In this document: piece by piece, positions 1-34,305 of the stretch | How the letters are laid out: every line of letters starts with the position of its first letter | Numbering within the stretch: position 1 is the first letter of the stretch | IMG/VR virus record: IMGVR_UViG_3300047552_000023 | Length of the DNA stretch: 34,305 nt | From: a virus | Reading direction: 5' to 3' (one strand) | The notes under the pieces: model-generated | Told to the model about the DNA's origin: nothing | What the model saw: the letters and a program-made list of their open reading frames with translations, nothing else | The model's database searches: none | Translations under genes and position numbers: made by a program

Positions 1-117
1 ATCGTGAAGTAACTGAGACTGAGCTTATTGAGGGCTACCAATTAGGCGCGGATTACACCAAGAAAACCCAGAAACTTGCTGAAGAACGCAAAGCGGTGGA
101 AGCCGAACGAGCGAAAA
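1..117. repeat. Terminal direct repeat copy 1 (circular-assembly overlap)
   Basis: Bases 1-117 (atcgtgaagtaactgag...gccgaacgagcgaaaa) read identically at 34189-34305. The repeat lies inside one continuous ORF, so it marks closure of a circular or permuted 34188-bp contig. Confidence 0.9.
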
Positions 118-722
118 TTCAGGAAGCGAACAAATTAAGAGATCAGTACGCCCAACGTCTGCAAATGATGGAGCAATTTCTCCAACAACAGAACAAGGGT
201 GAAAATTTGGAAGCCCTAAAGGAAGTTGACCCAATCGGTTATGCCGTGAAGGTCGCTGAACAGGCACAACGAGAGAAACAGTTAGCAGTCCTGCAACAAG
301 AACAGCAACGCATTGCACAACAGCAACAAGCCGAGCAATCTGAGCGTCTGCAAAGTCATCTCGCTGAAGAAAGTCAAAAGCTGACGAGCCTTATCCCTGG
401 CTATGGCGACCCGAAGCAAGGCGACACTATTCGTAAGGAAATCCGCGAATACGCCAAGTCTGTGGGTTGGTCAGACCAAGAGCTTGCAAATCTGTACGAT
501 TCTCGCGCTGTTTTGAATCTGTATCATGGCATGAAGTACCAACAACTTCAGAGCAAAAAGCCTCAGATCGCTAAAAAGGTCGAAGCTGCTCCCAAGATGT
601 TGAAAGCTGGTACATCTAACCCACGAAATGCAGAAGCAGAACAGAACAAAAAACTGCACTCGCAGTTGCGTAAAACTGGCAATGTCCGTGACGCAGCTCG
701 AGTTTTTGAAAAATTCTTGTAA
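3..722 (+). CDS. Scaffolding protein, 3' part (continues from 33963-34305 across the circular junction)
   Basis: The frame is open from the window edge to TAA 720-722 and is in phase with ATG 33963 after subtracting 34188. The joined ORF is 315 aa. It is Gln/Glu/Lys-rich and helical (QQEQQRIAQQQQAEQSERLQ) with an acidic N-terminus, and sits directly upstream of the capsid gene. Confidence 0.65.
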   Translation, partial: REVTETELIEGYQLGADYTKKTQKLAEERKAVEAERAKIQEANKLRDQYAQRLQMMEQFLQQQNKGENLEALKEVDPIGYAVKVAEQAQREKQLAVLQQEQQRIAQQQQAEQSERLQSHLAEESQKLTSLIPGYGDPKQGDTIRKEIREYAKSVGWSDQELANLYDSRAVLNLYHGMKYQQLQSKKPQIAKKVEAAPKMLKAGTSNPRNAEAEQNKKLHSQLRKTGNVRDAARVFEKFL

Positions 723-735
723 TCGGAGTTAAAAA

Positions 736-1686
736 ATGGCTACATATCAAACCTACACCGCTATTGGTCAGCGTGAAGACCTGTCAGATGTTATCTATGA
801 CATCAGCCCAACAGACACCCCATTGTTGAACACTTTGGCTCGTAGCAAAGCTACTGCCGTGTATCACGAATGGCAAACTGACAGCTTGGCTGCTGCTACT
901 ACTGCAAACGCTGCTGTTGAAGGTGCTGACGCATCTGACGCAACAATGTCTCCAACAACCCGCTTGGGCAACTACTGCCAAATCGTTCAGAAGACCATCA
1001 AAATCTCTGGCACTTTGGAATCTGTTGATAAAGCTGGTCGTAAGAGCGAAAAGGCTTACCAATTGAGCAAGGCTTCTGCCGAACTCAAGCGCGACATTGA
1101 AACCATCTTGACTGCCAACCAAGGCCGTGACGCTGGTACTGCTTCTGATGCTCGTAAATTGGGCGCAATGTTGTCTTGGATTAAGACCAACACAAACAAG
1201 TCTTCTGGCACTACTGCTGGTGCTGACCCAACTACCATTGGCGTTTCTACCCGTACCGATGGCACACAACGCGCTTTCACAGAGACAATCTTGAAAGACG
1301 TTATCCAGAAGGTTTACAGCTCTGGTGGCAACCCCAAGATTTTGATGGTTGGCCCATTCCAGAAGCAAACTGTGTCTGGTTTCGCTGGTATCGCTGCACA
1401 ACGCTTCATGGCTCCTGCTGACGCTCCTACAACCATCATCGGCGCTGCTGATGTGTATATGAGCGACTTCGGTACTATGTCTGTCGTGCCTAACCGCTTC
1501 ATGCGTACCCGTGACGCTTTGGTGCTTGACCCTGAATACGCAGCAGTTGCTTACCTGCGCCCATTCGCTACAAACGAATTGGCTAAGGCTGGTGACGCTG
1601 AGAAGACTCAGATCATCGCTGAATTGACATTGGAAATGCGTAACGAAGCAGCTCACGGTATCGCTGCTGACTTGTCCACTTCTTAA
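736..1686 (+). CDS. Major capsid protein (HK97-fold, SU10/DUF5309-like by motif)
   Basis: 316 aa with GGAG 7 nt upstream of the ATG. The N-terminal motif GQREDLSDVIYDISPTDTPLLN is, as I recall it, typical of this capsid family. Its position is scaffold-capsid-terminator. Confidence 0.85.
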   Translation: MATYQTYTAIGQREDLSDVIYDISPTDTPLLNTLARSKATAVYHEWQTDSLAAATTANAAVEGADASDATMSPTTRLGNYCQIVQKTIKISGTLESVDKAGRKSEKAYQLSKASAELKRDIETILTANQGRDAGTASDARKLGAMLSWIKTNTNKSSGTTAGADPTTIGVSTRTDGTQRAFTETILKDVIQKVYSSGGNPKILMVGPFQKQTVSGFAGIAAQRFMAPADAPTTIIGAADVYMSDFGTMSVVPNRFMRTRDALVLDPEYAAVAYLRPFATNELAKAGDAEKTQIIAELTLEMRNEAAHGIAADLSTS

Positions 1687-1693
1687 TCAAACT

Positions 1694-1719
1694 GGGGGGC
1701 TAATCACCCCCCTTTTCTT
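1694..1719 (+). terminator. Rho-independent terminator after the capsid gene
   Basis: GGGGGG (1694-1699), loop ctaatca, CCCCCC (1707-1712), then ttttctt. It starts 8 nt after the capsid stop. Confidence 0.75.
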
Positions 1720-2028
1720 ATGCGCCACATAGCAACAGACAACGGAAAAGCAACAAACTTTCACGATCTTGATGGAAAGTATTTCATTGAGACTAAGCAG
1801 GACATTTCTGGCATCTTGGAGAGCAACAAAGCTCAATTCAACGCCATTGATGAGAAAGCTAAGTGGGGTGAGTTCACAAAGATTGCCTCATTGCCAAACG
1901 TAGTGATTGATGACTTGAACAAACAAGGCATCATGCGTGGTTATGCGGTGATGGATGAAAAAAGATTTCGTGCCTTCTTGAATCACCCTGATAATCGGTT
2001 CTTTAGAACTCGACCAGGTCAGATATGA
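1720..2028 (+). CDS. Hypothetical late protein (102 aa)
   Basis: ORF in the late operon whose stop overlaps the next start (ATGA). No SD is visible because the ATG abuts the terminator T-tract. Confidence 0.5.
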   Translation: MRHIATDNGKATNFHDLDGKYFIETKQDISGILESNKAQFNAIDEKAKWGEFTKIASLPNVVIDDLNKQGIMRGYAVMDEKRFRAFLNHPDNRFFRTRPGQI

Positions 2029-2645
2029 AGGTTGCTATTTGCGTCCCATGCCGTGACACCGTAATGACGGGTTTTGCCTTTGATTTGGCGAAGCTCTGTG
2101 CTTATGAAGGTGTTACTCGGTGCGCTAAAGGCGGCTCGTTGATGATTTATCAAGTGCCTGGCACATTGATCTTCAATCAACGCGAACGACTTGCAGAACA
2201 AGCAATCAAGGATGGCGCTGACGCTATTCTGTGGATTGACTCTGATATGCGTTTCCCAAAAGATGCGCTTCAGATTCTCTTGTCTCGTAAGTTGCCTATC
2301 GTTGGAGTTAACGCTACAACTCGCAGATTCCCATGTTTGCCTACTGCTTTGGACATTGACCAAGAGAACAATGATCTTGTGAAAGTTACAAGTAAGGATA
2401 AAACAGGGTTAGAGCAAGTTATGGGCGTTGGTTTTGGAATGGTTCTTATCCGAAAAGAAGTATTCCAAAAAACAGAAAAACCTTGGTTTTGGTTTGAACA
2501 GACCGACAAAGGTGGGACAATTGGGGAAGATATTTACTTTTGTGCAAAGGCGTTTGACGCTGGTTTCAAGACTGTTGTAGACCACGATCTATCGAAGCAC
2601 ATTAGGCATATCGGAACTTACGAATATGGTTGGGATGATGTATGA
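2025..2645 (+). CDS. GT-A fold glycosyltransferase (family-2-like)
   Basis: 206 aa. It has a DXD-type motif in ILWIDSDMRFPKDAL, then GFGMVLIRKEVF and GEDIYFCAKAFDAGF, a layout typical of small GT-A enzymes. ATGA overlaps occur at both ends. Confidence 0.65.
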   Translation: MKVAICVPCRDTVMTGFAFDLAKLCAYEGVTRCAKGGSLMIYQVPGTLIFNQRERLAEQAIKDGADAILWIDSDMRFPKDALQILLSRKLPIVGVNATTRRFPCLPTALDIDQENNDLVKVTSKDKTGLEQVMGVGFGMVLIRKEVFQKTEKPWFWFEQTDKGGTIGEDIYFCAKAFDAGFKTVVDHDLSKHIRHIGTYEYGWDDV

Positions 2646-3262
2646 GCATTGCCAGTTACTCAGAATTGCAGACAGCGGTAGCTAGTTATCTGGCGCGTAC
2701 AGACTTAACTAGCCAGATCACCGATTTCATTCGGTTTGCTGAACTGCGTTTGCGCCGTGAGTTGCGCATCCGTCAGATGTTGAAGTCTGTAACGACTACG
2801 ACAACAAGTGGTGACTCTACTGTTGAGTTGCCTAGTGATTTCTTGGAGATCAGGGACTTTGTGGTGTCTACAAACCCACTTCAGCCTTTGACATACTCAA
2901 GTCCATCAGCGTTTAGCCGTAATGCTCGCACGACTGAAAGCGGCAAGCCACTTGATTACACCATCTTGGCTAACGAGTTCCAACTGGCTCCTATACCTGA
3001 TTCAGCCTATACGGTAAAACTGCTGTATTACGCTGCTCCTGAATTCTTGAGCGACACAAATTCAAGCAATGCGTTTGTTGCCAATGCGCCTGACGCTTTG
3101 CTTTACGCTGCTTTGCTAGAGGCAGAGCCATTCTTGATGAATGACGCTCGAATCAATACATGGGGAACTATGTACGACAGAGCAATTTCAACCCTGACAA
3201 AATCTGACGAGTCATCTCAGTATTCAGGCGTTCCACTTTCAATGACACTTGCAACGAGGTAA
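2642..3262 (+). CDS. Virion structural protein, head-tail adaptor-like
   Basis: 206 aa. The N-terminus YSELQTAVASYLARTDLTSQITDFIRFAELRLRRELR resembles a widespread phage structural family, as I recall it. It lies between the capsid and tail genes. Confidence 0.45.
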   Translation: MSIASYSELQTAVASYLARTDLTSQITDFIRFAELRLRRELRIRQMLKSVTTTTTSGDSTVELPSDFLEIRDFVVSTNPLQPLTYSSPSAFSRNARTTESGKPLDYTILANEFQLAPIPDSAYTVKLLYYAAPEFLSDTNSSNAFVANAPDALLYAALLEAEPFLMNDARINTWGTMYDRAISTLTKSDESSQYSGVPLSMTLATR

Positions 3263-3264
3263 TC

Positions 3265-3651
3265 ATGTCTGAAATGTCAAACTACTTGGAAAATGCGTTG
3301 GTTAACGCAGTTCTCCGCAACACAAGCTACGCAAGCCCATCTACCGTTTATTTGGCGCTCTACACAAGCGACCCAACAGACGCAGATTCAGGCACAGAGG
3401 TGTCTGGCACTTCTTACGCTCGTCAGTCAATCACTTTTGGTTCGCCTTCTAACGGTGTGACCACAAACAGCGCAGCAATTGAGTTTCCTCAAGCTGGTGG
3501 CTCATGGGGAACGATTACCCACGTTGGCATCCGTGATGCTTCTACAAGCGGTAATCTGTTGTTTCACACTGCCTTGGATGCTTCTAAAACAATCGCCACT
3601 GGTGACGTTTTCCGCATCGCATCAGGTTCACTGAGCGTGACATTGGCGTGA
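3265..3651 (+). CDS. Conserved small virion protein (128 aa)
   Basis: GAGG RBS. The sequence YLENALVNAVLRNTSYASPSTVYLALYTSDPTD...GTEVSGTSYARQSITF...WGTITHVGIRDA resembles a recurring phage structural family. Function is unknown. Confidence 0.5.
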   Translation: MSEMSNYLENALVNAVLRNTSYASPSTVYLALYTSDPTDADSGTEVSGTSYARQSITFGSPSNGVTTNSAAIEFPQAGGSWGTITHVGIRDASTSGNLLFHTALDASKTIATGDVFRIASGSLSVTLA

Positions 3652-3652
3652 T

Positions 3653-4480
3653 ATGGCTGACCTGCTCCCACCGTGGACAATTGACAGCCTAGATAATCTC
3701 AAGGCTAGTCTTGACGACTTAACGCTATCTCTTGATAGTGAGTTATATACAACGTCAGTCACACTGTGGGATGCGTACGGGTCAGTATCGACTAGCGCAT
3801 CAGTATCGGCAGAATCAAGCGTCACATTTGCTGGCGCTGCTTCTGTTTCCTCATCTGCATCTGTCTCATGTGAGGCTATCCGTGTTGCACTAGGTACGGC
3901 ATCCGTAGATGCTTCTGCAAGCGTTTCTTGTGATGCTGTGAGGGTTGCTATTGGCTCGGCAGATATAAGCGCTTCTGCGGCTGTTTCTGCGGCTGGACAG
4001 CGTATTGCTATCGCATCGGCTGACGTTTCTTGCGAAGCTACTGTCACGGCTCTTGGTGGAATTGTTGCAAACGCTACGGCTGACATTTCTGCAAGTGCCA
4101 CTGCATCTGCTGATGCAATCCGAGTTCGTGAGGCTGATGCTGAAATTTCTGCATCTGCAACAGTTACCGCCTTGGGTGGTATTACGGCTGACGGGTCTGC
4201 ATCTGTAACCTGTGACGCAACATTTGAGGCTGATGGTTATGCCATATTCGATTTCACTGCGGCTGTGGATTGCAACGCTGTTGTTGTTTGCAATGGGGTG
4301 CGTGTGGGCGATAATTGGTCTAACGTACCAGTTAGCACAGATACTTGGGCTGATGTGTCGCAAAACGACAACACTTGGTCAGAATCGAGCGTAGGCTCAA
4401 ATTCTTGGTCAGATGTTGCGAGTAACTCAAACACTTGGGCGCAAACTGCCTCAAGTTCAAACACTTGGCTGAGACAATGA
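3653..4480 (+). CDS. Repeat-built Ser/Ala/Val-rich fibre-like virion protein
   Basis: 275 aa. It has about 8 degenerate 18-20-aa units (ASVSC[ED]A[IV]RVA[LI]GxA..AS) followed by six exact 10-aa W-repeats. The stop overlaps the next ATG (ATGA at 4477-4480). Confidence 0.65.
   Translation: MADLLPPWTIDSLDNLKASLDDLTLSLDSELYTTSVTLWDAYGSVSTSASVSAESSVTFAGAASVSSSASVSCEAIRVALGTASVDASASVSCDAVRVAIGSADISASAAVSAAGQRIAIASADVSCEATVTALGGIVANATADISASATASADAIRVREADAEISASATVTALGGITADGSASVTCDATFEADGYAIFDFTAAVDCNAVVVCNGVRVGDNWSNVPVSTDTWADVSQNDNTWSESSVGSNSWSDVASNSNTWAQTASSSNTWLRQ
4310..4480 (+). repeat. 30-bp-period coding repeat (6 x W-x9 decapeptides)
   Basis: DNW SNVPVST / DTW ADVSQND / NTW SESSVGS / NSW SDVASNS / NTW AQTASSS / NTW LRQ. 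Trp falls at residues 3, 13, 23, 33, 43 and 53 of this segment. aacacttgg recurs three times. Confidence 0.85.
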
Positions 4481-6129
4481 CAATACAACGCGTTCCATTA
4501 GGTGAGTGGCTACCAGACCAACCAGGTCTAATTGGCGCTATCACCAAAGCCCAAAACTGCTACCCAACACAGACAGGCTATGCGCCTTTCCCGTCTGAGG
4601 CTGACTTGTCTGCTGCGGCTGACGAAAACCTGATGACATTGGCCTACTCAAAAGACCAATCAGGCACGATCAAGCTGTTTGCGGCTGGTGAAGACAAGAT
4701 TTATACGGTTGATTCTGTTGGCGCTTTGACACCTGTTTGGTACACGGCTGGAACTTACGATCAGGCTGGTTCTACCACTTTGACAGTTACGGCTACGGCT
4801 CACGGATGGAAAACTGGCGATTCTGTCTATTTGAACTTTACAAGTGGCACAGCGGTAGATGGTGATTTCACCATTACCAAGATTGACGCAAACAGTTTTT
4901 CAGTTACCACAACGTCAGCGACAACAAGCGGAAACGTAAGAATCTCGTCAACATCGTCAGGACTTAACACGCCTGCTGGTCAGCGCATCCGATTCACTCG
5001 ATTCGGAAACCGCACAATCGCTGCTAACTTTGGTGATCGCCTTCAGTCTTTTGTGGCTGACACAAGCACATCTTTCCGCAATCTTGCTGACAATGCGCCG
5101 ATTGCCAAGTTTGTGACTGTTGTTCGTGACTTTGTGGTTGCGGCAAACACAACCGACAACTCAGGCGACTACCCTTATCGCGTTCAATGGTCTGGCTTAA
5201 ATGACGAAACGACTTGGACTTCTAGCCAAATCACTCAAGCTGATTATCAAGACATTCCTGATGGCGGTCATATTACTGGTATTCGTGGCGGTGAGTTTGG
5301 TCTTATCCTGATGGAAAAGGCAATCCATCGTATGAGCTACGTTGGTACGCCTTTCATTTTCCAGTTTGACAACATCAGCCGTGAGAAAGGTTGCATTGCG
5401 TCAGGTTCAATCAGTCAATATCAAGGCTTGACGTTCTTCTTGTCTGATGACGGGTTTTATCTGTGTGACGGTCAACAAGTCATGCCAATTGGCGCTGAGA
5501 AGGTAGATCGCTTTTTCTTTAGTGACGCTGACCCTGACTTCTCAACAATGTCATGCGCTGTTGACCCAGTTCGCAAGCTCGTTTTGTGGAACTACAAGAG
5601 TCGTTTTGCAGAGCGTAAGTTGTTGGTTTACAGCTTCACCACAAAGAAGTGGTCTGTGATGATGACCACGTCCGACTACATTTCTGACGCTACAACCGCA
5701 TCGGTTACGCTTGAGGAATTGGACAGCATCAGCGCGTCAATTGACGATTTGGCTGTGTCTTTGGATTCAAACCAATACGCTGGTGGCAAATACTTCTTGG
5801 GTGGAACTACTGGCACGAAAGTCATTACGTTCAACGGCACTAAGAAAACAGCGACCATTGAAACTGGTGACATTTCCACTGGTGGCAGATCGTTGGTAAC
5901 CTTGGCTCGACCACAGGTTGATAACGGCTCTGCATCGGTTGCATTGGCTTCTCGCACATTGTTGAGCGATGGCGTGACATTCGGCACAAGCACAGCGGCA
6001 GACTCTGACAACAGGGTTTCTTTGCGTGGTTCAGGTAACTACCACCGCCTACAAGTTACACCAAGCGGTGATAACTGGAATATGGCTGTGGCTGTTGATA
6101 TTGACGTTGTACCTCAGGGGATTCGCTGA
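4477..6129 (+). CDS. Tail tubular/nozzle-like structural protein
   Basis: 550 aa from ATG 4477 (MTIQRVPLGEWLPDQPGL...). It is large, beta-rich and sits between the fibre genes. The N-terminal motif resembles podovirus tail proteins, as I recall them. Confidence 0.5.
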   Translation: MTIQRVPLGEWLPDQPGLIGAITKAQNCYPTQTGYAPFPSEADLSAAADENLMTLAYSKDQSGTIKLFAAGEDKIYTVDSVGALTPVWYTAGTYDQAGSTTLTVTATAHGWKTGDSVYLNFTSGTAVDGDFTITKIDANSFSVTTTSATTSGNVRISSTSSGLNTPAGQRIRFTRFGNRTIAANFGDRLQSFVADTSTSFRNLADNAPIAKFVTVVRDFVVAANTTDNSGDYPYRVQWSGLNDETTWTSSQITQADYQDIPDGGHITGIRGGEFGLILMEKAIHRMSYVGTPFIFQFDNISREKGCIASGSISQYQGLTFFLSDDGFYLCDGQQVMPIGAEKVDRFFFSDADPDFSTMSCAVDPVRKLVLWNYKSRFAERKLLVYSFTTKKWSVMMTTSDYISDATTASVTLEELDSISASIDDLAVSLDSNQYAGGKYFLGGTTGTKVITFNGTKKTATIETGDISTGGRSLVTLARPQVDNGSASVALASRTLLSDGVTFGTSTAADSDNRVSLRGSGNYHRLQVTPSGDNWNMAVAVDIDVVPQGIR

Positions 6130-6911
6130 TGTTTCGCACACTACCCGTATTTGGTGGAGATCAAAGGGCTGTTGCGGAAATCGTCAACGGCATTATGAAT
6201 GGCAAGACAAACAATCACGGTACTGTGACGCTTGCCACTGGTAATGCCACATCTACAACGATCTATGACGAGCGTATCAGCCCTGACAGCAAGATCATCC
6301 TTGTCCCGTTCTCTGATGCTGCTTTTGCTGATTCTGCGCCTTATGGTCAATTCTCAAACAACACAGACCAGACTGCGCCAAGCACAGGCGTTTCTGCATT
6401 GGTTGAATGGGACACCACAGACTTTTCTAATGGTATTTACCTATCTGACGACACAAAGATCAACGTCAGAAACGCTGGTGTCTATAACGTCATGTTTTCG
6501 TTGCAGTTACAAAACTCAACAAACGACCATCAATATGCAGACGTTTGGTATCGCGTCAATGGGACTGATGTAACCAATTCAGGCTCTAGGTTTGGTATTC
6601 CACCAAGGAAATCAACTGGCGACCCTGCCGCAATGATCGGTTACATGAGCTTTTTTGTTGAGCTTGAGGCTGATGACTATGTGGAAATTGCTGGTGCTGT
6701 GTCAAATACAGGCGTTACTTTGGAGACTTATGCGGCTGATGTAGGCATCCCAAGACCTGCAATACCTGCTGGCATCATCTCTGTTCAGTACATTGCTCCA
6801 AACGCTTACTCAAATGTTCAGGTTATCTCACAGACAAAAGGCGAGGCAACGGTAGAGCATTACGCAAACTCCACATCAAATAAGGTTTATGCCTACGTTG
6901 TCGTTGGCTAA
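6129..6911 (+). CDS. Tail fibre / receptor-binding protein with C1q/TNF-like jelly-roll signature
   Basis: 260 aa with a TGATG overlap. Its pattern NAGVYNVMFSLQLQN...VWYRVNGTDV...DDYVEIAG is typical of C1q-like fibre tips. Confidence 0.5.
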   Translation: MFRTLPVFGGDQRAVAEIVNGIMNGKTNNHGTVTLATGNATSTTIYDERISPDSKIILVPFSDAAFADSAPYGQFSNNTDQTAPSTGVSALVEWDTTDFSNGIYLSDDTKINVRNAGVYNVMFSLQLQNSTNDHQYADVWYRVNGTDVTNSGSRFGIPPRKSTGDPAAMIGYMSFFVELEADDYVEIAGAVSNTGVTLETYAADVGIPRPAIPAGIISVQYIAPNAYSNVQVISQTKGEATVEHYANSTSNKVYAYVVVG

Positions 6912-6976
6912 ACAATGATTTACAATGGCTCCGTGGATGACCCGCCTCGGAGTCCTTTGAAAAGAAAGGTGCTTTT

Positions 6977-7882
6977 ATGGCAGTCGAAACCGCAACATCC
7001 ACACAAACCACACAGATTGACCCAACGATTCAGCCGTTTCTGAAATACGGTCTGGAAGAAGCTCAACGCTTATATCAAGCTGGTGGCCCACAGTATTACC
7101 AAGGTCAAGGCTATGTCGGCCCATCTGAAGCAACTCAGACTGCATTGCAGGCATTGCAAGCTCGCGCTGGTGCTGGTAGTCCTTTGTTGGGTTCTGCTCA
7201 AAATCAATTGATGGGTACTATCCAAGGTGACTATCTTGGTGGCAATCCATTCTTTCAAGGTGCTTTTCAGCCTGCCGCACAAGCTGCGACAAACGCTTTT
7301 AACACTGCAATCGGTAACGTTGCATCACAAGCGTCTAAGGCTGGTCGTTATGGCTCTGGCGCTATGACAAACCTTCAGAATCAAGCTGCTAACACATTGG
7401 CACAAAGCCTTACAGGTACGGCTGGACAATTGGCATATCAAAACTATGCTGACGAACGCGCTCGCCAACAGCAAGCAACATTCGGTGCGCCTCAAATGGC
7501 TGCTGCTGACTATGCTGACATTCAGCAAATGTTGGCTGCTGGTCAATTGGGCGAAGGCTACAAACAGCAAGCTCTGCAAGCTGATATGGCTAAGTATGCT
7601 TACGAGCAAAACTTGCCACAGCAGCAATTGACGAACTATCTGAATCAAGCTTACGGTTTCCCTGCTGGTCGCACTGCAACAACTCAAACACCTTACTTCA
7701 CTAACCCAACAGCTACGGCATTGGGTACAGGTTTGTTGGGTGTTCAATTGTTGGGTGGTCTTGATAAATTAGGCACTGGTGGAACTGGTGGTCTACAACA
7801 AGGTTGGAATTGGCTAACTGGTGGTTCAGGGACAAACTATGGTTCGATGCCTAGTGGCGTAGATCAATGGTGGTTAGGATAA
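6977..7882 (+). CDS. Internal virion/ejection-type protein (Gln/Ala/Gly-rich)
   Basis: 301 aa with an AAAGGTG RBS and low-complexity Q/A/G composition. It is the first of three consecutive such genes, as in podovirus core/ejection sets. Confidence 0.45.
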   Translation: MAVETATSTQTTQIDPTIQPFLKYGLEEAQRLYQAGGPQYYQGQGYVGPSEATQTALQALQARAGAGSPLLGSAQNQLMGTIQGDYLGGNPFFQGAFQPAAQAATNAFNTAIGNVASQASKAGRYGSGAMTNLQNQAANTLAQSLTGTAGQLAYQNYADERARQQQATFGAPQMAAADYADIQQMLAAGQLGEGYKQQALQADMAKYAYEQNLPQQQLTNYLNQAYGFPAGRTATTQTPYFTNPTATALGTGLLGVQLLGGLDKLGTGGTGGLQQGWNWLTGGSGTNYGSMPSGVDQWWLG

Positions 7883-7885
7883 ATC

Positions 7886-9190
7886 ATGGCACTTTTAGAC
7901 TTTTACGGCGAAACGCCTTCATACCTTGGTGGCTTGCTAGGCTCTGACGAACTAAAGCGTTTGCAAGAGCAAGCTCAAAGCCAATCAAATCTAGGCATGG
8001 CTACTGCGCTGCTTCAGGCTGGCGCTCCAAGCCGTACACCTGGCGGTGGCGCTTTGGCTATTGCTCAAGGCTTGCAAGCTGGTCAACAGCTCTACAAACA
8101 GGCTTTGAACCAAGGTCTGCAAGAGAAAATGGCTGCAATGCAAGTCGGTGAAATGATGCGAAAGCAACAAGAAGCAGAGGCAGTGCGCCGTTTCTTGCCT
8201 AGTTTGATTCAGCCTGGTGCTGTTACGACAACACCAGAGCAACTGACAATGTACGGTCAGCCAACTCAAGGCGTTGTGCGCGATGACGAAGGTAACTTGA
8301 TGCCTGGCGCTGGTTTTATTCCTGCAACTAGAACACAAGCTCCTAGCACGATCAATCGTGAGGCTTTGCAACGTTTGGCTTTGGTTTCTCCTGAGACTTA
8401 TGCAAAGTACAAACCTGAGTACAAAGAAGTAAATGGTCAATTGGTTGAGATTTCGCCATTAGGCGGAATCACAACTGTTGCAGGTCAAGCAAAAGAGGAT
8501 TTGGCTGGCCCTGTTAAGCAGGCAATGCAAGTGCTTGGTATCACAAAGCCATTTGCTGAAGTAACTCCACAAGAGCGTTCAATGATTGGAAACTACATTG
8601 ACCGTCAAGAATCTTTGAAAGCTCCAAAGGTTGCTGTTGACTTGAAAGACCCGACAGCAGTTGCCAAGGCTCAAGCTGATTTGCTCAAAGATTGGCGCAG
8701 TGTTGTAAAAGACAGCGGTGCAACTGAAATTGCAAACCGTTTTGTTTCTCTTGGCGCTGCCATGAATGAAGCAAACAAAGGCAATAAAGCTGCTGACGGT
8801 GCAATCATCTACAACATCGGCAAGATTTATGACCCATCTGGCGCTGTGCAAGAAGGCGACAAAAACACAATTCTTGGCAATCGCTCAATTCCTAACGAGG
8901 TCAAGGCATACGCTCAGAAGGTGTTTGAAGGCGGTTCGTTGTTGCCTCAAGAGCGTCAAGGTCTGTATTCTGTTGCTGGTGCAATGGTTAAGCAACGTCA
9001 GAAACAATTGCAAGCAGATCAAGCAAACTACAAATCATTGGCTACTCAATTGGGTGGCACAGGTGATTTCATCAAAGACCCATTTGCAGATGTTTTTAGT
9101 CCTAAAGTTGAACAGAATCCTGTTCTTGATTTAGGTACTGCATCAGCACAAGCCGCTGAAATCCTCAGAAAACGCCGAGGTGGTCAATGA
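7886..9190 (+). CDS. Internal virion/ejection-type protein
   Basis: 434 aa with an AGGA RBS. Called on synteny with the neighbouring core-protein genes. I recognised no catalytic motif. Confidence 0.45.
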   Translation: MALLDFYGETPSYLGGLLGSDELKRLQEQAQSQSNLGMATALLQAGAPSRTPGGGALAIAQGLQAGQQLYKQALNQGLQEKMAAMQVGEMMRKQQEAEAVRRFLPSLIQPGAVTTTPEQLTMYGQPTQGVVRDDEGNLMPGAGFIPATRTQAPSTINREALQRLALVSPETYAKYKPEYKEVNGQLVEISPLGGITTVAGQAKEDLAGPVKQAMQVLGITKPFAEVTPQERSMIGNYIDRQESLKAPKVAVDLKDPTAVAKAQADLLKDWRSVVKDSGATEIANRFVSLGAAMNEANKGNKAADGAIIYNIGKIYDPSGAVQEGDKNTILGNRSIPNEVKAYAQKVFEGGSLLPQERQGLYSVAGAMVKQRQKQLQADQANYKSLATQLGGTGDFIKDPFADVFSPKVEQNPVLDLGTASAQAAEILRKRRGGQ

Positions 9191-11208
9191 ACCCAGATTT
9201 AACACTGCTATCTGACAAAGATTTAGAGGCTCTTTCTTCAGGAAAGATTGAGCTAATGTCTGACGCTGGATTGGCAATTCTTGCTGGTGAACAGCCAAAG
9301 GTTGCCGCTCCTAAGAAGATGACGGCAAAAGAAGAAGTGCAATCTGCTTTTGGATTTGATAAACCAAAGCCTCAAACTCAATCGGCTGGCGATCTTCTGC
9401 GTAATCTTGGGCTGACTGCTCGAGGTGCTTTAACTGGTGCTGCATCGTTGCCAGCCATGATTGCTGACGTTCCTGCAAGCCTTGTTAATCTTGCTGCTGG
9501 TCGTCAAATCTACAAGCCACAAGCAGAGGCTTTTGGTGATTTCTTGTCTTCTTTAGGCGCTCCAAAGGCTGAAACTCCAGCAGAACGCTTAATGACTGAA
9601 TCCGCTGCCGCCATTGGTGGTGTTGTTGCTCCTGCTGGAGTCGCTCAGAAAATTATTAGTTCTGCAATACCAACTGGATTGCTACCTGCCGCAGAAAAAG
9701 GCGTTTCACAAGCTGTATCAAGTGGGGCGGTAAGAGATTTCCTCGCAACAGGAAAGCCAATCACAGGTTATCAATTTGTTTCTAATGCGCCTGCAAGCAT
9801 TGCATATCCGACAATGATTGCTGAAAACGTGCCAGCTCAAATTGCTGCTGCTACTGGTGGTGCATTGGCTGGTGGTGCTGCGCGTGAAAGCGATGCAAAC
9901 CCATTGATGCAATTGATTGCTAGTATCGGTGGCGCTGCAACTCCAGCAGGCGCAATGGCTCTTGGCCCTGCTACTGTTAGAGCTGCAAAAGAGGTTGTTC
10001 GACCTGGCACTCAGGCTGGTCGTGAAGCTATTGCAGGCGGTGTGTTGCGTCAGTTGTCGCGTGAGCCTGAAACTGCAATTAAGGCGATGGAAGGTTATCA
10101 AGCTCCTGTTTCTGGTTACACCCCAACAGCAGCCCAAGCAAGCCGTGACGTTGGTTTGATTGCTGCTGAAACACCTATCCGAGCATTGGATGTAACTGGT
10201 AAATTTGGCGCTCAAGCATCTCAGGCAAATCAGGCTCGTATGGCAATCCTAGACCGTTTGGCCAAGGATAAACAAGCATTGGAATTTGCTGTTACAAAGC
10301 GTGATGATGTGTCAGACCCATTGCGTGAAGCGGCATTTGCCAAGTCAACAGTAAGTCCAGAAACTTTCCAATCTGCTGTCAATCTGACTGTAAATCAAAC
10401 AATTGATGACATTCTTGGTTCTAGTGCTGGCGCTCGTTCTACTGTTGAAAATACGATGAATTGGGCAAAAGAACAGATCAAGCGTGGCACTACTCCAGAG
10501 CGTCTATATGAGGTTCGCAAAGACTTGCGTGATGCTTCTCAAGGTCGTTTGGATAAAGATGGGGCGGCTTACAGCTTGGCAAAAGGTCAATTGGAACAAG
10601 TCATTAGATCAATTGATGATGCAATTGACGCTGCTGCACCTGGCTACAAAGACTATCTTAAAAAATACGCTCAATCTAGCAAGGGAATTGAGAAACTTGA
10701 AGCGGCACAAGAGTTCCGTGGGAAAGTTCTTTCAACTACGCCAGACCCTTCGCGCATTGGCGACTACATGATTTCACAGCCTTCATTCACACGCGCAATT
10801 CGTAATGCTGAAAAAGAGACTAATCTTTCAAACACTCAATTGGCTGTTTTGAAGAAAGTCGCTCAAGACTTGGATTCTGGCGTGTTGAATCGTGCGGTTA
10901 AGACACCTGGCTCTGATACATTCAAGAATCTAAGCACAGCAAATATCATTGGCGCTTTCATTGGAAAACAAATGTTTGGTGAAGTTCCAGCAGCAGTGAA
11001 TAAAGTTGCTGCGCCTTTGAATTGGCTCTATAACGGCACAGACGATCAGATTCGTGAGTTGTTGGTAGATGCCATGCTTGACCCGAAACTTGCGTCTAAA
11101 CTGATGACTAAGGCATCTGTCGTGAGTGTTGAGCCACTTAGCAAAGAACTTCAACGCAAAGCCATTGCCGCTGGTTATGGCGCTTCATTTGGATTAACGG
11201 AGAAATAA
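9187..11208 (+). CDS. Internal virion/ejection-type protein (largest, 673 aa)
   Basis: ATGA overlap with the upstream gene. It has an Ala/Gly-rich N-terminal third and a helical C-terminal part. It is the largest ORF in the tail region but is not tape-measure-like. Confidence 0.45.
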   Translation: MNPDLTLLSDKDLEALSSGKIELMSDAGLAILAGEQPKVAAPKKMTAKEEVQSAFGFDKPKPQTQSAGDLLRNLGLTARGALTGAASLPAMIADVPASLVNLAAGRQIYKPQAEAFGDFLSSLGAPKAETPAERLMTESAAAIGGVVAPAGVAQKIISSAIPTGLLPAAEKGVSQAVSSGAVRDFLATGKPITGYQFVSNAPASIAYPTMIAENVPAQIAAATGGALAGGAARESDANPLMQLIASIGGAATPAGAMALGPATVRAAKEVVRPGTQAGREAIAGGVLRQLSREPETAIKAMEGYQAPVSGYTPTAAQASRDVGLIAAETPIRALDVTGKFGAQASQANQARMAILDRLAKDKQALEFAVTKRDDVSDPLREAAFAKSTVSPETFQSAVNLTVNQTIDDILGSSAGARSTVENTMNWAKEQIKRGTTPERLYEVRKDLRDASQGRLDKDGAAYSLAKGQLEQVIRSIDDAIDAAAPGYKDYLKKYAQSSKGIEKLEAAQEFRGKVLSTTPDPSRIGDYMISQPSFTRAIRNAEKETNLSNTQLAVLKKVAQDLDSGVLNRAVKTPGSDTFKNLSTANIIGAFIGKQMFGEVPAAVNKVAAPLNWLYNGTDDQIRELLVDAMLDPKLASKLMTKASVVSVEPLSKELQRKAIAAGYGASFGLTEK

Positions 11209-11210
11209 GA

Positions 11211-12281
11211 ATGTCAAAAGACAAAATCAGCGATTACAGCGCAACAGCAAATTCCAATACGGACATTGCTGGCATTAACATTGACGAAGGATGTGCGCCA
11301 AGTGGCATTAACAACGCCATTCGTACATTGATGAAGCAGTTGAAAGACTGGCAATCAGGCTCGCAAGACGTTTACATCACACCTGCTGGTAGCGTTTCTG
11401 CTCCTGCTGTAACTACTACTGGCGACACTAACACTGGTGTTTATTTCCCTGCTGCTGACAAAGTTGCTATTGCAACTGGTGGAACTCAGGCTGTTATTGT
11501 TGACTCGTCACAGAACGTAGGTATTGGTACGAGTTCTCCCTCGGTTAAATTGCACGTAAAAGGCGGTAACAACAATACTGCATATTTAGATAATGATGGA
11601 AGTCAATATACAACTTCGTTTTTACTAAACAATGGAACAGGTAAAGCGTATTGGTCTTGGGATAACACTAATGCTGCTGTTATTTTGGGTTCTGATACAG
11701 CAAGTTCTTTGTTGACTTTTAAAACGGCTGGCTCAGAACGTATGCGTATCGACTCCAGCGGTAACTTGCTGGTGGGGGCTGCAAGCTCGGCAGGTGCTTA
11801 TAAAGTTCAGATTTACAGCACAAACCTTGCAACGACCACAAACGGTGTTCTTGTAACCAACGGGGCAAACTCAACAGGTGGTTATTTCCATGCGTTTCAA
11901 AACTATGTTGGAACAATCATTGGTTCTATCTCTCAAGCTACTTCAACAACAGTCAACTATGCAACGTCTTCTGACTATCGGCTAAAAGAAAACGTGCAAC
12001 CGATGACAGGTGCGTTGGCTACTGTGTCACAACTCAAACCAGTAAATTACACATGGAAATTGGATGGTTCATCTGGTCAAGGCTTTATTGCTCACGAGTT
12101 GGCAGAGGTGTTTCCAGAGGCGGTTGTTGGCGAAAAAGATGCCGTGGATGAAAAAGGCAACCCAAAATATCAAGGTATTGACACTAGCTTCTTGGTCGCA
12201 ACTCTGACAGCCGCTATTCAGGAGCAACAAGCCATCATCACATCTTTGACAGCCCGTATTGAAGCATTGGAGAACAAATGA
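11211..12281 (+). CDS. Tail fibre with C-terminal peptidase-S74 intramolecular chaperone domain
   Basis: 356 aa with a GGAG RBS. The C-terminus SSDYRLKENVQPM...LKPVNYTWK...GFIAHELAEVFPEAV...YQGIDTSFLVATLTAAIQEQQ matches the self-cleaving S74 chaperone motif (SDxRLK). Confidence 0.8.
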   Translation: MSKDKISDYSATANSNTDIAGINIDEGCAPSGINNAIRTLMKQLKDWQSGSQDVYITPAGSVSAPAVTTTGDTNTGVYFPAADKVAIATGGTQAVIVDSSQNVGIGTSSPSVKLHVKGGNNNTAYLDNDGSQYTTSFLLNNGTGKAYWSWDNTNAAVILGSDTASSLLTFKTAGSERMRIDSSGNLLVGAASSAGAYKVQIYSTNLATTTNGVLVTNGANSTGGYFHAFQNYVGTIIGSISQATSTTVNYATSSDYRLKENVQPMTGALATVSQLKPVNYTWKLDGSSGQGFIAHELAEVFPEAVVGEKDAVDEKGNPKYQGIDTSFLVATLTAAIQEQQAIITSLTARIEALENK

Positions 12282-12577
12282 CCATCGAATTCAAAATTGC
12301 TCAACTTGAGCGTCAAACATCTGATGGTTTTGTGACCACAGTTCATTGGACTGCTTCTAAGACCGAAGGTGAGAACACTGTTGGCTCTTATGGAGCAGTT
12401 GGTTTCACTCAAGAAGACGGTGTAAACCTGATTCCATTTGCTGACCTGACTGAAGCAGTCGTAATTGATTGGGTCAAAGAGAAGCTAGACGTTGAAGCTA
12501 TGGAAACAGGCTTTGACGCTCAACTGGCTGAACTTGCATCTCCTTCTAAAGCCTCTGGTTTGCCTTGGGGTGAGTAA
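12278..12577 (+). CDS. Hypothetical protein (99 aa) downstream of the tail fibre
   Basis: ATGA overlap upstream and TAATG overlap downstream. I recognised no motif. Confidence 0.5.
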   Translation: MTIEFKIAQLERQTSDGFVTTVHWTASKTEGENTVGSYGAVGFTQEDGVNLIPFADLTEAVVIDWVKEKLDVEAMETGFDAQLAELASPSKASGLPWGE

Positions 12578-12780
12578 TGGCAACAGTTGATGCAACAGAT
12601 GCTCGTTTAAGTACGCATGAAGAAGTTTGTGCGCTTAGATACGAGAGCATAAATAAGTCTTTAGCACATGGCGAGCAGCGTATGACCAAGATTGAATATC
12701 TGCTCTATGCTGTAATTGCTGCTGTGTTGCTTGGCCCTGGTGCGGCGGCTGAGTTCTTTAAGAAACTTCTAGGAATCTAG
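12577..12780 (+). CDS. Small tail-anchored membrane protein (holin/antiholin candidate)
   Basis: 67 aa with a single C-terminal TM (YLLYAVIAAVLLGPGAAA). It lies in the lysis-proximal block. Confidence 0.5.
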   Translation: MATVDATDARLSTHEEVCALRYESINKSLAHGEQRMTKIEYLLYAVIAAVLLGPGAAAEFFKKLLGI

Positions 12781-12803
12781 CCATTGACCCGATTTCGCTT
12801 CTC

Positions 12804-13535
12804 ATGGCAGCACAAGCAGCAGTTGCGGCAGTCCGCAAAGGCTGTGAAATGCTGTCTGAGGGGAAAGCGGAGATCAGCAAACTCAAATCAACCGTAGAGA
12901 AGGGTATTGGTGATGCCAAAGCAATCTACAAAGAGGTCACGGGTTTATGGTCGTGGATTCTTGGATTATTTGGCAAGCAAGAAAAGAAGCCAGTTGCTAT
13001 TGCTGAACCCGTTAAGACTGACAAGGTTATCGAAGTTACTCGAAAAACCAGTAAACCTGCTAAACAAGAACTCAGTTACGAGGAATATCAAACACAAGCC
13101 ATTCATCAGGTTTGCGAGCAACTGAAAACATTTTTTGAGATTCGCAGGAATCTAAAAGCACACTGTCTTGAGTTGGAAGAAATCTCCAAAACGACAACGA
13201 CAATTGAAGACAGTGCGATTGACAGGGTGGAAATCGAGCTTCAGCTTGAAAACATGACTGTACAAATCAGGGAAGCGATGGTTTATGCGCCGAAAGAATT
13301 GAGGGCGATTTACAGTCGATTTCTTGAGATGTACGACCTAATCCTTGAAGAACAAGAGTTTGCAAGGCAACTCAAACGGAAGAACGAAAGAGATGCTAAA
13401 TGGCAACGCGAACTCCTACGCAATCACAGGGTAGATCGGGCGGTGGTGTCGGCTCTGGTCTTTCTGCTAGTTCTGTGGATGTGGGGGTTCATGCTGTCGC
13501 TAGGATGGCTCGTGAAGACACGCGCTGGTTCGTAG
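12804..13535 (+). CDS. Coiled-coil protein with C-terminal TM segment
   Basis: 243 aa. It has a long charged helical region, then AVVSALVFLLVLWMWGFMLSLGWLV. The start is uncertain: ATG 12804 has no SD, while ATG 12849 has AAAGG upstream. Confidence 0.5.
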   Translation: MAAQAAVAAVRKGCEMLSEGKAEISKLKSTVEKGIGDAKAIYKEVTGLWSWILGLFGKQEKKPVAIAEPVKTDKVIEVTRKTSKPAKQELSYEEYQTQAIHQVCEQLKTFFEIRRNLKAHCLELEEISKTTTTIEDSAIDRVEIELQLENMTVQIREAMVYAPKELRAIYSRFLEMYDLILEEQEFARQLKRKNERDAKWQRELLRNHRVDRAVVSALVFLLVLWMWGFMLSLGWLVKTRAGS

Positions 13536-13685
13536 TTGGTGTTGTCACGCTCTCGATTGTGTTGTTTTTGGCTTTGCCAGTGTCAATGTTGGTCGTGATT
13601 GACTACATGAAACTCAGAGCTGAAATGCAATATGAGATTAGACAATCGAAAAAACTTAATGGTGAACTAAGGAAGGAAATATCAA

Positions 13686-14171
13686 ATGTTGCCAATAGTC
13701 GCTGGAATCGTAGCGAACCTAATCAACAACGGGATGCACAAGGTAGCAGACCAAGTGATTGAGAAGGGCGTTGATGCTGTACAACAAAAGCTAGGTATGG
13801 AGCTAAAGCCAGAAGGCGAAGCAACTCCTGAGTACAACGCCAAGCTCCAAGAGGAAGCCAACCGTCACAGCGAGTTCATGGCGACTCTTGATGAGAAGTC
13901 AACACAACGCGCCACAGATATGTATATGAACGATGAAGGCACACGCAAGTTTAGTCAGGCATACGCTTGGTTCATAACATCTGTTTCGTTTCTTTACTTC
14001 TTCTTGGTGTCTTTCATGCCAATTGAGAACCGTAACCGAGACTTCATCAACATCATTTTGGGTTTCTTGATTGGTACAGCGGTTAACTCGCTAATCAGAT
14101 TCTTCTACGGCTCAAGCAACAAAGCTCAAGAGGATGTGGACAAGAAGCAGAAAGAGCAGGCAGATAAATGA
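13686..14171 (+). CDS. Holin candidate
   Basis: 161 aa with an AAGGAAGGA RBS and two clear TM segments (WFITSVSFLYFFLVSFMPI, FINIILGFLIGTAVNSLIRFF). An ATGA overlap couples it to the endolysin. It resembles the GTA-type 3-TM holin family, as I recall it. Confidence 0.6.
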   Translation: MLPIVAGIVANLINNGMHKVADQVIEKGVDAVQQKLGMELKPEGEATPEYNAKLQEEANRHSEFMATLDEKSTQRATDMYMNDEGTRKFSQAYAWFITSVSFLYFFLVSFMPIENRNRDFINIILGFLIGTAVNSLIRFFYGSSNKAQEDVDKKQKEQADK

Positions 14172-14818
14172 CACCAACCATCGAACACCTGAAAGCCGCC
14201 AAGGTTAAGAGCCCTGAGAAGTGGATTGATGCTGTCGTTGCTACCTGTCAAGAATTTGAAATTAACACGCCTCAGAGGATTGCTTCGTTTTTGGCGCAGA
14301 CTTCGCACGAATCTGGCGGATATACAATGCTTTCCGAGAATCTTAACTATCGTGCCGCGACTCTTGCTGCTTGTTGGCCTAATCGTTTTGCTGTGCTTGG
14401 CTCGGACAAGAAGCCCATTAAAGAAAACGGCAAACTAGTTCCTACGGCTGTTGCAAACAGCATAGCTGGCAAGCCTGAACTTATCGCAAACTTGGTTTAC
14501 AGCGGTCGTATGGGCAACGGCCCTGCTGAATCTGGTGAAGGGTGGGCGTTCCGAGGCCGAGGTCTGAAGCAATTGACGGGCAAATTTAATTACACCAAAT
14601 GCTCTGAAGGGCTTGGCGTTGATCTAGTGGCTAACCCTGATTTGTTGCTTCAGCCTATCTATGCGGCAAGAAGTGCAGGATGGTTTTACAAGACAAACAA
14701 TCTTTCGTCATTTGCAGACGTTGGCGACATTAAGGGAATGACCAAGAAGATCAATGGCGGCTTCATTGGCTTAGAGCAGCGGCAGGCTCTGTACGATGCC
14801 TGTTTAAAAGCGTTCTAA
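14168..14818 (+). CDS. Endolysin, glycoside hydrolase family 19 (chitinase-like)
   Basis: 216 aa. It carries FLAQTSHESGGY, YSGRMGNGPAESGEGWAFRGRGLKQLTG and KKINGG, all classic GH19 endolysin motifs. Confidence 0.85.
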   Translation: MTPTIEHLKAAKVKSPEKWIDAVVATCQEFEINTPQRIASFLAQTSHESGGYTMLSENLNYRAATLAACWPNRFAVLGSDKKPIKENGKLVPTAVANSIAGKPELIANLVYSGRMGNGPAESGEGWAFRGRGLKQLTGKFNYTKCSEGLGVDLVANPDLLLQPIYAARSAGWFYKTNNLSSFADVGDIKGMTKKINGGFIGLEQRQALYDACLKAF

Positions 14819-14916
14819 TCATTGGCGCATAGGATTGCAATGACAACCACAAACACTGAGATAAACATCACAGTCCCAAGCGACAGAATCGAAAGAATGA
14901 TTGTGATGTTATCCAT
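14815..14916 (-). CDS. 33-aa hydrophobic microprotein (below the ORF-track cutoff)
   Basis: Hand translation gives MDNITIILSILSLGTVMFISVFVVVIAILCAND, a single TM. The ATG overlaps the upstream stop by 8 nt (ATGGATAA). Its stop overlaps the endolysin stop on the other strand. Confidence 0.4.
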   Translation of the reverse strand: MDNITIILSILSLGTVMFISVFVVVIAILCAND

Positions 14917-15109
14917 GCTTGTGTTCCCTTGCTTCACCTAAAGTTTGAAAATACTCATCACAGCGGTTGCAACGCCAGAGCCTTTGCTCTCTGACAGTTG
15001 CAAGCCGTTGTTCTCTATTTCGCCAACCCACTATTACGCGTGAATCTCCACGAAAACTTGTCACGGGTTCGATGTTGGCTGGAAGTTTTATAGTGGTTAA
15101 GTTCTTCAC
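14909..15109 (-). CDS. Small protein with C-terminal CxxC...HxH zinc-finger-like motif
   Basis: 66 aa from GTG, ending WRCNRCDEYFQTLGEAREHKHG. It overlaps the upstream ORF by 95 nt, so the true start may be the internal GTG at 15031. Confidence 0.4.
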   Translation of the reverse strand: MKNLTTIKLPANIEPVTSFRGDSRVIVGWRNREQRLATVREQRLWRCNRCDEYFQTLGEAREHKHG

Positions 15110-15257
15110 GGGCTTGAAGGAAATAGTCTAGGTTGTACTCGTTAGGAATCTTGACTATTTTATTTCCTGCTTCACGTTTTTGGTAGGGTTTCTTCTCCAC
15201 TGTCTCCCATTTCGGCCACGGGGCATTGGGTGCTAAAACTGTCTTGTACTGGTTCAT
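15015..15257 (-). CDS. Hypothetical protein (80 aa from ATG 15257)
   Basis: MNQYKTVLAPNAPWPKWETVEKK... It overlaps ORFs in other frames on both sides. Confidence 0.4.
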   Translation of the reverse strand: MNQYKTVLAPNAPWPKWETVEKKPYQKREAGNKIVKIPNEYNLDYFLQAREELNHYKTSSQHRTRDKFSWRFTRNSGLAK

Positions 15258-15345
15258 TTTTCTTCTTTCCAAAGATTATGTCGTAGTTGTCAGAATACTT
15301 CTCGTAATCTGGCATTGGTCTTGGTGCGCTGCCTTTGCCGCTCAT
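15172..15345 (-). CDS. 57-aa ORF (below the track cutoff) with YxxNYDxIFGKK motif
   Basis: Hand translation gives MSGKGSAPRPMPDYEKYSDNYDIIFGKKKNEPVQ... It has an ATGA overlap with the upstream gene. The NYDxIFGKK motif recurs in small phage proteins, as I recall. Confidence 0.4.
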   Translation of the reverse strand: MSGKGSAPRPMPDYEKYSDNYDIIFGKKKNEPVQDSFSTQCPVAEMGDSGEETLPKT

Positions 15346-15596
15346 TTAACCCCCTTTGGCATACCTGCCTTTGAATAAACAAAAAAGTCTGTGCGTTCAA
15401 TAGAAACACGCGCCTTTGTCTTTGGAAACTTGTTCAAAGACTTTGTTTCGCCAACTACGTTCTCACGGGTTGCGCGAGCCATTGAGCCGTATTTTTCCCC
15501 ATTTGCCTTGGCTGCGGCTTCTGAGCGAATTGAGGAAAGAAACTCTGGCATATACGTTGAAACGTACAGCGGTGAAAAAGCGTTAATAGTCATCAA
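15342..15596 (-). CDS. Hypothetical early protein (84 aa)
   Basis: ORF in the minus-strand early arm, coupled to the downstream ORF by ATGA. Confidence 0.55.
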   Translation of the reverse strand: MMTINAFSPLYVSTYMPEFLSSIRSEAAAKANGEKYGSMARATRENVVGETKSLNKFPKTKARVSIERTDFFVYSKAGMPKGVK

Positions 15597-15635
15597 TCAT
15601 CAAATCAATAAAAAGTGCAAAAATTATGAAGGCAG

Positions 15636-15947
15636 TCACAGCGTTTTTCCAATCTCTGCTGCTGCTCTTACGATTGCTAGGCGGGTTGCAGCGTATTGGT
15701 CATTTTCTAAATGTTCAATAGGCATTGGTGCATATATTGGATGTGAAACATTTACGCCTGTTTTCCACCATTCAATTTCAAGTTTTAACTTCACAGCCAA
15801 ACGCAGCGCATCACCATCGTCTGTTAGTGGATGCCAATTGCTAATGAAACGTTCGTCTGGTTTTGCGCCATTGCCTAGCTGCGTCATCCATTTCAATTCA
15901 ATTCCAGCCGCCTTTGCAGCCAGTTCTAGCAGTTCTTTGTCAGTCAT
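15636..15947 (-). CDS. DUF2591-like phage protein
   Basis: 103 aa. MTDKELLELAAKAAGIEL...WHPLTDDGDALRLAVKLKL matches the DUF2591 pattern as I recall it. Confidence 0.6.
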   Translation of the reverse strand: MTDKELLELAAKAAGIELKWMTQLGNGAKPDERFISNWHPLTDDGDALRLAVKLKLEIEWWKTGVNVSHPIYAPMPIEHLENDQYAATRLAIVRAAAEIGKTL

Positions 15948-16246
15948 AGCAAATCCTGTTGAACAGGTTTAAAGCGCCATTCACGTTCTCGTCTGCCACT
16001 AAGTGATTCAACTGTCTTGCCTGTCAATTCAATCAAATCCATCTTTTCTAACTCACTCAAGCGCCTTGCCACCTGATTGCTTTGCAGTCCTGTCTGTGTG
16101 GCAATGCCATCCTTACCAAGTGGGCCAAATCGTTGCAGACAAGCAACAATTACCTCTTGGTGCATCTTGGCTACGTCTTTGATTGAATCAGCCGCTTGAA
16201 AGCTGGTGATTGCGTCTGTTGCTCTTGCTCTGAAAAATTTAAACAT
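15944..16246 (-). CDS. Winged-helix (MarR/ArsR-like) DNA-binding protein
   Basis: 100 aa. DGIATQTGLQSNQVARRLSELEKMDLIELTG is a typical wHTH recognition-helix and wing layout. Confidence 0.6.
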   Translation of the reverse strand: MFKFFRARATDAITSFQAADSIKDVAKMHQEVIVACLQRFGPLGKDGIATQTGLQSNQVARRLSELEKMDLIELTGKTVESLSGRREREWRFKPVQQDLL

Positions 16247-16360
16247 ATCGGTTCCTATGCAAAATGGGTGGCTACTCGCTGCATCTGTTATGGCTGCACC
16301 GCATGAACTAAATCACTTGGTTGAGCGTTATCTAACAGCATCCGCTTTTGCCAAAATCAA

Positions 16361-16612
16361 TTAGAAGTTGATGTCATCATCCATGAAATCATCGCGTGGT
16401 TTGCTAGGCTCCGCCTTTTGACCTTCTGCGCGTGGTTCAAAGAGATATGCCCACCCTGTCCAGCCGCCTTCGACCAATGGCACTTGATCGAGCTTTAGCA
16501 TATTGCCTTTTTTAGTCTCAATCACAGAGCCGATACGCTGGTAACGCACCTTCTCTTGCCCGTCTTTTTGGTATGTGCCAGCCTTGACTGTTACTTCATA
16601 AATTACTGCCAT
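16361..16612 (-). CDS. Small OB-like protein ending in an SSB-type acidic tip
   Basis: 83 aa with a beta-rich N-terminus. The C-terminus DDFMDDDINF closely mimics the E. coli SSB tip MDFDDDIPF. It lies in the recombination module. Confidence 0.55.
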   Translation of the reverse strand: MAVIYEVTVKAGTYQKDGQEKVRYQRIGSVIETKKGNMLKLDQVPLVEGGWTGWAYLFEPRAEGQKAEPSKPRDDFMDDDINF

Positions 16613-16862
16613 TTTTTTCTTTCAAGTGGTTAAAAATTTTTTCAAGTGTTGGTGCTGCAATTCTGCAAAATCCAACTGGTGTATGAGGATACCAATGCAA
16701 AACCCATAAGCTATCCGTGTCAATTGCTTCTTGCATTTCATCTTTAGACAAAAACGCATCTTGCAAATCAAGATCAGCAATGTGCTGTTCAACGCTTATG
16801 TAATAGTTTTTATGCTCATTGTGTTCAAGAGACAAACCAGCTTCATGTTTTGGAAATTCCAT
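16596..16862 (-). CDS. Hypothetical early protein (88 aa)
   Basis: ORF with short overlaps to both neighbours on the minus strand. Confidence 0.5.
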   Translation of the reverse strand: MEFPKHEAGLSLEHNEHKNYYISVEQHIADLDLQDAFLSKDEMQEAIDTDSLWVLHWYPHTPVGFCRIAAPTLEKIFNHLKEKNGSNL

Positions 16863-17478
16863 GATTTTCTTTTAGTTCGTTAAGTTTCATAATTTTGCCA
16901 TCCAGTTCTGTGAGAAACTTTTTGACTTCTTCTTCAAGCATTTGAATGTAAGCGTTATCGCGTGGGACACGCTTTACAAACAATTGAAGTCCGTCTGTCA
17001 TTCGTGGGTCAAAGCTCACGAAATCACACCATTGGCGACCAGTGCAAGCCATTTGCCATTGCATCTGAGTAACGTACTCGCCTGGCACAGTTTGGCTCAA
17101 CAAAGTGTCGATGTGCGTTGCCGTGTTTGGGCATTTAATCTCAAGCTGACCATCATCGCCAACAAGCCCGTCAGGTGAAGCGCCAGCCTGCTCAATCGTT
17201 GGATGTTGAATCATGGCTACTTCATCCACTAAAACGTCTGCATGAGCCTCATACGCTGCTCTAGCCAATGGTTCGGTTTCAGTGCCATGAACCATAGCAG
17301 CATTGCTAAAAGATTCAGCCACAGTTCCTGTCATGCGTTCGCAGACAAGTTGAGCCATGTAGTTTTCACGGCTAGTTGAATATCCTGTTTTGGTCTTGGC
17401 GATAACGTCAGCAACACGGCTGGCGGTAACTTTGCCCAATCGTTGAGCAAACCATTCGGGTGAGCCTTGTTCAATCAT
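16843..17478 (-). CDS. YqaJ-type (lambda Exo-like) recombination exonuclease
   Basis: 211 aa. GSPEWFAQRLGKVTASRVADVI...HGTETEPLARAAYE...ASPDGLV...LEIKCP is the PD-(D/E)XK YqaJ signature. Confidence 0.85.
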   Translation of the reverse strand: MIEQGSPEWFAQRLGKVTASRVADVIAKTKTGYSTSRENYMAQLVCERMTGTVAESFSNAAMVHGTETEPLARAAYEAHADVLVDEVAMIQHPTIEQAGASPDGLVGDDGQLEIKCPNTATHIDTLLSQTVPGEYVTQMQWQMACTGRQWCDFVSFDPRMTDGLQLFVKRVPRDNAYIQMLEEEVKKFLTELDGKIMKLNELKENHGISKT

Positions 17479-17641
17479 TTTTAATCCCCCAAGGTAACCA
17501 GCACATTGCTGTAAACCACATAAAGTTTTCCATGTATCTTATTTCGTGTTGCGTATAGCTTATGACTGTTACTGACAAAGCAAGCCCAATGTTTACAAAC
17601 ATCAAAGCAACGACTATCCAAGTAAAAAATGATCTAATCAT
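17471..17641 (-). CDS. 56-aa membrane microprotein between erf and exo (below the track cutoff)
   Basis: Hand translation gives MIRSFFTWIVVALMFVNIGLALSVTVISYTQHEIRYMENFMWFTAMCWLPWGIKND. It has an ATGA overlap with the erf stop and an 8-nt overlap (ATGATTGA) with the exo start. Confidence 0.5.
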   Translation of the reverse strand: MIRSFFTWIVVALMFVNIGLALSVTVISYTQHEIRYMENFMWFTAMCWLPWGIKND

Positions 17642-18192
17642 TTCAAGCTCGCTTTCTTTTCATCTTTGACTGCAATGATTTTCTTTTGCCAATTAGCATC
17701 TGTGCCACAGGATTTGTAGGCAGCTTGGTAGGCTGCTTTTAACGATGCTTCGTCAATTGCGTCTTGAATAGCCGTGATGTGGTCAGCCATCATGCTGGAA
17801 TCCACAACAGTCTTTTCAGAGCGTGTTGCACGATTTCCATCATCATCTTCTGGAGCAATACCGCAAGCAGCCATCAAGCTGTAACGTCTAGCGTATGTCA
17901 GCGCAGAAGCATAACCCTGTGGGTCTTTCTTGACAGCAGGAAAGTGAACAATGCCACATTCCAACATCTCGCCTGATTCATGGACAAAGACTGTTTCGCA
18001 CATGATGCCATCGGCGCAGTCATAGTTCTTTTGCAACAGGAAAATGCCGTTGTTGTTTAAAGCGTCAATGACAGCCTCAACGCAAGCAGACAGGTCTGCA
18101 TACTTAGAACGGAAATGAGGGTTTGTAGATGTCTTTAAAGCAGGGCCAAAGGCTTTCTGTGCTTTGACCAAAGCTGATGCGATGTTTTTCAT
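17638..18192 (-). CDS. erf: ERF-family single-strand annealing protein
   Basis: 184 aa. NPHFRSKYADLSACVEAV...VHESGE...GYASALTYARRYSLMAACGIAPEDDDG is the classic ERF motif set. Confidence 0.85.
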   Translation of the reverse strand: MKNIASALVKAQKAFGPALKTSTNPHFRSKYADLSACVEAVIDALNNNGIFLLQKNYDCADGIMCETVFVHESGEMLECGIVHFPAVKKDPQGYASALTYARRYSLMAACGIAPEDDDGNRATRSEKTVVDSSMMADHITAIQDAIDEASLKAAYQAAYKSCGTDANWQKKIIAVKDEKKASLK

Positions 18193-18905
18193 GCTTGTAC
18201 TCCAAAATTAAAAGCAATCAATTGACAAAACAAACGGTATTGCTCTAAATGTTGTTGATTGTTTTTGTGAGTGTTTTCAATTTGTTTTAAAAATTCTGCA
18301 ACTGTTCCTGAGAAACAACCACAAACAACACGGACACCTAATTTGTCGTCAACAAAAGCTGTTGTAAACCGCCCAGATGATTTTGCAGGCCCAATAAGTA
18401 ACCATTCAGTCCTGCCGGAGACCAACGCATCGCCGGAGACCCACGCATCGCCGGAGACCTGCGCATTGCCGTAGACCCGCGCATTGCCGGAGACCAACGC
18501 ATCGCCGGAGACCCACGCATCGCCGGAGACCTGCGCATCGCCGGAGACCTGCGCATTGCCGTAGACCCGCGCATTGCCGGAGACCTGCGCATTGCCGTAG
18601 ACCTGCGCATCGCCGGAGACCTGCGCATCGCCGGAGACCTGCGCATTGCCGTAGACCTGCGCATCGCCGGAGACCTGCGCATCGCCGGAGACCTGCGCAT
18701 TGCCGTAGACCCACGCATCGCCGGAGACCTGCGCATTGCCGTAGACCCACGCATTGCCAATCTGACTTAGATTTTTTTCTGATTCAACATATCCACCCAA
18801 ATCATTAGGAGCAACTAACTCGCCAATTGCAACAATCGCTTTGATTCGGTAAAGTGTTTTACCAAAAAACTGTTTTGTGTCGGTTTTTACAAGTTCGTAT
18901 TTCAT
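18189..18905 (-). CDS. Hexapeptide-repeat (predicted left-handed beta-helix) protein
   Basis: 238 aa from ATG 18905 (MKYELVKTDTKQFFGKTLYRIKA...). It has 19 consecutive G[DN]A[QWRL]V[SY] units, then a C-terminal domain containing VVCGCFSGTVAEFLKQIENTH. The track start at 19007 is upstream read-through in the same frame. Confidence 0.8.
   Translation of the reverse strand: MKYELVKTDTKQFFGKTLYRIKAIVAIGELVAPNDLGGYVESEKNLSQIGNAWVYGNAQVSGDAWVYGNAQVSGDAQVSGDAQVYGNAQVSGDAQVSGDAQVYGNAQVSGNARVYGNAQVSGDAQVSGDAWVSGDALVSGNARVYGNAQVSGDAWVSGDALVSGRTEWLLIGPAKSSGRFTTAFVDDKLGVRVVCGCFSGTVAEFLKQIENTHKNNQQHLEQYRLFCQLIAFNFGVQA
18417..18758 (-). repeat. 19 x 18-bp tandem coding repeat
   Basis: The units are ggagacctgcgcatcgcc and close variants, parsed one by one. 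18597-18650 is duplicated perfectly at 18651-18704 (54 bp = 3 units). All three minus frames are open, which produces two artefactual track ORFs. Confidence 0.95.
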
Positions 18906-19102
18906 TACTTTGCTCCAAAGACAAGCATTGCTGTGATGAAGCCAGCAACAAATGCGTAAAGAATGTTGAGATATTTTTCGTGGTCTGGAGTGTGTGCTTC
19001 CATCCACTCGCCTTGTTGTATGCGCTGAACGTCTTGAACGTTGCTTGGGAACGCTTCTTCAAGAGTGCGTGGAAATGTGCGGGTGGTGTCGTTGACTTTC
19101 AT
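18905..19102 (-). CDS. First leftward early gene: 65-aa tail-anchored membrane protein
   Basis: MKVNDTTRTFPRTLEEAF... with a C-terminal TM YLNILYAFVAGFITAMLVFGA. GGAG lies 5-8 nt upstream of the ATG. A TAATG overlap links it to the next gene. Confidence 0.55.
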   Translation of the reverse strand: MKVNDTTRTFPRTLEEAFPSNVQDVQRIQQGEWMEAHTPDHEKYLNILYAFVAGFITAMLVFGAK

Positions 19103-19237
19103 GGTTGCTCCTAAATTACCGCTTGCGTTGCGCTACGGGATGAATGAAGTATATCTAGTTTTCTAGACATTTTCAAAGAAACTAAAAATATTTTGCAATC
19201 TGTTGCTTTTTTGTCAAAAAATGTAGACAATGCACGA
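19103..19237. promoter_or_regulatory. Divergent early promoter/operator region
   Basis: This is the only place where gene orientation diverges. The palindromic hexamer TTGCAA (19193-19198) can serve as the -35 in both directions. Leftward it has an 18-nt spacer to GAAAAT (19174-19169). Rightward it has an 18-nt spacer to AAAAAT (19217-19222). Confidence 0.45.
19154..19167. promoter_or_regulatory. Perfect palindrome TCTAGTTTTCTAGA (candidate operator)
   Basis: A 14-bp perfect inverted repeat sits just downstream of the putative leftward -10. A related half-site, gTAGACA, recurs at 19223-19229 over the putative rightward start. Confidence 0.35.
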
Positions 19238-19408
19238 ATGGACATCAACAATATTATCAAGAAGGTAGGCTCACAGAGTGAGCTTGCGCGACTTCTAGGT
19301 GTAAAGCGCACGACTGTTTGGCTCTGGAAAAAGACAGGCAAAGTGCCGCAATCACGCATCTGGCAAATTCAACTCAACCACCCTGAACTTTTAAAGGAAA
19401 CGAAATGA
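19238..19408 (+). CDS. Cro/YdaS-like HTH regulator
   Basis: 56 aa from ATG 19238. VGSQSELARLLGVKRTTVWLWKKTGKVPQSRIWQIQ is an HTH followed by the 'vP' motif of Cro/YdaS-like proteins. No SD is visible, so the transcript may be near-leaderless. Confidence 0.65.
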   Translation: MDINNIIKKVGSQSELARLLGVKRTTVWLWKKTGKVPQSRIWQIQLNHPELLKETK

Positions 19409-19557
19409 AAAAAGCAATCGCAATCATCCTGGCAACGCTTGCAATCAGCGCAAACGCTCAGATGTACACAAACACTTACATGATGAACGGCAAGACAGTT
19501 ACTTGCACCACAACTTGCATCGGTAACGGTCAATCTTGCACTACGAGCTGCTTCTAA
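19405..19557 (+). CDS. Secreted Thr/Cys-rich peptide precursor (50 aa, below the track cutoff)
   Basis: Hand translation gives MKKAIAIILATLAISANA|QMYTNTYMMNGKTVTCTTTCIGNGQSCTTSCF. It has an AAAGGAAA RBS, an ATGA overlap with the cro-like stop, a Sec-type signal with an A-N-A site, and a mature 32-mer with C-x3-C-x6-C-x3-C. Confidence 0.55.
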   Translation: MKKAIAIILATLAISANAQMYTNTYMMNGKTVTCTTTCIGNGQSCTTSCF

Positions 19558-19865
19558 TGAATACATTTGCTGAACTTGAAATGGCGGTAATCCGCTGGTC
19601 TGAAGCTCGAAAAATCATCCCAAACAGCACACCAGAAGCGCAACACATCAAACTTGAGGAAGAAGTTGAAGAACTGCGCGAGGCTTTGTTTGACAAAGAC
19701 CATGAAGGCGCTGTTGATGCCATCGGTGATTGCGCTGTCGTGCTTATTAATATTTGCGCTTTGATGGATGTGAACTTCACAGATTGCTTGGCTCATGCCT
19801 ACGACCAAATCAAAGACCGCAAAGGCACAATGAACGCCGCAGGCATCTTTGTGAAGGAATCCTAA
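19557..19865 (+). CDS. MazG-like all-alpha nucleotide pyrophosphohydrolase
   Basis: 102 aa from ATG 19557 (TAATG overlap). KLEEEVEELREAL...AVDAIGDCAVVLINICALMDVNF...AYDQIKDRKGTM matches the phage MazG-like pattern (EExxE...D). Confidence 0.7.
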   Translation: MNTFAELEMAVIRWSEARKIIPNSTPEAQHIKLEEEVEELREALFDKDHEGAVDAIGDCAVVLINICALMDVNFTDCLAHAYDQIKDRKGTMNAAGIFVKES

Positions 19866-20014
19866 TGGGCTGGCTCGTTGGATTAACAGTCATTGCCGCT
19901 TGGCTAACCCATATCTTCACTTGCTTTGCACAAGGCTTTTGGGGCTTCTTGGTGGCTGGCGCTATCTTTTTTCCAATCGGAATCCTTCACGGGTTTTATC
20001 TTTGGTTCAACTGA
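19865..20014 (+). CDS. 49-aa two-TM membrane microprotein
   Basis: MGWLVGLTVIAAWLTHIFTCFAQGFWGFLVAGAIFFPIGILHGFYLWFN, with a TAATG overlap to the upstream gene. Confidence 0.5.
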   Translation: MGWLVGLTVIAAWLTHIFTCFAQGFWGFLVAGAIFFPIGILHGFYLWFN

Positions 20015-20020
20015 TATAAT
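20012..20020 (+). promoter_or_regulatory. Extended -10 promoter element TGATATAAT
   Basis: A perfect TGnTATAAT lies in the 105-nt gap before the replication module. A 6-bp-stem hairpin (20038-20043 / 20054-20059) follows it. Confidence 0.4.
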
Positions 20021-20119
20021 GTTTTGAAACAAGGCTAGGTCTGAAGTCATGAGCAGACCGAAAAGCGAACCTCCCGCCTGCCTGCGTTTCTTTTTCTGGA
20101 GGGTTTGCGAGGATGCCTT

Positions 20120-20881
20120 ATGGCTACAAAAGTCGATATATGGATGCCGCTATACATTGCGGATTACTTGTCTGCCACTTCACGGCTGACTACTGAGCAA
20201 CACGGAGCATATTTGCTCTTGCTGATGGACTATTGGAAAAGCGGTGCGCCGCCTGACAATGATGCAGTCCTTGCTCAGATTACAAAACTTTCACCAGATG
20301 CTTGGGCTAATGCTCGGACTATGCTTGAACCATTCTTTGAAATACAAGATGGAGCATGGTTTCAACCTCGCGTTGAAAACGAGATGGCAAAAGCAAATCA
20401 CAACAAACAGGCTAACAAAGAGCGTGGCTTGAAAGGTGCGCAGGCTCGTTGGGGCAATAAAAATGCTCCAAGCATAGTCGAAGCATACTCGGAGCAATGC
20501 TCGGCAGATAGCACATCACCTTCACCTTCACCTTCAAAAAATACAAAAAGAGATAAAGCAATTTCCATTGCTTGCCCTTCTGATGTTGACCAACAAGTTT
20601 GGGCTGATTGGTTGCAACTTAGGAAAACCAAGAAAGCATCTGTGACAGAGACGGTTATTAAAGGCGCTCGATCTGAATCTGTAAAAGCTGGAATTCCATT
20701 AAACGAATTTTTGGAAATTTGGTGTTTGCGTGGTTCACAAGGATTAGAAGCATCTTGGATTAAACCTGATGAACGAAATAGAGCTTTGAGTAAGGCTGGT
20801 CAAACAACTCAAACCGTAATGTCTGGATTGACCCGTGGATTGATTGGAGGGACTTCAAATGCAAAACTCTTACTCAAATAA
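20120..20881 (+). CDS. DUF1376-type replication-associated protein
   Basis: 253 aa from ATG 20120 (GAGGA 6 nt upstream). WMPLYIADYLSATSRLTTEQHGAYLLLLMDYWKSGAPPDNDAVLAQI is the DUF1376 signature. An internal (CACCTT)x3 at 20517-20534 encodes an SPSPSPS linker. Confidence 0.7.
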   Translation: MATKVDIWMPLYIADYLSATSRLTTEQHGAYLLLLMDYWKSGAPPDNDAVLAQITKLSPDAWANARTMLEPFFEIQDGAWFQPRVENEMAKANHNKQANKERGLKGAQARWGNKNAPSIVEAYSEQCSADSTSPSPSPSKNTKRDKAISIACPSDVDQQVWADWLQLRKTKKASVTETVIKGARSESVKAGIPLNEFLEIWCLRGSQGLEASWIKPDERNRALSKAGQTTQTVMSGLTRGLIGGTSNAKLLLK

Positions 20882-21245
20882 AAGCTGTACTGAAGCTGAT
20901 GGCTTGGATTACATCTTTGCCTATATGGGCGCAGTTTATGGTGCTGCATTTAGTCGCCATTGGGATGGAAGTGACCCAACTACGGTGAGAGCTGTTTGGG
21001 AGGAAGTTGTTGGTGTTCATTTGACGAGCAAATCAACAATGGATTACGCATTGGAAAACTTGCCTGCTGATTTTCCACCTTCTGCGATTGCCTTTCGCAA
21101 TCTGTGTATTGATGGTGTCAAGAAAAACAAAAAATTTGATCGTGACCCTGCATTGCTTCAGATTGAGGAAGACGCAAAGAAGGCAACCAAGCCAAATGCT
21201 GATGTGCAAGCGCGAATTGCTGAACTTTTGAAGGGTAAAGTATGA
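20859..21245 (+). CDS. Replication-module accessory protein (128 aa)
   Basis: GGAGGG lies 7 nt upstream of ATG 20859. The gene is adjacent to, and overlaps, the DUF1376 gene. Function is inferred only from position. Confidence 0.5.
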   Translation: MQNSYSNKSCTEADGLDYIFAYMGAVYGAAFSRHWDGSDPTTVRAVWEEVVGVHLTSKSTMDYALENLPADFPPSAIAFRNLCIDGVKKNKKFDRDPALLQIEEDAKKATKPNADVQARIAELLKGKV

Positions 21246-21982
21246 GAATCGTGTGTTGGTTTAGCTGCGGAGCCGCAAGCGCAGTCGCTACAAAACTTGC
21301 TATTGCTGAAAATGCAGGTAAGTTGCCTTTAATCATTGCCTACACCGAGGTGTCTGAAGAACACCCAGACAACAAGCGATTCCTGAAAGAATGTGAGGCT
21401 TGGTTTGGTCAAGAAATCCAAATTCTGCGCAACGAAAAGTATCAAGGCAGCATTTTCAACGTCTTTGAGAAAAATCGTTACATCGTAGGAATTGCTGGCG
21501 CTCCATGCACAAAGTTTCTGAAAAAAGAAGTTCGCCAGAAGTTTGAACAACTGACAGACCGTCAGGTGTTTGGCTATACGGCTGAAGAACAGCACCGACT
21601 AGACCGCTTTATTGATGCCAACAACGATGTGGACATTTGGACACCGCTGATTGACAAAGGGTTGTCAAAAGAAGACTGTCTGGCAATGCTTCAAAACGCA
21701 AATATTGAACTGCCTGAGATGTACCGTCTTGGCTACCACAACAACAATTGCATCGGCTGTGTGAAAGGTGGAGCTGGCTATTGGAACAAGATTCGTGTGG
21801 ATTTTCCGCAACACTTTGAACGCATGGCAAAACTTGAGCGTGTTATTGGCGCAAGCATTACAAAGTCAAAAGGTGAACGGGTCTATCTTGACGAGCTGCC
21901 GCCAGATGCAGGAGATTACCCAACAGAGCAAAACATCGAGTGTTCTATCTTTTGCCATATGGCTGAATCGGAATACAAATGA
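21242..21982 (+). CDS. PP-loop ATPase, PAPS-reductase-like
   Basis: 246 aa. It has an N-terminal VCWFSCGAASAV (a variant SGGxDS PP-loop) and a later NNNCIGCVKGG cysteine motif, as in phage PAPS-reductase-like proteins. Confidence 0.7.
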   Translation: MRIVCWFSCGAASAVATKLAIAENAGKLPLIIAYTEVSEEHPDNKRFLKECEAWFGQEIQILRNEKYQGSIFNVFEKNRYIVGIAGAPCTKFLKKEVRQKFEQLTDRQVFGYTAEEQHRLDRFIDANNDVDIWTPLIDKGLSKEDCLAMLQNANIELPEMYRLGYHNNNCIGCVKGGAGYWNKIRVDFPQHFERMAKLERVIGASITKSKGERVYLDELPPDAGDYPTEQNIECSIFCHMAESEYK

Positions 21983-22176
21983 ATTTTTTTCAGGCAATGC
22001 AAATTCTTGACGGAATCAAAGATAATCTGTCTTATAATCTAGACACAATCAACAGAGCGTTGGAACTGACAGGTGACTTGGACATTAAACAACTTGAGAG
22101 AGAAGCAAGTCGAACACCTAGTCATGTTGGCATCGCAAAAGGGTTGGGTAGCGTATGCCAGCAAACGAGCCGATGA
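21979..22176 (+). CDS. Hypothetical protein (65 aa)
   Basis: ATGA overlap with the upstream gene. The 3' third overlaps ORF 22073-22264 in another frame. Confidence 0.35.
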   Translation: MNFFQAMQILDGIKDNLSYNLDTINRALELTGDLDIKQLEREASRTPSHVGIAKGLGSVCQQTSR

Positions 22177-22264
22177 GCTTGAACAAGACCCGTCAGGTTT
22201 GTTTGTTGGCATTAAAGATGAAGTTCGTAAGAGATTAAATGAAAGGAAACGAGATGGAACTTGA
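22073..22264 (+). CDS. Hypothetical protein (63 aa from GTG; alternative ATG 22124)
   Basis: It has a helical, charged sequence that looks more protein-like than the tail of the overlapping ORF. It may be the downstream half of a frameshifted gene. Confidence 0.3.
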   Translation: MTWTLNNLREKQVEHLVMLASQKGWVAYASKRADELEQDPSGLFVGIKDEVRKRLNERKRDGT

Positions 22265-22442
22265 TACACGCATAGAAACGACACGCAAGCGCAGTTGGGT
22301 AAATGTAGACCAACACGGTGATGAGGTTTGGATTTCTGTTGTGGTGGAAGCTGCGCGATGCCATGTCACGCTGACCAAAGACCAAGCCAAGGACATGATT
22401 GCAGCTTTGATTCGTATTGTTGACGCAGAGGTGAAACCATGA
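22254..22442 (+). CDS. Hypothetical protein (62 aa)
   Basis: AGGAAA RBS before ATG 22254. ATGA overlap with the next ORF. Confidence 0.5.
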   Translation: MELDTRIETTRKRSWVNVDQHGDEVWISVVVEAARCHVTLTKDQAKDMIAALIRIVDAEVKP

Positions 22443-22594
22443 CCGACTTTGTTGAAGACGATTCTTACGATGACGATTACATCTGTCCAGCTTGCAATGG
22501 AACTGGAGAAGGTCGTTGGGAAGGTTCTAACTGCTACAAGTGCAAAGGAACTGGCGGCTATCCAAAACAATACAGGGATTCTGATTATGAATAA
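22439..22594 (+). CDS. DnaJ-type zinc-finger microprotein (51 aa, below the track cutoff)
   Basis: Hand translation gives MTDFVEDDSYDDDYICPACNGTGEGRWEGSNCYKCKGTGGYPKQYRDSDYE. It carries two CxxCxGxG motifs flanked by acidic tails. Confidence 0.55.
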   Translation: MTDFVEDDSYDDDYICPACNGTGEGRWEGSNCYKCKGTGGYPKQYRDSDYE

Positions 22595-22694
22595 TTGGCC
22601 ATTTCCTCAATTTCTTGCTGTTCCTTGGACAAAAGCACAAGAACAAGCGTACCAACAAGCGCAACGCGCACAACTGCCTGAAAGCCCTTTATGA
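22587..22694 (+). CDS. 35-aa ORF (MNNWPFPQFLAVPWTKAQEQAYQQAQRAQLPESPL)
   Basis: An 8-nt overlap (ATGAATAA) upstream and an ATGA overlap downstream keep the coupling chain unbroken. Confidence 0.35.
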   Translation: MNNWPFPQFLAVPWTKAQEQAYQQAQRAQLPESPL

Positions 22695-22942
22695 AAATCA
22701 AATCCCAAACAATGATTGACGTTATGCAAGCCATGATTGATACAGAAAACGTATGGCTTACGCAGAAAGACAGAAACATTGACGACATGATTAACCCAAA
22801 TGCGCCCGTTGTCATTCAGATTGGCGACTATGGTTACGAAATTCAAAGCGTTGGCGGTGATGAAGATGTAGAAGGCTTTGTCATCATGTGCAAAGAAAAT
22901 CCTGTGTGCAAATGGGAAGGCATGGAGTGCATTAAGTTATGA
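22691..22942 (+). CDS. Hypothetical protein (83 aa)
   Basis: ORF with ATGA overlaps at both ends. Confidence 0.55.
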   Translation: MKIKSQTMIDVMQAMIDTENVWLTQKDRNIDDMINPNAPVVIQIGDYGYEIQSVGGDEDVEGFVIMCKENPVCKWEGMECIKL

Positions 22943-23415
22943 GCATTGAAGCAATGAAACAGGCGCTTGAGGCGTGCAAAGGAGTTTGGAACGGCGGGCT
23001 TCCGTTTCATCATGTTGAGCGCATGGGCAAAGCCATCAAAGCCCTAGAAGAAGCACTAGCCAAGCAAGAGCAGGGTGATCCTGTGGCGAAGCCAAAACTA
23101 ATTGGATGGCGAACTGCGGATTTTCTAAACGAAACAACCGACATCAGGTCGGCACGGAACTGGGAAGTTCATTACGAGGTACTTCCAATCTTTGAGGGTG
23201 ACCCAAACACAAAACTCACCACCCCACCACAACAACGCAAGCCGCTGACGGATGAGCAAATGCACGAAGCCATAGGAACGGCTGGTGTTGATTTGCTGGA
23301 GCTGGCGAAGCTGTGGTCTGATAACGAAATTCATGTCTATCAGTTCGACAACGAAGCTCGGAAAATTATTAAGGCCGTTTTGCTTCGCGCCCACGGCATT
23401 AAGGGGGAAGCATGA
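22939..23415 (+). CDS. Hypothetical protein (158 aa)
   Basis: ORF with ATGA overlaps at both ends. I recognised no motif. Confidence 0.55.
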   Translation: MSIEAMKQALEACKGVWNGGLPFHHVERMGKAIKALEEALAKQEQGDPVAKPKLIGWRTADFLNETTDIRSARNWEVHYEVLPIFEGDPNTKLTTPPQQRKPLTDEQMHEAIGTAGVDLLELAKLWSDNEIHVYQFDNEARKIIKAVLLRAHGIKGEA

Positions 23416-23726
23416 AACCAGTGGCTTACATTTTGAGAAACGAATATAACGAATACCGTCTTGAACCAATGGATGACTTTGACATTAAGACAATGCCAGT
23501 TGAAGTTGAGATTCCTCTTGTGCCAAAGCGTGAATGGGTTGGGCTGACGGAAGAAGATGTAAATGAATTGTGCTGCACTTTCATGGGTCAATTTAACAAA
23601 GTTGATTTCATCAAAGCAATCGAAGCCAAACTCAAGGAGAAGAACACACAAGAGCCAATCAAATGGTCTGACTATGAAAGCGATGGTCGAATTATCAAAA
23701 ATTATCCTGAGAAAGATAAAACATGA
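23412..23726 (+). CDS. Hypothetical protein (104 aa)
   Basis: ORF with ATGA overlaps. It contains the WVGLTEEDV...IEAKLKEKN pattern seen in small phage proteins. Confidence 0.55.
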   Translation: MKPVAYILRNEYNEYRLEPMDDFDIKTMPVEVEIPLVPKREWVGLTEEDVNELCCTFMGQFNKVDFIKAIEAKLKEKNTQEPIKWSDYESDGRIIKNYPEKDKT

Positions 23727-23878
23727 GCAAAGAAGACTTGATTCAAATGTTGCGTGGCGTAGGCTGCGATGAAAACACAGTAACAGCCATGAGCAACGCT
23801 TACGATCTTGGGTTTGAATACGCCAAAGAGACTATGTTGGCTTTGCCAGTTGTTGAGCTGCCTATGGAAGTTAAATGA
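23723..23878 (+). CDS. 51-aa ORF (below the track cutoff)
   Basis: Hand translation gives MSKEDLIQMLRGVGCDENTVTAMSNAYDLGFEYAKETMLALPVVELPMEVK. It has ATGA overlaps at both ends. Confidence 0.45.
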   Translation: MSKEDLIQMLRGVGCDENTVTAMSNAYDLGFEYAKETMLALPVVELPMEVK

Positions 23879-24165
23879 GACTAGCAGCTAAGACGGATGC
23901 CAATCAGACGCAAATTACATCGGCGCTTCGTGCGGCTGGCGCTCAAGTTCAGTCTTTGGCGGCTGTTGGCAAGGGCGTACCTGACCTGTTGGTCAAATAC
24001 CAAGGCACGTTCTATCTTATTGAGGTCAAGGATGGGCGAAAACCGCCATCAAAGCGTCAATTAACACCAGACCAAGTGAAATGGCATGAGGAATGGAAAT
24101 GCGCCTTCTTGGGCGTTGTAGAGAATCCAGAGCAAGCATTGAAATTTATTGGAGCAATCAAATGA
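23875..24165 (+). CDS. PD-(D/E)XK nuclease (VRR-NUC/resolvase-like)
   Basis: 96 aa. TDANQTQITSALRAAGAQV...GVPDLLV...FYLIEVKDG gives a D...E-x-K core. Confidence 0.65.
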   Translation: MRLAAKTDANQTQITSALRAAGAQVQSLAAVGKGVPDLLVKYQGTFYLIEVKDGRKPPSKRQLTPDQVKWHEEWKCAFLGVVENPEQALKFIGAIK

Positions 24166-24368
24166 GCGCACTAGAAACCCAGGTTGATGGAAGCCACTAC
24201 AAGAAGCTGAAGATTCAGCCTATTGAGTACATCCACGCAAACGGAATTGGCTACATGGAAGGCAACGTCATCAAGTACGTCAGCCGATGGAAAGACAAGA
24301 ACGGAATCAAGGACTTGGAAAAAGCTAGGCACTACATTGATTTGCTGATTGAACTGGAAACAAAATGA
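24162..24368 (+). CDS. DUF3310 (SaV-like) protein
   Basis: 68 aa from ATG 24162. GSHYKKLKIQPIEYI...GNVIKYVSRWKDKNGIKDLEKARHYIDLLI is the DUF3310 signature. Confidence 0.7.
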   Translation: MSALETQVDGSHYKKLKIQPIEYIHANGIGYMEGNVIKYVSRWKDKNGIKDLEKARHYIDLLIELETK

Positions 24369-24697
24369 GCGCACCACAAAAAGCCATTGATTTCATCTTG
24401 GCTAACGCAAAGCACTTTGCTGCCGCAAAAGCAAAAAGAGTGCATTTAGAGGAGTTTCGCAAGTCTAAAAAGGCTTTATTGATGCGTGATGCGATGCTCA
24501 GAGGCATTGAGGCGGCAAATGCACAAGAGCGCGAAGCCTATGCGCATCCTGAATATTTGGAGCTTTTGGAAGGCTTGGCAAGTGCAATTGAAACAGAGGA
24601 AATGCTCAAATGGAAACTAGAAGCCGCAAGGATGCGAGTTGACGTTTGGCGTAGTGAGGAAGCAACAAACCGAGCAACAGACAAGGCGATGCAATGA
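24365..24697 (+). CDS. Hypothetical coiled-coil protein (110 aa)
   Basis: ORF with ATGA overlaps. The sequence is helical (LEEFRKSKKALLM...EREAYAHPEYLELLEG). Confidence 0.55.
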   Translation: MSAPQKAIDFILANAKHFAAAKAKRVHLEEFRKSKKALLMRDAMLRGIEAANAQEREAYAHPEYLELLEGLASAIETEEMLKWKLEAARMRVDVWRSEEATNRATDKAMQ

Positions 24698-24894
24698 CAC
24701 AAGATGAAATCATGTTTATGGCAATGAAGTCTGGTTGCCCAAAAGAAAATGCTTTAGCCAATATGGACATTTTGGAAACCTTTGCCAAACTGGTAGCAGC
24801 TAAAGAGCGTGTCGCTTGTTTTGATGCTGCCTATGACGCACACGCAACCACAGCCGTATTGGAAGCAATCCGAGCAAGAGGGATGGAAGCATGA
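24694..24894 (+). CDS. Hypothetical protein (66 aa)
   Basis: The MTQDEI... N-terminus and LETFAKLVAAKERVAC pattern are shared loosely with ORF 25367-25573. Confidence 0.5.
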   Translation: MTQDEIMFMAMKSGCPKENALANMDILETFAKLVAAKERVACFDAAYDAHATTAVLEAIRARGMEA

Positions 24895-25370
24895 GCAAGC
24901 CTAGAAAGAAATACAAACCCAAAGGCGTTCGTATGGATGCTCTGACATGGGTAATCAGCGGATTTAAAAAAGTCGCAGAAGTGCCAGACGCAGGGACTAA
25001 GCTGATGATTAAGAACCACGTTTCTTTTGACGAAATTCGTGAAGGTCGAGGCGACACGCACCATGTGGACAATCTCATCACAATGGTCAACTGCGCCGAG
25101 GCTCTGGCAAAGCGCCAGCTAGGTCGTGATTGGCTTGAGGAAATCGGACAGGCTCAAGATGCAATTTATGCGATGGCACAGCGTGGGGTAAGTGGAAAGA
25201 GCTTCATTTTTACTGGGGAAGAACTGAAAGCCGTTCAAACCATCGTTGAATTGCACGATGAGCAACTACGCAACTGTCCTGTCAGGACTTTGGAGCTTGC
25301 GCTTGAGGATATTGAGCGAGAATTTAAAGCCAACAAAATGCGCCGTATTCAACCATTGGAGACAGCATGA
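24891..25370 (+). CDS. Hypothetical protein (159 aa)
   Basis: ORF with ATGA overlaps and a basic N-terminus (KPRKKYKPKG). Function is unknown. Confidence 0.55.
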   Translation: MSKPRKKYKPKGVRMDALTWVISGFKKVAEVPDAGTKLMIKNHVSFDEIREGRGDTHHVDNLITMVNCAEALAKRQLGRDWLEEIGQAQDAIYAMAQRGVSGKSFIFTGEELKAVQTIVELHDEQLRNCPVRTLELALEDIEREFKANKMRRIQPLETA

Positions 25371-25573
25371 CACGCGATGAGATCATTGAAATCGCTAGAA
25401 GTGTCAACATTCATAGGTTTAGAGCTAAGAATCTTGAAAAATTTGTTGAAATAATCTTTGAAAAAGGCAGACAGCAAGGAATGAAACAAGAGCGAGCCTT
25501 GTGGAAACTTGCAGAAATATCTCAAGAACTTGGTGGATATGACCATGATGATTCCAAAATTCAACTACTTTAG
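25367..25573 (+). CDS. Hypothetical protein (68 aa)
   Basis: ATGA overlap upstream. The MTRDEIIEIA N-terminus resembles ORF 24694-24894. Confidence 0.5.
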   Translation: MTRDEIIEIARSVNIHRFRAKNLEKFVEIIFEKGRQQGMKQERALWKLAEISQELGGYDHDDSKIQLL

Positions 25574-25856
25574 AAGCAAACAGCATTTAAAGAATGTGGC
25601 TGAACTGCCATGCCAGAACTGCTACATTGAAGGACAAACCCAAGCCGCACATTCAAATTGGGCTGAACACGGCAAAGGCAGGGGAATCAAGGCAAGCGAT
25701 GAATTCACGGCTGCTTTGTGCCAAAAATGCCACACAGAGCTAGATCAAGGCGCTAGGCTGACAAAAGAACAGCGCAGGATGCTTTGGCAAATGGCGTATC
25801 AAAAGACTGTGGCAAAGCTAAAAGCTAGTGGGAAGTGGCCTGATGAACTACAATAA
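25545..25856 (+). CDS. Cys/His-rich DUF1364 (YbcO)-like / HNH-like protein, last early gene
   Basis: 103 aa from ATG 25545 (GGTGGA 7 nt upstream). LPCQNCYIEGQTQAAHSNW...GIKASDEFTAALCQKCHTELDQG gives CxxC...H...CxxCH. Confidence 0.6.
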   Translation: MMIPKFNYFRSKQHLKNVAELPCQNCYIEGQTQAAHSNWAEHGKGRGIKASDEFTAALCQKCHTELDQGARLTKEQRRMLWQMAYQKTVAKLKASGKWPDELQ

Positions 25857-25867
25857 CTCATCAGTTG

Positions 25868-25895
25868 CCTAGTTCTTTGTTCATGGGAAACTAGG
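25868..25895 (+). other. Stem-loop upstream of the terminator
   Basis: CCTAGTT (25868-25874) pairs with AACTAGG (25889-25895) across a 14-nt loop. No T-tract follows. Confidence 0.35.
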
Positions 25896-25900
25896 TCTTA

Positions 25901-25924
25901 AAGGCAGTTCGCTGCCTTCTTTTT
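25901..25924 (+). terminator. Strong rho-independent terminator between the early and late operons
   Basis: AAGGCAG (25901-25907), loop ttcg, CTGCCTT (25912-25918), then cttttt. It lies 45 nt after the last early stop and 11 nt before the first late ATG. Confidence 0.8.
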
Positions 25925-25935
25925 GAAAGGCTCTT

Positions 25936-26364
25936 ATGGCTGGCTTACTCGCCCCTGCTGCTGAAATCAAAGTTGAAATCGAGGAAATCGAGGCAGAAAA
26001 GCCCGTCATCGAAGGCTTGACAGCAGAATCAAACAAAAAAACACGCGATACCTTGGTTGAGACTCAGATGCTCGGCCCTGTCAAGGTTGACGCTCCAAAC
26101 AGCGAATACTGGCGCGGTCTTGCTAACGTCTGGCGTACATCTCCTGACCAAGCAAAACGCCGTCTGTGCGCTAATTGCGAATACTTTGACGACCAACCTG
26201 AAACCTTGGAAGCAATGGAAGTCGTGCCACAGGATGAGTTTGACAAAGACGGTGGTGGTCGTGGTTACTGCCACAAGTTTGAGTTCATTTGCCACAACCT
26301 TCGCGTCTGTAAGGCTTGGGAAAAAGCACCTGTGATGAAAGAGGCTGAGTATGAAGATGACTAA
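25936..26364 (+). CDS. Cys-cluster protein with HiPIP-like C-terminal motif
   Basis: 142 aa with a GAAAGG RBS and an acidic N-terminal half. The C-terminus is RLCANCEYF...GYCHKFEFICHNLRVCKAWEKA. For comparison, HiPIP as I recall it reads CANCQFM...GCQLFPG...WCASW. Confidence 0.5.
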   Translation: MAGLLAPAAEIKVEIEEIEAEKPVIEGLTAESNKKTRDTLVETQMLGPVKVDAPNSEYWRGLANVWRTSPDQAKRRLCANCEYFDDQPETLEAMEVVPQDEFDKDGGGRGYCHKFEFICHNLRVCKAWEKAPVMKEAEYEDD

Positions 26365-26515
26365 AGCTGGAGCCAAGAAAGTTGGCAAAGTAATGGGCGA
26401 ATACAAATCTGGCACTTTGCACTCAGGCAAAGGTGGAAAGGTTGTCACAAACCCAAAGCAAGGCATCGCAATCGCTTTGAGCGAGGCTAAAAAAGTGATG
26501 AAAAAGAAAAAGTGA
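26351..26515 (+). CDS. DUF6496-like basic microprotein (54 aa, below the track cutoff)
   Basis: Hand translation gives MKMTKAGAKKVGKVMGEYKSGTLHSGKGGKVVTNPKQGIAIALSEAKKVMKKKK. GAGG lies 6 nt upstream. It overlaps the upstream gene by 14 nt and the next gene by GTGA. Confidence 0.55.
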   Translation: MKMTKAGAKKVGKVMGEYKSGTLHSGKGGKVVTNPKQGIAIALSEAKKVMKKKK

Positions 26516-27144
26516 TTCCAAAGCGGCTTCACTTTGTTTGGGTCGGTGACGAATCCAAACGACCAGATCATTGCATTGAGACTTGGAAAACCCTGAATCC
26601 TGACTATGAGGTGAGGATTTGGGGCAATGCAGACCTGAAAAACACAAAATGGTTCAATGCCAAGCACATTCAGGAAATGGCTAAACACGAACTTTGCGGT
26701 GTTGCCGACCTGATGCGCTATGAAATCCTTTACAACGAAGGCGGGATAACGCTAGATGCTGATTCTGTCTGCCTTGCACCGCTAGAGGATTGGCTACTAA
26801 AGCCTGATGCTTTTGCGCATTGGGAACAGGAAACCCGAAGACATGGGCTGATTAACGTCAGCGTCATGGGTTCAATTCCACAAAATCCCTTCTTTGGTCA
26901 ATGTATTGAAGACCTAAGAGCCAAGGAAACCGTCACAAAGTACAGAGCTTGGGAAACAACTGGCCCAATGCACATTACTGAGGTTTACCATCAAACAGAG
27001 TATCCATTGACTGTTTACCCTTCACACTATTTCACAAGAGATCACTTCTCTGGATATAGGTACAAAGGCAACGGTCATTGTTTCGCTACCCAATTTTGGG
27101 GTTCTACAAAAGGCTATGAAAGGGCTAAAGAGTGGAAGATTTGA
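26512..27144 (+). CDS. DXD glycosyltransferase of the Gly_transf_sug type (GT32/Och1; TcdA/B-like sugar-binding region)
   Basis: 210 aa from GTG 26512. IPKRLHFVWVGDE and VADLMRYEILYNEGGITLDADS match the LHFVWIGG / ASDILR..L...GG.YLDVD signature. Confidence 0.8.
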   Translation: MIPKRLHFVWVGDESKRPDHCIETWKTLNPDYEVRIWGNADLKNTKWFNAKHIQEMAKHELCGVADLMRYEILYNEGGITLDADSVCLAPLEDWLLKPDAFAHWEQETRRHGLINVSVMGSIPQNPFFGQCIEDLRAKETVTKYRAWETTGPMHITEVYHQTEYPLTVYPSHYFTRDHFSGYRYKGNGHCFATQFWGSTKGYERAKEWKI

Positions 27145-27764
27145 TCGAAAACAGAGACGGATGGTGGTGGCCGAAGGCTGACGTTGAGGCGTGGAAATGG
27201 ATTCCCCGTGAGATGCAGGCCATCCCTGAGTTGGTGAAGTGGGTCCCACAGCGTAATTTGGTTCTCCATGCTGGTGGCAATTGCGGTGTCTGGTCAAAGA
27301 TTTATTCACAGCTTTTCACCAAAGTCGTGACTTTTGAGCCTGATGATGTGAACTATGAGTGCTTCAAGCGCAACGTAGACGAGCAAAATGTGGAAATCTA
27401 TAAGGCTGGTCTGTCTGATAAAGCAGGTTTTTGCCGCATGGTTGAGGGCGATGGCGAGAAGAACGCTGGTGCGCTCCAGATTGAGGAATGTGAATCTGGC
27501 ATCCCAATGATGACCATTGACAGCCTGAATCTTGACCCTGATTTGCTTCAGTTGGATGTTGAAGGGTTTGAGGAAAATGCACTCAAAGGCGCAAAGAAAA
27601 CCATCATGCGCTCACGCCCGATCATCATCATTGAGCAAAAGAAGCTCGGCAAAAACGGCATGACAGACCCCGAAATTGCTATAATGATTCAACGAATGGG
27701 CTACTTTTTCGCAGAGCGAGTGTGGTCTGATAACGTCTTTATTCCTGTGGAATTGGTTGACTGA
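27132..27764 (+). CDS. FkbM-family SAM-dependent methyltransferase
   Basis: 210 aa from GTG 27132 (13-nt overlap). VLHAGGNCGVWS...VVTFEPDDVNYECFKRNV...YKAGLSDKAG...DLLQLDVEGFEENALKGAKKTIMRSRPIIIIE is the Methyltransf_21/FkbM pattern. Confidence 0.8.
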   Translation: MEDLIENRDGWWWPKADVEAWKWIPREMQAIPELVKWVPQRNLVLHAGGNCGVWSKIYSQLFTKVVTFEPDDVNYECFKRNVDEQNVEIYKAGLSDKAGFCRMVEGDGEKNAGALQIEECESGIPMMTIDSLNLDPDLLQLDVEGFEENALKGAKKTIMRSRPIIIIEQKKLGKNGMTDPEIAIMIQRMGYFFAERVWSDNVFIPVELVD

Positions 27765-27765
27765 T

Positions 27766-29118
27766 ATGGACAATGAGTACCTAAAACGAATCTATGGCTT
27801 GCTTGAGTCTGGTGCGACTTTAGGTACTGGTGCTGTCTCAGGATTGGTTGGATTGCCATACGGTCTGTATAAAGGCGTTACAAGCGGTGCTTACGGTACG
27901 CCTGAAGCTCCAAGGATTGCGGCAAGAGAAGCGCAGCAGTTCATGGAGCGCAACACTTATCAACCAAGAACGGCTGAAGGTCAGGCAAATTTACAGCAAT
28001 TGGCTGGTTTGCTTGAGGCATCCAAACTGCCGCCTGTGATTCCTGAAGCCTCATTGTTGGCTGCTATTCCAAAACAAGCGTATGCGGCACAAGCTGAACG
28101 CGCTGGTATGGCGGCTGAGAAAGCCATTGCTCCTGTCGTGACTCGCACAATGGAGCGTGGCGGTCTGCCTGCTCAATTATTGGGTGATCTGAGCCAAGGT
28201 TCTATCAGGCAAATGGATGTTTGGCATGGTTCTCCACACGGCCCATTTGGTAGCTTTGACCCAAGCAAGGCTAGAACTGGCGAAGGTAATGCAACATTTG
28301 GTGAGGGTGCATATTTAGCCCAAGCTCGTGGTACAGGTGAGACATATAGAAATTCATTAAGCGATTTTGATTCTTATGTTGATGGAAAACCATTCAATCC
28401 AGATGAAATCTCTCACATGGCTGCAATGAGCGTATATCAAGCTGGAGACAATAAATCAAAAGCTATTGATACACTAAAAGAAGCAGTAAAAGATTTAAGT
28501 TCTAGAAATACAAAATGGGCTAATGATTTAGCATCTCAAAAACAGAAAGAAATTGATTATTTGAGCAAAGTAAAAGATTTGCCAAAATATGAGGAATCTT
28601 CAAAAGGCTATATTTATAAAGTAGATTTGCCTGACGAATCTATTGCAAAGATGCTTGATTACGACAAGCCATTGAGCCAACAGCCTAAAGAGGTTCAGGC
28701 TGCATTGGCAGAGCTTGGTATTAAGGTAGATAAAAAGAAGGTTGATGAATATTCTGATTCATTGCTTGATGCTTTGACAAATCCTAACTCAACTGGGAAG
28801 CTGCCTAAACAGCCAATTGACCTAACTGGTGAACAAATCCTGAAAGAGCTTGAGCGTAATCCATCTAGGTACTTTCCAAACGCAATGGAAGGAAAGGAGC
28901 TTACGGCTGCAATGATTAACCCTAGAGCTGGCGTTAGTGATTTGCTCGCTCAGAAGGGTATACCTGGCGTTCGATACCTTGACCAAATGAGCCGTGATGC
29001 TGGTGAAGGCACTTCAAATTTTGTTGTGTTTCCAAAATATCAAGAAACTCTAAAGATCAAAGAGATCAACGACAAACCTTATGAACAATGGTTTCCTAAG
29101 ACAAATCTGCTAGACTAA
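27766..29118 (+). CDS. 450-aa protein with PARP-like H-Y-x motif set (possible ADP-ribosyltransferase-fold effector)
   Basis: The start is ATG 27766, or TTG 27757 with an 8-nt overlap. The motifs are VWHGSPHGPFGSFD, TFGEGAYLAQARGTGETY, GYIYKVDLPDESIAKMLDYDKPLSQQP and GIPGVRYLDQMSRDAGEGTSNFVVF. The N-terminal 150 aa are Ala/Gly-rich, like the ejection proteins. Confidence 0.7.
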   Translation: MDNEYLKRIYGLLESGATLGTGAVSGLVGLPYGLYKGVTSGAYGTPEAPRIAAREAQQFMERNTYQPRTAEGQANLQQLAGLLEASKLPPVIPEASLLAAIPKQAYAAQAERAGMAAEKAIAPVVTRTMERGGLPAQLLGDLSQGSIRQMDVWHGSPHGPFGSFDPSKARTGEGNATFGEGAYLAQARGTGETYRNSLSDFDSYVDGKPFNPDEISHMAAMSVYQAGDNKSKAIDTLKEAVKDLSSRNTKWANDLASQKQKEIDYLSKVKDLPKYEESSKGYIYKVDLPDESIAKMLDYDKPLSQQPKEVQAALAELGIKVDKKKVDEYSDSLLDALTNPNSTGKLPKQPIDLTGEQILKELERNPSRYFPNAMEGKELTAAMINPRAGVSDLLAQKGIPGVRYLDQMSRDAGEGTSNFVVFPKYQETLKIKEINDKPYEQWFPKTNLLD

Positions 29119-29164
29119 CCACATATCAACAACACCAACGAGCCGTAAGGAATTGGTACACAAA

Positions 29165-29431
29165 ATGAGCAAAGCTGGTCGCCCCATTGGGAAGTTACAT
29201 CAAGACGACATTCGCAAGAAAATCCAAGCGAGTCAATTGATAAATGTCTTGCAAGATCATGCACTTACAGGTGAAGGCGAAATAACGCCTACACGCATGA
29301 AAGCAATTGAAATCCTTTTGCGTAAATCTATACCTGATTTGAGTTCTGTTGAGATTAGCGGTGACGAGGCAAACCCGCTAAACATGATTCAGACCATCAA
29401 CATCAATCTCAAGAAGCCTAATGAATCTTGA
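29165..29431 (+). CDS. terS: Terminase small subunit (putative)
   Basis: 88 aa. MSKAGRPIGK...TPTRMKAIEILLRKSIPDLSSVE resembles small-terminase N-termini. It overlaps the terL start by 11 nt. Confidence 0.55.
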   Translation: MSKAGRPIGKLHQDDIRKKIQASQLINVLQDHALTGEGEITPTRMKAIEILLRKSIPDLSSVEISGDEANPLNMIQTININLKKPNES

Positions 29432-30671
29432 ACTAGATTTCCCTGAAAAACTGGGATTCTTGTTTGAGCCAGCACGATACAAAATCCTTTACGGTGGTAG
29501 GGGTTCAGGTAAATCGTGGGGTGTTGCTCGCGCTTTGATCGCCATTGCAGTTCAAAAGCCGACTAGGGTTCTCTGCGCCCGTGAGCTTCAAAACTCAATC
29601 TCAGACTCAGTTATTGCCCTGCTCCATGACCAAATCAAGGCTATGGGGCTTGAGTCGTTTTTTGACGTACAGCGTACAGCTATCTACGGAGTCAACGGCT
29701 CTGAGTTCTCGTTTGCTGGTCTGAAACACAACGTCACATCCATCAAGTCGTTTGAGGGCGTGGATATTTGCTGGATTGAAGAAGGTCAGGCGGTGTCTAA
29801 AGTCTCTTGGGAAACCCTGATTCCTACCATCCGCAAGCCAAACTCTGAGATTTGGGTGACTTTCAACCCTGATCTAGATACTGACGAGACTTACAAGCGA
29901 TTCGTGATTAACGCGCCAGCAAGCGCACAAGTCCACAAGGTCAACTGGTCTGATAACCCTTGGTTTCCTGAAGTTCTCAAAGAGGAGCTTGAAAACCTCA
30001 AAGAGAAGGACATGGACAGCTATCTCAACGTCTGGGAAGGTCACACCCGTCAGATGTTGGATGGCGCTGTTTACGCTAACGAGCTAAGAAAAGCCCAAGA
30101 GGACAACAGAATCCGTGACTTGCTGATTGACAAGACTATCCCTGTCCAGACGTTCTGGGACTTGGGGTGGGCAGATATGACTTCAATTTGGTTTGTTCAG
30201 GCAATCCCTGGCGGTGAAGTGCGAGTCATCGACTTCTATCAAAACTGCCAAAAGCCAATTGACCACTACGCTCAAATCCTGCAAGACAAGGGCTACATCT
30301 ATCGTGATTGGTGGCTACCACACGATGCAGAACACAAGAATATGACGGGTCGTTCGGTCAAAGACATTCTGACTGAGATGGGCAAACCAGTACGAATCAC
30401 GCCAAAACTGTCAATTTCTGACGGTATCAACGCTGCTCGTATGCTGCTCAACAGGTGTTACTTTGACGAAACACGCTGTGCTGACGGACTCCAAAACCTA
30501 CGCCATTACCGCTATGACGTAGACCCAAACACAAAGATGTTTAGCAATAAACCGCTTCACGATCAGCACTCACACGCTGCTGACGCTTTCCGTTACCTTG
30601 CCGTTGGACTAGATGAATCAGGTTCATCTTGGTCTAAATCCATCAACCAACCAAAGAAATGGGTCGTATGA
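29421..30671 (+). CDS. terL: Terminase large subunit
   Basis: 416 aa. It has a Walker A in YKILYGGRGSGKSWGVARAL, a Walker B-like VDICWIEEGQ, and C-terminal nuclease acidic residues (WDLGWADMT, HDAEH, HAADAFRY). Confidence 0.9.
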   Translation: MNLELDFPEKLGFLFEPARYKILYGGRGSGKSWGVARALIAIAVQKPTRVLCARELQNSISDSVIALLHDQIKAMGLESFFDVQRTAIYGVNGSEFSFAGLKHNVTSIKSFEGVDICWIEEGQAVSKVSWETLIPTIRKPNSEIWVTFNPDLDTDETYKRFVINAPASAQVHKVNWSDNPWFPEVLKEELENLKEKDMDSYLNVWEGHTRQMLDGAVYANELRKAQEDNRIRDLLIDKTIPVQTFWDLGWADMTSIWFVQAIPGGEVRVIDFYQNCQKPIDHYAQILQDKGYIYRDWWLPHDAEHKNMTGRSVKDILTEMGKPVRITPKLSISDGINAARMLLNRCYFDETRCADGLQNLRHYRYDVDPNTKMFSNKPLHDQHSHAADAFRYLAVGLDESGSSWSKSINQPKKWVV

Positions 30672-30856
30672 ACTACATAATCCGCAAAGGCGATATTCCT
30701 GACAACCGTAGAATTGAGGCACTTGAGCGCCGAATTGATTTGCTTGAAAATATGGTAAACGCATTACAATCGGAGCAACGCCCAAAGATGGGCAGGCCAC
30801 CAAAGGTAAAAGATGAGCCAAGAAAAACTGAAAGCGATCATCTCAGCGGAGATTGA
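30668..30856 (+). CDS. Small ORF (62 aa) between terL and portal
   Basis: ATGA overlap with the terL stop. It contains a coiled segment and GRPPKVK. It overlaps the portal start by 44 nt, so coding status is uncertain. Confidence 0.35.
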   Translation: MNYIIRKGDIPDNRRIEALERRIDLLENMVNALQSEQRPKMGRPPKVKDEPRKTESDHLSGD

Positions 30857-32894
30857 TAACTCGATTGGTTTCTTAGAAACAGAAACCACGCAACAACGCA
30901 CAGACGCAATTCAAGCCTATTTGCGTCAACCTTACGGCAACGAGGTCGAAGGTAAGTCATCCATCGTTACTGGTGAAGTCGCTGAAGCTGTGGATGGCGC
31001 TTTGCCACCTTTGGTTCGCATCTTCTCGTCAAGTGACGAAGTTGTGCGCTTTGACGCTCGTGGCCCACAAGATGAGGCTGGCGCTAAACAAGCCACCGAA
31101 TACTGTAACTGGGTGTTCATGCGTGACAATGACGGTCTTATTGTCATGCACGATTGGTTCAAAGATGCTCTATTACAAAAAGTTGGTGTCGTTAAAGCCT
31201 ATTGGGAAGACAAAGAAGACGTCACGAAAGAAAAATATCGTGATCTGTCTGACGATGAGTTGGCAATGCTTCTTTCTGACGAAACAATGGAAGTCGTTGA
31301 GAAAGAGGTTGTCGAAAACGAACTGCTAGACCCTATGGGTAATACTGTGCTTGACCAACTCGGTCAGCCTGTGATGTATTCGTCTAACAGCGTAACAGTT
31401 CAAAAGAAAAAGAAGTCTGGTCATGTGGTTGTGGAAAACATACCGCCAGAGGAGTTCTTGATCTCCAAGCGTGCCAAGCGTAGCCCTGAAGATTCGCCAT
31501 TTGTGGCACATCGCCGCCTAATCACTCGTAGCGACTTGATCGCAATGGGTTTTGATGCTGACGTGGTGAATGGCTTGCAATCGTCAGATTCGCTGACTTT
31601 CTCGCCTGAATACTTGGCTCGCGTCAGCAACGGTGAGAATCCTGATGACGGTCAAAGCCTTGACGAAGCAATGCAAACCATTGAGGTGTTTGAGTGCTAC
31701 GTTCGCGCCGACATTGATGGTGACGGTATCGCTGAACTGCGCCAAGTTTTCTACGCCTCAAACGAGATTTTGAGCGATGAGGAAACTGACTACGTTCCGT
31801 TCCACTCACTCTGCCCAATCCCAACTCCACACAAGTTTTTTGGCGAATCGTTGGCAGATCGCACAATGGACATTCAGCTTATCAAGACCACTCTGACTCG
31901 TCAGATTCTCGATAACCTGTATCTAACAAACAACGCCCGTGTGACAGCCGTTGACGGTCAAGTAAACCTTGACGACTTGCTGACTTCAAGCGCAGGTGGT
32001 GTGATTCGCGTAAAGACGCCTGGCGCTGTGAGCCAATTGAATGTGCAATCAATCGCAGGTCAGACATTCCCATTCTTGCAATACCTTGATTCTGTCCAAC
32101 AGAAACGCACTGGCGTAACTGAGGCAAGCCAAGGCTTAGACCCATCTATCCTGCAAAACGTCACTGCCGCTGCTGTTGCTTCTATGCAGCAAAGCTCTGC
32201 TGGCAAGATTGAGATGATCGCTCGAATCTTTGCTGAAACAGGCGTTAAGTCATTGTTCAAAGGCATCTTGCATCTTCTCTGCAAGTACCAAGACAAGCCA
32301 CGAATCATCCGTATGCGTGGTCAATACGTTCAATTTGACCCACGTGAGTGGTCGAATCAGTACGATGTGGACATTAACGTTGGTTTGGGCGCTGGCAACC
32401 GCCAAGAGCAAATGGCAATGTTGAACATGGTTCTCGCTAAACAAGAGCAAATCTTGGGTCAAATGGGGCCAGCTAATCCATTGGTAACAATGGGTCAGTA
32501 CCGCAACACATTGGGTCGTATGGTTGAAGCTGCTGGCTTTAAGGATTCTGCCGAGTTCTACAAGTCCATCACGCCTGAACAAGATCAGATGATGAGCCAA
32601 CCACAACCTCAACAACAGCAAATTCCACCTGAAGTGCAAGCGTATATGGCTAAGACTCAGGCAGATATTCAAGCTCAACAAGCTAAAGCACAGGCTGACA
32701 TTCAGTTGGCACAGCAAAAAGCTGTTGCTGACTTGCAATTGATGCGTGAAAAGAACGCTGCTCAGATCGAATTGGAGCGTGAAAAGGCTGCTGCTCAAAT
32801 GGCTCTAAAGCAAGAGGAATTCTTGGCAGAGGCTCAAATGAAAGCCATGAAGGTTGGTGCTGGCATCACTTCTAACGTTGAAATTCCAGGTTAA
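30813..32894 (+). CDS. Portal protein
   Basis: 693 aa. DGDGIAELRQVFY...PHKFFGESLADRTMDIQLIKTTLTRQILDNLYLTNNAR...GGVIRVK is a typical portal core. The C-terminal tail is Gln-rich and coiled. Confidence 0.85.
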   Translation: MSQEKLKAIISAEIDNSIGFLETETTQQRTDAIQAYLRQPYGNEVEGKSSIVTGEVAEAVDGALPPLVRIFSSSDEVVRFDARGPQDEAGAKQATEYCNWVFMRDNDGLIVMHDWFKDALLQKVGVVKAYWEDKEDVTKEKYRDLSDDELAMLLSDETMEVVEKEVVENELLDPMGNTVLDQLGQPVMYSSNSVTVQKKKKSGHVVVENIPPEEFLISKRAKRSPEDSPFVAHRRLITRSDLIAMGFDADVVNGLQSSDSLTFSPEYLARVSNGENPDDGQSLDEAMQTIEVFECYVRADIDGDGIAELRQVFYASNEILSDEETDYVPFHSLCPIPTPHKFFGESLADRTMDIQLIKTTLTRQILDNLYLTNNARVTAVDGQVNLDDLLTSSAGGVIRVKTPGAVSQLNVQSIAGQTFPFLQYLDSVQQKRTGVTEASQGLDPSILQNVTAAAVASMQQSSAGKIEMIARIFAETGVKSLFKGILHLLCKYQDKPRIIRMRGQYVQFDPREWSNQYDVDINVGLGAGNRQEQMAMLNMVLAKQEQILGQMGPANPLVTMGQYRNTLGRMVEAAGFKDSAEFYKSITPEQDQMMSQPQPQQQQIPPEVQAYMAKTQADIQAQQAKAQADIQLAQQKAVADLQLMREKNAAQIELEREKAAAQMALKQEEFLAEAQMKAMKVGAGITSNVEIPG

Positions 32895-32905
32895 AGGGGA
32901 ACAAT

Positions 32906-33715
32906 ATGGGATGGGGACTAGGCAGCTTAAACCCTGTAAAAATTGCACAGAAGGCAATAAACACGGCTGGAGATATTGGTCAAGGTGCTATTGATACAGC
33001 AAAAGACCTTGGCGCTGGACTTGATAGAACCGTAAGAAGCACATTGCCTGGCGGCTGGACTACTGCCGCTTTGTTGGCTGCTGGTTATTACTATTCACCT
33101 GAAATCAATGCTTATCTAAGTGCTGATGGCACAACAATGGCCGCTGGTGCTGATGTTGCAGCCGCTGATGCTGCTGCCGCTACTGCCGCAGAACAAGCTG
33201 CCGCCGCAGCCGCCGCTGAACAAGCCGCCGCAGCTCAAGCTGCTGAGATTGCCGCACAAAATGCCGCTTGGGATGCTGCCGCAATTGATCTTGCTAATTC
33301 AGCATCCCCTGTATTTGCCACATCTGCCGCTGCTGCTGGTTTGACTTTTAAAGAGGCTTTGGACTACGCTCGCGCTGGTTTGTTGGTGAACGCATTAACT
33401 GGTGACCCACTTGGACTGTCTGATGTAACTGGTAGCGGTGGTAACACATACGCCAATCAAGGCTTTGCACAAGTTCCAATTCCTGAAGATTGGAAGTCGC
33501 CAACTTACGCTGCTTCATCTGCACCAATTGACTTAGAGTCGATTTTCAGCAATCAGAATATGCTTGGTGGCACACAATGGGCTGGTTTGCCAAGTCAACG
33601 CAATATGTCGTTCAATGATATATTTGCCGCAGGACAGCAATCAACGCCAATGGGTACGCCTGTTGACATTAACCAGATCGTGAGTTCAATCCTTGGACAA
33701 ACCACAGTTAGCTAA
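32906..33715 (+). CDS. Ala-rich low-complexity head-module protein
   Basis: 269 aa with a GGGGA RBS. It has a poly-Ala/Gln core (AAADAAAATAAEQAAAAAAAEQAAAAQAAEIAAQNAA) and lies between portal and scaffold. Confidence 0.5.
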   Translation: MGWGLGSLNPVKIAQKAINTAGDIGQGAIDTAKDLGAGLDRTVRSTLPGGWTTAALLAAGYYYSPEINAYLSADGTTMAAGADVAAADAAAATAAEQAAAAAAAEQAAAAQAAEIAAQNAAWDAAAIDLANSASPVFATSAAAAGLTFKEALDYARAGLLVNALTGDPLGLSDVTGSGGNTYANQGFAQVPIPEDWKSPTYAASSAPIDLESIFSNQNMLGGTQWAGLPSQRNMSFNDIFAAGQQSTPMGTPVDINQIVSSILGQTTVS

Positions 33716-33923
33716 AAACCTACTCAATGACGACTTTTTCAAAGGCGAGATCGAAGCCTTGAAGTCAATTGAGATGCAAAAGATTATTCATTCACAACCG
33801 CATCAGGTTGATGAAAGAGAAGTTGCGTATATGAAAATAAACGCATTACAATCTGTTATAGGACACTTTGAATCTTTGGCTGCTACAAAGCAGATCAACG
33901 AAAAGAAGTGGAAAATCCTGTAA
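33693..33923 (+). CDS. Hypothetical head-module protein (start uncertain: TTG 33693 or ATG 33774)
   Basis: 76-aa track ORF. No convincing SD precedes either start. Confidence 0.4.
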   Translation: MDKPQLAKNLLNDDFFKGEIEALKSIEMQKIIHSQPHQVDEREVAYMKINALQSVIGHFESLAATKQINEKKWKIL

Positions 33924-33962
33924 TCCGTGGTCTACGGTTTAGACTGACAATTTGGGAATCAA

Positions 33963-34305
33963 ATGAGCGAAAACACGACACCGCAAGGTAGTGGGCCGCT
34001 GACGGTGGACACAGCCGCAGCAGCATTTCTAGGCATGATGGATGCAGCAGAGGGAGCTGAAAACAGCCAACCTGAAACTGAGGAAGCCGCCGAGGAATAT
34101 GTTGAGGAATCTGAGTCACAGTTGGTAGATTCTGAAGAAGCTGAAGAACAGCCTACACGAACTTTCCGCATTAAAGCTGCTGGTGAAGATCGTGAAGTAA
34201 CTGAGACTGAGCTTATTGAGGGCTACCAATTAGGCGCGGATTACACCAAGAAAACCCAGAAACTTGCTGAAGAACGCAAAGCGGTGGAAGCCGAACGAGC
34301 GAAAA
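33963..34305 (+). CDS. Scaffolding protein, 5' part (runs off the window; continues at 3-722)
   Basis: ATG 33963 with no stop before the window end. It has an acidic N-terminus (EEAAEEYVEESESQLVDSEEAEE). The last 117 nt duplicate bases 1-117. Confidence 0.65.
   Translation, partial: MSENTTPQGSGPLTVDTAAAAFLGMMDAAEGAENSQPETEEAAEEYVEESESQLVDSEEAEEQPTRTFRIKAAGEDREVTETELIEGYQLGADYTKKTQKLAEERKAVEAERAK
34189..34305. repeat. Terminal direct repeat copy 2 (circular-assembly overlap)
   Basis: Identical to bases 1-117. Confidence 0.9.

Follow-up and report, generated by a model that had tools for sequence, protein, structure and literature searches.

A capped YdcK-type beta-helix protein with a hypervariable hexapeptide array, encoded in a phage early operon

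We analyzed a gene located on the minus strand of a 34,305-nucleotide stretch of viral DNA, which as a whole is called the window here. The features of the region are collected in Table 1. The first-pass annotation had placed a gene at 18189-18905, and we found that this minus-strand open reading frame of 238 aa is real. It starts with an ATG at 18905, preceded by GGAG 9 nt upstream, and ends with TGA at 18189-18191. A longer frame starting with GTG (19007) is not the gene, since all homologues begin with MK(K)YEL. The stop codon of the gene overlaps the ATG of erf (ATGA), and the gene lies directly 5' of erf in the early arm, as had been described. At the other end, the stop codon of a 65-aa open reading frame overlaps the ATG of the beta-helix gene (TAATG); a 70-aa homologue of this small frame was found in phages which do not carry the beta-helix gene. 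Upstream of both genes there is a promoter-like site, although the count of such sites in the region was not above the expectation from shuffled sequence. Based on this site and the divergent Cro-like gene, we conclude that the beta-helix gene is the second gene of a leftward early operon.

Table 1. Genes and sequence features of the early region of the window.
Feature	Position	Strand	Remarks
YqaJ-type recombination exonuclease, Erf partner, same operon	16843..17478	-	Pfam YqaJ 2.3e-31; PHROG 149
erf, Erf-type single-strand annealing protein	17638..18192	-	Pfam ERF 4e-21; PHROG 2324
Beta-helix protein gene (PHROG 7964 family, three-part)	18189..18905	-	238 aa
Family-specific C-terminal domain, aa 164-238	18192..18416	-	CGCFxGT..EF...TH, near-invariant Gly-Cys
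Array of 19 x 18 bp, aa 50-163, G[ND]A[QWRL]V[SY]	18417..18758	-	Hypervariable cassette
Longest exact internal repeat, 18576-18657 = 18630-18711	18576..18711	-	82 bp
N-terminal cap, aa 1-49, beta-hairpin and motif GGY(V/I)E-E-NLS	18759..18905	-	Homologous to YdcK N-terminus
65-aa ORF, C-terminal hydrophobic helix (membrane ORF)	18905..19102	-	Gene 1 of leftward early operon
Promoter-like site TTGAAA-17-TATACT, upstream of leftward early operon	19148..19176	-	Consensus match only
Divergent Cro/YdaS-like HTH regulator, early control region	19193..19408	+	YdaS_toxin 6.8e-10, P22_Cro 3.3e-7 (Pfam)

The middle part of the gene is an array of short tandem repeats. Direct parsing gave exactly 19 uninterrupted in-frame units of 18 bp, which agrees with the number given in the first-pass annotation. 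Tandem Repeats Finder described the array with a period of 18, 19.2 copies, 0% indels and a score of 487. The unit pattern, with up to 3 mismatches allowed, gave 15 matches, all within the array, while 0.04 were expected by chance. Direct sequence comparison bore out the perfect 54-bp duplication noticed earlier (18597-18650 = 18651-18704). It is included in the 82-bp exact repeat, whose offset of 54 bp corresponds to three units, that is, one helix turn. The array is predicted to form a left-handed beta-helix of about 6.3 turns. Its GC content is 67.8% (GC3 83%), and that of the end domains of the same gene 34-37% (GC3 22-25%). Within the window array, variation was observed only at nucleotide sites 4, 10, 11 and 17 of the unit, and pairwise comparison of codons among the units gave 0 synonymous and 276 non-synonymous differences.

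We counted 2 Arg in the array, as had been stated, but 10 Asp instead of 11. The array carries a net charge of -8 and has a pI of about 4, and the complete protein has a net charge of -5. Asp was found in 5/6 units of one register, and in 3/6 and 2/7 of the other two. The claim that Tyr occurs at every third unit holds for units 3-9 and fails elsewhere, as Tyr is present at units 1, 3, 6, 9, 11 and 16. It had also been suggested that the perfect repeats are prone to slippage and to assembly collapse. We agree that the array is recombination-prone. With respect to collapse, two public contigs belonging to this phage lineage start inside the array (one of them matches the window at 100% identity over 18441-17395), yet every 99-mer of the gene is unique, and therefore the copy number in the window can be resolved with reads of at least 100 nt.

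Judged by its sequence, the protein is a member of the huge phage family PHROG 7964 (Pfam YdcK beta-solenoid repeat). The PHROG 7964 profile matched residues 2-230 (E 6.1e-79), and the three-part architecture of the family is present: a YdcK-like N-cap, a hexapeptide left-handed beta-helix and a C-terminal domain of ~75 aa. We found more than 7600 homologues in temperate and virulent phages of Firmicutes, Proteobacteria, Bacteroidota and Actinobacteria. The survey of unit number proposed in the first-pass annotation gave 3 to 35 units across homologues, with arrays in all three rotational phases (35, 26 and 53). Members carry public names such as acyltransferase, cytoskeletal protein, glycerol kinase and even CRISPR array, all of which are wrong. 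We found nothing in the literature on the function of this phage family, no database record with the exact sequence of the window protein, and no match of the protein to the PADLOC defence models. Orf33 of phage 2972 has been shown to be dispensable (PMC4132740). We rejected it as a family member, as its 471 bp (157 codons) is the size of the Gp157-type gene located beside Sfi19 orf229. Matches to tail-fibre and baseplate PHROGs (E 1e-5 to 1e-6) were attributed to similarity of beta-helix repeats, given the location of the gene in an early operon.

Both end domains were modelled with good scores. In the N-cap, which aligns to YdcK residues 31-65, the pLDDT was 81-87 in the model of the window protein and 94-97 in the model of a homologue. 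The C-terminal domain consists of four beta-strands followed by two helices (pLDDT 88-96 in both models). The invariant columns of the homologue alignments are K2, G37, G38 and E41 in the N-cap, W53, three Ala in the helix, and the Gly-Cys of the C-terminal domain. An exhaustive search with the C-domain profile gave 4014 clusters at 50% identity. We examined 30 representatives, and the hexapeptide repeats preceded the domain in all those without N-terminal truncation. Neither a solved structure nor a Pfam family matched the domain (Pfam, PDB by profile and Foldseek). It is family-specific and absent from other architectures, and therefore fusions give no functional lead. The variant C-termini of a few members had no Pfam match.

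The fold was assigned as follows. Pfam PF18836 matched in 4 stretches with 82.9 bits (gathering cut-off 30, E 3.9e-24), and phmmer against the PDB identified the YdcK crystal structure 2f9c (E 1.1e-13, alignment from residue 23 of the window protein). The NCBIfam equivalog NF040481 for YdcK scored 68.2 bits against a cut-off of 350, so the protein is related to YdcK and is not its orthologue. The AlphaFold model of the window protein (38-sequence alignment) was unusable in the array (pLDDT 31-48), and Foldseek with this model returned noise. We used instead the AF2 model of a 71%-identical homologue with 9 units, P0037 (94-sequence alignment, pLDDT 89.1). Foldseek with this model identified YdcK (2pig/2f9c, E 1.5e-5, probability 1.0), and the lower-ranked beta-helix matches were all left-handed-helix enzymes. 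Since the window array was modelled at low confidence, its handedness is taken from YdcK and from the homologue model. The left-handed beta-helix of hexapeptides proposed at first is thus a YdcK-type beta-solenoid. The protein as a whole is a left-handed beta-helix of the YdcK type that is capped at both ends by conserved domains, the N-cap and a small C-terminal alpha/beta domain.

Several database records call homologues 'acyltransferase', which would make the protein a hexapeptide-repeat enzyme. The first-pass annotation had regarded the flanks as not acyltransferase-like, and we found no acyltransferase signature for the protein in Pfam, NCBIfam or the homologue alignments. Pfam Hexapep PF00132 did not match at E<=0.01, and the NCBIfam transferase models gave 16-22 bits, far under their cut-offs of 160-666. 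There was no catalytic His and there were no acyl-site loops: the helix is perfectly regular, with 19 units without insertions, and the alignments contain no invariant His or other catalytic residue in the helix. An alternative form of this explanation would place a thiol-dependent activity in the C-terminal domain. The CGCFxGT motif is identical to the MsrA active-site signature, the Cys of its near-invariant Gly-Cys could on sequence grounds be a nucleophile, and the Boilgate homologue overlaps a gene for an NrdH-like glutaredoxin. However, thioredoxin and glutaredoxin genes were not recurrent neighbours in about 80 loci. The profile of the C-terminal domain against the PDB gave only a 22-residue active-site-like match to MsrA, which was not significant (E 0.5), and the domain is half of MsrA's size. 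We rejected homology to MsrA and consider an enzyme of either kind very improbable.

NCBI names many members 'polymer-forming cytoskeletal protein', that is, a bactofilin-like protein. The source of this name is a match to Pfam PF04519 (E 8.7e-7), which is marginal (29.5 bits, cut-off 27.9), overlaps the PF18836 repeats and rests on repeat periodicity. Aromatic residues are frequent in the family (W 26% at position 4, Y/F 45% at position 6) and, if exposed, could allow lateral association. Bactofilins are right-handed helices with disordered tails, and they polymerise via free helix ends. In contrast, globular caps close both ends of the helix in the models of the window protein and the homologue. 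No bactofilin was present among the best 50 PDB structural matches, where the neighbours were YdcK and left-handed-helix enzymes. A bactofilin-like, polymer-forming protein seems very unlikely.

We compared the window with the contig L093, which carries the same locus. There were 30 mismatches in 276 nt of the array, all at unit sites 4, 10, 11 and 17. The 228-nt C-domain and the roughly 1.9 kb that follow it downstream (2.1 kb of flank) showed none. The array of L093 is rich in GNARVY and net positive, with 8 Arg and 3 Asp in the 15 visible units. Further, we analyzed 14 locus pairs in which the DNA of the N- and C-terminal domains was 96-100% identical. The arrays differed in 13/14 of them, by up to 11 units and up to 10 charges. 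Differences within the array were likewise present between two isolates, the Vibrio phages 1.034.X and 1.139.B. Among 80 arrays, the median diversity at 4-fold sites of the Gly, Ala and Val codons was 0.032. For codons 2, 4 and 6 it was 0.325, and this second value was the higher one in 79/80 arrays. Silent sites are therefore homogenised within arrays, and variation is found only in the codons of unit positions 2, 4 and 6. The array is a recombination-driven hypervariable cassette, in which the number and order of the units and the residues at positions 2, 4 and 6 change while the flanking DNA stays identical. This hypervariability is a previously unreported evolutionary behaviour. Some of the variation in metagenome assemblies could be due to assembly errors in repeats. 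A search for further array alleles of the exact lineage (with the C-domain protein as query, and by scanning viral and metagenome contigs for exact DNA matches) returned only the contig already known.

An adenine allele at 3/4 of the variable sites prompted us to consider a diversity-generating retroelement. It was rejected, as no template copy was detected outside the array, variable site 10 is C/T, and the adenine at site 5 never varies. In the family, the variable positions use a restricted alphabet: N/D; R/W/Q/E/K; S/Y/F. The array might be a hypervariable recognition surface under diversifying selection, with its three variable unit positions and its number of turns reshuffled by recombination in an arms race against a host target that itself varies, for example a polymer or a protein of a defence system. 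The restricted alphabet could reflect folding constraints and not a binding surface, and we regard a recognition surface as unlikely. If it were one, the family would be a new and very widespread class of effectors for counter-defence or host takeover that carry their own mechanism of variation.

The presence of the gene also differs between close relatives. The exact Erf protein of the window was found on 17 contigs, and on most of them the beta-helix gene is absent beside it. The contigs L091, L092 and L094, together with 10 similar places, share 98.95% identity with the window downwards from 18193 and do not have the gene. In phages of this type homology ends at the ATG of erf, and a 41-aa open reading frame occupies the slot. 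In the relatives P0049, P0003 and P0053 the gene is located in three other positions: after erf, four genes after yqaJ, and in the other early operon. In Sfi19 the homologue follows cro, and in phiAGATE it is part of a cluster of small uncharacterised genes, with an ocr-like gene about 3 kb away. No single neighbour gene predominated in the 80 viral loci surveyed. The gene is dispensable and mobile: of phages that are otherwise near-identical, some have it and others lack it, and its place within the early region changes.

These data also bear on the possibility that the protein is an accessory factor of the phage recombination and replication module, for example a scaffold or regulator working with Erf, the exonuclease or a NinB-type protein, and is not directed against the host. 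In nearly all contexts examined the gene lies in the early DNA-metabolism region. Its neighbours include Erf, RecT, Sak4, exonuclease and NinB, as well as O-like and DnaD-like initiators, Holliday junction resolvase and SSB, and in the window it is coupled to erf through ATGA. However, the annealing proteins associated with it belong to three unrelated families, and most loci have none. In the phage of P0053 the gene and erf are in different operons. The absence of the gene beside an identical Erf indicates that Erf does not need the beta-helix protein. An accessory role in the recombination and replication module seems distinctly unlikely.

The first-pass annotation had proposed the acidic beta-helix rod as a candidate mimic of DNA, which would inhibit RecBCD or some other defence that acts on DNA ends or binds DNA, like Gam of lambda and Abc of P22. 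The charge and pI of the window array, the enrichment of Asp in one register and the translational coupling to erf agree with this proposal, as do the recombination genes among the commoner neighbours (in about 80 loci: Erf 6, exonuclease 5, NinB 6, RecT 2, Sak4 2), also in Mannheimia phage 587AP2 and Sfi19. Several of our observations speak against it: the charge of the array is not conserved, the position of the gene relative to erf is not fixed, and near-identical phages with an identical Erf protein do not carry it. In 120 homologues the charge per hexad ranged from -0.69 to +0.40 (mean -0.22), and at the fourth position of the unit Arg (28%) is more frequent across the family than any other residue. 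The net-positive array of L093 has flanking DNA identical to that of the window, and loci with identical end domains are up to 10 charges apart. Close relatives with 4-5 units (less than 2 turns) barely have a rod, and they keep end domains about 80% identical to those of the window protein; the rod therefore cannot carry the conserved function. Moreover, the Sfi19 homologue adjoins a separate gene annotated in the record as Mu Gam-like. We found no similarity to Gam, Abc, Ocr or ArdA (Pfam, PHROGs, PDB by sequence, Foldseek), and pentapeptide-repeat proteins matched only weakly (E 3.6e-3 or worse, BFVD). A specific analogue of Gam or Abc is not supported, and we hold DNA mimicry of this kind to be very improbable, in spite of the acidic array in the window.

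The explanation that we favour overall, and consider somewhat probable, is that the product is an early accessory protein from a very large phage family, and that its gene is dispensable and moves horizontally. Most likely it is a non-enzymatic binding protein; we infer binding, as opposed to catalysis, from the absence of catalytic signs. Such a protein would bind a host or phage partner stoichiometrically early in infection, like host-takeover or counter-defence proteins. The conserved end domains would provide the constant function, and the helix may serve as a spacer or as a surface with evolvable length. The array could turn over via slippage, unequal crossing-over or gene conversion between the 18-bp and 54-bp repeats, a process that the phage's own Erf/YqaJ annealing system would plausibly aid.

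In summary, these results narrow the candidate identities of the protein to a capped YdcK-type left-handed beta-helix that shows no sign of catalysis, is optional and is expressed early. The family is among the larger phage protein families of unknown function and occurs in phages of at least four bacterial phyla. Natural pairs of phages, with and without the gene or with acidic and basic arrays, are present in public data, and therefore the function is directly testable. If members of the family turned out to act in counter-defence or host takeover, this would hold for thousands of phages.

Similar features are known from several other systems. YdcK of Salmonella and E. coli (PDB 2F9C, 2PIG) has an N-cap motif, GGW/Y-V/I-D/E-x-D/E-N-x-LS, which is homologous to that of the window protein, and both have a hexapeptide solenoid with about 18 residues per turn. 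However, YdcK (326 aa) is encoded on the chromosome, its coils are irregular and non-repetitive, and it lacks the CGCF C-terminal domain. Left-handed beta-helix acyltransferases and gamma-carbonic anhydrases (LpxA, serine acetyltransferase, PglD, C-domain of GlmU) share helix geometry and periodicity, and they were weak structural matches to the homologue model. The window protein differs from the acyltransferases in the lack of a Hexapep match, inserted loops, catalytic His and acyl-CoA residues, and in having other end domains. With bactofilins (PF04519) it shares the periodicity of beta-helical repeats, but it has folded caps at both ends and its structural neighbours are left-handed helices.

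The window protein resembles DNA mimics (pentapeptide-repeat MfpA/Qnr, lambda Gam, T7 Ocr and gp5.9) in that it is a repeat protein of rod shape, has a net-negative array and is encoded in an early phage operon, but it is unrelated to them in sequence and structure. Near-identical tandem units that vary at few defined positions, and a copy number that changes fast between close relatives, are also known from TAL effector RVDs, variable LRR receptors and bacterial contingency loci. This likeness is evolutionary only and implies no homology. The family to which the window gene belongs comprises the proteins of PHROG 7964, 5070 and 20532, among them orf229 of Streptococcus phage Sfi19, gp43 of Mannheimia phage 587AP2 and gp031 of Bacillus phage phiAGATE. 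They have in common with the window gene the three-part architecture, the motifs of the end domains and the location in the early region, and differ from it only in unit number, composition and exact position within that region.

We placed the start of the beta-helix gene at ATG 18905, which is preceded by GGAG. GTG 19007 was ruled out as a start, since all homologues open with MK(K)YEL. Parsing of the array in frame gave exactly the 19 uninterrupted units described in the first-pass annotation, and Tandem Repeats Finder reported a period of 18 bp (19.2 copies, 0 indels, score 487). The 54-bp perfect duplication was real and sits within a longer exact repeat. The count of 2 Arg was correct, while the array contains 10 Asp and not 11 (net charge -8). 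Tyr occupies units 3, 6 and 9 as described, and also units 1, 11 and 16. Asp was found in 5/6 units of one register, and in 3/6 and 2/7 of the other two. The gene does lie immediately upstream of erf, its stop overlapping the erf start as ATGA. Both Erf (Pfam ERF, 4e-21) and a YqaJ exonuclease (Pfam, 2.3e-31) are encoded downstream. From a promoter-like site and a divergent Cro-like gene, we placed the beta-helix gene second in the leftward early operon of a tailed-phage genome (tail fibre, endolysin, large terminase and portal genes are present).

The plus strand of the early control region carries a Cro/YdaS-like gene. Next to it on the minus strand there is no CI-type repressor gene, and the leftward operon opens directly with the 65-aa membrane ORF. 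Among the window ORFs scanned, a minority of the total, there was no integrase.

Positions of the features in the window
Feature	Position	Strand	Remarks
Beta-helix gene	18189-18905	-	238 aa
N-domain	18759-18905	-	part of beta-helix gene
Hexapeptide array	18417-18758	-	19 in-frame units G[DN]A[QWRL]V[SY] (direct parsing)
C-domain	18192-18416	-	part of beta-helix gene
82-bp exact repeat	18576-18657 = 18630-18711		offset 54
65-aa membrane ORF	18905-19102	-	hydrophobic; stop overlaps beta-helix gene start as TAATG
56-aa ORF	17471-17641	-	hydrophobic; with the 65-aa ORF, around beta-helix gene and erf
Promoter-like site	19176-19148	-	upstream of leftward early operon
Early control region	19103-19408
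83-aa ORF	16361-16612	-	in erf operon
Rightward early operon	20105-21982	+
ORF just after portal gene	32906-33715	+	late region
Two adjacent 15-bp tandem arrays	33149-33243		2.2 and 4.3 copies

Every 99-mer of the gene is unique, so reads of at least 100 nt can resolve the array. An independent public contig encoding the same Erf, L095, was 100% identical to the window over 18441-17395. The repeat is nevertheless prone to assembly breakage, as had been suspected: L095 and a second such contig, L093, both begin within the array, and truncated fragments make up many of the family's database entries.

The family to which the gene belongs is catalogued but uncharacterised. The protein matched Pfam PF18836 (YdcK beta-solenoid repeat) at 82.9 bits against a cut-off of 30. 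PHROG 7964 matched along the entire protein (6e-79), and its N- and C-parts were covered by PHROGs 5070 and 20532; none of the three has an assigned function in PHROGs. PADLOC defence models gave no match. YdcK (2f9c/2pig) was the only solved relative by sequence (E 1e-13, with the N-terminal cap in the alignment), and the NCBIfam YdcK equivalog scored 68 bits, far below its cut-off of 350. There were more than 7600 homologues in a clustered protein collection. The family occurs in 85 phage GenBank records, temperate and virulent, with hosts including Streptococcus, Bacillus, Xanthomonas, Vibrio, Mannheimia, Bacteroides, Mycobacterium and Liberibacter. No other record of the exact 238-aa protein and no paper on the function of the family was found. 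Homologues have been named glycerol kinase, MFS transporter, acyltransferase or polymer-forming cytoskeletal protein in public records. The record of Acidovorax phage AP1 has a CDS called across the repeat on the opposite strand, and the records of Vibrio phages 1.034.X and 1.139.B label the array as CRISPR spacers.

Alignments of the homologues showed three parts: a conserved N-domain (K2, G37, G38 and E41 invariant; motif GGY(I/V)E-E-NLS), an array of varying length, and a conserved C-domain of about 75 aa (motif CGCFxGT..EF...TH, with a near-invariant Gly-Cys). An exhaustive search with a C-domain-only profile gave 4014 clusters at 50% identity. Among 30 representatives read, all that were not N-terminally truncated had hexapeptide repeats ahead of the domain. 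Therefore the C-domain is specific to this family, and domain fusions offer no lead.

AlphaFold modelled the N-domain (pLDDT 81-87) and the C-domain (88-96) of the query with confidence, while the array was unusable (31-48) and Foldseek with this model returned only noise. We therefore used P0037, a homologue with 9 units and 71% identity to the query, modelled from a 94-sequence alignment (mean pLDDT 89.1). Its best PDB matches were YdcK chains (E 1.5e-5, probability 1.0), followed at insignificant E-values by serine acetyltransferase, gamma-carbonic anhydrase, Vat/CAT, PglD and GlmU. Every beta-helix match among the PDB structures listed was left-handed. In a viral structure library, only uncharacterised beta-solenoid proteins, apparently family members, fell below 1e-5. 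The YdcK homology and the P0037 model, rather than the query's own model, thus support the proposed left-handed beta-helix with three hexapeptides per turn. By standard helix geometry, 19 units would correspond to about 6.3 turns and a length close to the 30 Å estimated before. The modelled C-domain, with four strands followed by two helices, had no significant structural or sequence match.

A bactofilin-like polymer was suggested by a Pfam match, which is marginal (29.5 bits, cut-off 27.9). We rejected this identity and consider such a polymer very improbable, because the structural neighbours are left-handed helices (no bactofilin among the top 50 PDB matches of P0037) and both helix ends carry predicted folded caps.

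An enzyme, suggested by the hexapeptide repeat and names in the databases, seems the remotest of the readings weighed here. The query had no Pfam Hexapep match, and NCBIfam transferase models scored far under their cut-offs. Inserted loops build the active sites of hexapeptide acyltransferases, and the array is perfectly regular without them. There is no His among the invariant columns, which are the four N-domain residues, W53, three helix Ala and the C-domain Gly-Cys. Acyltransferase identity was rejected on the missing Hexapep match, the regular array and the lack of an invariant His. The protein is a capped YdcK-type beta-helix with family-specific end domains and no catalytic signature.

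A 22-residue stretch of the C-domain resembles the MsrA active-site signature CGCFWGT (PDB 3pim, E 0.5), and the motif CGCFxGT around aa 195-201 is locally identical to it. We did not accept MsrA homology at this E-value. In mycobacteriophage Boilgate (L086, 3247-4262) the start of the homologue overlaps an NrdH-like glutaredoxin gene. Both observations are probably coincidence.

The first-pass annotation had proposed a candidate acidic DNA mimic in the Gam/Abc position, where lambda and P22 keep their RecBCD inhibitors. Charge, rod length, position and neighbours all argue against it. In the 120 best homologues the array had 3-35 units, and its net charge per hexad ranged from -0.69 to +0.40 (mean -0.22). 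The consensus of 1840 hexads was G(88%)-[N53/D40]-A(97%)-[R28/W26/Q20/E7/K6]-V(93%)-[S42/Y34/F11], Arg being the commonest residue at the fourth position. The family median pI was 5.9. Because it has Gln in place of Arg, the window protein falls at the acidic end of the family. The charge even flips sign between otherwise identical phages. The exact window Erf is encoded on 17 public contigs. Of these, L093 had 0 mismatches to the window through the 228-nt C-domain and for about 1.9 kb further downstream, while its array differed at 30/276 positions and was GNARVY-rich (8 Arg and 3 Asp in the 15 units visible). Close relatives with end domains about 80% identical to the query had only 4-5 units, fewer than 2 turns, so the conserved function cannot reside in a DNA-length rod.

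Position was no more constant. The gene lies between erf and yqaJ in the phage of homologue P0049, four genes past yqaJ in that of P0003, and behind the DUF1376 gene of the other early operon in that of P0053. Between window positions 18193 and 16000, contigs L091, L092 and L094, and ten similar places, shared 98.95% identity with the window. There the homology ends exactly at the erf ATG, beyond which lie a 70-aa homologue of the membrane ORF and a 41-aa hydrophobic ORF, and no beta-helix gene. It follows that the gene is optional and that its product is not required by Erf. The 41-aa ORF (L091, 2866-2991) differs from the hydrophobic ORFs of the window, and the site just upstream of erf therefore acts like a variable cargo slot.

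The Sfi19 homologue, orf229, is found after cro and before a gene with its own annotation as 'Mu Gam-like'. That of phiAGATE belongs to a block of small genes without assigned function, roughly 3 kb away from an ocr-like gene, and the Boilgate homologue has methyltransferase, NrdH-like and HNH genes around it. The Gam/Abc reading, the functional claim that had made the finding attractive, is not supported, and these sequences make a DNA mimic or RecBCD inhibitor highly improbable.

We scanned same-strand genes within two genes of 80 IMG/VR loci against PHROGs. Upstream we found Erf (6), NinB (6), O-like initiator (6), exonuclease (5) and DnaD-like (5), and downstream Holliday junction resolvase (5), DNA methyltransferases (about 4), RecT (2) and Sak4 (2). 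This is an early replication/recombination region without a fixed partner. An accessory of recombination or replication would suit such surroundings, and we regard it as unlikely. The gene is located in an early operon, optionally present and mobile in the early region, and its array is hypervariable.

The hypervariability is site-restricted, which appears to be unreported. In the window the Gly (GGC), Ala (GCG) and Val (GTC) codons are identical in all 19 units. Only sites 4, 10, 11 and 17 of the unit vary, and all changes are non-synonymous (0 synonymous versus 276 non-synonymous pairwise codon differences). The differences from L093 were confined to the same sites. GC content was 67.8% in the array (GC3 83%), 34-37% in the N- and C-domains (GC3 22-25%) and 46% in the whole window. 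We compared 80 family arrays with 8 or more units. Within arrays, the median diversity was 0.032 at four-fold sites of the Gly/Ala/Val codons (zero in 31) and 0.325 at positions 1 and 2 of codons 2, 4 and 6; the latter exceeded the silent-site value in 79 arrays. The frozen synonymous codons differ by lineage (e.g. GCT/GTG in P0003, P0049 and P0053). Among 14 locus pairs with N- plus C-domain DNA 96-100% identical, arrays differed in 13, by up to 11 units and 10 charges. The isolate Vibrio phages 1.034.X and 1.139.B had flanks 98% identical and arrays differing by internal rearrangement; in 1.139.B two stop codons inside the array split the gene.

We read this pattern as concerted evolution, which would proceed by slippage, unequal crossing-over or gene conversion between the 18- or 54-bp repeats. 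A diversity-generating retroelement was rejected (no template copy, one variable site C/T, one adenine site invariant). Variation among metagenome contigs may partly be assembly error; it is not all artefact, since isolate phages differ and the pattern is site-restricted. Diversity is retained, as far as these sequences tell, solely at unit positions 2, 4 and 6, which should point outwards by left-handed-helix geometry. The residue alphabet there is narrow, and the diversity may be kept either for folding or solubility or for target recognition. The array DNA is 88.9% identical to that of Acidovorax phage AP1 and the flanks do not match, which suggests possible exchange of arrays between phages.

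In summary, we lean, at slightly better than even odds, towards an optional, mobile, capped beta-helix with a hypervariable array, serving as a non-enzymatic early binder. The protein would act early in infection, binding a host or phage partner via its conserved end domains. N/C-motif spacing was in hexad register in 114/173 proteins, with all three rotational phases seen (35, 26 and 53), so the helix ends need no fixed mutual orientation. The helix may be a spacer or surface of evolvable length, and the Erf/YqaJ system that the phage itself encodes possibly speeds up the turnover of the array. Natural pairs of phages with and without the gene, and with acidic and basic alleles, make function testable. 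The family remains of interest for its size, its breadth and the systematic errors in its annotation.

Other features of the window were also observed. The rightward early operon carries the gene for a DUF1376 protein (putative replication protein), followed by a phosphoadenosine-phosphosulfate reductase-like gene (PHROG 424), a type often linked in phages to DNA modification. The ORF just after the portal gene may specify a scaffold or head protein with Ala/Glu-rich repeats, encoded by the 15-bp tandem arrays. The 83-aa ORF of the erf operon had no Pfam match and matched PHROG 18187, of unknown function in PHROGs. Its product ends in ...RDDFMDDDINF, a sequence similar to the acidic tip (DDDIPF) at the C-terminus of bacterial SSB, and could bind ssDNA as a small protein or compete for the clients of the SSB tail.

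Follow-up and report, generated by a model that had tools for sequence, protein, structure and literature searches.

A short phage gene next to a cro-like gene encodes a member of a large, undescribed family of cysteine-paired peptides with predicted export signals

Sequence comparison identifies positions 19405-19557 of the window (the whole 34,305-nucleotide stretch of DNA analysed here, from the IMG/VR virus record IMGVR_UViG_3300047552_000023) as a protein-coding gene under purifying selection. Its product belongs to a reduced, four-cysteine branch of a six-cysteine family of peptides which, across the protein, viral and cellular sets searched, is large, undescribed and almost purely phage-borne. 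Early exported accessory proteins are known from phages as a kind; what is new is an undescribed fold family. We are highly confident of the molecular identity of the peptide alone. The full reading, in which the exported peptide is a periplasmic binder that serves exclusion or protection of the envelope, is put forward tentatively, and we give it somewhat less than an even chance. The features to which the text refers are the following:

19103-19237, no strand assigned: divergent intergenic region of 135 bp containing promoter-like sites for both operons, the rightward (cro-peptide-mazG) and the leftward (consensus scan)
19238-19408, plus strand: Cro-like HTH gene, its stop overlapping the peptide start (Pfam P22_Cro and YdaS_toxin; PHROG transcription regulators)
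19393-19400, plus strand: putative ribosome-binding site AAAGGAAA, AGGA 6 nt 5' of the ATG (read from the sequence)
19405-19557, plus strand: peptide gene, 50 codons plus TAA (ORF list; open in 22 of 22 relatives; purifying selection in this frame only)
19405-19458, plus strand: predicted signal peptide, residues 1-18 (MKK, hydrophobic run, A-N-A; family comparison and AlphaFold helix)
19459-19554, plus strand: predicted mature 32-residue peptide with three predicted beta-strands (AlphaFold2 and cysteine covariation in the family)
19557-19865, plus strand: MazG-like pyrophosphatase gene, its start overlapping the peptide stop as TAATG (PHROG 1992 and 715, 1.5e-30)

The peptide gene runs from the ATG at 19405 to the TAA stop at 19555-19557. 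An earlier note on this DNA had proposed a 50-residue frame here with a good ribosome-binding site and an ATGA overlap with the stop of a cro-like gene, and both elements are present: AGGA lies six nucleotides before the ATG, and the ATG shares 19405-19408 with the TGA of an upstream gene, the 56-residue product of which matches Pfam P22_Cro (1.7e-7) and YdaS (3.6e-10). In relatives, too, a GGA or GGAG motif stands at this distance from the peptide ATG, even in those with differing upstream coding sequence. The consensus scan found four promoter-like sites in 19103-19237 against 1.6 expected, and no terminator-like site between this divergent region and the peptide gene. At the start of the rightward early operon, which runs on into replication genes, the peptide gene would share a transcript with the Cro-like gene and be translationally coupled to it, and it would follow from this position that the peptide is made early; the “immediate-early” timing assigned to it in the earlier note is likewise a reading of its position. 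The leftward operon encodes a small membrane protein, a YdcK-like beta-solenoid protein, Erf and an exonuclease.

Two further small genes flank this region. The first gene of the leftward operon (18905-19102, minus strand) encodes a 65-residue product with a C-terminal hydrophobic segment, which has no family match and has homologues in at least 13 related loci. After mazG, positions 19867-20011 (plus strand) encode a very hydrophobic, two-helix-like protein of 48 residues, which recurs in several related loci; it is conserved in Manatee Spring metagenome phages too (79-85% DNA identity), under the annotation “putative membrane protein”. A terminator-like hairpin (19951-19966) lies inside this gene.

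That the frame is a protein-coding gene is shown by its conservation. A word-based protein search returned 11 clusters of relatives (48-58 residues, 61-98% identity), some of which have already been called “hypothetical protein” by the gene callers of other sources. A scan of viral contigs found the frame open in 22 of 22 related loci, which answers in the positive the test set beforehand, conservation of the frame in related phages. The four cysteines are invariant across these relatives, and length differs only in the loop that separates the second cysteine from the third, always by in-frame indels. Among close relatives the median pairwise dN/dS is 0.15 (mean dS about 1), and 45 of the 50 third codon positions vary among relatives. 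Pooled pN/pS is 0.26 in the peptide frame, as opposed to 1.84 and 0.92 in the other sense frames and 1.39 in the in-phase antisense frame, which holds a 65-codon ORF (19369-19566). On the last of these values, the possibility that the peptide frame is a shadow of the antisense ORF was rejected.

The search of viral DNA and protein sets for the cysteine pattern, which the earlier note had called for, brought to light a large phage-borne family. Profile searching and a DNA-pattern scan recovered 312 unique sequences of 48-56 residues, nearly all of them on phage contigs. A profile of close relatives run against 1.8 billion representatives gave 74 matches, about 70 of which are 48-56-residue peptides with a signal peptide. 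A profile of 57 sequences run against a set of 5.8 billion gave 234 clusters at 90% identity, all of them unnamed or “hypothetical”, with one labelled “predicted small secreted protein”. A degenerate DNA pattern of the commonest core matched at least 120 viral contigs, with true members throughout the matches listed. The same pattern found 13 loci in 596 Gb of cellular genomes. Five of these are true members, on short and possibly phage-derived MAG contigs of Burkholderiales, Alphaproteobacteria and Propionibacteriaceae; the remaining eight were discarded as chance matches in GC-rich actinobacteria. A profile search of 401 Burkholderiales genomes yielded one strong match, in the query's own genome, and a single-protein scan of genome contigs yielded none. 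The long contigs that carry members are also phages, among them a 65-kb phage with a family-A DNA polymerase and an 85-kb phage with a protein of roughly 2,900 residues. GenBank phage records contain no cultured phage with the peptide, the only hits being partial matches in the Manatee Spring metagenome phages.

The earlier note knew of no described family with this pattern. This stands insofar as no curated family covers the peptide; it does not stand if taken to mean that the peptide is isolated, given its place within the large six-cysteine phage family. Pfam, PHROG, NCBIfam and PDB gave no family match for the window peptide or for 57 of its relatives. Searching PDB with a sequence profile returned signal-peptide look-alikes only, and the weak matches in the libraries were confined to leaders, those of periplasmic or outer-membrane proteins and the STII leader of PDB constructs. 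A PHROG match to Cor in one among 57 relatives (E 0.032) is at chance level and was set aside. With the predicted model as query, Foldseek found nothing below E 0.39 in PDB, and its sole match in BFVD is a family member (A0A6J5M8Q5 in UniProt, 47% identical, automatically named “Lipoprotein”). Literature searches found no description of such a family, and the words periplasm, disulfide and cysteine are absent from a 2024 review of phage small proteins. Two repetitive proteins of 3,932 and 700 residues were also picked up by the peptide profile, on the strength of many weak repeats (64 and 8 stretches, respectively); this similarity is probably compositional and not a sign of homology.

Comparison across the family points to an N-terminal Sec signal. 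The leader of the window peptide, which the earlier note took for a Sec signal with an A-x-A site, carries two lysines at its N-terminus (MKK), then an uncharged hydrophobic run of 13 residues and the site, here A-N-A; it is helical in the AlphaFold model. Among the 203 unique sequences of the first family set, a site of the A/V-x-A type is present in 201, with Ala at -1 in 196 and A, V, T or S at -3 in 198, and in 189 the cleavage-type site falls exactly one residue before C1. The n-region has a net charge of +1 or more in 192 of the 203, and the median uncharged run is 16 residues. The combination of a charged n-region, an uncharged h-region and small residues at -3 and -1 predicts cleavage by signal peptidase I.

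The absence of a lipobox, also remarked on in the earlier note, is borne out: the window peptide has no cysteine near the cleavage site, and its sequence excludes a lipoprotein reading. The idea that the peptides are anchored by a lipidated cysteine derives from the automatic name of A0A6J5M8Q5, the BFVD match, and about 73% of six- and eight-cysteine members pass a permissive test of the last two positions. However, the canonical lipobox [LVI][ASTVI][GAS]C occurs in only 16 of 280 six- or eight-cysteine relatives, and among such members 25% have a residue other than G, A or S just before C1 and 74% have Trp or Tyr at -3 from C1. C1, moreover, co-varies with C3 as its disulfide partner. Because lipoboxes are rare and the residues before C1 and at -3 are unfit, the label “Lipoprotein” is unsupported for the family, and we consider lipid anchoring scarcely credible.

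The predicted mature peptide has the composition that the earlier note gave for it, with nine Thr, a single charged residue (Lys) and the spacing C-x3-C-x6-C-x3-C in 32 residues. It has no acidic residue, a net charge of +1 and a pI of 7.9, and the mature net charge is 0 or +1 in 192 of 201 relatives. With two disulfides, residues 19-50 have a calculated monoisotopic mass of 3485.38 Da, which would fall to 3468.36 Da on cyclisation of the N-terminal Gln. The usual arrangement in the family is of six cysteines, C1 ... C2-x-x-C3-C4 ... C5-x3-C6. The mature parts of the 312 unique sequences contain four (31 sequences), six (251) or eight (28) cysteines, with odd counts in just two, one of which owes its extra cysteine to the signal peptide. 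C1 and C3 are always jointly present or jointly absent, and the subfamily of the window, with Met20 and Thr37 in their places, has neither. In 28 of 28 eight-cysteine variants, the positions of the extra pair add up to the same number as those of C1 and C3, which places this pair across the same hairpin. Even cysteine counts in 310 of the 312, with gain and loss in pairs that are adjacent in the predicted fold, are those of a disulfide-rich mini-protein and support the disulfide-bonded peptide proposed in the earlier note. In the eight-cysteine subfamily (28 loci), the additional pair closes the tip of the first hairpin as C-x4-C around the turn, and the signal peptides start with MKYL, not MKK.

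AlphaFold2 predicts a signal helix followed by three strands (residues 19-27, 30-39 and 44-49), and the same three strands are seen in two runs, with mature pLDDT of 74-84 from 20 sequences and 83-90 from 106 sequences. A two-residue turn at 28-29 sets residue 20 opposite residue 37, which is the register demanded by the covariation, and the register of strands 1 and 2 in the model agrees with the positions of C1-C3 and of the extra pair. For the cysteines of the window peptide, the C-x3-C spacing and the geometry of the model suggest disulfides C34-C49 and C38-C45 (C2-C6 and C4-C5); geometry is the sole guide to this pairing because these four cysteines never vary. Such a ladder fits the fixed spacing within the C-x3-C motifs of strands 2 and 3 and the loop between them, which varies from 4 to 8 residues in the family. 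Conserved residues other than cysteine are Thr22, Thr24, Gly29, Lys/Arg30, Thr35, Thr36, Thr47 and a C-terminal aromatic, and the most variable positions (about 3 bits of entropy) flank the first turn, a conserved N-G-K/R. An ice-binding-like array of threonines, considered on account of the TxT patterns, was dropped, as the conserved threonines lie on both faces of the sheet, mixed with other residues, and there is no supporting biology.

The gene behaves as an optional element of phage early regions. There is one copy of the peptide per locus in 146 loci. An ATGA overlap with the peptide start occurs in 48 of 115 upstream genes on the same strand, and the upstream genes fall into 45 clusters, including Cro-like (25), SSB-like and others. 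The coupling to a Cro-like gene that the earlier note described is thus true locally and does not extend to the family as a whole, in which the upstream neighbours vary and are always among early genes. The recurrent neighbours in the 146 loci are a DUF1376 replication protein (63), Erf (62), SSB-like (47), MazG (36), exonuclease (32) and Cro-like (24) genes, with no obligatory partner gene among them.

Among close relatives of the Cro-like gene for which downstream sequence is available, 11 have the peptide gene within 300 nt and ten have it on neither strand within 1.5 kb. In eight of the ten, cro overlaps mazG directly (ATGA or GTGA); with the peptide gene in place, both the cro-peptide and the peptide-mazG junctions are start/stop overlaps. 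No family member was found anywhere in five relatives of 95-100% estimated completeness, and five complete genomes with the peptide gene, which served as the positive control for this absence search, each gave exactly one copy. The cro-mazG junction looks cleanly exchangeable, and its precision, together with the pattern of presence and absence, makes the peptide gene an optional, precisely bounded cassette. One tail-fibre cluster is present in five of six genomes with the peptide and in none of five without it; the structural modules of these genomes differ, and one genome without the peptide has a homologous fibre C-terminus. Comparison of the region around 11211-12281 (plus strand) with ten complete relatives that share the early region shows strong mosaicism between the early and structural halves: the tail and fibre modules are largely different, and only one of the ten has the 673-residue tail protein. 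An accessory, phage-only distribution of this kind favours a function in conflict, without choosing among the exclusion factor, inhibitor, toxin and signal that had been suggested earlier.

The window corresponds to positions 239-34543 of a record of 56,925 bases, which holds two tandem, diverged copies of a genome of roughly 34 kb: at about position 34201 of the record the order of genes begins anew, starting from the same N-terminal protein. In the second copy the early-left genes and the lysis cassette are different, and a second peptide gene, with one substitution, lies at record positions 53809-53961. Assembly of two co-occurring strains into one concatemer probably explains the double record. 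The ORF list of the 34-kb unit shows no gene the size of an integrase or CI gene and several complete relatives have direct terminal repeats, which, with the near-absence of the family from cellular genomes, suggests a lytic or at least non-integrating lifestyle. The GC content is 46%. The host is probably a freshwater betaproteobacterium; that it is Gram-negative is suggested by an Rz-like spanin in the sister genome copy and by the MAG matches in Burkholderiales and Alphaproteobacteria.

We propose that the pre-peptide is exported by the Sec system of the host and cut by signal peptidase I after Ala18, and that the 32-residue peptide then folds in the oxidising periplasm into a three-stranded antiparallel beta-sheet. 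The Dsb system of the host would oxidise it, so that the cross-strand disulfides C34-C49 and C38-C45 staple the sheet, and the standard six-cysteine form would have a third disulfide, C1-C3, between strands 1 and 2. The result would be a rigid, Thr-rich and nearly uncharged mini-sheet that remains periplasmic and acts by binding a protein in that compartment. Its purpose may be to shield the infected cell from further phage attack or from envelope damage, possibly through a block on a receptor or on a step of entry, or through inhibition of a tail enzyme as it comes in. As to the target, the occurrence of the family in phages with unrelated virion and replication modules makes a conserved component of the host likelier than the tail of one phage. 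Exclusion is favoured because conflict genes typically show presence/absence polymorphism and spread horizontally, and because the only well-understood early exported proteins of lytic phages act in this way, namely T4 Spackle (PMC7677548) and T5 Llp (PMC9586334). PHROG, Foldseek against PDB, the PDB profile and the relatives gave no sequence or fold similarity of the peptide to any exclusion protein or inhibitor.

Several known proteins and peptides resemble the predicted one in part. T4 Spackle (gp61.3) is an early periplasmic superinfection-exclusion protein (PMC7677548), and the likeness extends to a lytic phage, a cleaved signal peptide, small size and an accessory conflict gene, these properties being predicted for the window peptide. 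Spackle is, however, about three times larger, and has no sequence or profile similarity to the window peptide. Its structure is reportedly helical. T5 Llp and the Cor family are phage lipoproteins that block the FhuA receptor (PMC9586334); they too are small, exported, early or accessory proteins, and they stop further infection at an envelope component. They differ in being lipid-anchored through a lipobox cysteine, a feature which the window peptide lacks and which in canonical form is missing from most of the family. The window peptide has no PHROG or Pfam match to T4 Spackle, Imm, Cor or Llp.

Similar scaffolds exist among animal peptides. Tachyplesin, polyphemusin and gomesin are cationic, amphipathic, membrane-active beta-hairpins with two disulfides, and share with the phage peptide a ladder of C-x3-C, short loop and C-x3-C, their four-residue loop lying within the range of 4-8 in the family. 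The phage peptide, in contrast, is neutral and Thr-rich, and has a predicted third strand, a bacterial Sec leader and, in most of the family, a third disulfide; with a net charge of +1 in the window, it does not show the high positive charge and amphipathicity of a cationic beta-hairpin antimicrobial. Thanatin and similar mimics of beta-strands act by docking to Lpt or Bam proteins of the periplasm. Thanatin has no homology to the phage peptide, but is likewise a small disulfide-constrained beta-hairpin in the Gram-negative periplasm, and its edge-strand pairing is a possible mode of action, as a lead only, for a sheet with free edges.

The same scaffold might instead be used for host takeover, with the peptide inhibiting a host periplasmic enzyme (a protease, peptidoglycan hydrolase or nuclease) and not other phages. 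Small disulfide-rich beta-sheet peptides are classic tight-binding inhibitors, the combination of a conserved scaffold with highly variable residues around the N-G-K/R turn is in keeping with this, and the spread of the family across unrelated phage lineages would suit a conserved host target. However, the peptide resembles no inhibitor family, the basic turn residue is not kept in the eight-cysteine variants and the gene is dispensable in complete relatives, and we regard this use as unlikely. Less likely again is a stable peptide that acts outside the cell after lysis, as a signal to other infected cells or a toxin for competitors. A disulfide-stapled peptide would survive release, and the gene adjoins a regulator gene, as do those of arbitrium peptides (AimP, PMC11323111), but there is no receptor-type gene alongside it and the neighbours vary. 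An arbitrium-type signal was rejected for this reason, the upstream gene encoding a 56-residue Cro-like HTH protein and not an AimR-type receptor. In addition, an oxidised peptide of 3.5 kDa exceeds the size that ordinary porins take up, release by phages of plankton would mean strong dilution, and a neutral, non-amphipathic peptide, with the charges given above, is unlike membrane-active peptides.

A part in the timing of lysis, as a periplasmic partner of the holin or spanin system, would have a precedent in T4 RI, which is likewise early, exported, small and periplasmic (PMC6832632). This is made very improbable by the lack of linkage to lysis genes, the recurrent neighbours being genes of replication and recombination, and by the occurrence of the family in phages with different lysis cassettes. 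The Thr/Cys-rich core might also be taken for that of a modified-peptide precursor of the lanthipeptide, ranthipeptide or thiazole/oxazole type, and the existence of the 65-codon antisense ORF for a sign that there is no gene at all. The precursor was rejected on its leader, a Sec signal with a conserved peptidase-I site, and on the lack of a recurrent maturase-sized neighbour in the 146 loci; the even cysteine counts and their register, moreover, fit disulfides. The pN/pS of the antisense frame, given above, speaks against the second of these readings, and we assign both next to no probability. Exclusion or protection of the envelope by a periplasmic binder is the reading that we retain, at the tentative level stated at the outset.

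More than 300 distinct sequences, strong purifying selection, movement between lineages and presence or absence among similar genomes make up the signature of a conflict gene, and the paired gains and losses of cysteines provide a disulfide map that can be tested. Should a conserved component of the periplasm or outer membrane prove to be the target, the peptide would represent a new mechanism of exclusion or takeover, and also a compact scaffold, accessible to chemical synthesis, with which to probe the Gram-negative envelope. A bolder suggestion, which we offer as speculation and hold to be rather unlikely as it stands, is that these peptides are the first recognised family of disulfide-rich “mini-binders” of phages, beta-sheets of 30 residues with two to four disulfides, exported by many unrelated lytic phages to disable a conserved envelope machine or the entry apparatus of incoming phages. 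Inhibitors of bacterial processes have a major and unexplored source in the small proteins of phages, of which nearly all described examples act in the cytoplasm; if the “mini-binder” suggestion is true, the family would be a natural peptide scaffold that can evolve and is directed at targets in the Gram-negative periplasm.

Follow-up and report, generated by a model that had tools for sequence, protein, structure and literature searches.

The window analysed here is a stretch of 34,305 nucleotides (IMG/VR virus record IMGVR_UViG_3300047552_000023) from a P22-like podovirus of 34.2 kb with an SU10-type portal, found in freshwater metagenomes and possibly infecting a member of the Burkholderiales. 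Five genes, here called g1 to g5, are crowded at the start of its late operon, directly upstream of the terminase genes. Do they act together? The initial annotation took them to be a single translationally coupled cargo module, dispensable for every standard morphogenetic step. Our analysis favours, with a probability of roughly 0.6, a different picture, in which the late (virion) operon opens with three units that are inherited separately, namely a head-associated core pair, an accessory cassette for glycans and a polymorphic effector that is packaged and injected.

Gene content of the block in related phages

All five ORFs are found at the coordinates and on the strand originally assigned (the + strand, as for all features described below): g1 (25936–26364; 142 aa), g2 (26351–26515; 54 aa), g3 (26512–27144; 210 aa, GTG start), g4 (27132–27764; 210 aa, GTG start) and g5 (27766–29118; 450 aa from ATG, with TTG 27757 also in frame). 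They are followed by terS, terL and the SU10-type portal gene. The junctions are as first described, with overlaps of 14, 4 and 13 nt from g1 to g4 and either a 1 nt gap or an 8 nt overlap between g4 and g5, and nearly all of the protein families guessed at the time are right.

The early/late terminator placed ahead of the block can also be recognized, as an intrinsic-terminator-like hairpin (AAGGCAG-TTCG-CTGCCTT plus a T-run; 25901–25927) 8 nt 5' of the g1 start. A T-run lies within the final 45 nt before g1 in 37 of 42 distinct upstream regions of relatives, and folding of these regions places differing GC-rich stems in front of it. Since the stems differ and all precede the T-run, the structure of the terminator is conserved while its sequence is variable. 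The motif CAGTTGCC (25862–25869), located in the intergenic leader between the HNH gene and g1, recurs in relatives: GCAGTTGC(C/A) is found 5' of the terminator in most of the 42 distinct leaders, and the stems after it differ. It has no match in Rfam and might serve as a late promoter or in antitermination.

Gene content was compared in an unbiased set of 24 related loci anchored on the portal gene; loci anchored on g1 were examined as well. In the portal-anchored set g1 and g2 are each present in 24/24 loci, the glycosyltransferase and methyltransferase genes g3 and g4 in 7/24, a g5 homologue in 3/24 and all five genes together in 1/24. The presence of g5 is uncorrelated with that of g3 and g4. 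One relative (L064) carries g1 to g4 with 95–100% identity to the window and has no g5, its methyltransferase gene running directly into terS, while MW202710 keeps g1, g2 and a cargo gene and lacks the glycosyltransferase and methyltransferase.

It is therefore very improbable that the five genes constitute one co-functional, co-translated system, whether as one pathway for a glycan or as effectors that modify the host in concert, and the census already largely refutes this idea. The genes are indeed contiguous, on the same strand, tightly overlapped and behind one terminator, and the order g1, g2, glycosyltransferase, methyltransferase, (cargo), terS is repeated in MW202462 and in several IMG/VR contigs. 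However, the three units vary independently, and tight junctions are the rule throughout the genome: of 41 pairs of consecutive genes on the same strand, 32 overlap or are at most 3 nt apart, so that overlap, which had been used as an argument for co-translation as a unit, does not mark these five genes. Occurrence of the genes in related phages without conserved linkage, which the initial annotation had itself named as evidence against its module, is what we observe. Another kind of evidence named there, a match of the block to a cassette for O-antigen seroconversion, was not obtained.

The g1–g2 pair and the proposed glycan cassette

g1 and g2 form the universal core pair of this phage group. 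Because both are universal core genes, dispensability for morphogenesis cannot be claimed for either of them. The lysine-rich microprotein g2 belongs, as proposed, to DUF6496 (4.2e-10, 40.3 bits; cut-off 24). It is 59–93% identical between loci, including those at which g1 identity is down to about 35%, adjoins the portal gene in an Arenimonas MAG contig and, in MW202701, forms a fusion with a further small ORF (C13).

The g1 protein starts with MAGLLAP and contains a HiPIP-like domain at about residues 30–135. By eye, no signal peptide is apparent in its acidic N-terminal region. The cysteine cluster noticed earlier is real: none of C78, C81, C112 and C125 varies among 35 diverse homologues. 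The best 16 matches of the AF2 model (pLDDT 88.8) in a fold search against the PDB are all HiPIPs (E 0.055–1.2, probability up to 0.95), the only meaningful fold matches obtained. The four cysteine ligands follow the order CxxC...C...CxxW and, together with the conserved aromatic residues W66, F117 and W128, mimic the HiPIP cluster pocket. GenBank pipelines label phage homologues of g1 'high potential iron-sulfur protein'. The domain probably binds a metal or an Fe–S cluster.

Whether g1 is a true relative of the HiPIPs (PF01355) is a different matter. It has no Pfam match, and hhalign against the profile of a true HiPIP gives a probability of 2% over an aligned segment consisting of CxNC only. 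It differs from HiPIPs further in having about 50 additional N-terminal residues, in lacking an apparent signal peptide or periplasmic context and in that its fusion partners are capsid-associated rather than electron-transfer proteins. Somewhat short of an even chance, g1 could be a small assembly or DNA-binding domain used in head assembly or packaging, its four cysteines forming a structural zinc site and its likeness to HiPIPs being convergent. The missing sequence relationship, the weak fold E-values (only 0.05–1), the lack of an apparent signal peptide (inspection only) and a gene that always adjoins packaging or head genes all favour such a domain, while the exclusively HiPIP fold matches, the ligand order and the pocket-like aromatics speak against it. 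For the cysteines themselves, structural zinc and an Fe–S cluster are equally possible. The g1 domain is found elsewhere fused to the prohead protease (Peptidase_S78), S78_2/XkdF and Portal_Mu, and also to Zeta_toxin, DUF6321, DUF5824 and polyvalent proteins. Its covalent linkage to proteins of the prohead protease, portal and polyvalent types leads us to infer a role for g1 in or at the procapsid.

g3 and g4 are never split in the seven loci that have them and thus form an optional cassette. Both family assignments of the initial annotation are confirmed. g3 is a GT-A DXD glycosyltransferase (GT32; DXD = D82-A-D84) that scores above the Pfam cut-offs for Gly_transf_sug (42.2 bits; cut-off 23) and the N-terminal part of TcdA_TcdB (31.6 bits; cut-off 23.6). 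Its nearest solved structures are Legionella SetA (1.7e-9) and TcdB (6e-7), and TcdA, TcsL and TpeL are also matched, whereas Och1 reaches only 0.15. g4 is an FkbM-family SAM methyltransferase (PF05050, 2.5e-11, 44.5 bits, cut-off 22.7; TIGR01444, 1.5e-18, 67.6 bits, cut-off 37.7; phrog_8156, 8.7e-29).

A third sugar-related gene is located beside the major capsid gene (2025–2645). It encodes a putative GT-A-like glycosyltransferase (DxD = D72-S-D74) that matches phrog_1574 (8e-21) and phrog_34859 'glycosyltransferase' (5e-6), and its best PDB match is the GT-A enzyme STIV A197 (E 0.027). The g3–g4 cassette is restricted to genomes that carry this gene (both in seven genomes, the cassette alone in none, the GT-A-like gene alone in two and neither in 13), a link that is confounded by phylogeny because the association tracks one capsid lineage. 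No glycosylation-type tail is evident in the capsid protein. In the infected cell, g3 and g4 would lengthen a glycan, most likely one carried by a protein, and cap it by methylation, and they probably work with the capsid-adjacent enzyme. The earlier proposal of a glycan building and capping pathway thus fits these two genes, in keeping with the capsid-adjacent gene and with the bacterial glycosyltransferase islands described below, but does not extend to the whole block.

Modification of the host instead of the virion is a less likely role for the cassette. It would consist of toxin-like protein glycosylation in the style of SetA and TcdB, or of an altered surface glycan or appendage (flagellin, pilin or LPS), and would block superinfection or prevent the trapping of progeny on debris. 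The protein-glucosylating toxins are, after all, the nearest solved relatives of g3, and in bacteria its homologues have flagellar genes and pilD as neighbours, in islands that also encode an OGT-like GT41 enzyme. The toxin matches, however, span generic N-terminal and DXD segments only. Neither g3 nor g4 matches a membrane-associated Gtr-type family, and a flippase partner is missing. The genes belong, moreover, to the late operon of a phage for which no integrase was detected, whether among the scanned proteins or in the annotation of the two complete relatives, an unusual setting for seroconversion. The confinement of the cassette to genomes with the capsid-adjacent gene likewise argues against host modification.

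g5 and the cargo slot upstream of terS

The first 148 residues of g5 (27766–28209) form a leader that ends in MERGGLPAQLLGDLSQGS and is predicted by AF2 to be helical with low confidence (pLDDT 35–75). This leader is shared by otherwise unrelated cargo proteins of relatives. Homologues that match g5 at the N-terminus only have the first 33–38% in common (70–97% identity) and carry different C-terminal domains (LPD23, M78/DUF6782, MATCAP or GNAT), and the junction motif precedes at least seven unrelated cargo domains. The leader contains no known capsid-targeting domain, has no MuF match and shows no likeness to other proteins of the window phage.

The effector part (residues 149–447; 28210–29106) combines an ART-PolyVal-type (H-Y-D) core with an inserted helical segment and a C-terminal subdomain that is conserved. 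H154 (28225–28227), Y183 (28312–28314) and D287 (28624–28626) are invariant in 40 homologues and are located on predicted strands 1, 2 and 5 of the model, the H/Y/D configuration being that which defines ART-PolyVal (PMC5512222). Among the 40 full-length homologues 18 match PF18760, five DUF3990 and one PARP, mostly under the gathering score. The window protein has no Pfam match of its own, so that the assignment rests on its homologues, and in a fold search with full-length g5 the PARP matches are not significant. Of the PARP-like motifs originally attributed to g5, the H and Y are thus real, while a match in g5 itself is missing. The effector is likely an H-Y-D ADP-ribosyltransferase of the ART-PolyVal clade, as judged from the sequences.

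g5 is one allele of a hypervariable slot between g2 or the methyltransferase gene and terS, which has about 20 alternative occupants. In relatives these include a PBECR5 RNase, a MATCAP-like peptidase (C9; always followed by C10, a small membrane ORF), other metallopeptidases, an ART+GNAT protein and ParB-C, and the cargos align with internal portions of giant PHROG families. Mobile genes that are not effectors occupy the slot as well, namely a ParB-methyltransferase, HNH and a cluster of 207–210-aa proteins (C11) that look GIY-YIG-like by sequence. Nearly all of the cargo proteins share the end of g5, an L-L-D tail and stop codon (29107–29118): LL[DE] is terminal in 63/120 homologues, and [GSNAT]LL occurs within the final nine residues in 91/120, compared with 5.7 expected. 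The codons CTG YTA GAC TAA are near-fixed across cargo types in the clade of the window and differ in L069. After about 16 variable nt follows the terS leader CCAACGAGCCGTAAGGAATTGGTA (29135–29158), which contains the terS Shine–Dalgarno sequence, is the same or almost the same after each type of cargo and forms the right-hand border of the slot. The right anchor is terS itself (29165–29431; ATG start preferred, TTG 29153 also possible), the cluster (C0) of which precedes terL in most relatives. In the window, terS and terL overlap by 11 nt.

The near-invariance of the LLD codons within this clade at the DNA level means that the tail could be a mere recombination joint. Taken further, the shared leader and tail would serve only as joints for cassette exchange, and the cargos, g5 included, would not be packaged and would work late in the cell that makes the phage, for example as toxins for anti-defence, host shutoff or competition between phages. 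We consider this unlikely. The near-identical DNA of the tail codons and the terS leader across cargo types, the non-effector mobile genes in the slot and the resemblance of C9 and C10 to a toxin/immunity pair are in its favour. Yet the 148-aa leader is kept at the protein level, far beyond the needs of a joint, and in L069 a GLL tail persists with other codons and in an unrelated downstream context. Moreover, members of the g5 family are embedded in structural modules of other phages, following an SU10 adaptor gene in one locus (L071) and orf434-like, orf673-like and g1-like genes in MW202879, and the domains seen in the slot are those of proteins for which injection has been argued (PMC5512222).

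From its gene context and architecture, g5 is probably carried in the virus particle. It would be made late and enter the procapsid by means of its leader, its terminal GLL/LLD peptide or both; ejected together with the DNA, it would then modify a host protein by ADP-ribosylation as the next infection starts. The suggestion of an effector made late and packaged therefore suits g5, with its ART-PolyVal type, shared leader and structural-module relatives, and not the block as a whole.

Comparison with known systems

The g3–g4 cassette resembles bacterial protein-glycosylation islands (GT41-GT2-GT32-methyltransferase), located next to flagellar or pilD genes, in which the GT32 enzyme is 55–60% identical to g3. 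Virion glycosylation has been reported for mycobacteriophages (mentioned in PMC11256854). The phage pairs its capsid-adjacent GT-A-like gene with a GT32 enzyme and a methyltransferase, but the partner enzymes of the islands are not homologous to those of the phage, which has no OGT-like initiating enzyme.

Encapsulin cargo-loading peptides and the tail that targets the HK97 prohead protease to the capsid from its C-terminus are short terminal peptides on otherwise unrelated cargo of an HK97-fold shell. The GLL/LLD peptide at the C-terminus of the slot cargos and at the N-terminus of g1 may be compared with them purely by analogy, and the motif itself differs. T4 Alt is an ART of the R-S-E type that is packaged and injected (summarized in PMC5512222); the T4 prohead protease cleaves its N-terminal capsid-targeting sequence. 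g5 is likewise an apparent ART among late genes, and the logic proposed for it from the genes (made late, packaged, active at the start of the next infection) is the same. The differences are that g5 would belong to another ART clade, H-Y-D, and that no prohead protease is detected in the window phage.

In the MuF polymorphic toxins of temperate phages 14% of the toxin domains are ARTs, and co-injection has been proposed (Jamet et al. 2017, PMC5576092). They share with the slot proteins a conserved N-terminal module, variable C-terminal domains and a location in the DNA-packaging module. g5, in contrast, has no MuF domain, is located upstream of terS rather than downstream of the portal gene and is not followed by an immunity ORF, and its phage group has no integrase that we could find.

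The closest parallel is with the polyvalent proteins of phages and conjugative elements, where ART-PolyVal corresponds to the Tox-ART-HYD2 clade (Iyer, Burroughs, Anand, de Souza, Aravind 2017, PMC5512222). The putative effector of g5 has H, Y and D on strands 1, 2 and 5, its homologues match PF18760, other cargos of the slot carry PBECR5, LPD23, zincin-like peptidases, ParB-C and GNAT, and the genes are placed with late and packaging genes. That work makes no mention of the HiPIP-like domain of g1, DUF6496, GT32 or FkbM. The slot proteins are small, with one to three domains as opposed to 2–15 in the polyvalent giants, and they have a dedicated leader of about 148 aa, a C-terminal LLD/GLL tail and one fixed locus upstream of terS.

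Co-occurrence of the five genes upstream of terS

The five + strand ORFs that precede the small terminase gene terS, namely g1 (25936-26364, 142 aa), g2 (26351-26515), the glycosyltransferase gene g3 (GT, 26512-27144), the methyltransferase gene g4 (MT, 27132-27764) and g5 (27766-29118, 450 aa), were recovered exactly where the initial annotation had placed them, and the overlaps of 14, 4 and 13 nt followed by a 1 nt gap were confirmed. From these junctions the five genes had been proposed to form a single co-translated cargo module. The tight junctions are real, but they do not single out the five genes, because 32 of the 41 consecutive same-strand pairs genome-wide overlap or lie at most 3 nt apart. 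The lesson for genome annotation is that genes of a phage late operon cannot be called a functional module just because they overlap tightly downstream of a single terminator.

A first census covered 65 related IMG/VR loci anchored on g1. The order HNH, g1, g2 is kept almost everywhere in this set, GT and MT are gained and lost jointly (all cases of GT without MT are contigs that end just after g1) and the interval between MT (or g2) and the large terminase gene terL varies between 405 and about 3,000 bp. Since these loci had been selected on g1, a second census was anchored on the portal gene, the sole criterion being 8 kb or more of upstream sequence. All 24 loci of this second set contain g1 and all 24 contain g2, while GT and MT are found in seven, never one alone. 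A detectable g5 homologue occurs in three (two without GT+MT and one with), and all five genes stand together in a single locus. In one relative (L064) g1-g4 are 95-100% identical to the window and MT runs directly into terS; GT and MT are missing from the complete genome MW202710, in which g1, g2 and a leader-bearing cargo gene are present. The genes thus occur independently in related phages, the outcome that the initial annotation had named as a refutation; it holds for the module as a whole and leaves three separately inherited units: g1 with g2, GT with MT, and the slot occupied by g5. The observation in the initial annotation was largely right; its unifying interpretation was not.

The terminator proposed upstream of these genes is a GC hairpin with a T-run at 25901-25927, 8 nt before g1. 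Hairpins are present at the equivalent position in 42 distinct relatives, with stem sequences unlike one another and with a T-run no more than 45 nt before g1 in 37 of the 42, so that the terminator is a real and conserved feature. A CAGTTGC motif is conserved ahead of these hairpins. In the window, the leader between the HNH gene and g1 (25857-25935, + strand) contains, in order, a conserved CAGTTGCC motif, a first hairpin (25868-25895) and the terminator. The g1 start codon follows the T-run by only 8 nt; transcription of the late genes must therefore continue past the terminator, which suggests Q-like or RNA-based antitermination. An Rfam search of 25300-29500 gave one sub-threshold match, judged to be due to chance.

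Genome and packaging region

The window carries an exact 117 bp direct repeat at its ends (1-117 and 34189-34305). An end repeat of this kind marks a circular assembly, and the window is therefore a complete, circularly permuted genome of 34,188 unique bp, the scaffold gene spanning its ends. The gene layout is that of a P22-like podovirus, with scaffold (96-722), capsid (736-1686), 'DNA ejection protein' (6977-7882), a tailspike with an S74 chaperone domain (11211-12281), a GH19 lysin (14168-14818) and an SU10-type portal (30813-32894). The ejection-protein gene is followed by two large + strand ORFs, orf434 (7886-9190, 434 aa) and orf673 (9187-11208, 673 aa), to which no family could be assigned; orf434 starts with MALLDFYG…GGLLGSD and so has an LL/GLL motif of its own close to the N-terminus. 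The 275-aa Ser/Ala-rich protein orf275 (3653-4480, + strand) contains repeats of ∼20 aa (…ASVS.SASVSCEA.RVA.G…), an N-terminus MADLLPP and repeated 'N.W.DV'-type motifs at its C-terminus, and its homologue in MW202462 is annotated as 'serine-rich adhesin'.

An HNH/DUF968 nuclease gene (25509-25856, + strand; phrog_131, 2.5e-26) is kept directly 5' of g1 in nearly all relatives. In some phages, HNH genes adjoining terminase genes help DNA packaging; here the slot genes separate the HNH gene from terS. The packaging module itself is mosaic (terL region of L004-L068 and L154-L272; 29421-30671 in the window). The portal is 70-99% identical throughout. For terL at least three types can be told apart by identity to the window copy, namely 78-95%, about 40% and undetectable; in the last of these a 475-486-aa protein (cluster C7) takes the place of terL. 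Two types of terS (clusters C0 and C3) are found among the relatives. The gene just 3' of the portal (32906-33715, + strand, 269 aa) has no family matches, and its counterparts in MW202710 and MW202462 measure 508-540 aa, with conservation limited to the C-terminal part. Its position just after the portal is that of MuF genes in other phages.

A DNA search of known phages returned no near-identical match, the only matches being two or three uncultured Manatee Spring phages at ∼77% identity. GTDB genomes searched with g1 for a host gave no matches, and a portal search gave one Burkholderiaceae MAG contig (RFQL01000098.1), binned with a freshwater Burkholderiaceae MAG, on which a 66% identical portal has g1-like and g2-like genes upstream. 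Together with g3, whose best cellular homologues are in Aquabacterium and Burkholderiaceae, this contig points weakly to a host among freshwater Burkholderiales.

The g1-g2 pair and the glycosyltransferase-methyltransferase pair

No match to g1 was found in Pfam, PHROGs or NCBIfam. An exhaustive search collected 496 clusters of homologues at 50% identity, many of them inside proteins of 200-1,243 aa. Cysteines C78-x2-C81, C112 and C125 are invariant and follow the ligand order of HiPIPs (CxxC...C...C), and W66, F117, R123 and W128 are conserved as well. The AF2 model is confident (pLDDT 88.8), and the top 16 Foldseek matches in the PDB are all HiPIPs (probability up to 0.95, target-normalised TM 0.32-0.64), although with E of only 0.055-1.2. 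Membership of the HiPIP family (PF01355) at the sequence level is rejected: there is no Pfam match, sequence and profile searches of the PDB returned no HiPIP and nothing informative, and hhalign of the g1 family against C. vinosum HiPIP (probability 2%, 17 columns) aligns the CxNC segment only. g1 may resemble HiPIPs in fold, and only in fold. Whereas HiPIPs proper are exported periplasmic electron carriers with a [4Fe-4S] cluster, the N-terminus of g1, MAGLLAPAAEIKVEIEEIEAEK, is acidic and by eye lacks signal-peptide features. GenBank pipelines already label g1 homologues 'high potential iron-sulfur protein', and a literature search found nothing on HiPIP-like phage proteins, DUF6496, DUF6321 or DUF5824.

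The g1 domain is found fused to Peptidase_S78 prohead protease, XkdF, ChaB, Mu-type portal, Zeta toxin, cytidylyltransferase-like, DUF5824, DUF5754 and DUF6321 domains, partners that are capsid-resident, capsid-entering or polyvalent-type proteins. We infer g1 to be a putative head-associated metal-cluster protein, with Fe-S and zinc as candidate metal centres. The HiPIP-like domain occurs widely in phages, with recurrent fusions to prohead proteases and portals, and a redox-active cluster in phage heads would be unexpected.

Assignment of g2 to DUF6496 holds (40.3 bits against a cut-off of 24), and single-sequence and profile searches of the PDB gave no informative match. The protein is 59-93% identical in relatives even where g1 drops to about 35%. 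Its gene adjoins the portal on an Arenimonas MAG contig, and in MW202701 (L278 5323-5598) DUF6496 is fused to a 52-aa basic ORF (cluster C13) that is itself recurrent. Most relatives, as opposed to the window, have an ∼85-aa ORF (cluster C1; phrog_7595, weak DUF5754 match) after MT or g1, with the motif KPKxTPSHPxKSHVV…IRFGQQG…ARH (L001, L005 and other loci). Because some phages combine the g1 domain, DUF5824 and DUF5754 in one polypeptide (P0309), the small-gene arrangement of the window looks like an unfused version of such proteins.

The family assignments of the second pair proved correct. g3 is a GT32/Gly_transf_sug protein (PF04488, 42.2 bits against 23) with a TcdA/TcdB-type N-terminal segment and the DXD motif D82-A-D84 in GGITLDADSV, and g4 is an FkbM methyltransferase (PF05050, 44.5 against 22.7; TIGR01444, 67.6 against 37.7). 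The closest solved relatives of g3 are the protein-glucosylating toxins SetA (1.7e-9), TcdB, TcdA, TcsL and TpeL, with Och1 at 0.15; the toxin matches are confined to the N-terminal and DXD segments. Homologues with 55-60% identity are encoded on bacterial chromosomes of Aquabacterium, Burkholderiaceae and Planktomarina, and in the chromosomal contexts examined they lie inside glycosylation islands. On two metagenome contigs the island is GT41(OGT-like)-GT2-GT32-methyltransferase(s) beside pilD, and in Aquabacterium sp. J223 it is GT32-MT-x-GT2-GT11 beside flhDC and motAB. Neither the GT-A-like nor the FkbM gene of the phage showed homology to the partner enzymes of these bacterial GT32 islands.

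The GT-A-like gene (2025-2645, + strand) encodes a putative glycosyltransferase with a DSD motif; immediately upstream of it are the capsid gene and orf102. The viral GT-A enzyme STIV A197 is its best PDB match (E 0.027), and the gene is without annotation in MW202462. It is present in all seven GT+MT genomes and in two of the 15 without GT+MT (seven genomes have both, none has GT+MT alone, two have only the GT-A-like gene and 13 lack both). This association is phylogenetically confounded, as it tracks one capsid lineage (major capsid protein identity of 84-93% versus 63-68%). Gene content fits a small pathway in which GT, MT and the GT-A-like enzyme would build and methyl-cap a glycan, plausibly on protein. 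No candidate glycan acceptor site was found in the capsid protein, and its C-terminus was rejected as a glycosylation tail since GT-positive and GT-negative genomes differ only trivially there. orf128 and orf275 were likewise rejected as GT-linked substrates, being nearly universal and showing no specific link to GT. The five proteins match none of the seroconversion families (GtrA flippase, GtrB, type-specific Gtr, Oac) in Pfam, PHROGs and NCBIfam, and the five genes are thus not an O-antigen seroconversion cassette of the gtrABC or O-acetylase type. GT and MT are ordinary families in an unusual setting.

The g5 slot and its relation to proteins known or proposed to be injected

g5 consists of a leader (aa 1-148), an effector region (aa 149-447) and a terminal LLD. 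The window copy has no significant Pfam or NCBIfam match and a weak PHROG match (phrog_873, E 2.2e-5). In an alignment of 40 homologues H154 (WHGSPH, predicted strand 150-156), Y183 (GEGAYLA, strand 182-185) and D287 (YKVDLPDE, fifth predicted strand, 282-288) are invariant, and D406 (RYLD), more than 90% conserved, is a second candidate acidic residue. The AF2 model (core pLDDT 80-97) places H154, Y183 and D287 in the first, second and fifth strands. ART-PolyVal ADP-ribosyltransferases (PF18760; Tox-ART-HYD2 clade) are defined by three residues, a histidine in the first strand, a tyrosine in the second and an aspartate in the fifth (PMC5512222), and g5 has the H and the Y in these strands. 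Among 40 full-length homologues, 18 match ART-PolyVal (E ≤ 0.01; best E 4e-7), five DUF3990 and one PARP. The three homologue matches to PF18760 that were scored individually reach 19.5-30.9 bits, all below the Pfam gathering score of 31.2 bits, and the window copy has no match to PF18760 at E ≤ 0.1, placing it outside the family by gathering score. Single-sequence and profile searches of the PDB were uninformative, and a fold search with full-length g5 gave nothing significant beyond weak tankyrase PARP segments, probably because the floppy leader dilutes it. We therefore regard g5 as a probable divergent member of the ART-PolyVal family that would work like such an enzyme.

The slot between MT (or g2) and terS is hypervariable, with about 20 protein clusters across the relatives. 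A deep search with g5 yielded 986 homologues of two kinds: full-length proteins with 38-92% identity, and proteins in which the match is limited to the first 33-38% (70-97% identity) and gives way to LPD23, M78/DUF6782 peptidase, MATCAP-like or GNAT domains. The junction motif ...MERGG[LM]PAQLL.DLS.GS stands ahead of at least seven unrelated C-terminal domains in related loci, including PBECR5 RNase, an HExxH protein (motif identified by eye), ART+GNAT and ParB-C-like domains. Cargo domains were clustered at stricter coverage, since single linkage chained multidomain proteins. A MATCAP-like peptidase (cluster C9, 354 aa) occupies the slot with a different N-terminus and the end ...GLLR. In L046, L049, L050, L052 and L053 it always precedes a 119-aa predicted membrane protein (cluster C10), an arrangement that resembles a toxin/immunity pair. 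The slot also houses mobile or unrelated genes, among them a ParB-DNA methyltransferase, HNH and a 207-210-aa protein (cluster C11) judged on sequence alone to be GIY-YIG-like. Several slot domains match internal stretches of giant PHROG families (1,664-3,513 aa), and the cargo repertoire is that of polyvalent proteins. The slot also offers a catalogue of candidate counter-defence or host-takeover enzymes, as single domains rather than buried in giant polyvalent proteins.

A leader HMM found no other match among the window proteins. LL[DE] ends 63 of 120 homologues, and [GSNAT]LL occurs in the last nine residues of 91 of the 120, against 5.7 expected. Internal LLG[DQ] copies lie at the leader-effector border and where further domains are appended; L044 has an ART with the end ...KTNEGLLGQSKP..., followed by a GNAT domain with the end ...NLLD. 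M-x-G-L-L starts 17 of 147 standalone g1 homologues, in independent clusters (1.6 expected), and the window g1, which starts with MAGLLAP, echoes the GGLLAP terminus of some cargo proteins. One reading is that the terminal 'GLL' peptide is a capsid-cargo tag that works at either protein end, at the C-terminus of the swappable effectors (...[N/S/G]LLD, ...GLLAP or ...GLLGR) and at the N-terminus of HiPIP-like g1 (M-x-G-L-L-A-P), through which the metal-cluster protein and the polymorphic enzyme set would be loaded into the HK97-fold capsid for co-injection. We regard this as unlikely, with a probability of roughly 0.15. The tail shows almost no codon variation within the window's clade (CTG YTA GAC TAA, followed by ∼16 variable nt and a conserved terS leader), which makes a recombination joint a serious alternative for this clade; the tail GGLLAP of L069, with other codons and an unrelated downstream context, counts against a joint. 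If the tag reading held, it would be a phage counterpart of encapsulin cargo-loading peptides, and the HiPIP-like domain, with its 496 clusters, would be an unrecognised, widespread component of phage heads.

The evidence that bears on packaging of g5 is indirect and consists of its position, its structural-module context elsewhere, the shared leader and the tail. Two cautions are that the tail of the window's clade may be a recombination joint, as set out above, and that the leader is unlike every other protein of this phage and is not MuF. g5 lies in the late operon directly 5' of terS, terL and portal. In a 45-kb phage (L071) its homologue stands between the SU10-adaptor gene and downstream structural genes, and in MW202879 homologues of orf434 and orf673 immediately precede a g1-like gene and then a leader-cargo gene. 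Were g5 and its slot-mates packaged, this abundant group of freshwater podoviruses would provide a compact natural system in which to study the loading of capsids with interchangeable enzymes, and leader, cargo and three-residue tail might serve as a design rule for engineered phage protein delivery.

The logic of g5 and the slot comes closest to that of polyvalent proteins and MuF polymorphic toxins. Polyvalent proteins, argued by Iyer et al. to be packaged and injected (PMC5512222), are encoded, like g5, among late and portal-terminase packaging genes. They combine at least two disparate domains per polypeptide, whereas the window g5 has one recognisable effector domain; relatives with two or three domains exist (ART+GNAT in L044, peptidase and PBECR-like in L172). 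With MuF toxins the g5 family shares a conserved N-terminal module ahead of variable C-terminal toxin domains, but the g5 leader is not a MuF domain (PF04233, PF06152 or MuF3/4; no Pfam match on g5 at E ≤ 0.1). MuF toxin genes lie directly downstream of the portal gene and are followed by a small immunity ORF (PMC5576092), whereas g5 lies upstream of terS, with terS directly after it. T4 Alt is closest in the proposed mechanism. From all three, g5 and the slot differ in having their own leader, tail and locus, and in their small size.

Follow-up and report, generated by a model that had tools for sequence, protein, structure and literature searches.

A GT32/FkbM gene pair and a capsid-adjacent glycosyltransferase in a freshwater podophage as candidates for a virion glycosylation pathway

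To our knowledge, glycosylation of virions by phage enzymes has been shown experimentally in a few mycobacteriophages only, where it alters antibody recognition. For Che8, Corndog and Myrna, the proposal is that soluble phage glycosyltransferases encoded by accessory genes modify the capsid of the phage itself (PMC12363180, summarising Freeman et al. 2023). The locus described here resembles this type in that the genes occur in some relatives only and the glycosyltransferases appear soluble. It differs in the families involved (GT32, FkbM and a small A197-like GT-A), in the split of the loci over about 10 kb, in a glycan that is so far a prediction from the genes, and in the hosts, which are likely Gram-negative freshwater Betaproteobacteria. 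A tblastn search of 50,697 phage records with the three proteins returned no matches in mycobacteriophage records.

A second point of comparison is found in giant viruses. PBCV-1 A064R is a giant-virus enzyme that combines glycosyltransferase and methyltransferase domains; a Catovirus 'glycosyltransferase and methyltransferase domain protein' was also matched, and GT32-like folds are common in this group. As in the pathway proposed here, these capsid and fibril enzymes represent a virus-encoded glycosyltransferase and sugar O-methyltransferase acting on virion glycans, but they belong to eukaryotic viruses, are fused multidomain proteins and are distantly related (13-24% identity).

The window, i.e. 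the whole stretch of DNA analysed, is the 34,305-nucleotide record IMGVR_UViG_3300047552_000023 of an uncultured freshwater phage. A sequence-only reading had described a glycosyltransferase 'fused in an operon' with a methyltransferase. An ORF check recovered the adjoining genes, their 13-nt overlap and the quoted motifs exactly as described; the genes do overlap, yet the wording of a fusion is inexact as they are two separate genes. The features in this part of the window are as follows.

25901..25918, plus strand: terminator-like hairpin with a T-run, within the 80-nt gap immediately 5' of the module
25936..26515, plus strand: two conserved genes (142-aa Cys-rich protein and 54-aa DUF6496 protein), translationally coupled to GT32
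26512..27144, plus strand: GT32-type DXD glycosyltransferase, soluble, 210 aa, GTG start
27132..27764, plus strand: FkbM-family SAM-dependent methyltransferase, 210 aa, GTG start
27757..29118, plus strand: variable 453-aa gene, 3' of the pair and 5' of the terminase, not co-conserved with the pair

Both GTG start codons are backed by homologues that align over their full length from the first residue. The GT32 start codon shares bases with the stop codon of the gene before it (GTGA), the FkbM gene overlaps the next gene (27757) by 8 nt, and the cassette is translationally coupled into a block that continues into the terminase genes. The Cys-rich and DUF6496 genes are not specific to the pair, since they are found also in phages that have neither GT32 nor FkbM. 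The 453-aa gene is present in some relatives only; its product has no match in Pfam, and its counterparts in the relatives L149 and L150 give sub-threshold matches to ART-PolyVal. A promoter and terminator scan of the region gave counts at chance level, with only the hairpin at 25901 suggestively placed; it may form the boundary of a late operon, such sites being at chance level in this region.

Both family assignments made earlier hold, with profile matches above the respective cut-offs. The glycosyltransferase matches Pfam PF04488 (Gly_transf_sug; E 1.3e-10, 42.2 bits against a 23-bit cut-off) and keeps H7, W10, G12 and the DXD residues D82 and D84 invariant among 55 homologues; its AlphaFold2 model (pLDDT 93.6) is a compact GT-A fold. 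GT32 is a retaining GT-A family with a DXD motif, and by family the phage enzyme is predicted to be a retaining, nucleotide-sugar-dependent transferase. The methyltransferase matches PF05050 (E 2.5e-11, 44.5 bits against 22.7), TIGR01444 fkbM_fam (67.6 bits against 37.7) and the methyltransferase family phrog_8156 (E 8.7e-29), with G48, G52, E69-P70 and D142-V-E-G-x-E147 invariant in 23 sequences. Values of dN/dS (0.04-0.12 for GT32, about 0.06 for FkbM) place both genes under strong purifying selection.

The two genes come and go together: among 59 distinct related phage loci, 46 carry both, 13 carry neither and none carries one alone, while FkbM lies directly 3' of GT32 in all 46 distinct loci with sufficient downstream DNA. 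A neighbouring methyltransferase also accompanies the GT32 orthologue in phages that are less closely related and in about 60 of 80 bacterial loci, but it is of another family: Methyltransf_24/31 in phage L150 and Methyltransf_23, directly 3', in those bacterial loci. The 226-aa partner in L149 falls outside FkbM and gave no match in Pfam; in L063 an FkbM gene lies near the GT32 orthologue. This joint presence and absence, with a methyltransferase partner retained despite the change of family, bears out the earlier suggestion of a working pair. Because the linkage is strict whereas the methyltransferase families swap, a sugar can be argued to be the methyl acceptor, and the predicted role of FkbM is O-methylation of a sugar hydroxyl.

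FkbM homologues occur elsewhere in phages as well. One that is 39% identical is encoded by an unrelated siphophage, where the capsid and connector genes flank it and a Maf-like protein adjoins it, an arrangement in favour of a role in the virion. Others are found between ribonucleotide reductase genes of Stenotrophomonas phage DLP6 and beside a cytidylyltransferase in L072; that some homologues thus lie in regions of nucleotide metabolism counts against such a role. A paper on a Sinorhizobium phage contains a bare mention of an FkbM-like gene. The homologues in cultured phages (DLP6, Sinorhizobium, L072) gave no help on the acceptor.

The bacterial orthologues of GT32 (53-69% identity) are from freshwater and soil Proteobacteria, the best cellular match being from Polynucleobacter (69%), where the gene adjoins that of a GT2-TPR-GT9 protein. 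GT41/TPR genes lie near the orthologue in 44 of the 80 bacterial loci, and the GT32 module is even fused to TPR-GT41 (P0285) and to GT2-TPR (P0293). In about 30 of the 80 loci the island that bears GT32 is located between motA and flhC; judged by this position, these islands probably act on flagellin. In the literature, a combination of GT41 with FkbM or AdoMet methyltransferases marks islands that are described as serving flagellin glycosylation (PMC4875605). Roseateles, Pelomonas and Aquabacterium have GT2-GT32-MT23-GT41 islands at this motA-flhC position, with GT32 orthologues of 53-58% identity and the methyltransferase immediately 3'; these islands are comparable to the proposed phage system in representing a cytoplasmic pathway with multiple glycosyltransferases that leads to a methylated glycan on protein. 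The phage differs in having FkbM instead of Methyltransf_23 and in lacking a GT41/TPR initiating enzyme (no GT41 or TPR match was found among the window proteins scanned). The sequence-only reading had left the choice between a protein and a lipid acceptor. Since TPR/GT41 protein-glycosyltransferase systems are the setting of the orthologues of this subfamily, either as neighbours or as fusion partners, a protein appears the more likely acceptor and a lipid the less likely one.

The same contexts bear on the idea that modified bases of the phage DNA are the substrate for glycosylation and methylation. Some phages do have GT-A and GT-B enzymes for the glycosylation of 5hmC (bioRxiv 10.1101/2023.12.21.572611), but here the orthologues belong to protein-glycan islands, no Tet/JBP dioxygenase was found in the record, and Pfam scans of part of the window ORFs gave no thymidylate-synthase-like hydroxymethylase, cytosine methyltransferase or epimerase. 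We regard DNA hypermodification as extremely improbable. The 'GT32' mentioned in that preprint is a contig number only.

A further alternative is provided by the structural matches. Foldseek relates the GT32 model to YeGT (1.8e-10), PaToxG and SetA, protein-glycosylating effector domains that are its best matches among solved structures, next to Och1 (9n3s, TMq 0.67) and other GT-A enzymes. SetA, YeGT, PaToxG and the clostridial toxin domains glycosylate proteins in eukaryotic cells; by analogy, the phage GT32 could glycosylate a host cytoplasmic protein (a defence or translation factor) with the methyltransferase acting independently. The presence of an ART-like putative effector as the next gene in several relatives also fits. 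Nonetheless, with a TM of about 0.6 these are moderate matches that come from a shared GT-A core, for which Och1 is equally good. What Och1 (9n3s), TcdA/TcdB, SetA (8x4k), YeGT (8ovt) and PaToxG (4mix) have in common with the phage enzyme is the N-terminal hydrophobic-His-x-x-Trp motif for nucleotide binding, the DXD and the GT-A core, at 13-22% identity. The phage protein is a minimal core without the helical bundle and insertions of the toxin domains, and without the membrane anchor of Och1. The earlier comparison with large clostridial toxins shrinks to a shared core at the N-terminus, with nucleotide binding and DXD (the phage protein has 210 aa, the toxin domains about 540): the PF12919 TcdA_TcdB profile (E 1.4e-7) is matched by residues 4-59 only, corresponding to positions 1-56 of 382. 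Membership of PF12919 or of the GT44 toxin domains was rejected on coverage and size, with PDB sequence matches spanning residues 2-45 only. Moreover, the close relatives (53-69% identity) are ordinary glycan-chain enzymes of islands with multiple glycosyltransferases, and the strict linkage to methyltransferases of changing family points to a sugar as methyl acceptor. Taken together, a toxin-like effector seems highly unlikely.

The other end of the window contains the third enzyme, located beside the capsid gene, together with the following features.

736..1686, plus strand: major capsid protein (phrog_1328), candidate glycan acceptor
1177..1263, plus strand: capsid loop, residues 148-176, the most divergent region between capsid types in alignments
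1720..2028, plus strand: 102-aa protein (phrog_3982) between the capsid and GT-A genes
2025..2645, plus strand: small GT-A glycosyltransferase, 206 aa, flanked by the capsid gene block on one side and by the tail-tube/adaptor gene on the other

The GT-A protein has no match in Pfam. Its model (AF2, pLDDT 93.4) matches COLGALT1 (2e-10), STIV A197 (3e-9) and LH3 in Foldseek, and D72-S-D74, E168-D169, H187 and H195 are invariant. The dN/dS is 0.01-0.03. With A197 (PDB 2c0n), COLGALT1 and LH3 it shares a small GT-A fold with DXD at an identity of 12-16%. A197 is a viral glycosyltransferase of roughly 200 aa whose virus has a glycosylated capsid protein, and COLGALT1 (the collagen hydroxylysine galactosyltransferase) and LH3 glycosylate protein side chains. 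The 'third GT' of the sequence-only reading thus proves to be a real glycosyltransferase, and one that co-occurs with the pair: the gene, whose position after the capsid gene is constant, is present in nine of nine complete genomes with GT32/FkbM (the window counted) and in none of five complete relatives that lack the pair. The two loci are about 10 kb apart with the terminase type shuffled between them, and both are present in the distant lineage L150 (portal 60% identical). The five genomes without glycosylation genes are mutually close (portal 87-96% identical), so their joint absence may represent one evolutionary event and the counts are not independent. The link is also one-way only, because the GT-A gene occurs without GT32/FkbM in other phages (e.g. 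MW202496 and MW202711).

The capsid protein falls into two types that track the glycosylation genes, whereas the genomic backbone does not. Capsid identity is 84-98% among genomes with these genes and 89-97% among those without, against 68-73% between the groups; identities of the portal, the scaffold and the gene at 2642 do not split the groups. Likewise, capsid dN/dS is 0.33-0.42 between groups, compared to 0.08-0.14 within the genomes with glycosylation genes and 0.03-0.18 for neighbouring genes, although the raised values could stem from recombination with a divergent allele that hitch-hiked with the adjacent GT-A gene. The loop at residues 148-176 is Ser/Thr-rich, with a 4-residue insertion and Gly-Thr-Thr at residues 158-160. 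This triplet, a pattern spotted post hoc, is found in eight of eight capsids with an adjacent GT-A gene and in none of nine without; MW202879, which has no GT-A, shares other features of the loop. We consider the loop and its triplet as a lead only for the putative acceptor site.

Two other candidate acceptors were rejected. The 102-aa protein co-varies with the capsid type and the glycosylation genes (52-67% identity between groups, 66-89% within the genomes that have them), yet it is not Ser/Thr-rich; in genomes without these genes its direct neighbour is the homologue of the 2642 gene. The fibre-like protein at 3653-4480 is Ser/Thr-rich, but its identities do not split the groups.

The capsid patterns also weigh on the reading in which the pair, with or without the GT-A, alters a host glycan (flagellin, adhesin, or an undecaprenyl-linked O-antigen or capsule intermediate), which would block superinfection or keep progeny off debris. 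The nearest cellular orthologues are host-type glycan-island enzymes whose 53-69% identity fits capture from a host, the cassette looks like an optional insert of the moron kind, and there is a sub-threshold match to Caps_synth. Such remodelling leaves the co-inheritance of a capsid-adjacent glycosyltransferase and the split of capsid types unexplained, however. Furthermore, the pair is coupled to late packaging genes and not to early ones, the three proteins appear soluble with no flippase or GtrA/B-type membrane partner nearby, and no integrase was seen in the window, which makes lysogenic conversion unlikely. Overall, remodelling of the host surface is improbable, albeit clearly less so than the effector or the DNA reading.

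Fold and family of the three enzymes, their intact catalytic motifs, purifying selection, co-inheritance and co-variation with capsid type are established. The explanation we prefer, at a little below an even chance, is that the three enzymes form a pathway that modifies a virion protein, the major capsid protein being the most probable one, with a short O-methylated glycan; acceptor, donor sugar, order of the steps and benefit are putative. GT32 and FkbM would be an accessory cassette of two genes whose expression goes along with that of the packaging and head genes, and all three enzymes would act in the cytoplasm before or during assembly. The capsid-adjacent GT-A would put the first sugar on the protein, a role suggested by its nearest folds, which are protein-glycosylating enzymes. 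GT32 would then add a hexose from a nucleotide sugar, presumably alpha-linked since the family is a retaining DXD family, and FkbM would methylate a sugar hydroxyl with SAM and so cap the chain. The phage might benefit through, for example, masking or stabilising of the particle.

More tentatively, and with greater doubt, a fuller scenario can be sketched for small podophages of Gram-negative freshwater hosts. Here a split pathway of an A197-like GT-A and a distant GT32/FkbM pair, borrowed from bacterial protein-glycosylation islands, would O-glycosylate the phage's own capsid; the capsid would have co-evolved with the Thr-rich surface loop 148-176 as acceptor, and sugar-coated (methylated) and uncoated particles would coexist in one population.

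The analysis draws attention to a compact, little-studied GT32 subfamily that is tied to bacterial protein glycosylation via GT41 and flagellar islands, and the sister genomes with and without the glycosylation genes offer a ready natural comparison. If a methylated glycan indeed coats these abundant freshwater podophages, self-glycosylation would be a wider phage trait, with possible effects on particle stability, grazing, adsorption and recognition by host defences.

The two adjacent genes proposed in the sequence-only reading, a GT32 glycosyltransferase (GT) and a methyltransferase (MT), are real and overlap by 13 nt:

26512-27144: GT, GTG start, 210 aa, match to PF04488
27132-27764: MT, GTG start, 210 aa, match to FkbM profiles

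The FkbM assignment is borne out by profile matches above the cut-offs and by an additional match to a PHROG methyltransferase family. For both genes the catalytic motifs are invariant across homologues and dN/dS is 0.04-0.12, showing strong purifying selection. AlphaFold2 models the GT with confidence (pLDDT 93.6); among solved structures the best matches are minimal GT-A effector domains (YeGT, PaToxG and SetA), and fungal Och1 ranks next. The proposed resemblance to toxins thus holds for the shared core, but not as membership of the toxin family, since the match is limited to that core (positions 1-56 of the 382 in the TcdA_TcdB profile) and the protein is only 210 aa long. A toxin-like reading of the GT is weak, as is one in which the genes serve DNA modification.

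Scanning viral contigs with the GT yielded 57 loci (75-97% identity), all with an FkbM gene directly after the GT. A second scan, anchored on the conserved 142-aa gene upstream, also retrieved relatives in which other genes follow the 142-aa gene and DUF6496. With duplicates removed, the tally is 46 distinct loci with both genes, 13 with neither and none with one alone, so the cassette is an optional insert that travels in one piece. Across larger distances the GT keeps a methyltransferase partner, but the family of the partner can change. In the more distant phage L150, two genes come after the GT32 orthologue (61% identity): a second GT32/Gb3-synthase-like gene and then a Methyltransf_24/31 gene. 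Methyltransf_23 is encoded right after the orthologue in 60 of 80 bacterial loci, and at locus L063 an FkbM gene shares its island. Such exchange of the partner for unrelated methyltransferase families would be expected if the sugar added by the GT is the methyl acceptor, and we infer that the methyl group is destined for that sugar.

From 25936 up to the large terminase gene, genes overlap or lie at most 34 nt apart, and a terminator-like hairpin (25901-25918) stands just upstream of this block. This arrangement suggests that the pair is co-expressed late, together with packaging and head genes. The block is headed by a Cys-rich protein of 142 aa (25936-26364), annotated in MW202462 as 'high potential iron-sulfur protein', for which Pfam and PHROG searches gave no match. 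No other gene of the region is as well conserved (77-100% identity, dN/dS 0.04-0.19), and it is kept with or without the pair. The slot after the pair is often filled by a protein with sub-threshold ART-PolyVal similarity (L149:12478-13530 and L150:12362-13387 in related loci); the 453-aa protein of the window (27757-29118) is common to only a few relatives and had no match in Pfam.

The third glycosyltransferase suspected at 2025-2645 was confirmed by invariant D-S-D and E-D motifs and a confident GT-A model; a Pfam search of this ORF gave no match. Structures nearest to the model are collagen hydroxylysine galactosyltransferase, STIV A197 and LH3. The gene (GT-A) occupies a fixed slot: capsid gene, a gene of about 100 aa, GT-A, tail-tube/adaptor gene; in relatives without it the flanking genes are joined directly. 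GT-A is present in all nine complete genomes with the GT32/FkbM pair (the window counted) and in none of five complete or near-complete relatives without the pair. About 10 kb separates the two loci, an interval in which the terminase type has been shuffled among these genomes. As the five genomes without the pair are closely related, the joint absence may represent one event. The distant phage L150 has both GT-A and GT32 loci. GT-A occurs without GT32/FkbM in MW202496 and MW202711, which fits a scheme where GT-A would perform the first step and the pair an optional extension.

Bacterial relatives of the GT (53-69% identity) are chromosomal and lie in small multi-GT islands, with GT41/TPR genes in 44 and GT2 genes in 37 of the 80 loci. 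Around 30 of these islands are located between motA and flhC (Roseateles, Pelomonas, Aquabacterium and relatives). The best cellular match (69%) is from Polynucleobacter, where the gene adjoins a GT2-TPR-GT9 protein. In an exhaustive search made without profiles, the same GT32 module appeared as a fusion with TPR-GT41 in protein P0285 and with GT2-TPR in P0293. Characterised members of the CAZy family GT41 are known as protein glycosyltransferases. Islands joining GT41 with FkbM or AdoMet methyltransferases have been described as flagellin glycosylation islands (PMC4875605). Given this context, the fusions and the flagellin precedent, the GT32 subfamily of this phage most likely extends glycans on proteins; the sequence-only reading had allowed a protein or a lipid acceptor, and the former is favoured over the latter. 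A serious rival to glycosylation of the virion is that these genes remodel the host surface.

Two further observations concern the bacterial genes. One is a GT2-GT32-Methyltransf_23-GT41 island inserted between motA and flhC in Roseateles, Pelomonas, Paucibacter and related Burkholderiales (L168, L170, L181, L183 and about 25 other loci); it probably serves flagellin glycosylation and seems not to have been described before. The other is that the compact GT32 module occurs as a domain of large fusions: GT32-TPR-GT41 (P0285), GT32-GT2-TPR (P0293) and the 1,410-aa protein P0274, which combines two copies of GT32 with GT2 and GT4 domains.

Genomes with (glyco+) and without (glyco-) the glycosylation genes are separated by the capsid protein and by the 102-aa protein encoded next to it; portal, scaffold and the gene at 2642 give no such separation, and the glyco+ genome G004 is farther from the window than glyco- genomes are. 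Capsid identity is 84-98% within glyco+, 89-97% within glyco- and 68-73% between the groups. For the capsid gene, dN/dS reaches 0.33-0.42 when the window is set against glyco- genomes, with a dS below that of every other gene compared; within glyco+ the ratio is 0.08-0.14, and for neighbouring genes 0.03-0.18. Differences cluster in a Ser/Thr-rich loop (residues 148-176) with a 4-residue insertion. Gly-Thr-Thr occurs in this loop in 8 of 8 capsids with an adjacent GT-A gene and 0 of 9 without; because the pattern was spotted after the fact, a possible tie of the motif to GT-A is a lead only. The capsid signal could also reflect an allele exchanged along with the adjacent GT-A gene.

The window comes from a small podophage of modular build and covers roughly one genome length, its ends cutting through the scaffold gene, with the order portal, scaffold, capsid, tail and ejection, endolysin, Erf/YqaJ recombination, replication and packaging. 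Judged by the capsid protein, the nearest cultured relative is Methylophilales phage Venkman (53% identity). In the 56.9-kb source record a second capsid gene copy (G000 35162-36112, 90% identity) follows the first at a distance of 34,188 bases, so the record, at about 1.66 genome lengths, looks like an assembly in which two related strains are joined; the true genome size is about 34.2 kb. The large terminase (29421-30671) comes in two unrelated types (about 86-95% against about 40% identity to that of the window), which alternate among otherwise near-identical phages, and recombination is concentrated in the stretch from the pair to the portal gene. Among the nine complete relatives compared, none has a homologue of gene 13686-14171 or of gene 18189-19007; the two are strain-specific cargo.

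The nearest demonstrated system is virion glycosylation in mycobacteriophages (summarised in PMC12363180); the likeness is functional only, as no homology to the three enzymes of the window was found at BLAST level. With GT and methyltransferase enzymes of giant viruses the fold is shared. Another candidate virion-glycosylation block lies between the capsid and connector genes of an unrelated HK97-type siphophage (L071:6384-9618: MptE/Maf-like, weak GT8-like, FkbM and two unknown ORFs); its FkbM gene is 39% identical to that of the window. The present case adds co-inheritance of split loci, natural glyco+ and glyco- sister genomes, a burst of amino-acid replacement specific to the capsid, and orthologues in GT41 and flagellar islands.

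Follow-up and report, generated by a model that had tools for sequence, protein, structure and literature searches.

The 34,305-nucleotide viral sequence analyzed here (IMG/VR record IMGVR_UViG_3300047552_000023, hereafter the window) carries, ahead of its packaging genes, an open reading frame that raises two questions: whether it encodes an ADP-ribosyltransferase (ART) and, if so, whether the product acts from within the infected cell or is carried in the virion and delivered with the phage DNA. An initial, sequence-only reading had described a 450-aa late protein with PARP-like H-Y-x motifs and proposed it to be a packaged effector of the ART fold. The reading frame itself was confirmed; positions 27,766–29,118 of the + strand encode 450 aa and a stop codon, and the metagenome's own gene call yields the identical protein. 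The ATG lies 1 base past the TGA of an upstream methyltransferase ORF. The label "late" reflects the position of the gene and was not confirmed.

Fold and family of the C-terminal domain

Searches with the window protein against Pfam, NCBIfam, PADLOC, and PDB sequences returned nothing significant, and a DNA search of a phage collection gave no match. AlphaFold modeling and a structure search against ART families had been recommended as checks. In the AF2 model of the full-length protein, pLDDT exceeded 90 for most of aa 150–445, and an ART-fold domain was modeled at aa 148–436. Against BFVD, this model matched viral proteins bearing ART-PolyVal-like names (E of 4e-23 to 1e-6); against the PDB it gave no significant match, with diphtheria toxin and exotoxin A appearing at E of approximately 9. 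A second model was built as an artificial construct, with the inserts of the domain spliced out of the first row only of the alignment. With this core model (pLDDT 83, pTM 0.79), all 50 of the 50 PDB matches listed belonged to the ART superfamily at borderline E-values (best 3e-3, none ≤ 1e-3), and their query-normalized TM-scores ranged from 0.30 to 0.52, the best being 0.47–0.52. Among them were tankyrase 2 (E 3e-3), cholix toxin, ParT, PARP1, MbcT, exotoxin A, diphtheria toxin, and KptA. On the evidence of the spliced core and the BFVD matches, the predicted fold is that of an ADP-ribosyltransferase.

The sequence-only reading had associated some of the motifs with domains of large polyvalent proteins of phages and conjugative elements; the family in question proved to be ART-PolyVal (Pfam PF18760), an ART fold of the H-Y type. 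Iyer et al. (2017; PMC5512222) grouped ART-PolyVal, which occurs in the polyvalent proteins of phages and conjugative elements, with the Tox-ART-HYD2 clade, and the H-Y-D signature given there places His on strand 1, Tyr on strand 2, and Asp on strand 5. The window protein gave no match to PF18760 even at E ≤ 10 (gathering score, 31.2 bits). Among 57 full-length homologues that are 38–93% identical to it, 23 matched PF18760 at E ≤ 0.01 (best 5.4e-10), nine matched DUF3990, and one matched PARP; the ART-PolyVal matches inspected start a few residues ahead of the WHGS motif. One protein with a 91% identical N-terminus (P0038) scored 37.1 bits, against the cut-off of 31.2. Because homologues match PF18760, membership was extended to the window protein by transitive homology, and aa 148–436 is assigned as a divergent ART-PolyVal-family domain with an ART fold.

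The same ART subtype occurs in proteins of 5,727–7,242 aa, each with six or seven detected copies, and the family is very large, with 10,412 clusters (50% identity) matching the window ART domain at E ≤ 1e-3. Gp273 of Tunturiibacter phage Tunturi_5, organized as NUDIX + ART + GNAT + ART, scored 145 bits for ART-PolyVal and has a copy of the insert-bearing subtype that is 30% identical across window aa 146–422. Together with the internal virion proteins of Ampunavirus discussed below, these giant proteins and gp273 represent the polyvalent or virion-associated occurrence of the domain. When the family was compared by hhalign with compact ART-PolyVal domains, the alignment was confined to their common N-terminus and the His/Tyr region. 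Protein searches that used the N-terminus alone or a compact ART alone recovered only fragments or close relatives, and tblastn of a compact ART against phages gave no matches.

Conserved residues and helical inserts

Core part 1 of the domain (aa 148–205; 28,207–28,380, +) comprises strand 1, a conserved loop (F164-D165..K168..G172-E173-G174), strand 2, and a helix, and core part 3 (aa 396–436; 28,951–29,073, +) comprises the strands GIPGVRYL, SNFVVF, and LKIKEI, the last strand. The three motifs first proposed were located at aa 152–164 (VWHGSPHGPFGSF), 177–194 (TFGEGAYLAQARGTGETY), and 415–425 (GTSNFVVFPKY) and, judged by their conservation in homologues, they are far from chance. H154 (codon 28,225–28,227), which begins H154-G155-S156 on strand 1, was kept in 56 of the 57 full-length homologues and in 171/172 of the non-gap residues counted over approximately 180 domain instances from 143 representative proteins. 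The corresponding values were 54/57 and 178/180 for Y183 (28,312–28,314; strand 2), 53/57 and 175/179 for Y194 (28,345–28,347; helix after strand 2), and 57/57 and 173/174 for N418 (29,017–29,019; strand SNFVVF), all codons being on the + strand. In the AF2 model, H154 falls inside strand 150–156 and Y183 inside strand 182–185; the window protein thus has the ART-PolyVal arrangement of a strand-1 His and a strand-2 Tyr. An alignment of these residues with PARP1 had been suggested, and the core profile agreed with it in placing H154, Y183, and Y194 over the His/Tyr/Tyr stretch of PARP12, the best match in a search of the PDB sequences with the family profiles that found nothing significant (E 0.85). 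The putative NAD-pocket residues of the H-Y clade, H154-G155-S156, Y183, and Y194, are kept.

The Glu that begins the penultimate core strand and serves catalysis in enzymes of the PARP/diphtheria-toxin type is replaced by Asn418. The position was assigned because the motif and the order of strands match the canonical ART-PolyVal copy of Tunturi_5 gp273, which has QEVIAF in place of SNFVVF; the PARP1 segment NEYIVY was also used in this mapping. The earlier reading, which gave the Glu position as Asn or Phe, is borne out by an invariant Asn418. The accompanying view of an H-Y-x variant with altered chemistry or perhaps no catalysis was correct as to the missing Glu, but it overlooked Asp406 on the neighboring strand (28,981–28,983, +; end of strand GIPGVRYL). 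This residue, directly after modeled strand 401–405 and separated from SNFVVF by a loop with S409-R410, is near-invariant (50/57 full-length homologues, 170/171 representatives) and was found together with N418 in 229 instances. Situated on the strand adjoining that of Asn418, Asp406 could supply the catalytic acid, and it may be the strand-5 Asp of the published H-Y-D description; a loss of catalysis is therefore not implied. The Asp of the GYD[GS] motif in canonical and compact copies is Pro or Thr in the window subtype, and compact ART-PolyVal relatives keep an invariant Glu ahead of their Asn strand. The R-S-E signature (Arg / Ser-Thr-Ser / Glu-x-Glu) is absent, the window motifs being HGS, G-x-G-x-Y, and T-S-N, and neither Pfam nor PHROGs reported an Alt/VIP2-type family for the protein.

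The approximately 230 aa between the second and third motifs, initially regarded as a single insertion, are in fact two hypervariable helical inserts that flank a conserved core hairpin. Insert 1 (aa ~206–272; 28,381–28,581, +) has a mean identity to the window protein of 14% and is 33–76 residues long among the homologues, while insert 2 (aa ~307–395; 28,684–28,950, +) has a mean identity of 20% and a length of 37–120. Between them, in core part 2 (aa 273–306; 28,582–28,683, +; GYIYKVDLPDESIAKMLDYDKPLSQQ), the block GYIYKVDLPD...PLSQQ was modeled as the beta3–beta4 hairpin of the ART core; with 73% identity and invariant D287 and M296, it is the best-conserved part. Neither compact ART-PolyVal domains nor the internal virion proteins of Ampunavirus have insert 1.

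The N-terminal module and its genomic setting

The N-terminal 150 aa had been likened to a 673-aa ejection-type protein of the same virus, and packaging had been argued on that basis. The basis fails; the resemblance is absent, BLASTP giving no N-terminal match and the module profile only E = 10 with heavy composition bias. The module (aa 1–147; 27,766–28,206, +) is made up of helices, among them an amphipathic one rich in Gly/Ala at approximately aa 12–38, and includes an Ala-rich stretch of low model confidence at aa 87–122. A transmembrane helix at aa 12–38 was ruled out because the Kyte-Doolittle hydropathy peaks at 1.18, the usual cut-off being approximately 1.6. No family in Pfam, PHROG, or NCBIfam matched aa 1–147, and this includes the MuF (SPP1 gp7-like) domain. 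A match to PHROG 873 ("endolysin," E 2e-5) was discarded as the identity of the N-terminus, as it stems from the first part of the ART domain. Kinship of the module with the Ampunavirus internal virion proteins or the ejection-like proteins of the window was likewise rejected, with no detectable similarity.

The module starts within 25 residues of the protein start in 142 of 151 proteins, and the cargo joined to it in 80 viral contigs is of at least nine types. These include ART, a zincin peptidase, a MATCAP-like peptidase, and a dominant uncharacterized domain of ~355 aa; other cargo types had no Pfam match, and no homologue of them was found in the window. Irrespective of cargo, 52 of 158 proteins end in LLD and 11 in LLE, and the C-terminal tail of the window protein (29,074–29,115, +) has LLD as its last residues. 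From these comparisons of sequence, aa 1–147 is judged to be a separate, unannotated module that related phages have joined to unrelated cargo domains of nine or more kinds. Cargo is swapped on a constant N-terminus, which is the pattern of delivered effectors.

Beginning 35 nt past the ART gene, the window has a block on the + strand composed of a small ORF in the terS position (29,153–29,431; no family match), the large terminase (29,421–30,671), and an SU10-type portal (30,813–32,894). Upstream of the ART gene are a glycosyltransferase and then an FkbM-type methyltransferase, both non-structural genes, and three ejection-like proteins (301, 434, and 673 aa) are encoded at 6,977–11,208 (+). 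A scan for promoters and terminators remained at background level and was uninformative. In 63 of 80 related IMG/VR loci, the module gene sits immediately downstream of genes for homologues of the ejection-like proteins, where the structural block ends, and in 6 it lies ahead of TerL or portal, as in the window, giving structural-context positions in 69 of the 80. The ART subtype is also found inside proteins in the gp16 position, the internal virion proteins "structural protein P5" of RS-PI-1 and gp38 of AMP1 (cultured Ampunavirus); a literature search for proteomics of RS-PI-1 found no paper. It is the gene context in relatives and the ART of the Ampunavirus internal virion proteins that support packaging. 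A packaged and ejected effector role was predicted for ART-PolyVal in 2017 (PMC5512222) and likewise in PMC9503650.

Proposed function and alternatives

The best reading of these data, with a probability of roughly 0.6, is that of a two-part effector, a packaged and ejected mono-ART on a carrier module. Expression of the ART gene would coincide with that of the packaging and structural genes, aa 1–147 would take the protein into the capsid or the ejection-protein complex, and the effector would enter the cell by ejection with the phage DNA. There, the ART domain would bind NAD+ and move a single ADP-ribose onto a host target selected by the variable inserts, while the acid that Asn418 cannot give would come from D406 or from a group on the substrate; the outcome would be host takeover or a neutralized defense. 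A more elaborate version is offered tentatively, at less than even odds: aa 1–147 would be an undescribed virion-delivery carrier in a podovirus lineage with SU10-type head genes, bearing one swappable cargo as a fourth ejection protein, with the LLD tail perhaps serving in recognition; the ART cargo would be active, its acid moved from the Glu site (Asn418) to Asp406, and the two inserts would set target specificity.

The protein could instead be an ART-fold effector made in the infected cell and left unpackaged, resembling T4 ModA/ModB in this respect and not Alt, with the module providing localization (to the membrane, for example) or partner binding. The translational coupling of the gene to those of the glycosyltransferase and FkbM-type methyltransferase in the window is consistent with this, as are the amphipathic Gly-rich helix of the module and the failure of Pfam and related family scans to find a known packaging domain. 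It is nonetheless thought rather unlikely, given the 63 of 80 related loci with the module gene after ejection-protein homologues, the incorporation of the ART subtype into internal virion proteins of cultured podoviruses, and the delivered-effector pattern of swapped cargo on a constant N-terminus.

Other doubts concern the chemistry. Pseudo-PARPs that lack the triad exist, PARP13 and TASOR among them, and with N418 in place of Glu in 173 of 174 instances and GIPG instead of the canonical GYDG, the domain could have lost its transferase activity through the change of Glu to Asn and be retained as an NAD+/ADP-ribose binder or a structural module. This is considered improbable; the very strong conservation of H, G, Y, Y, D406, and N418 over thousands of clusters fits an active pocket, and both the 229 co-occurrences of D406 with N418 and the invariant Glu before the Asn strand of compact relatives argue against a dead enzyme. 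PARPs of the H-Y-I/L/Y type, without Glu, are moreover active mono-ARTs. Lower still is the likelihood assigned to another chemistry on the same fold, either that of a glycohydrolase or phosphorylase acting on NAD+ (TNT and MbcT being examples) or a nucleic-acid modification (like DarT or KptA). MbcT and ParT had the top TM-scores for the core model (0.50–0.52), KptA was among the matches, and NAD+-degrading ART-like toxins are known, with Gln-type residues occurring at the catalytic site. Nevertheless, the arrangement H-G-[ST] ... G-x-G-x-Y ... Y is PARP/diphtheria-toxin-like with PARP12 as best sequence match, depletion of NAD+ would hurt a phage reliant on host metabolism, and no immunity or antitoxin gene was seen next to the ART gene in the window.

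The preferred reading, a delivered mono-ART, may be set beside known systems. T4 Alt shares the proposed logic, in which a capsid-carried ART is injected along with the DNA and then modifies proteins of the host (PMC5512222); Alt, however, belongs to the R-S-E clade and its packaging has been demonstrated, whereas the window protein is of the H-Y type, has no sequence relation to Alt, and is predicted to be packaged. MuF-effector fusions and polymorphic toxins likewise combine a constant N-terminal delivery part with swappable C-terminal effectors, but the window module lacks the MuF domain and has no match among described families, and no immunity gene is evident. With the PARP/diphtheria-toxin clade, the window protein shares the fold and the His/Tyr/second-Tyr pocket (matches to tankyrase 2, PARP1, cholix, exotoxin A, and diphtheria toxin); it differs in its Asn for Glu, its borderline E-values, and its lack of a PARP regulatory or toxin translocation domain. 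ART-PolyVal is linked to the window protein by the Pfam matches of homologues, the His/Tyr placement, the phage structural contexts, and the predicted virion delivery. The window protein differs from that family in lying below Pfam detection, in its two large variable helical inserts, in having GIPG and SNFVVF where the canonical copy has GYDG and QEVIAF, and in being a single-cargo protein of 450 aa on a distinct module and not a multi-domain giant.

On sequence grounds, the window gene adds a divergent member to a known phage ART-like family, on a previously undescribed N-terminal module. A literature search found no characterized ART-PolyVal enzyme; activity, targets, and delivery are predictions. 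As a compact, single-cargo protein of 450 aa, the window protein is a convenient test case, one that could reveal the activity of the Asn/Asp variant, its target, and whether the module suffices for capsid loading and ejection. Were the module a delivery tag that can move between proteins, this would account for the exchange of injected effectors among small podoviruses, and the module could be used for loading foreign proteins into capsids. The parallel in cultured phages, Ampunavirus (Ralstonia phage RS-PI-1 P5 and Burkholderia phage AMP1 gp38), differs in that its ART lacks insert 1 and is embedded in an ejection protein of ~1,670 aa, beside a region annotated as transglycosylase or endolysin, and in that these proteins have no homology to the window N-terminal module. 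Its ART nevertheless retains the motifs VWHGSP...GTGEGA.AYG.G.Y...Y, GLYRLRV..WDRPLSEQP, and GVHGLRYD...NSNYVLF, including the Asn.

Family and predicted fold of the ART domain

The ORF at 27766-29118 (+) encodes 450 amino acids, and the gene prediction of the source metagenome itself, where the contig measures 34,307 bp, yields the identical protein. Compared directly with Pfam, NCBIfam, PADLOC and PDB sequences, this protein gave no significant match; its sole direct match was PHROG 873 (E 2e-5), a profile of 1,277 positions labelled 'endolysin' in the head-and-packaging category, and the residues matched are those that open the C-terminal domain. A search among 5.8 billion proteins identified 986 relatives, and Pfam PF18760 (ART-PolyVal) was present in many of the full-length ones, which are 38-93% identical. 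When 57 aligned homologues were each scanned, ART-PolyVal was found in 23 at E <= 0.01 (best 5.4e-10), the other Pfam matches being DUF3990 in nine and PARP in one; the ART-PolyVal matches inspected start a few residues N-terminal of the WHGS motif. Given that homologues carry PF18760, ART-PolyVal is the right family, and it is the one towards which a sequence-only reading had pointed; the three PARP-like segments of that reading are each present (aa 152-164, 177-194 and 415-425).

ART-PolyVal is the commonest protein-modifying domain among polyvalent proteins; it is grouped with Tox-ART-HYD2, and its active site comprises a His on strand 1, a Tyr on strand 2 and an Asp on strand 5 (Iyer et al. 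2017, PMC5512222). The ART domain of the window protein is a divergent member of this described, very large family; among 1.84 billion cluster representatives, a phmmer search with the domain returned 10,412 proteins at E <= 1e-3, with 5,822 at E <= 1e-10. Three giant proteins of 5,727-7,242 aa (P0162, P0164 and P0170) each contain 6-7 detectable copies of the subtype's C-terminal block and 12-14 stretches matched by phmmer.

An AlphaFold2 model built from the 57-sequence alignment had a mean pLDDT of 80, exceeding 90 across most of aa 150-445. In this model, a strand carrying H154 (150-156) and one carrying Y183 (182-185) are followed by a helix carrying Y194 (188-198), a short strand leading to a first helical insert (215-268), a hairpin (275-288 and 297-302), a second helical insert (308-396) and strands at 401-405, 417-421 and 430-434. 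Matches of the full-length model in BFVD were to 'ART-PolyVal-like domain-containing protein' entries (best E 4e-23) and to many large polyvalent proteins. No significant match to the PDB was obtained with the full-length model, as expected when the alignment is dominated by approximately 160 residues of inserts and 150 helical residues of the N-terminus, and the core was therefore modelled after removal of the inserts (aa 146-207, 273-307 and 394-447; alignment from the full-length homologues), giving a pLDDT of 83 and a pTM of 0.79. All 50 listed PDB matches of this core were ART-superfamily proteins, including tankyrase 2 (E 3e-3, probability 1.00), cholix toxin, ParT, PARP1/2, MbcT, exotoxin A and relatives, diphtheria toxin and KptA; query-normalised TM-scores among them were 0.30-0.52, the best matches reaching 0.47-0.52. 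Although these E-values are borderline and come from an artificial construct, it is convincing that ART proteins alone make up the listed matches. With the core sequence profile, the best PDB match was PARP12, which at E 0.85 is not significant; in that alignment, H154, Y183 and Y194 fall on the PARP12 His/Tyr/Tyr stretch.

The most conserved block, GYIYKVDLPDESIAKMLDYDKPLSQQ (73% mean identity, with D287 and M296 invariant), forms, in the model, the beta3-beta4 hairpin of the ART core. The single insertion earlier perceived between the second and third elements is really two hypervariable helical inserts around this hairpin (14% and 20% identity; lengths 33-76 and 37-120 aa). Insert 1 is absent from the internal virion proteins of Ampunavirus phages, and neither long insert is present in compact ART-PolyVal domains. 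A pocket that is conserved beneath inserts that vary at the surface suggests target recognition as the role of the inserts.

Active-site residues

Among the 57 homologues, H154 is retained in 56, G155 in 57, Y183 in 54, Y194 in 53, D406 in 50 and N418 in 57. Counting non-gap residues in approximately 180 domain instances, drawn from the best 143 of the phmmer proteins, the values were 171/172 for H154, 178/180 for Y183, 175/179 for Y194, 170/171 for D406 and 173/174 for N418; D406 and N418 occur together in 229 instances of the collected sequences.

Tunturiibacter phage Tunturi_5 gp273 (L005 1601-6067; 1,489 aa) comprises, in order, NUDIX, a canonical ART-PolyVal, GNAT and a copy of the window subtype. 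The canonical, Glu-type copy, with the sequence ...AGYDGVLYPPRQEVIAFESRQIKS, aligns over the full 140 positions of the model; the second, Asn/Asp-type copy with inserts reads ...GIKGIKYLD...GTHNYVVF and shares 30% identity with the window protein over aa 146-422 of the latter. The two types therefore coexist in one protein and probably differ in function. The gene adjoins a GP88/pyrophosphatase 'minor head protein'.

Judged by motif and by the order of strands, SNFVVF of the window protein matches QEVIAF of the canonical copy, and it also corresponds to NEYIVY of PARP1; N418 therefore lies at the catalytic-Glu position, a replacement already noticed in the sequence-only reading. Overlooked there was a near-invariant acid gained by the subtype, D406, directly after the neighbouring strand (RYLD), at the end of the hairpin that probably faces the site of N418. 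In a compact ART-PolyVal subfamily, too, an invariant Glu (VYED or VTEN) is paired with an invariant Asn (RNIGVF). The catalytic acid may have been relocated to D406, which may also correspond to the strand-5 Asp of the published description.

The N-terminal module and its genomic setting

Residues 1-147 (window 27766-28206) are a separate module, to which no family was matched in Pfam, PHROG or NCBIfam. Its proposed resemblance to the N-terminus of the 673-aa ejection-like protein did not survive BLASTP, and a profile search of all window ORFs gave only E = 10 with a composition bias of 15.6. In 142 of 151 proteins the module begins no later than residue 25, and in a first search it was up to 97% identical among proteins with unrelated C-terminal parts, including compact ART-PolyVal, a MATCAP-like peptidase, an M78 peptidase, and LPD23 joined to an HExxH zincin-like region and a DGNHR ParB-like motif. 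A scan of IMG/VR located it in 80 loci, with cargo clustering into at least nine unrelated types. The commonest is a domain of approximately 355 aa with no Pfam match (50 loci; 50/74 complete cargo sequences), insert-type ART cargo occurs at 11, and the remaining types are small groups or singletons; the non-ART types sampled had neither a Pfam match nor a homologue in the window.

Structural genes of the window are SU10-like (SU10_portal, SU10_MCP, SU10_adaptor and Gp80; 736-1686, 30813-32894 and neighbours), the closest cultured portal being that of Methylophilales phage Venkman (55% identity). The nearest relatives, ahead of Venkman, are uncultured Manatee Spring freshwater phages (portal 72% identical). 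Tightly packed upstream of the ART gene on the same strand (26351-27764) are a DUF6496 ORF, a Gly_transf_sug/TcdA_TcdB-like glycosyltransferase (26512-27144) and an FkbM-type methyltransferase (27132-27764), a single base separating the TGA of the last from the ATG of the ART gene. The latter two also precede the gene in close relatives such as L003, where the same trio is present; in these phages the ART gene is followed, after 35 nt, by an unassigned small ORF, TerL and portal. A terminator-like hairpin and T-run (25901-25918) lies just before a 142-aa ORF opening the block that runs into the ART and terminase genes; such sites number at background level and it may be without meaning.

Of the 80 IMG/VR loci, 63 have the module gene directly after homologues of the ejection-like proteins and six have it upstream of TerL or portal, both positions including ART-cargo versions; from its usual place after the ejection trio, the gene has moved to the terminase side in the window phage. 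The 301-, 434- and 673-aa window proteins (6977-11208; compare locus L006, 1129-5607) resemble such a trio, the first matching PHROG 4287 'DNA ejection protein' and the third sharing 33% identity, across approximately 600 aa, with an MW202879 protein of 647 aa.

Proposed function

The window protein is most likely a delivered mono-ADP-ribosyltransferase. Loading into the capsid or ejection complex would fall to its N-terminal module; the ART domain would bind NAD+ via H154, G155, Y183 and Y194, with D406 and N418 positioning the ribose and the inserts selecting the target. Fold and family of the domain, conservation of its residues, modularity of the protein and the gene context are shown here; binding of NAD+, catalysis, packaging, ejection and the target are inferred. 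In the cultured Autographiviridae phages RS-PI-1 and AMP1, the same ART subtype lies within the third internal virion protein ('structural protein P5' and gp38, respectively), at the position of T7 gp16, and proteins of the T7 gp16 type are packaged and ejected. The idea that such effectors are packaged is already published; ARTs encoded beside terminase, portal or head genes have been argued to be packaged and injected (Iyer et al. 2017, PMC5512222; Iyer et al. 2022, PMC9503650). Against this setting, an effector made inside the cell and left unpackaged is unlikely, at perhaps one chance in five. The replacement of the Glu raises the prospect of a non-catalytic binding module, which is less probable still beside the near-invariant D406, and a different chemistry (such as NADase, phosphorylase or nucleic-acid modification) is the least probable of these alternatives.

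Two features appear to be undescribed and merit experimental follow-up: a putative N-terminal carrier module whose cargo is swapped, and the consistent pairing of Asn418 with Asp406 in this ART subtype. Irrespective of cargo, 52 of 158 proteins compared end in LLD and 11 in LLE (window 29107-29115; homologues P0013-P0106), and GGLLGQ[SPA]KAA separates the modules of two-module relatives; either could be a docking or cleavage motif.
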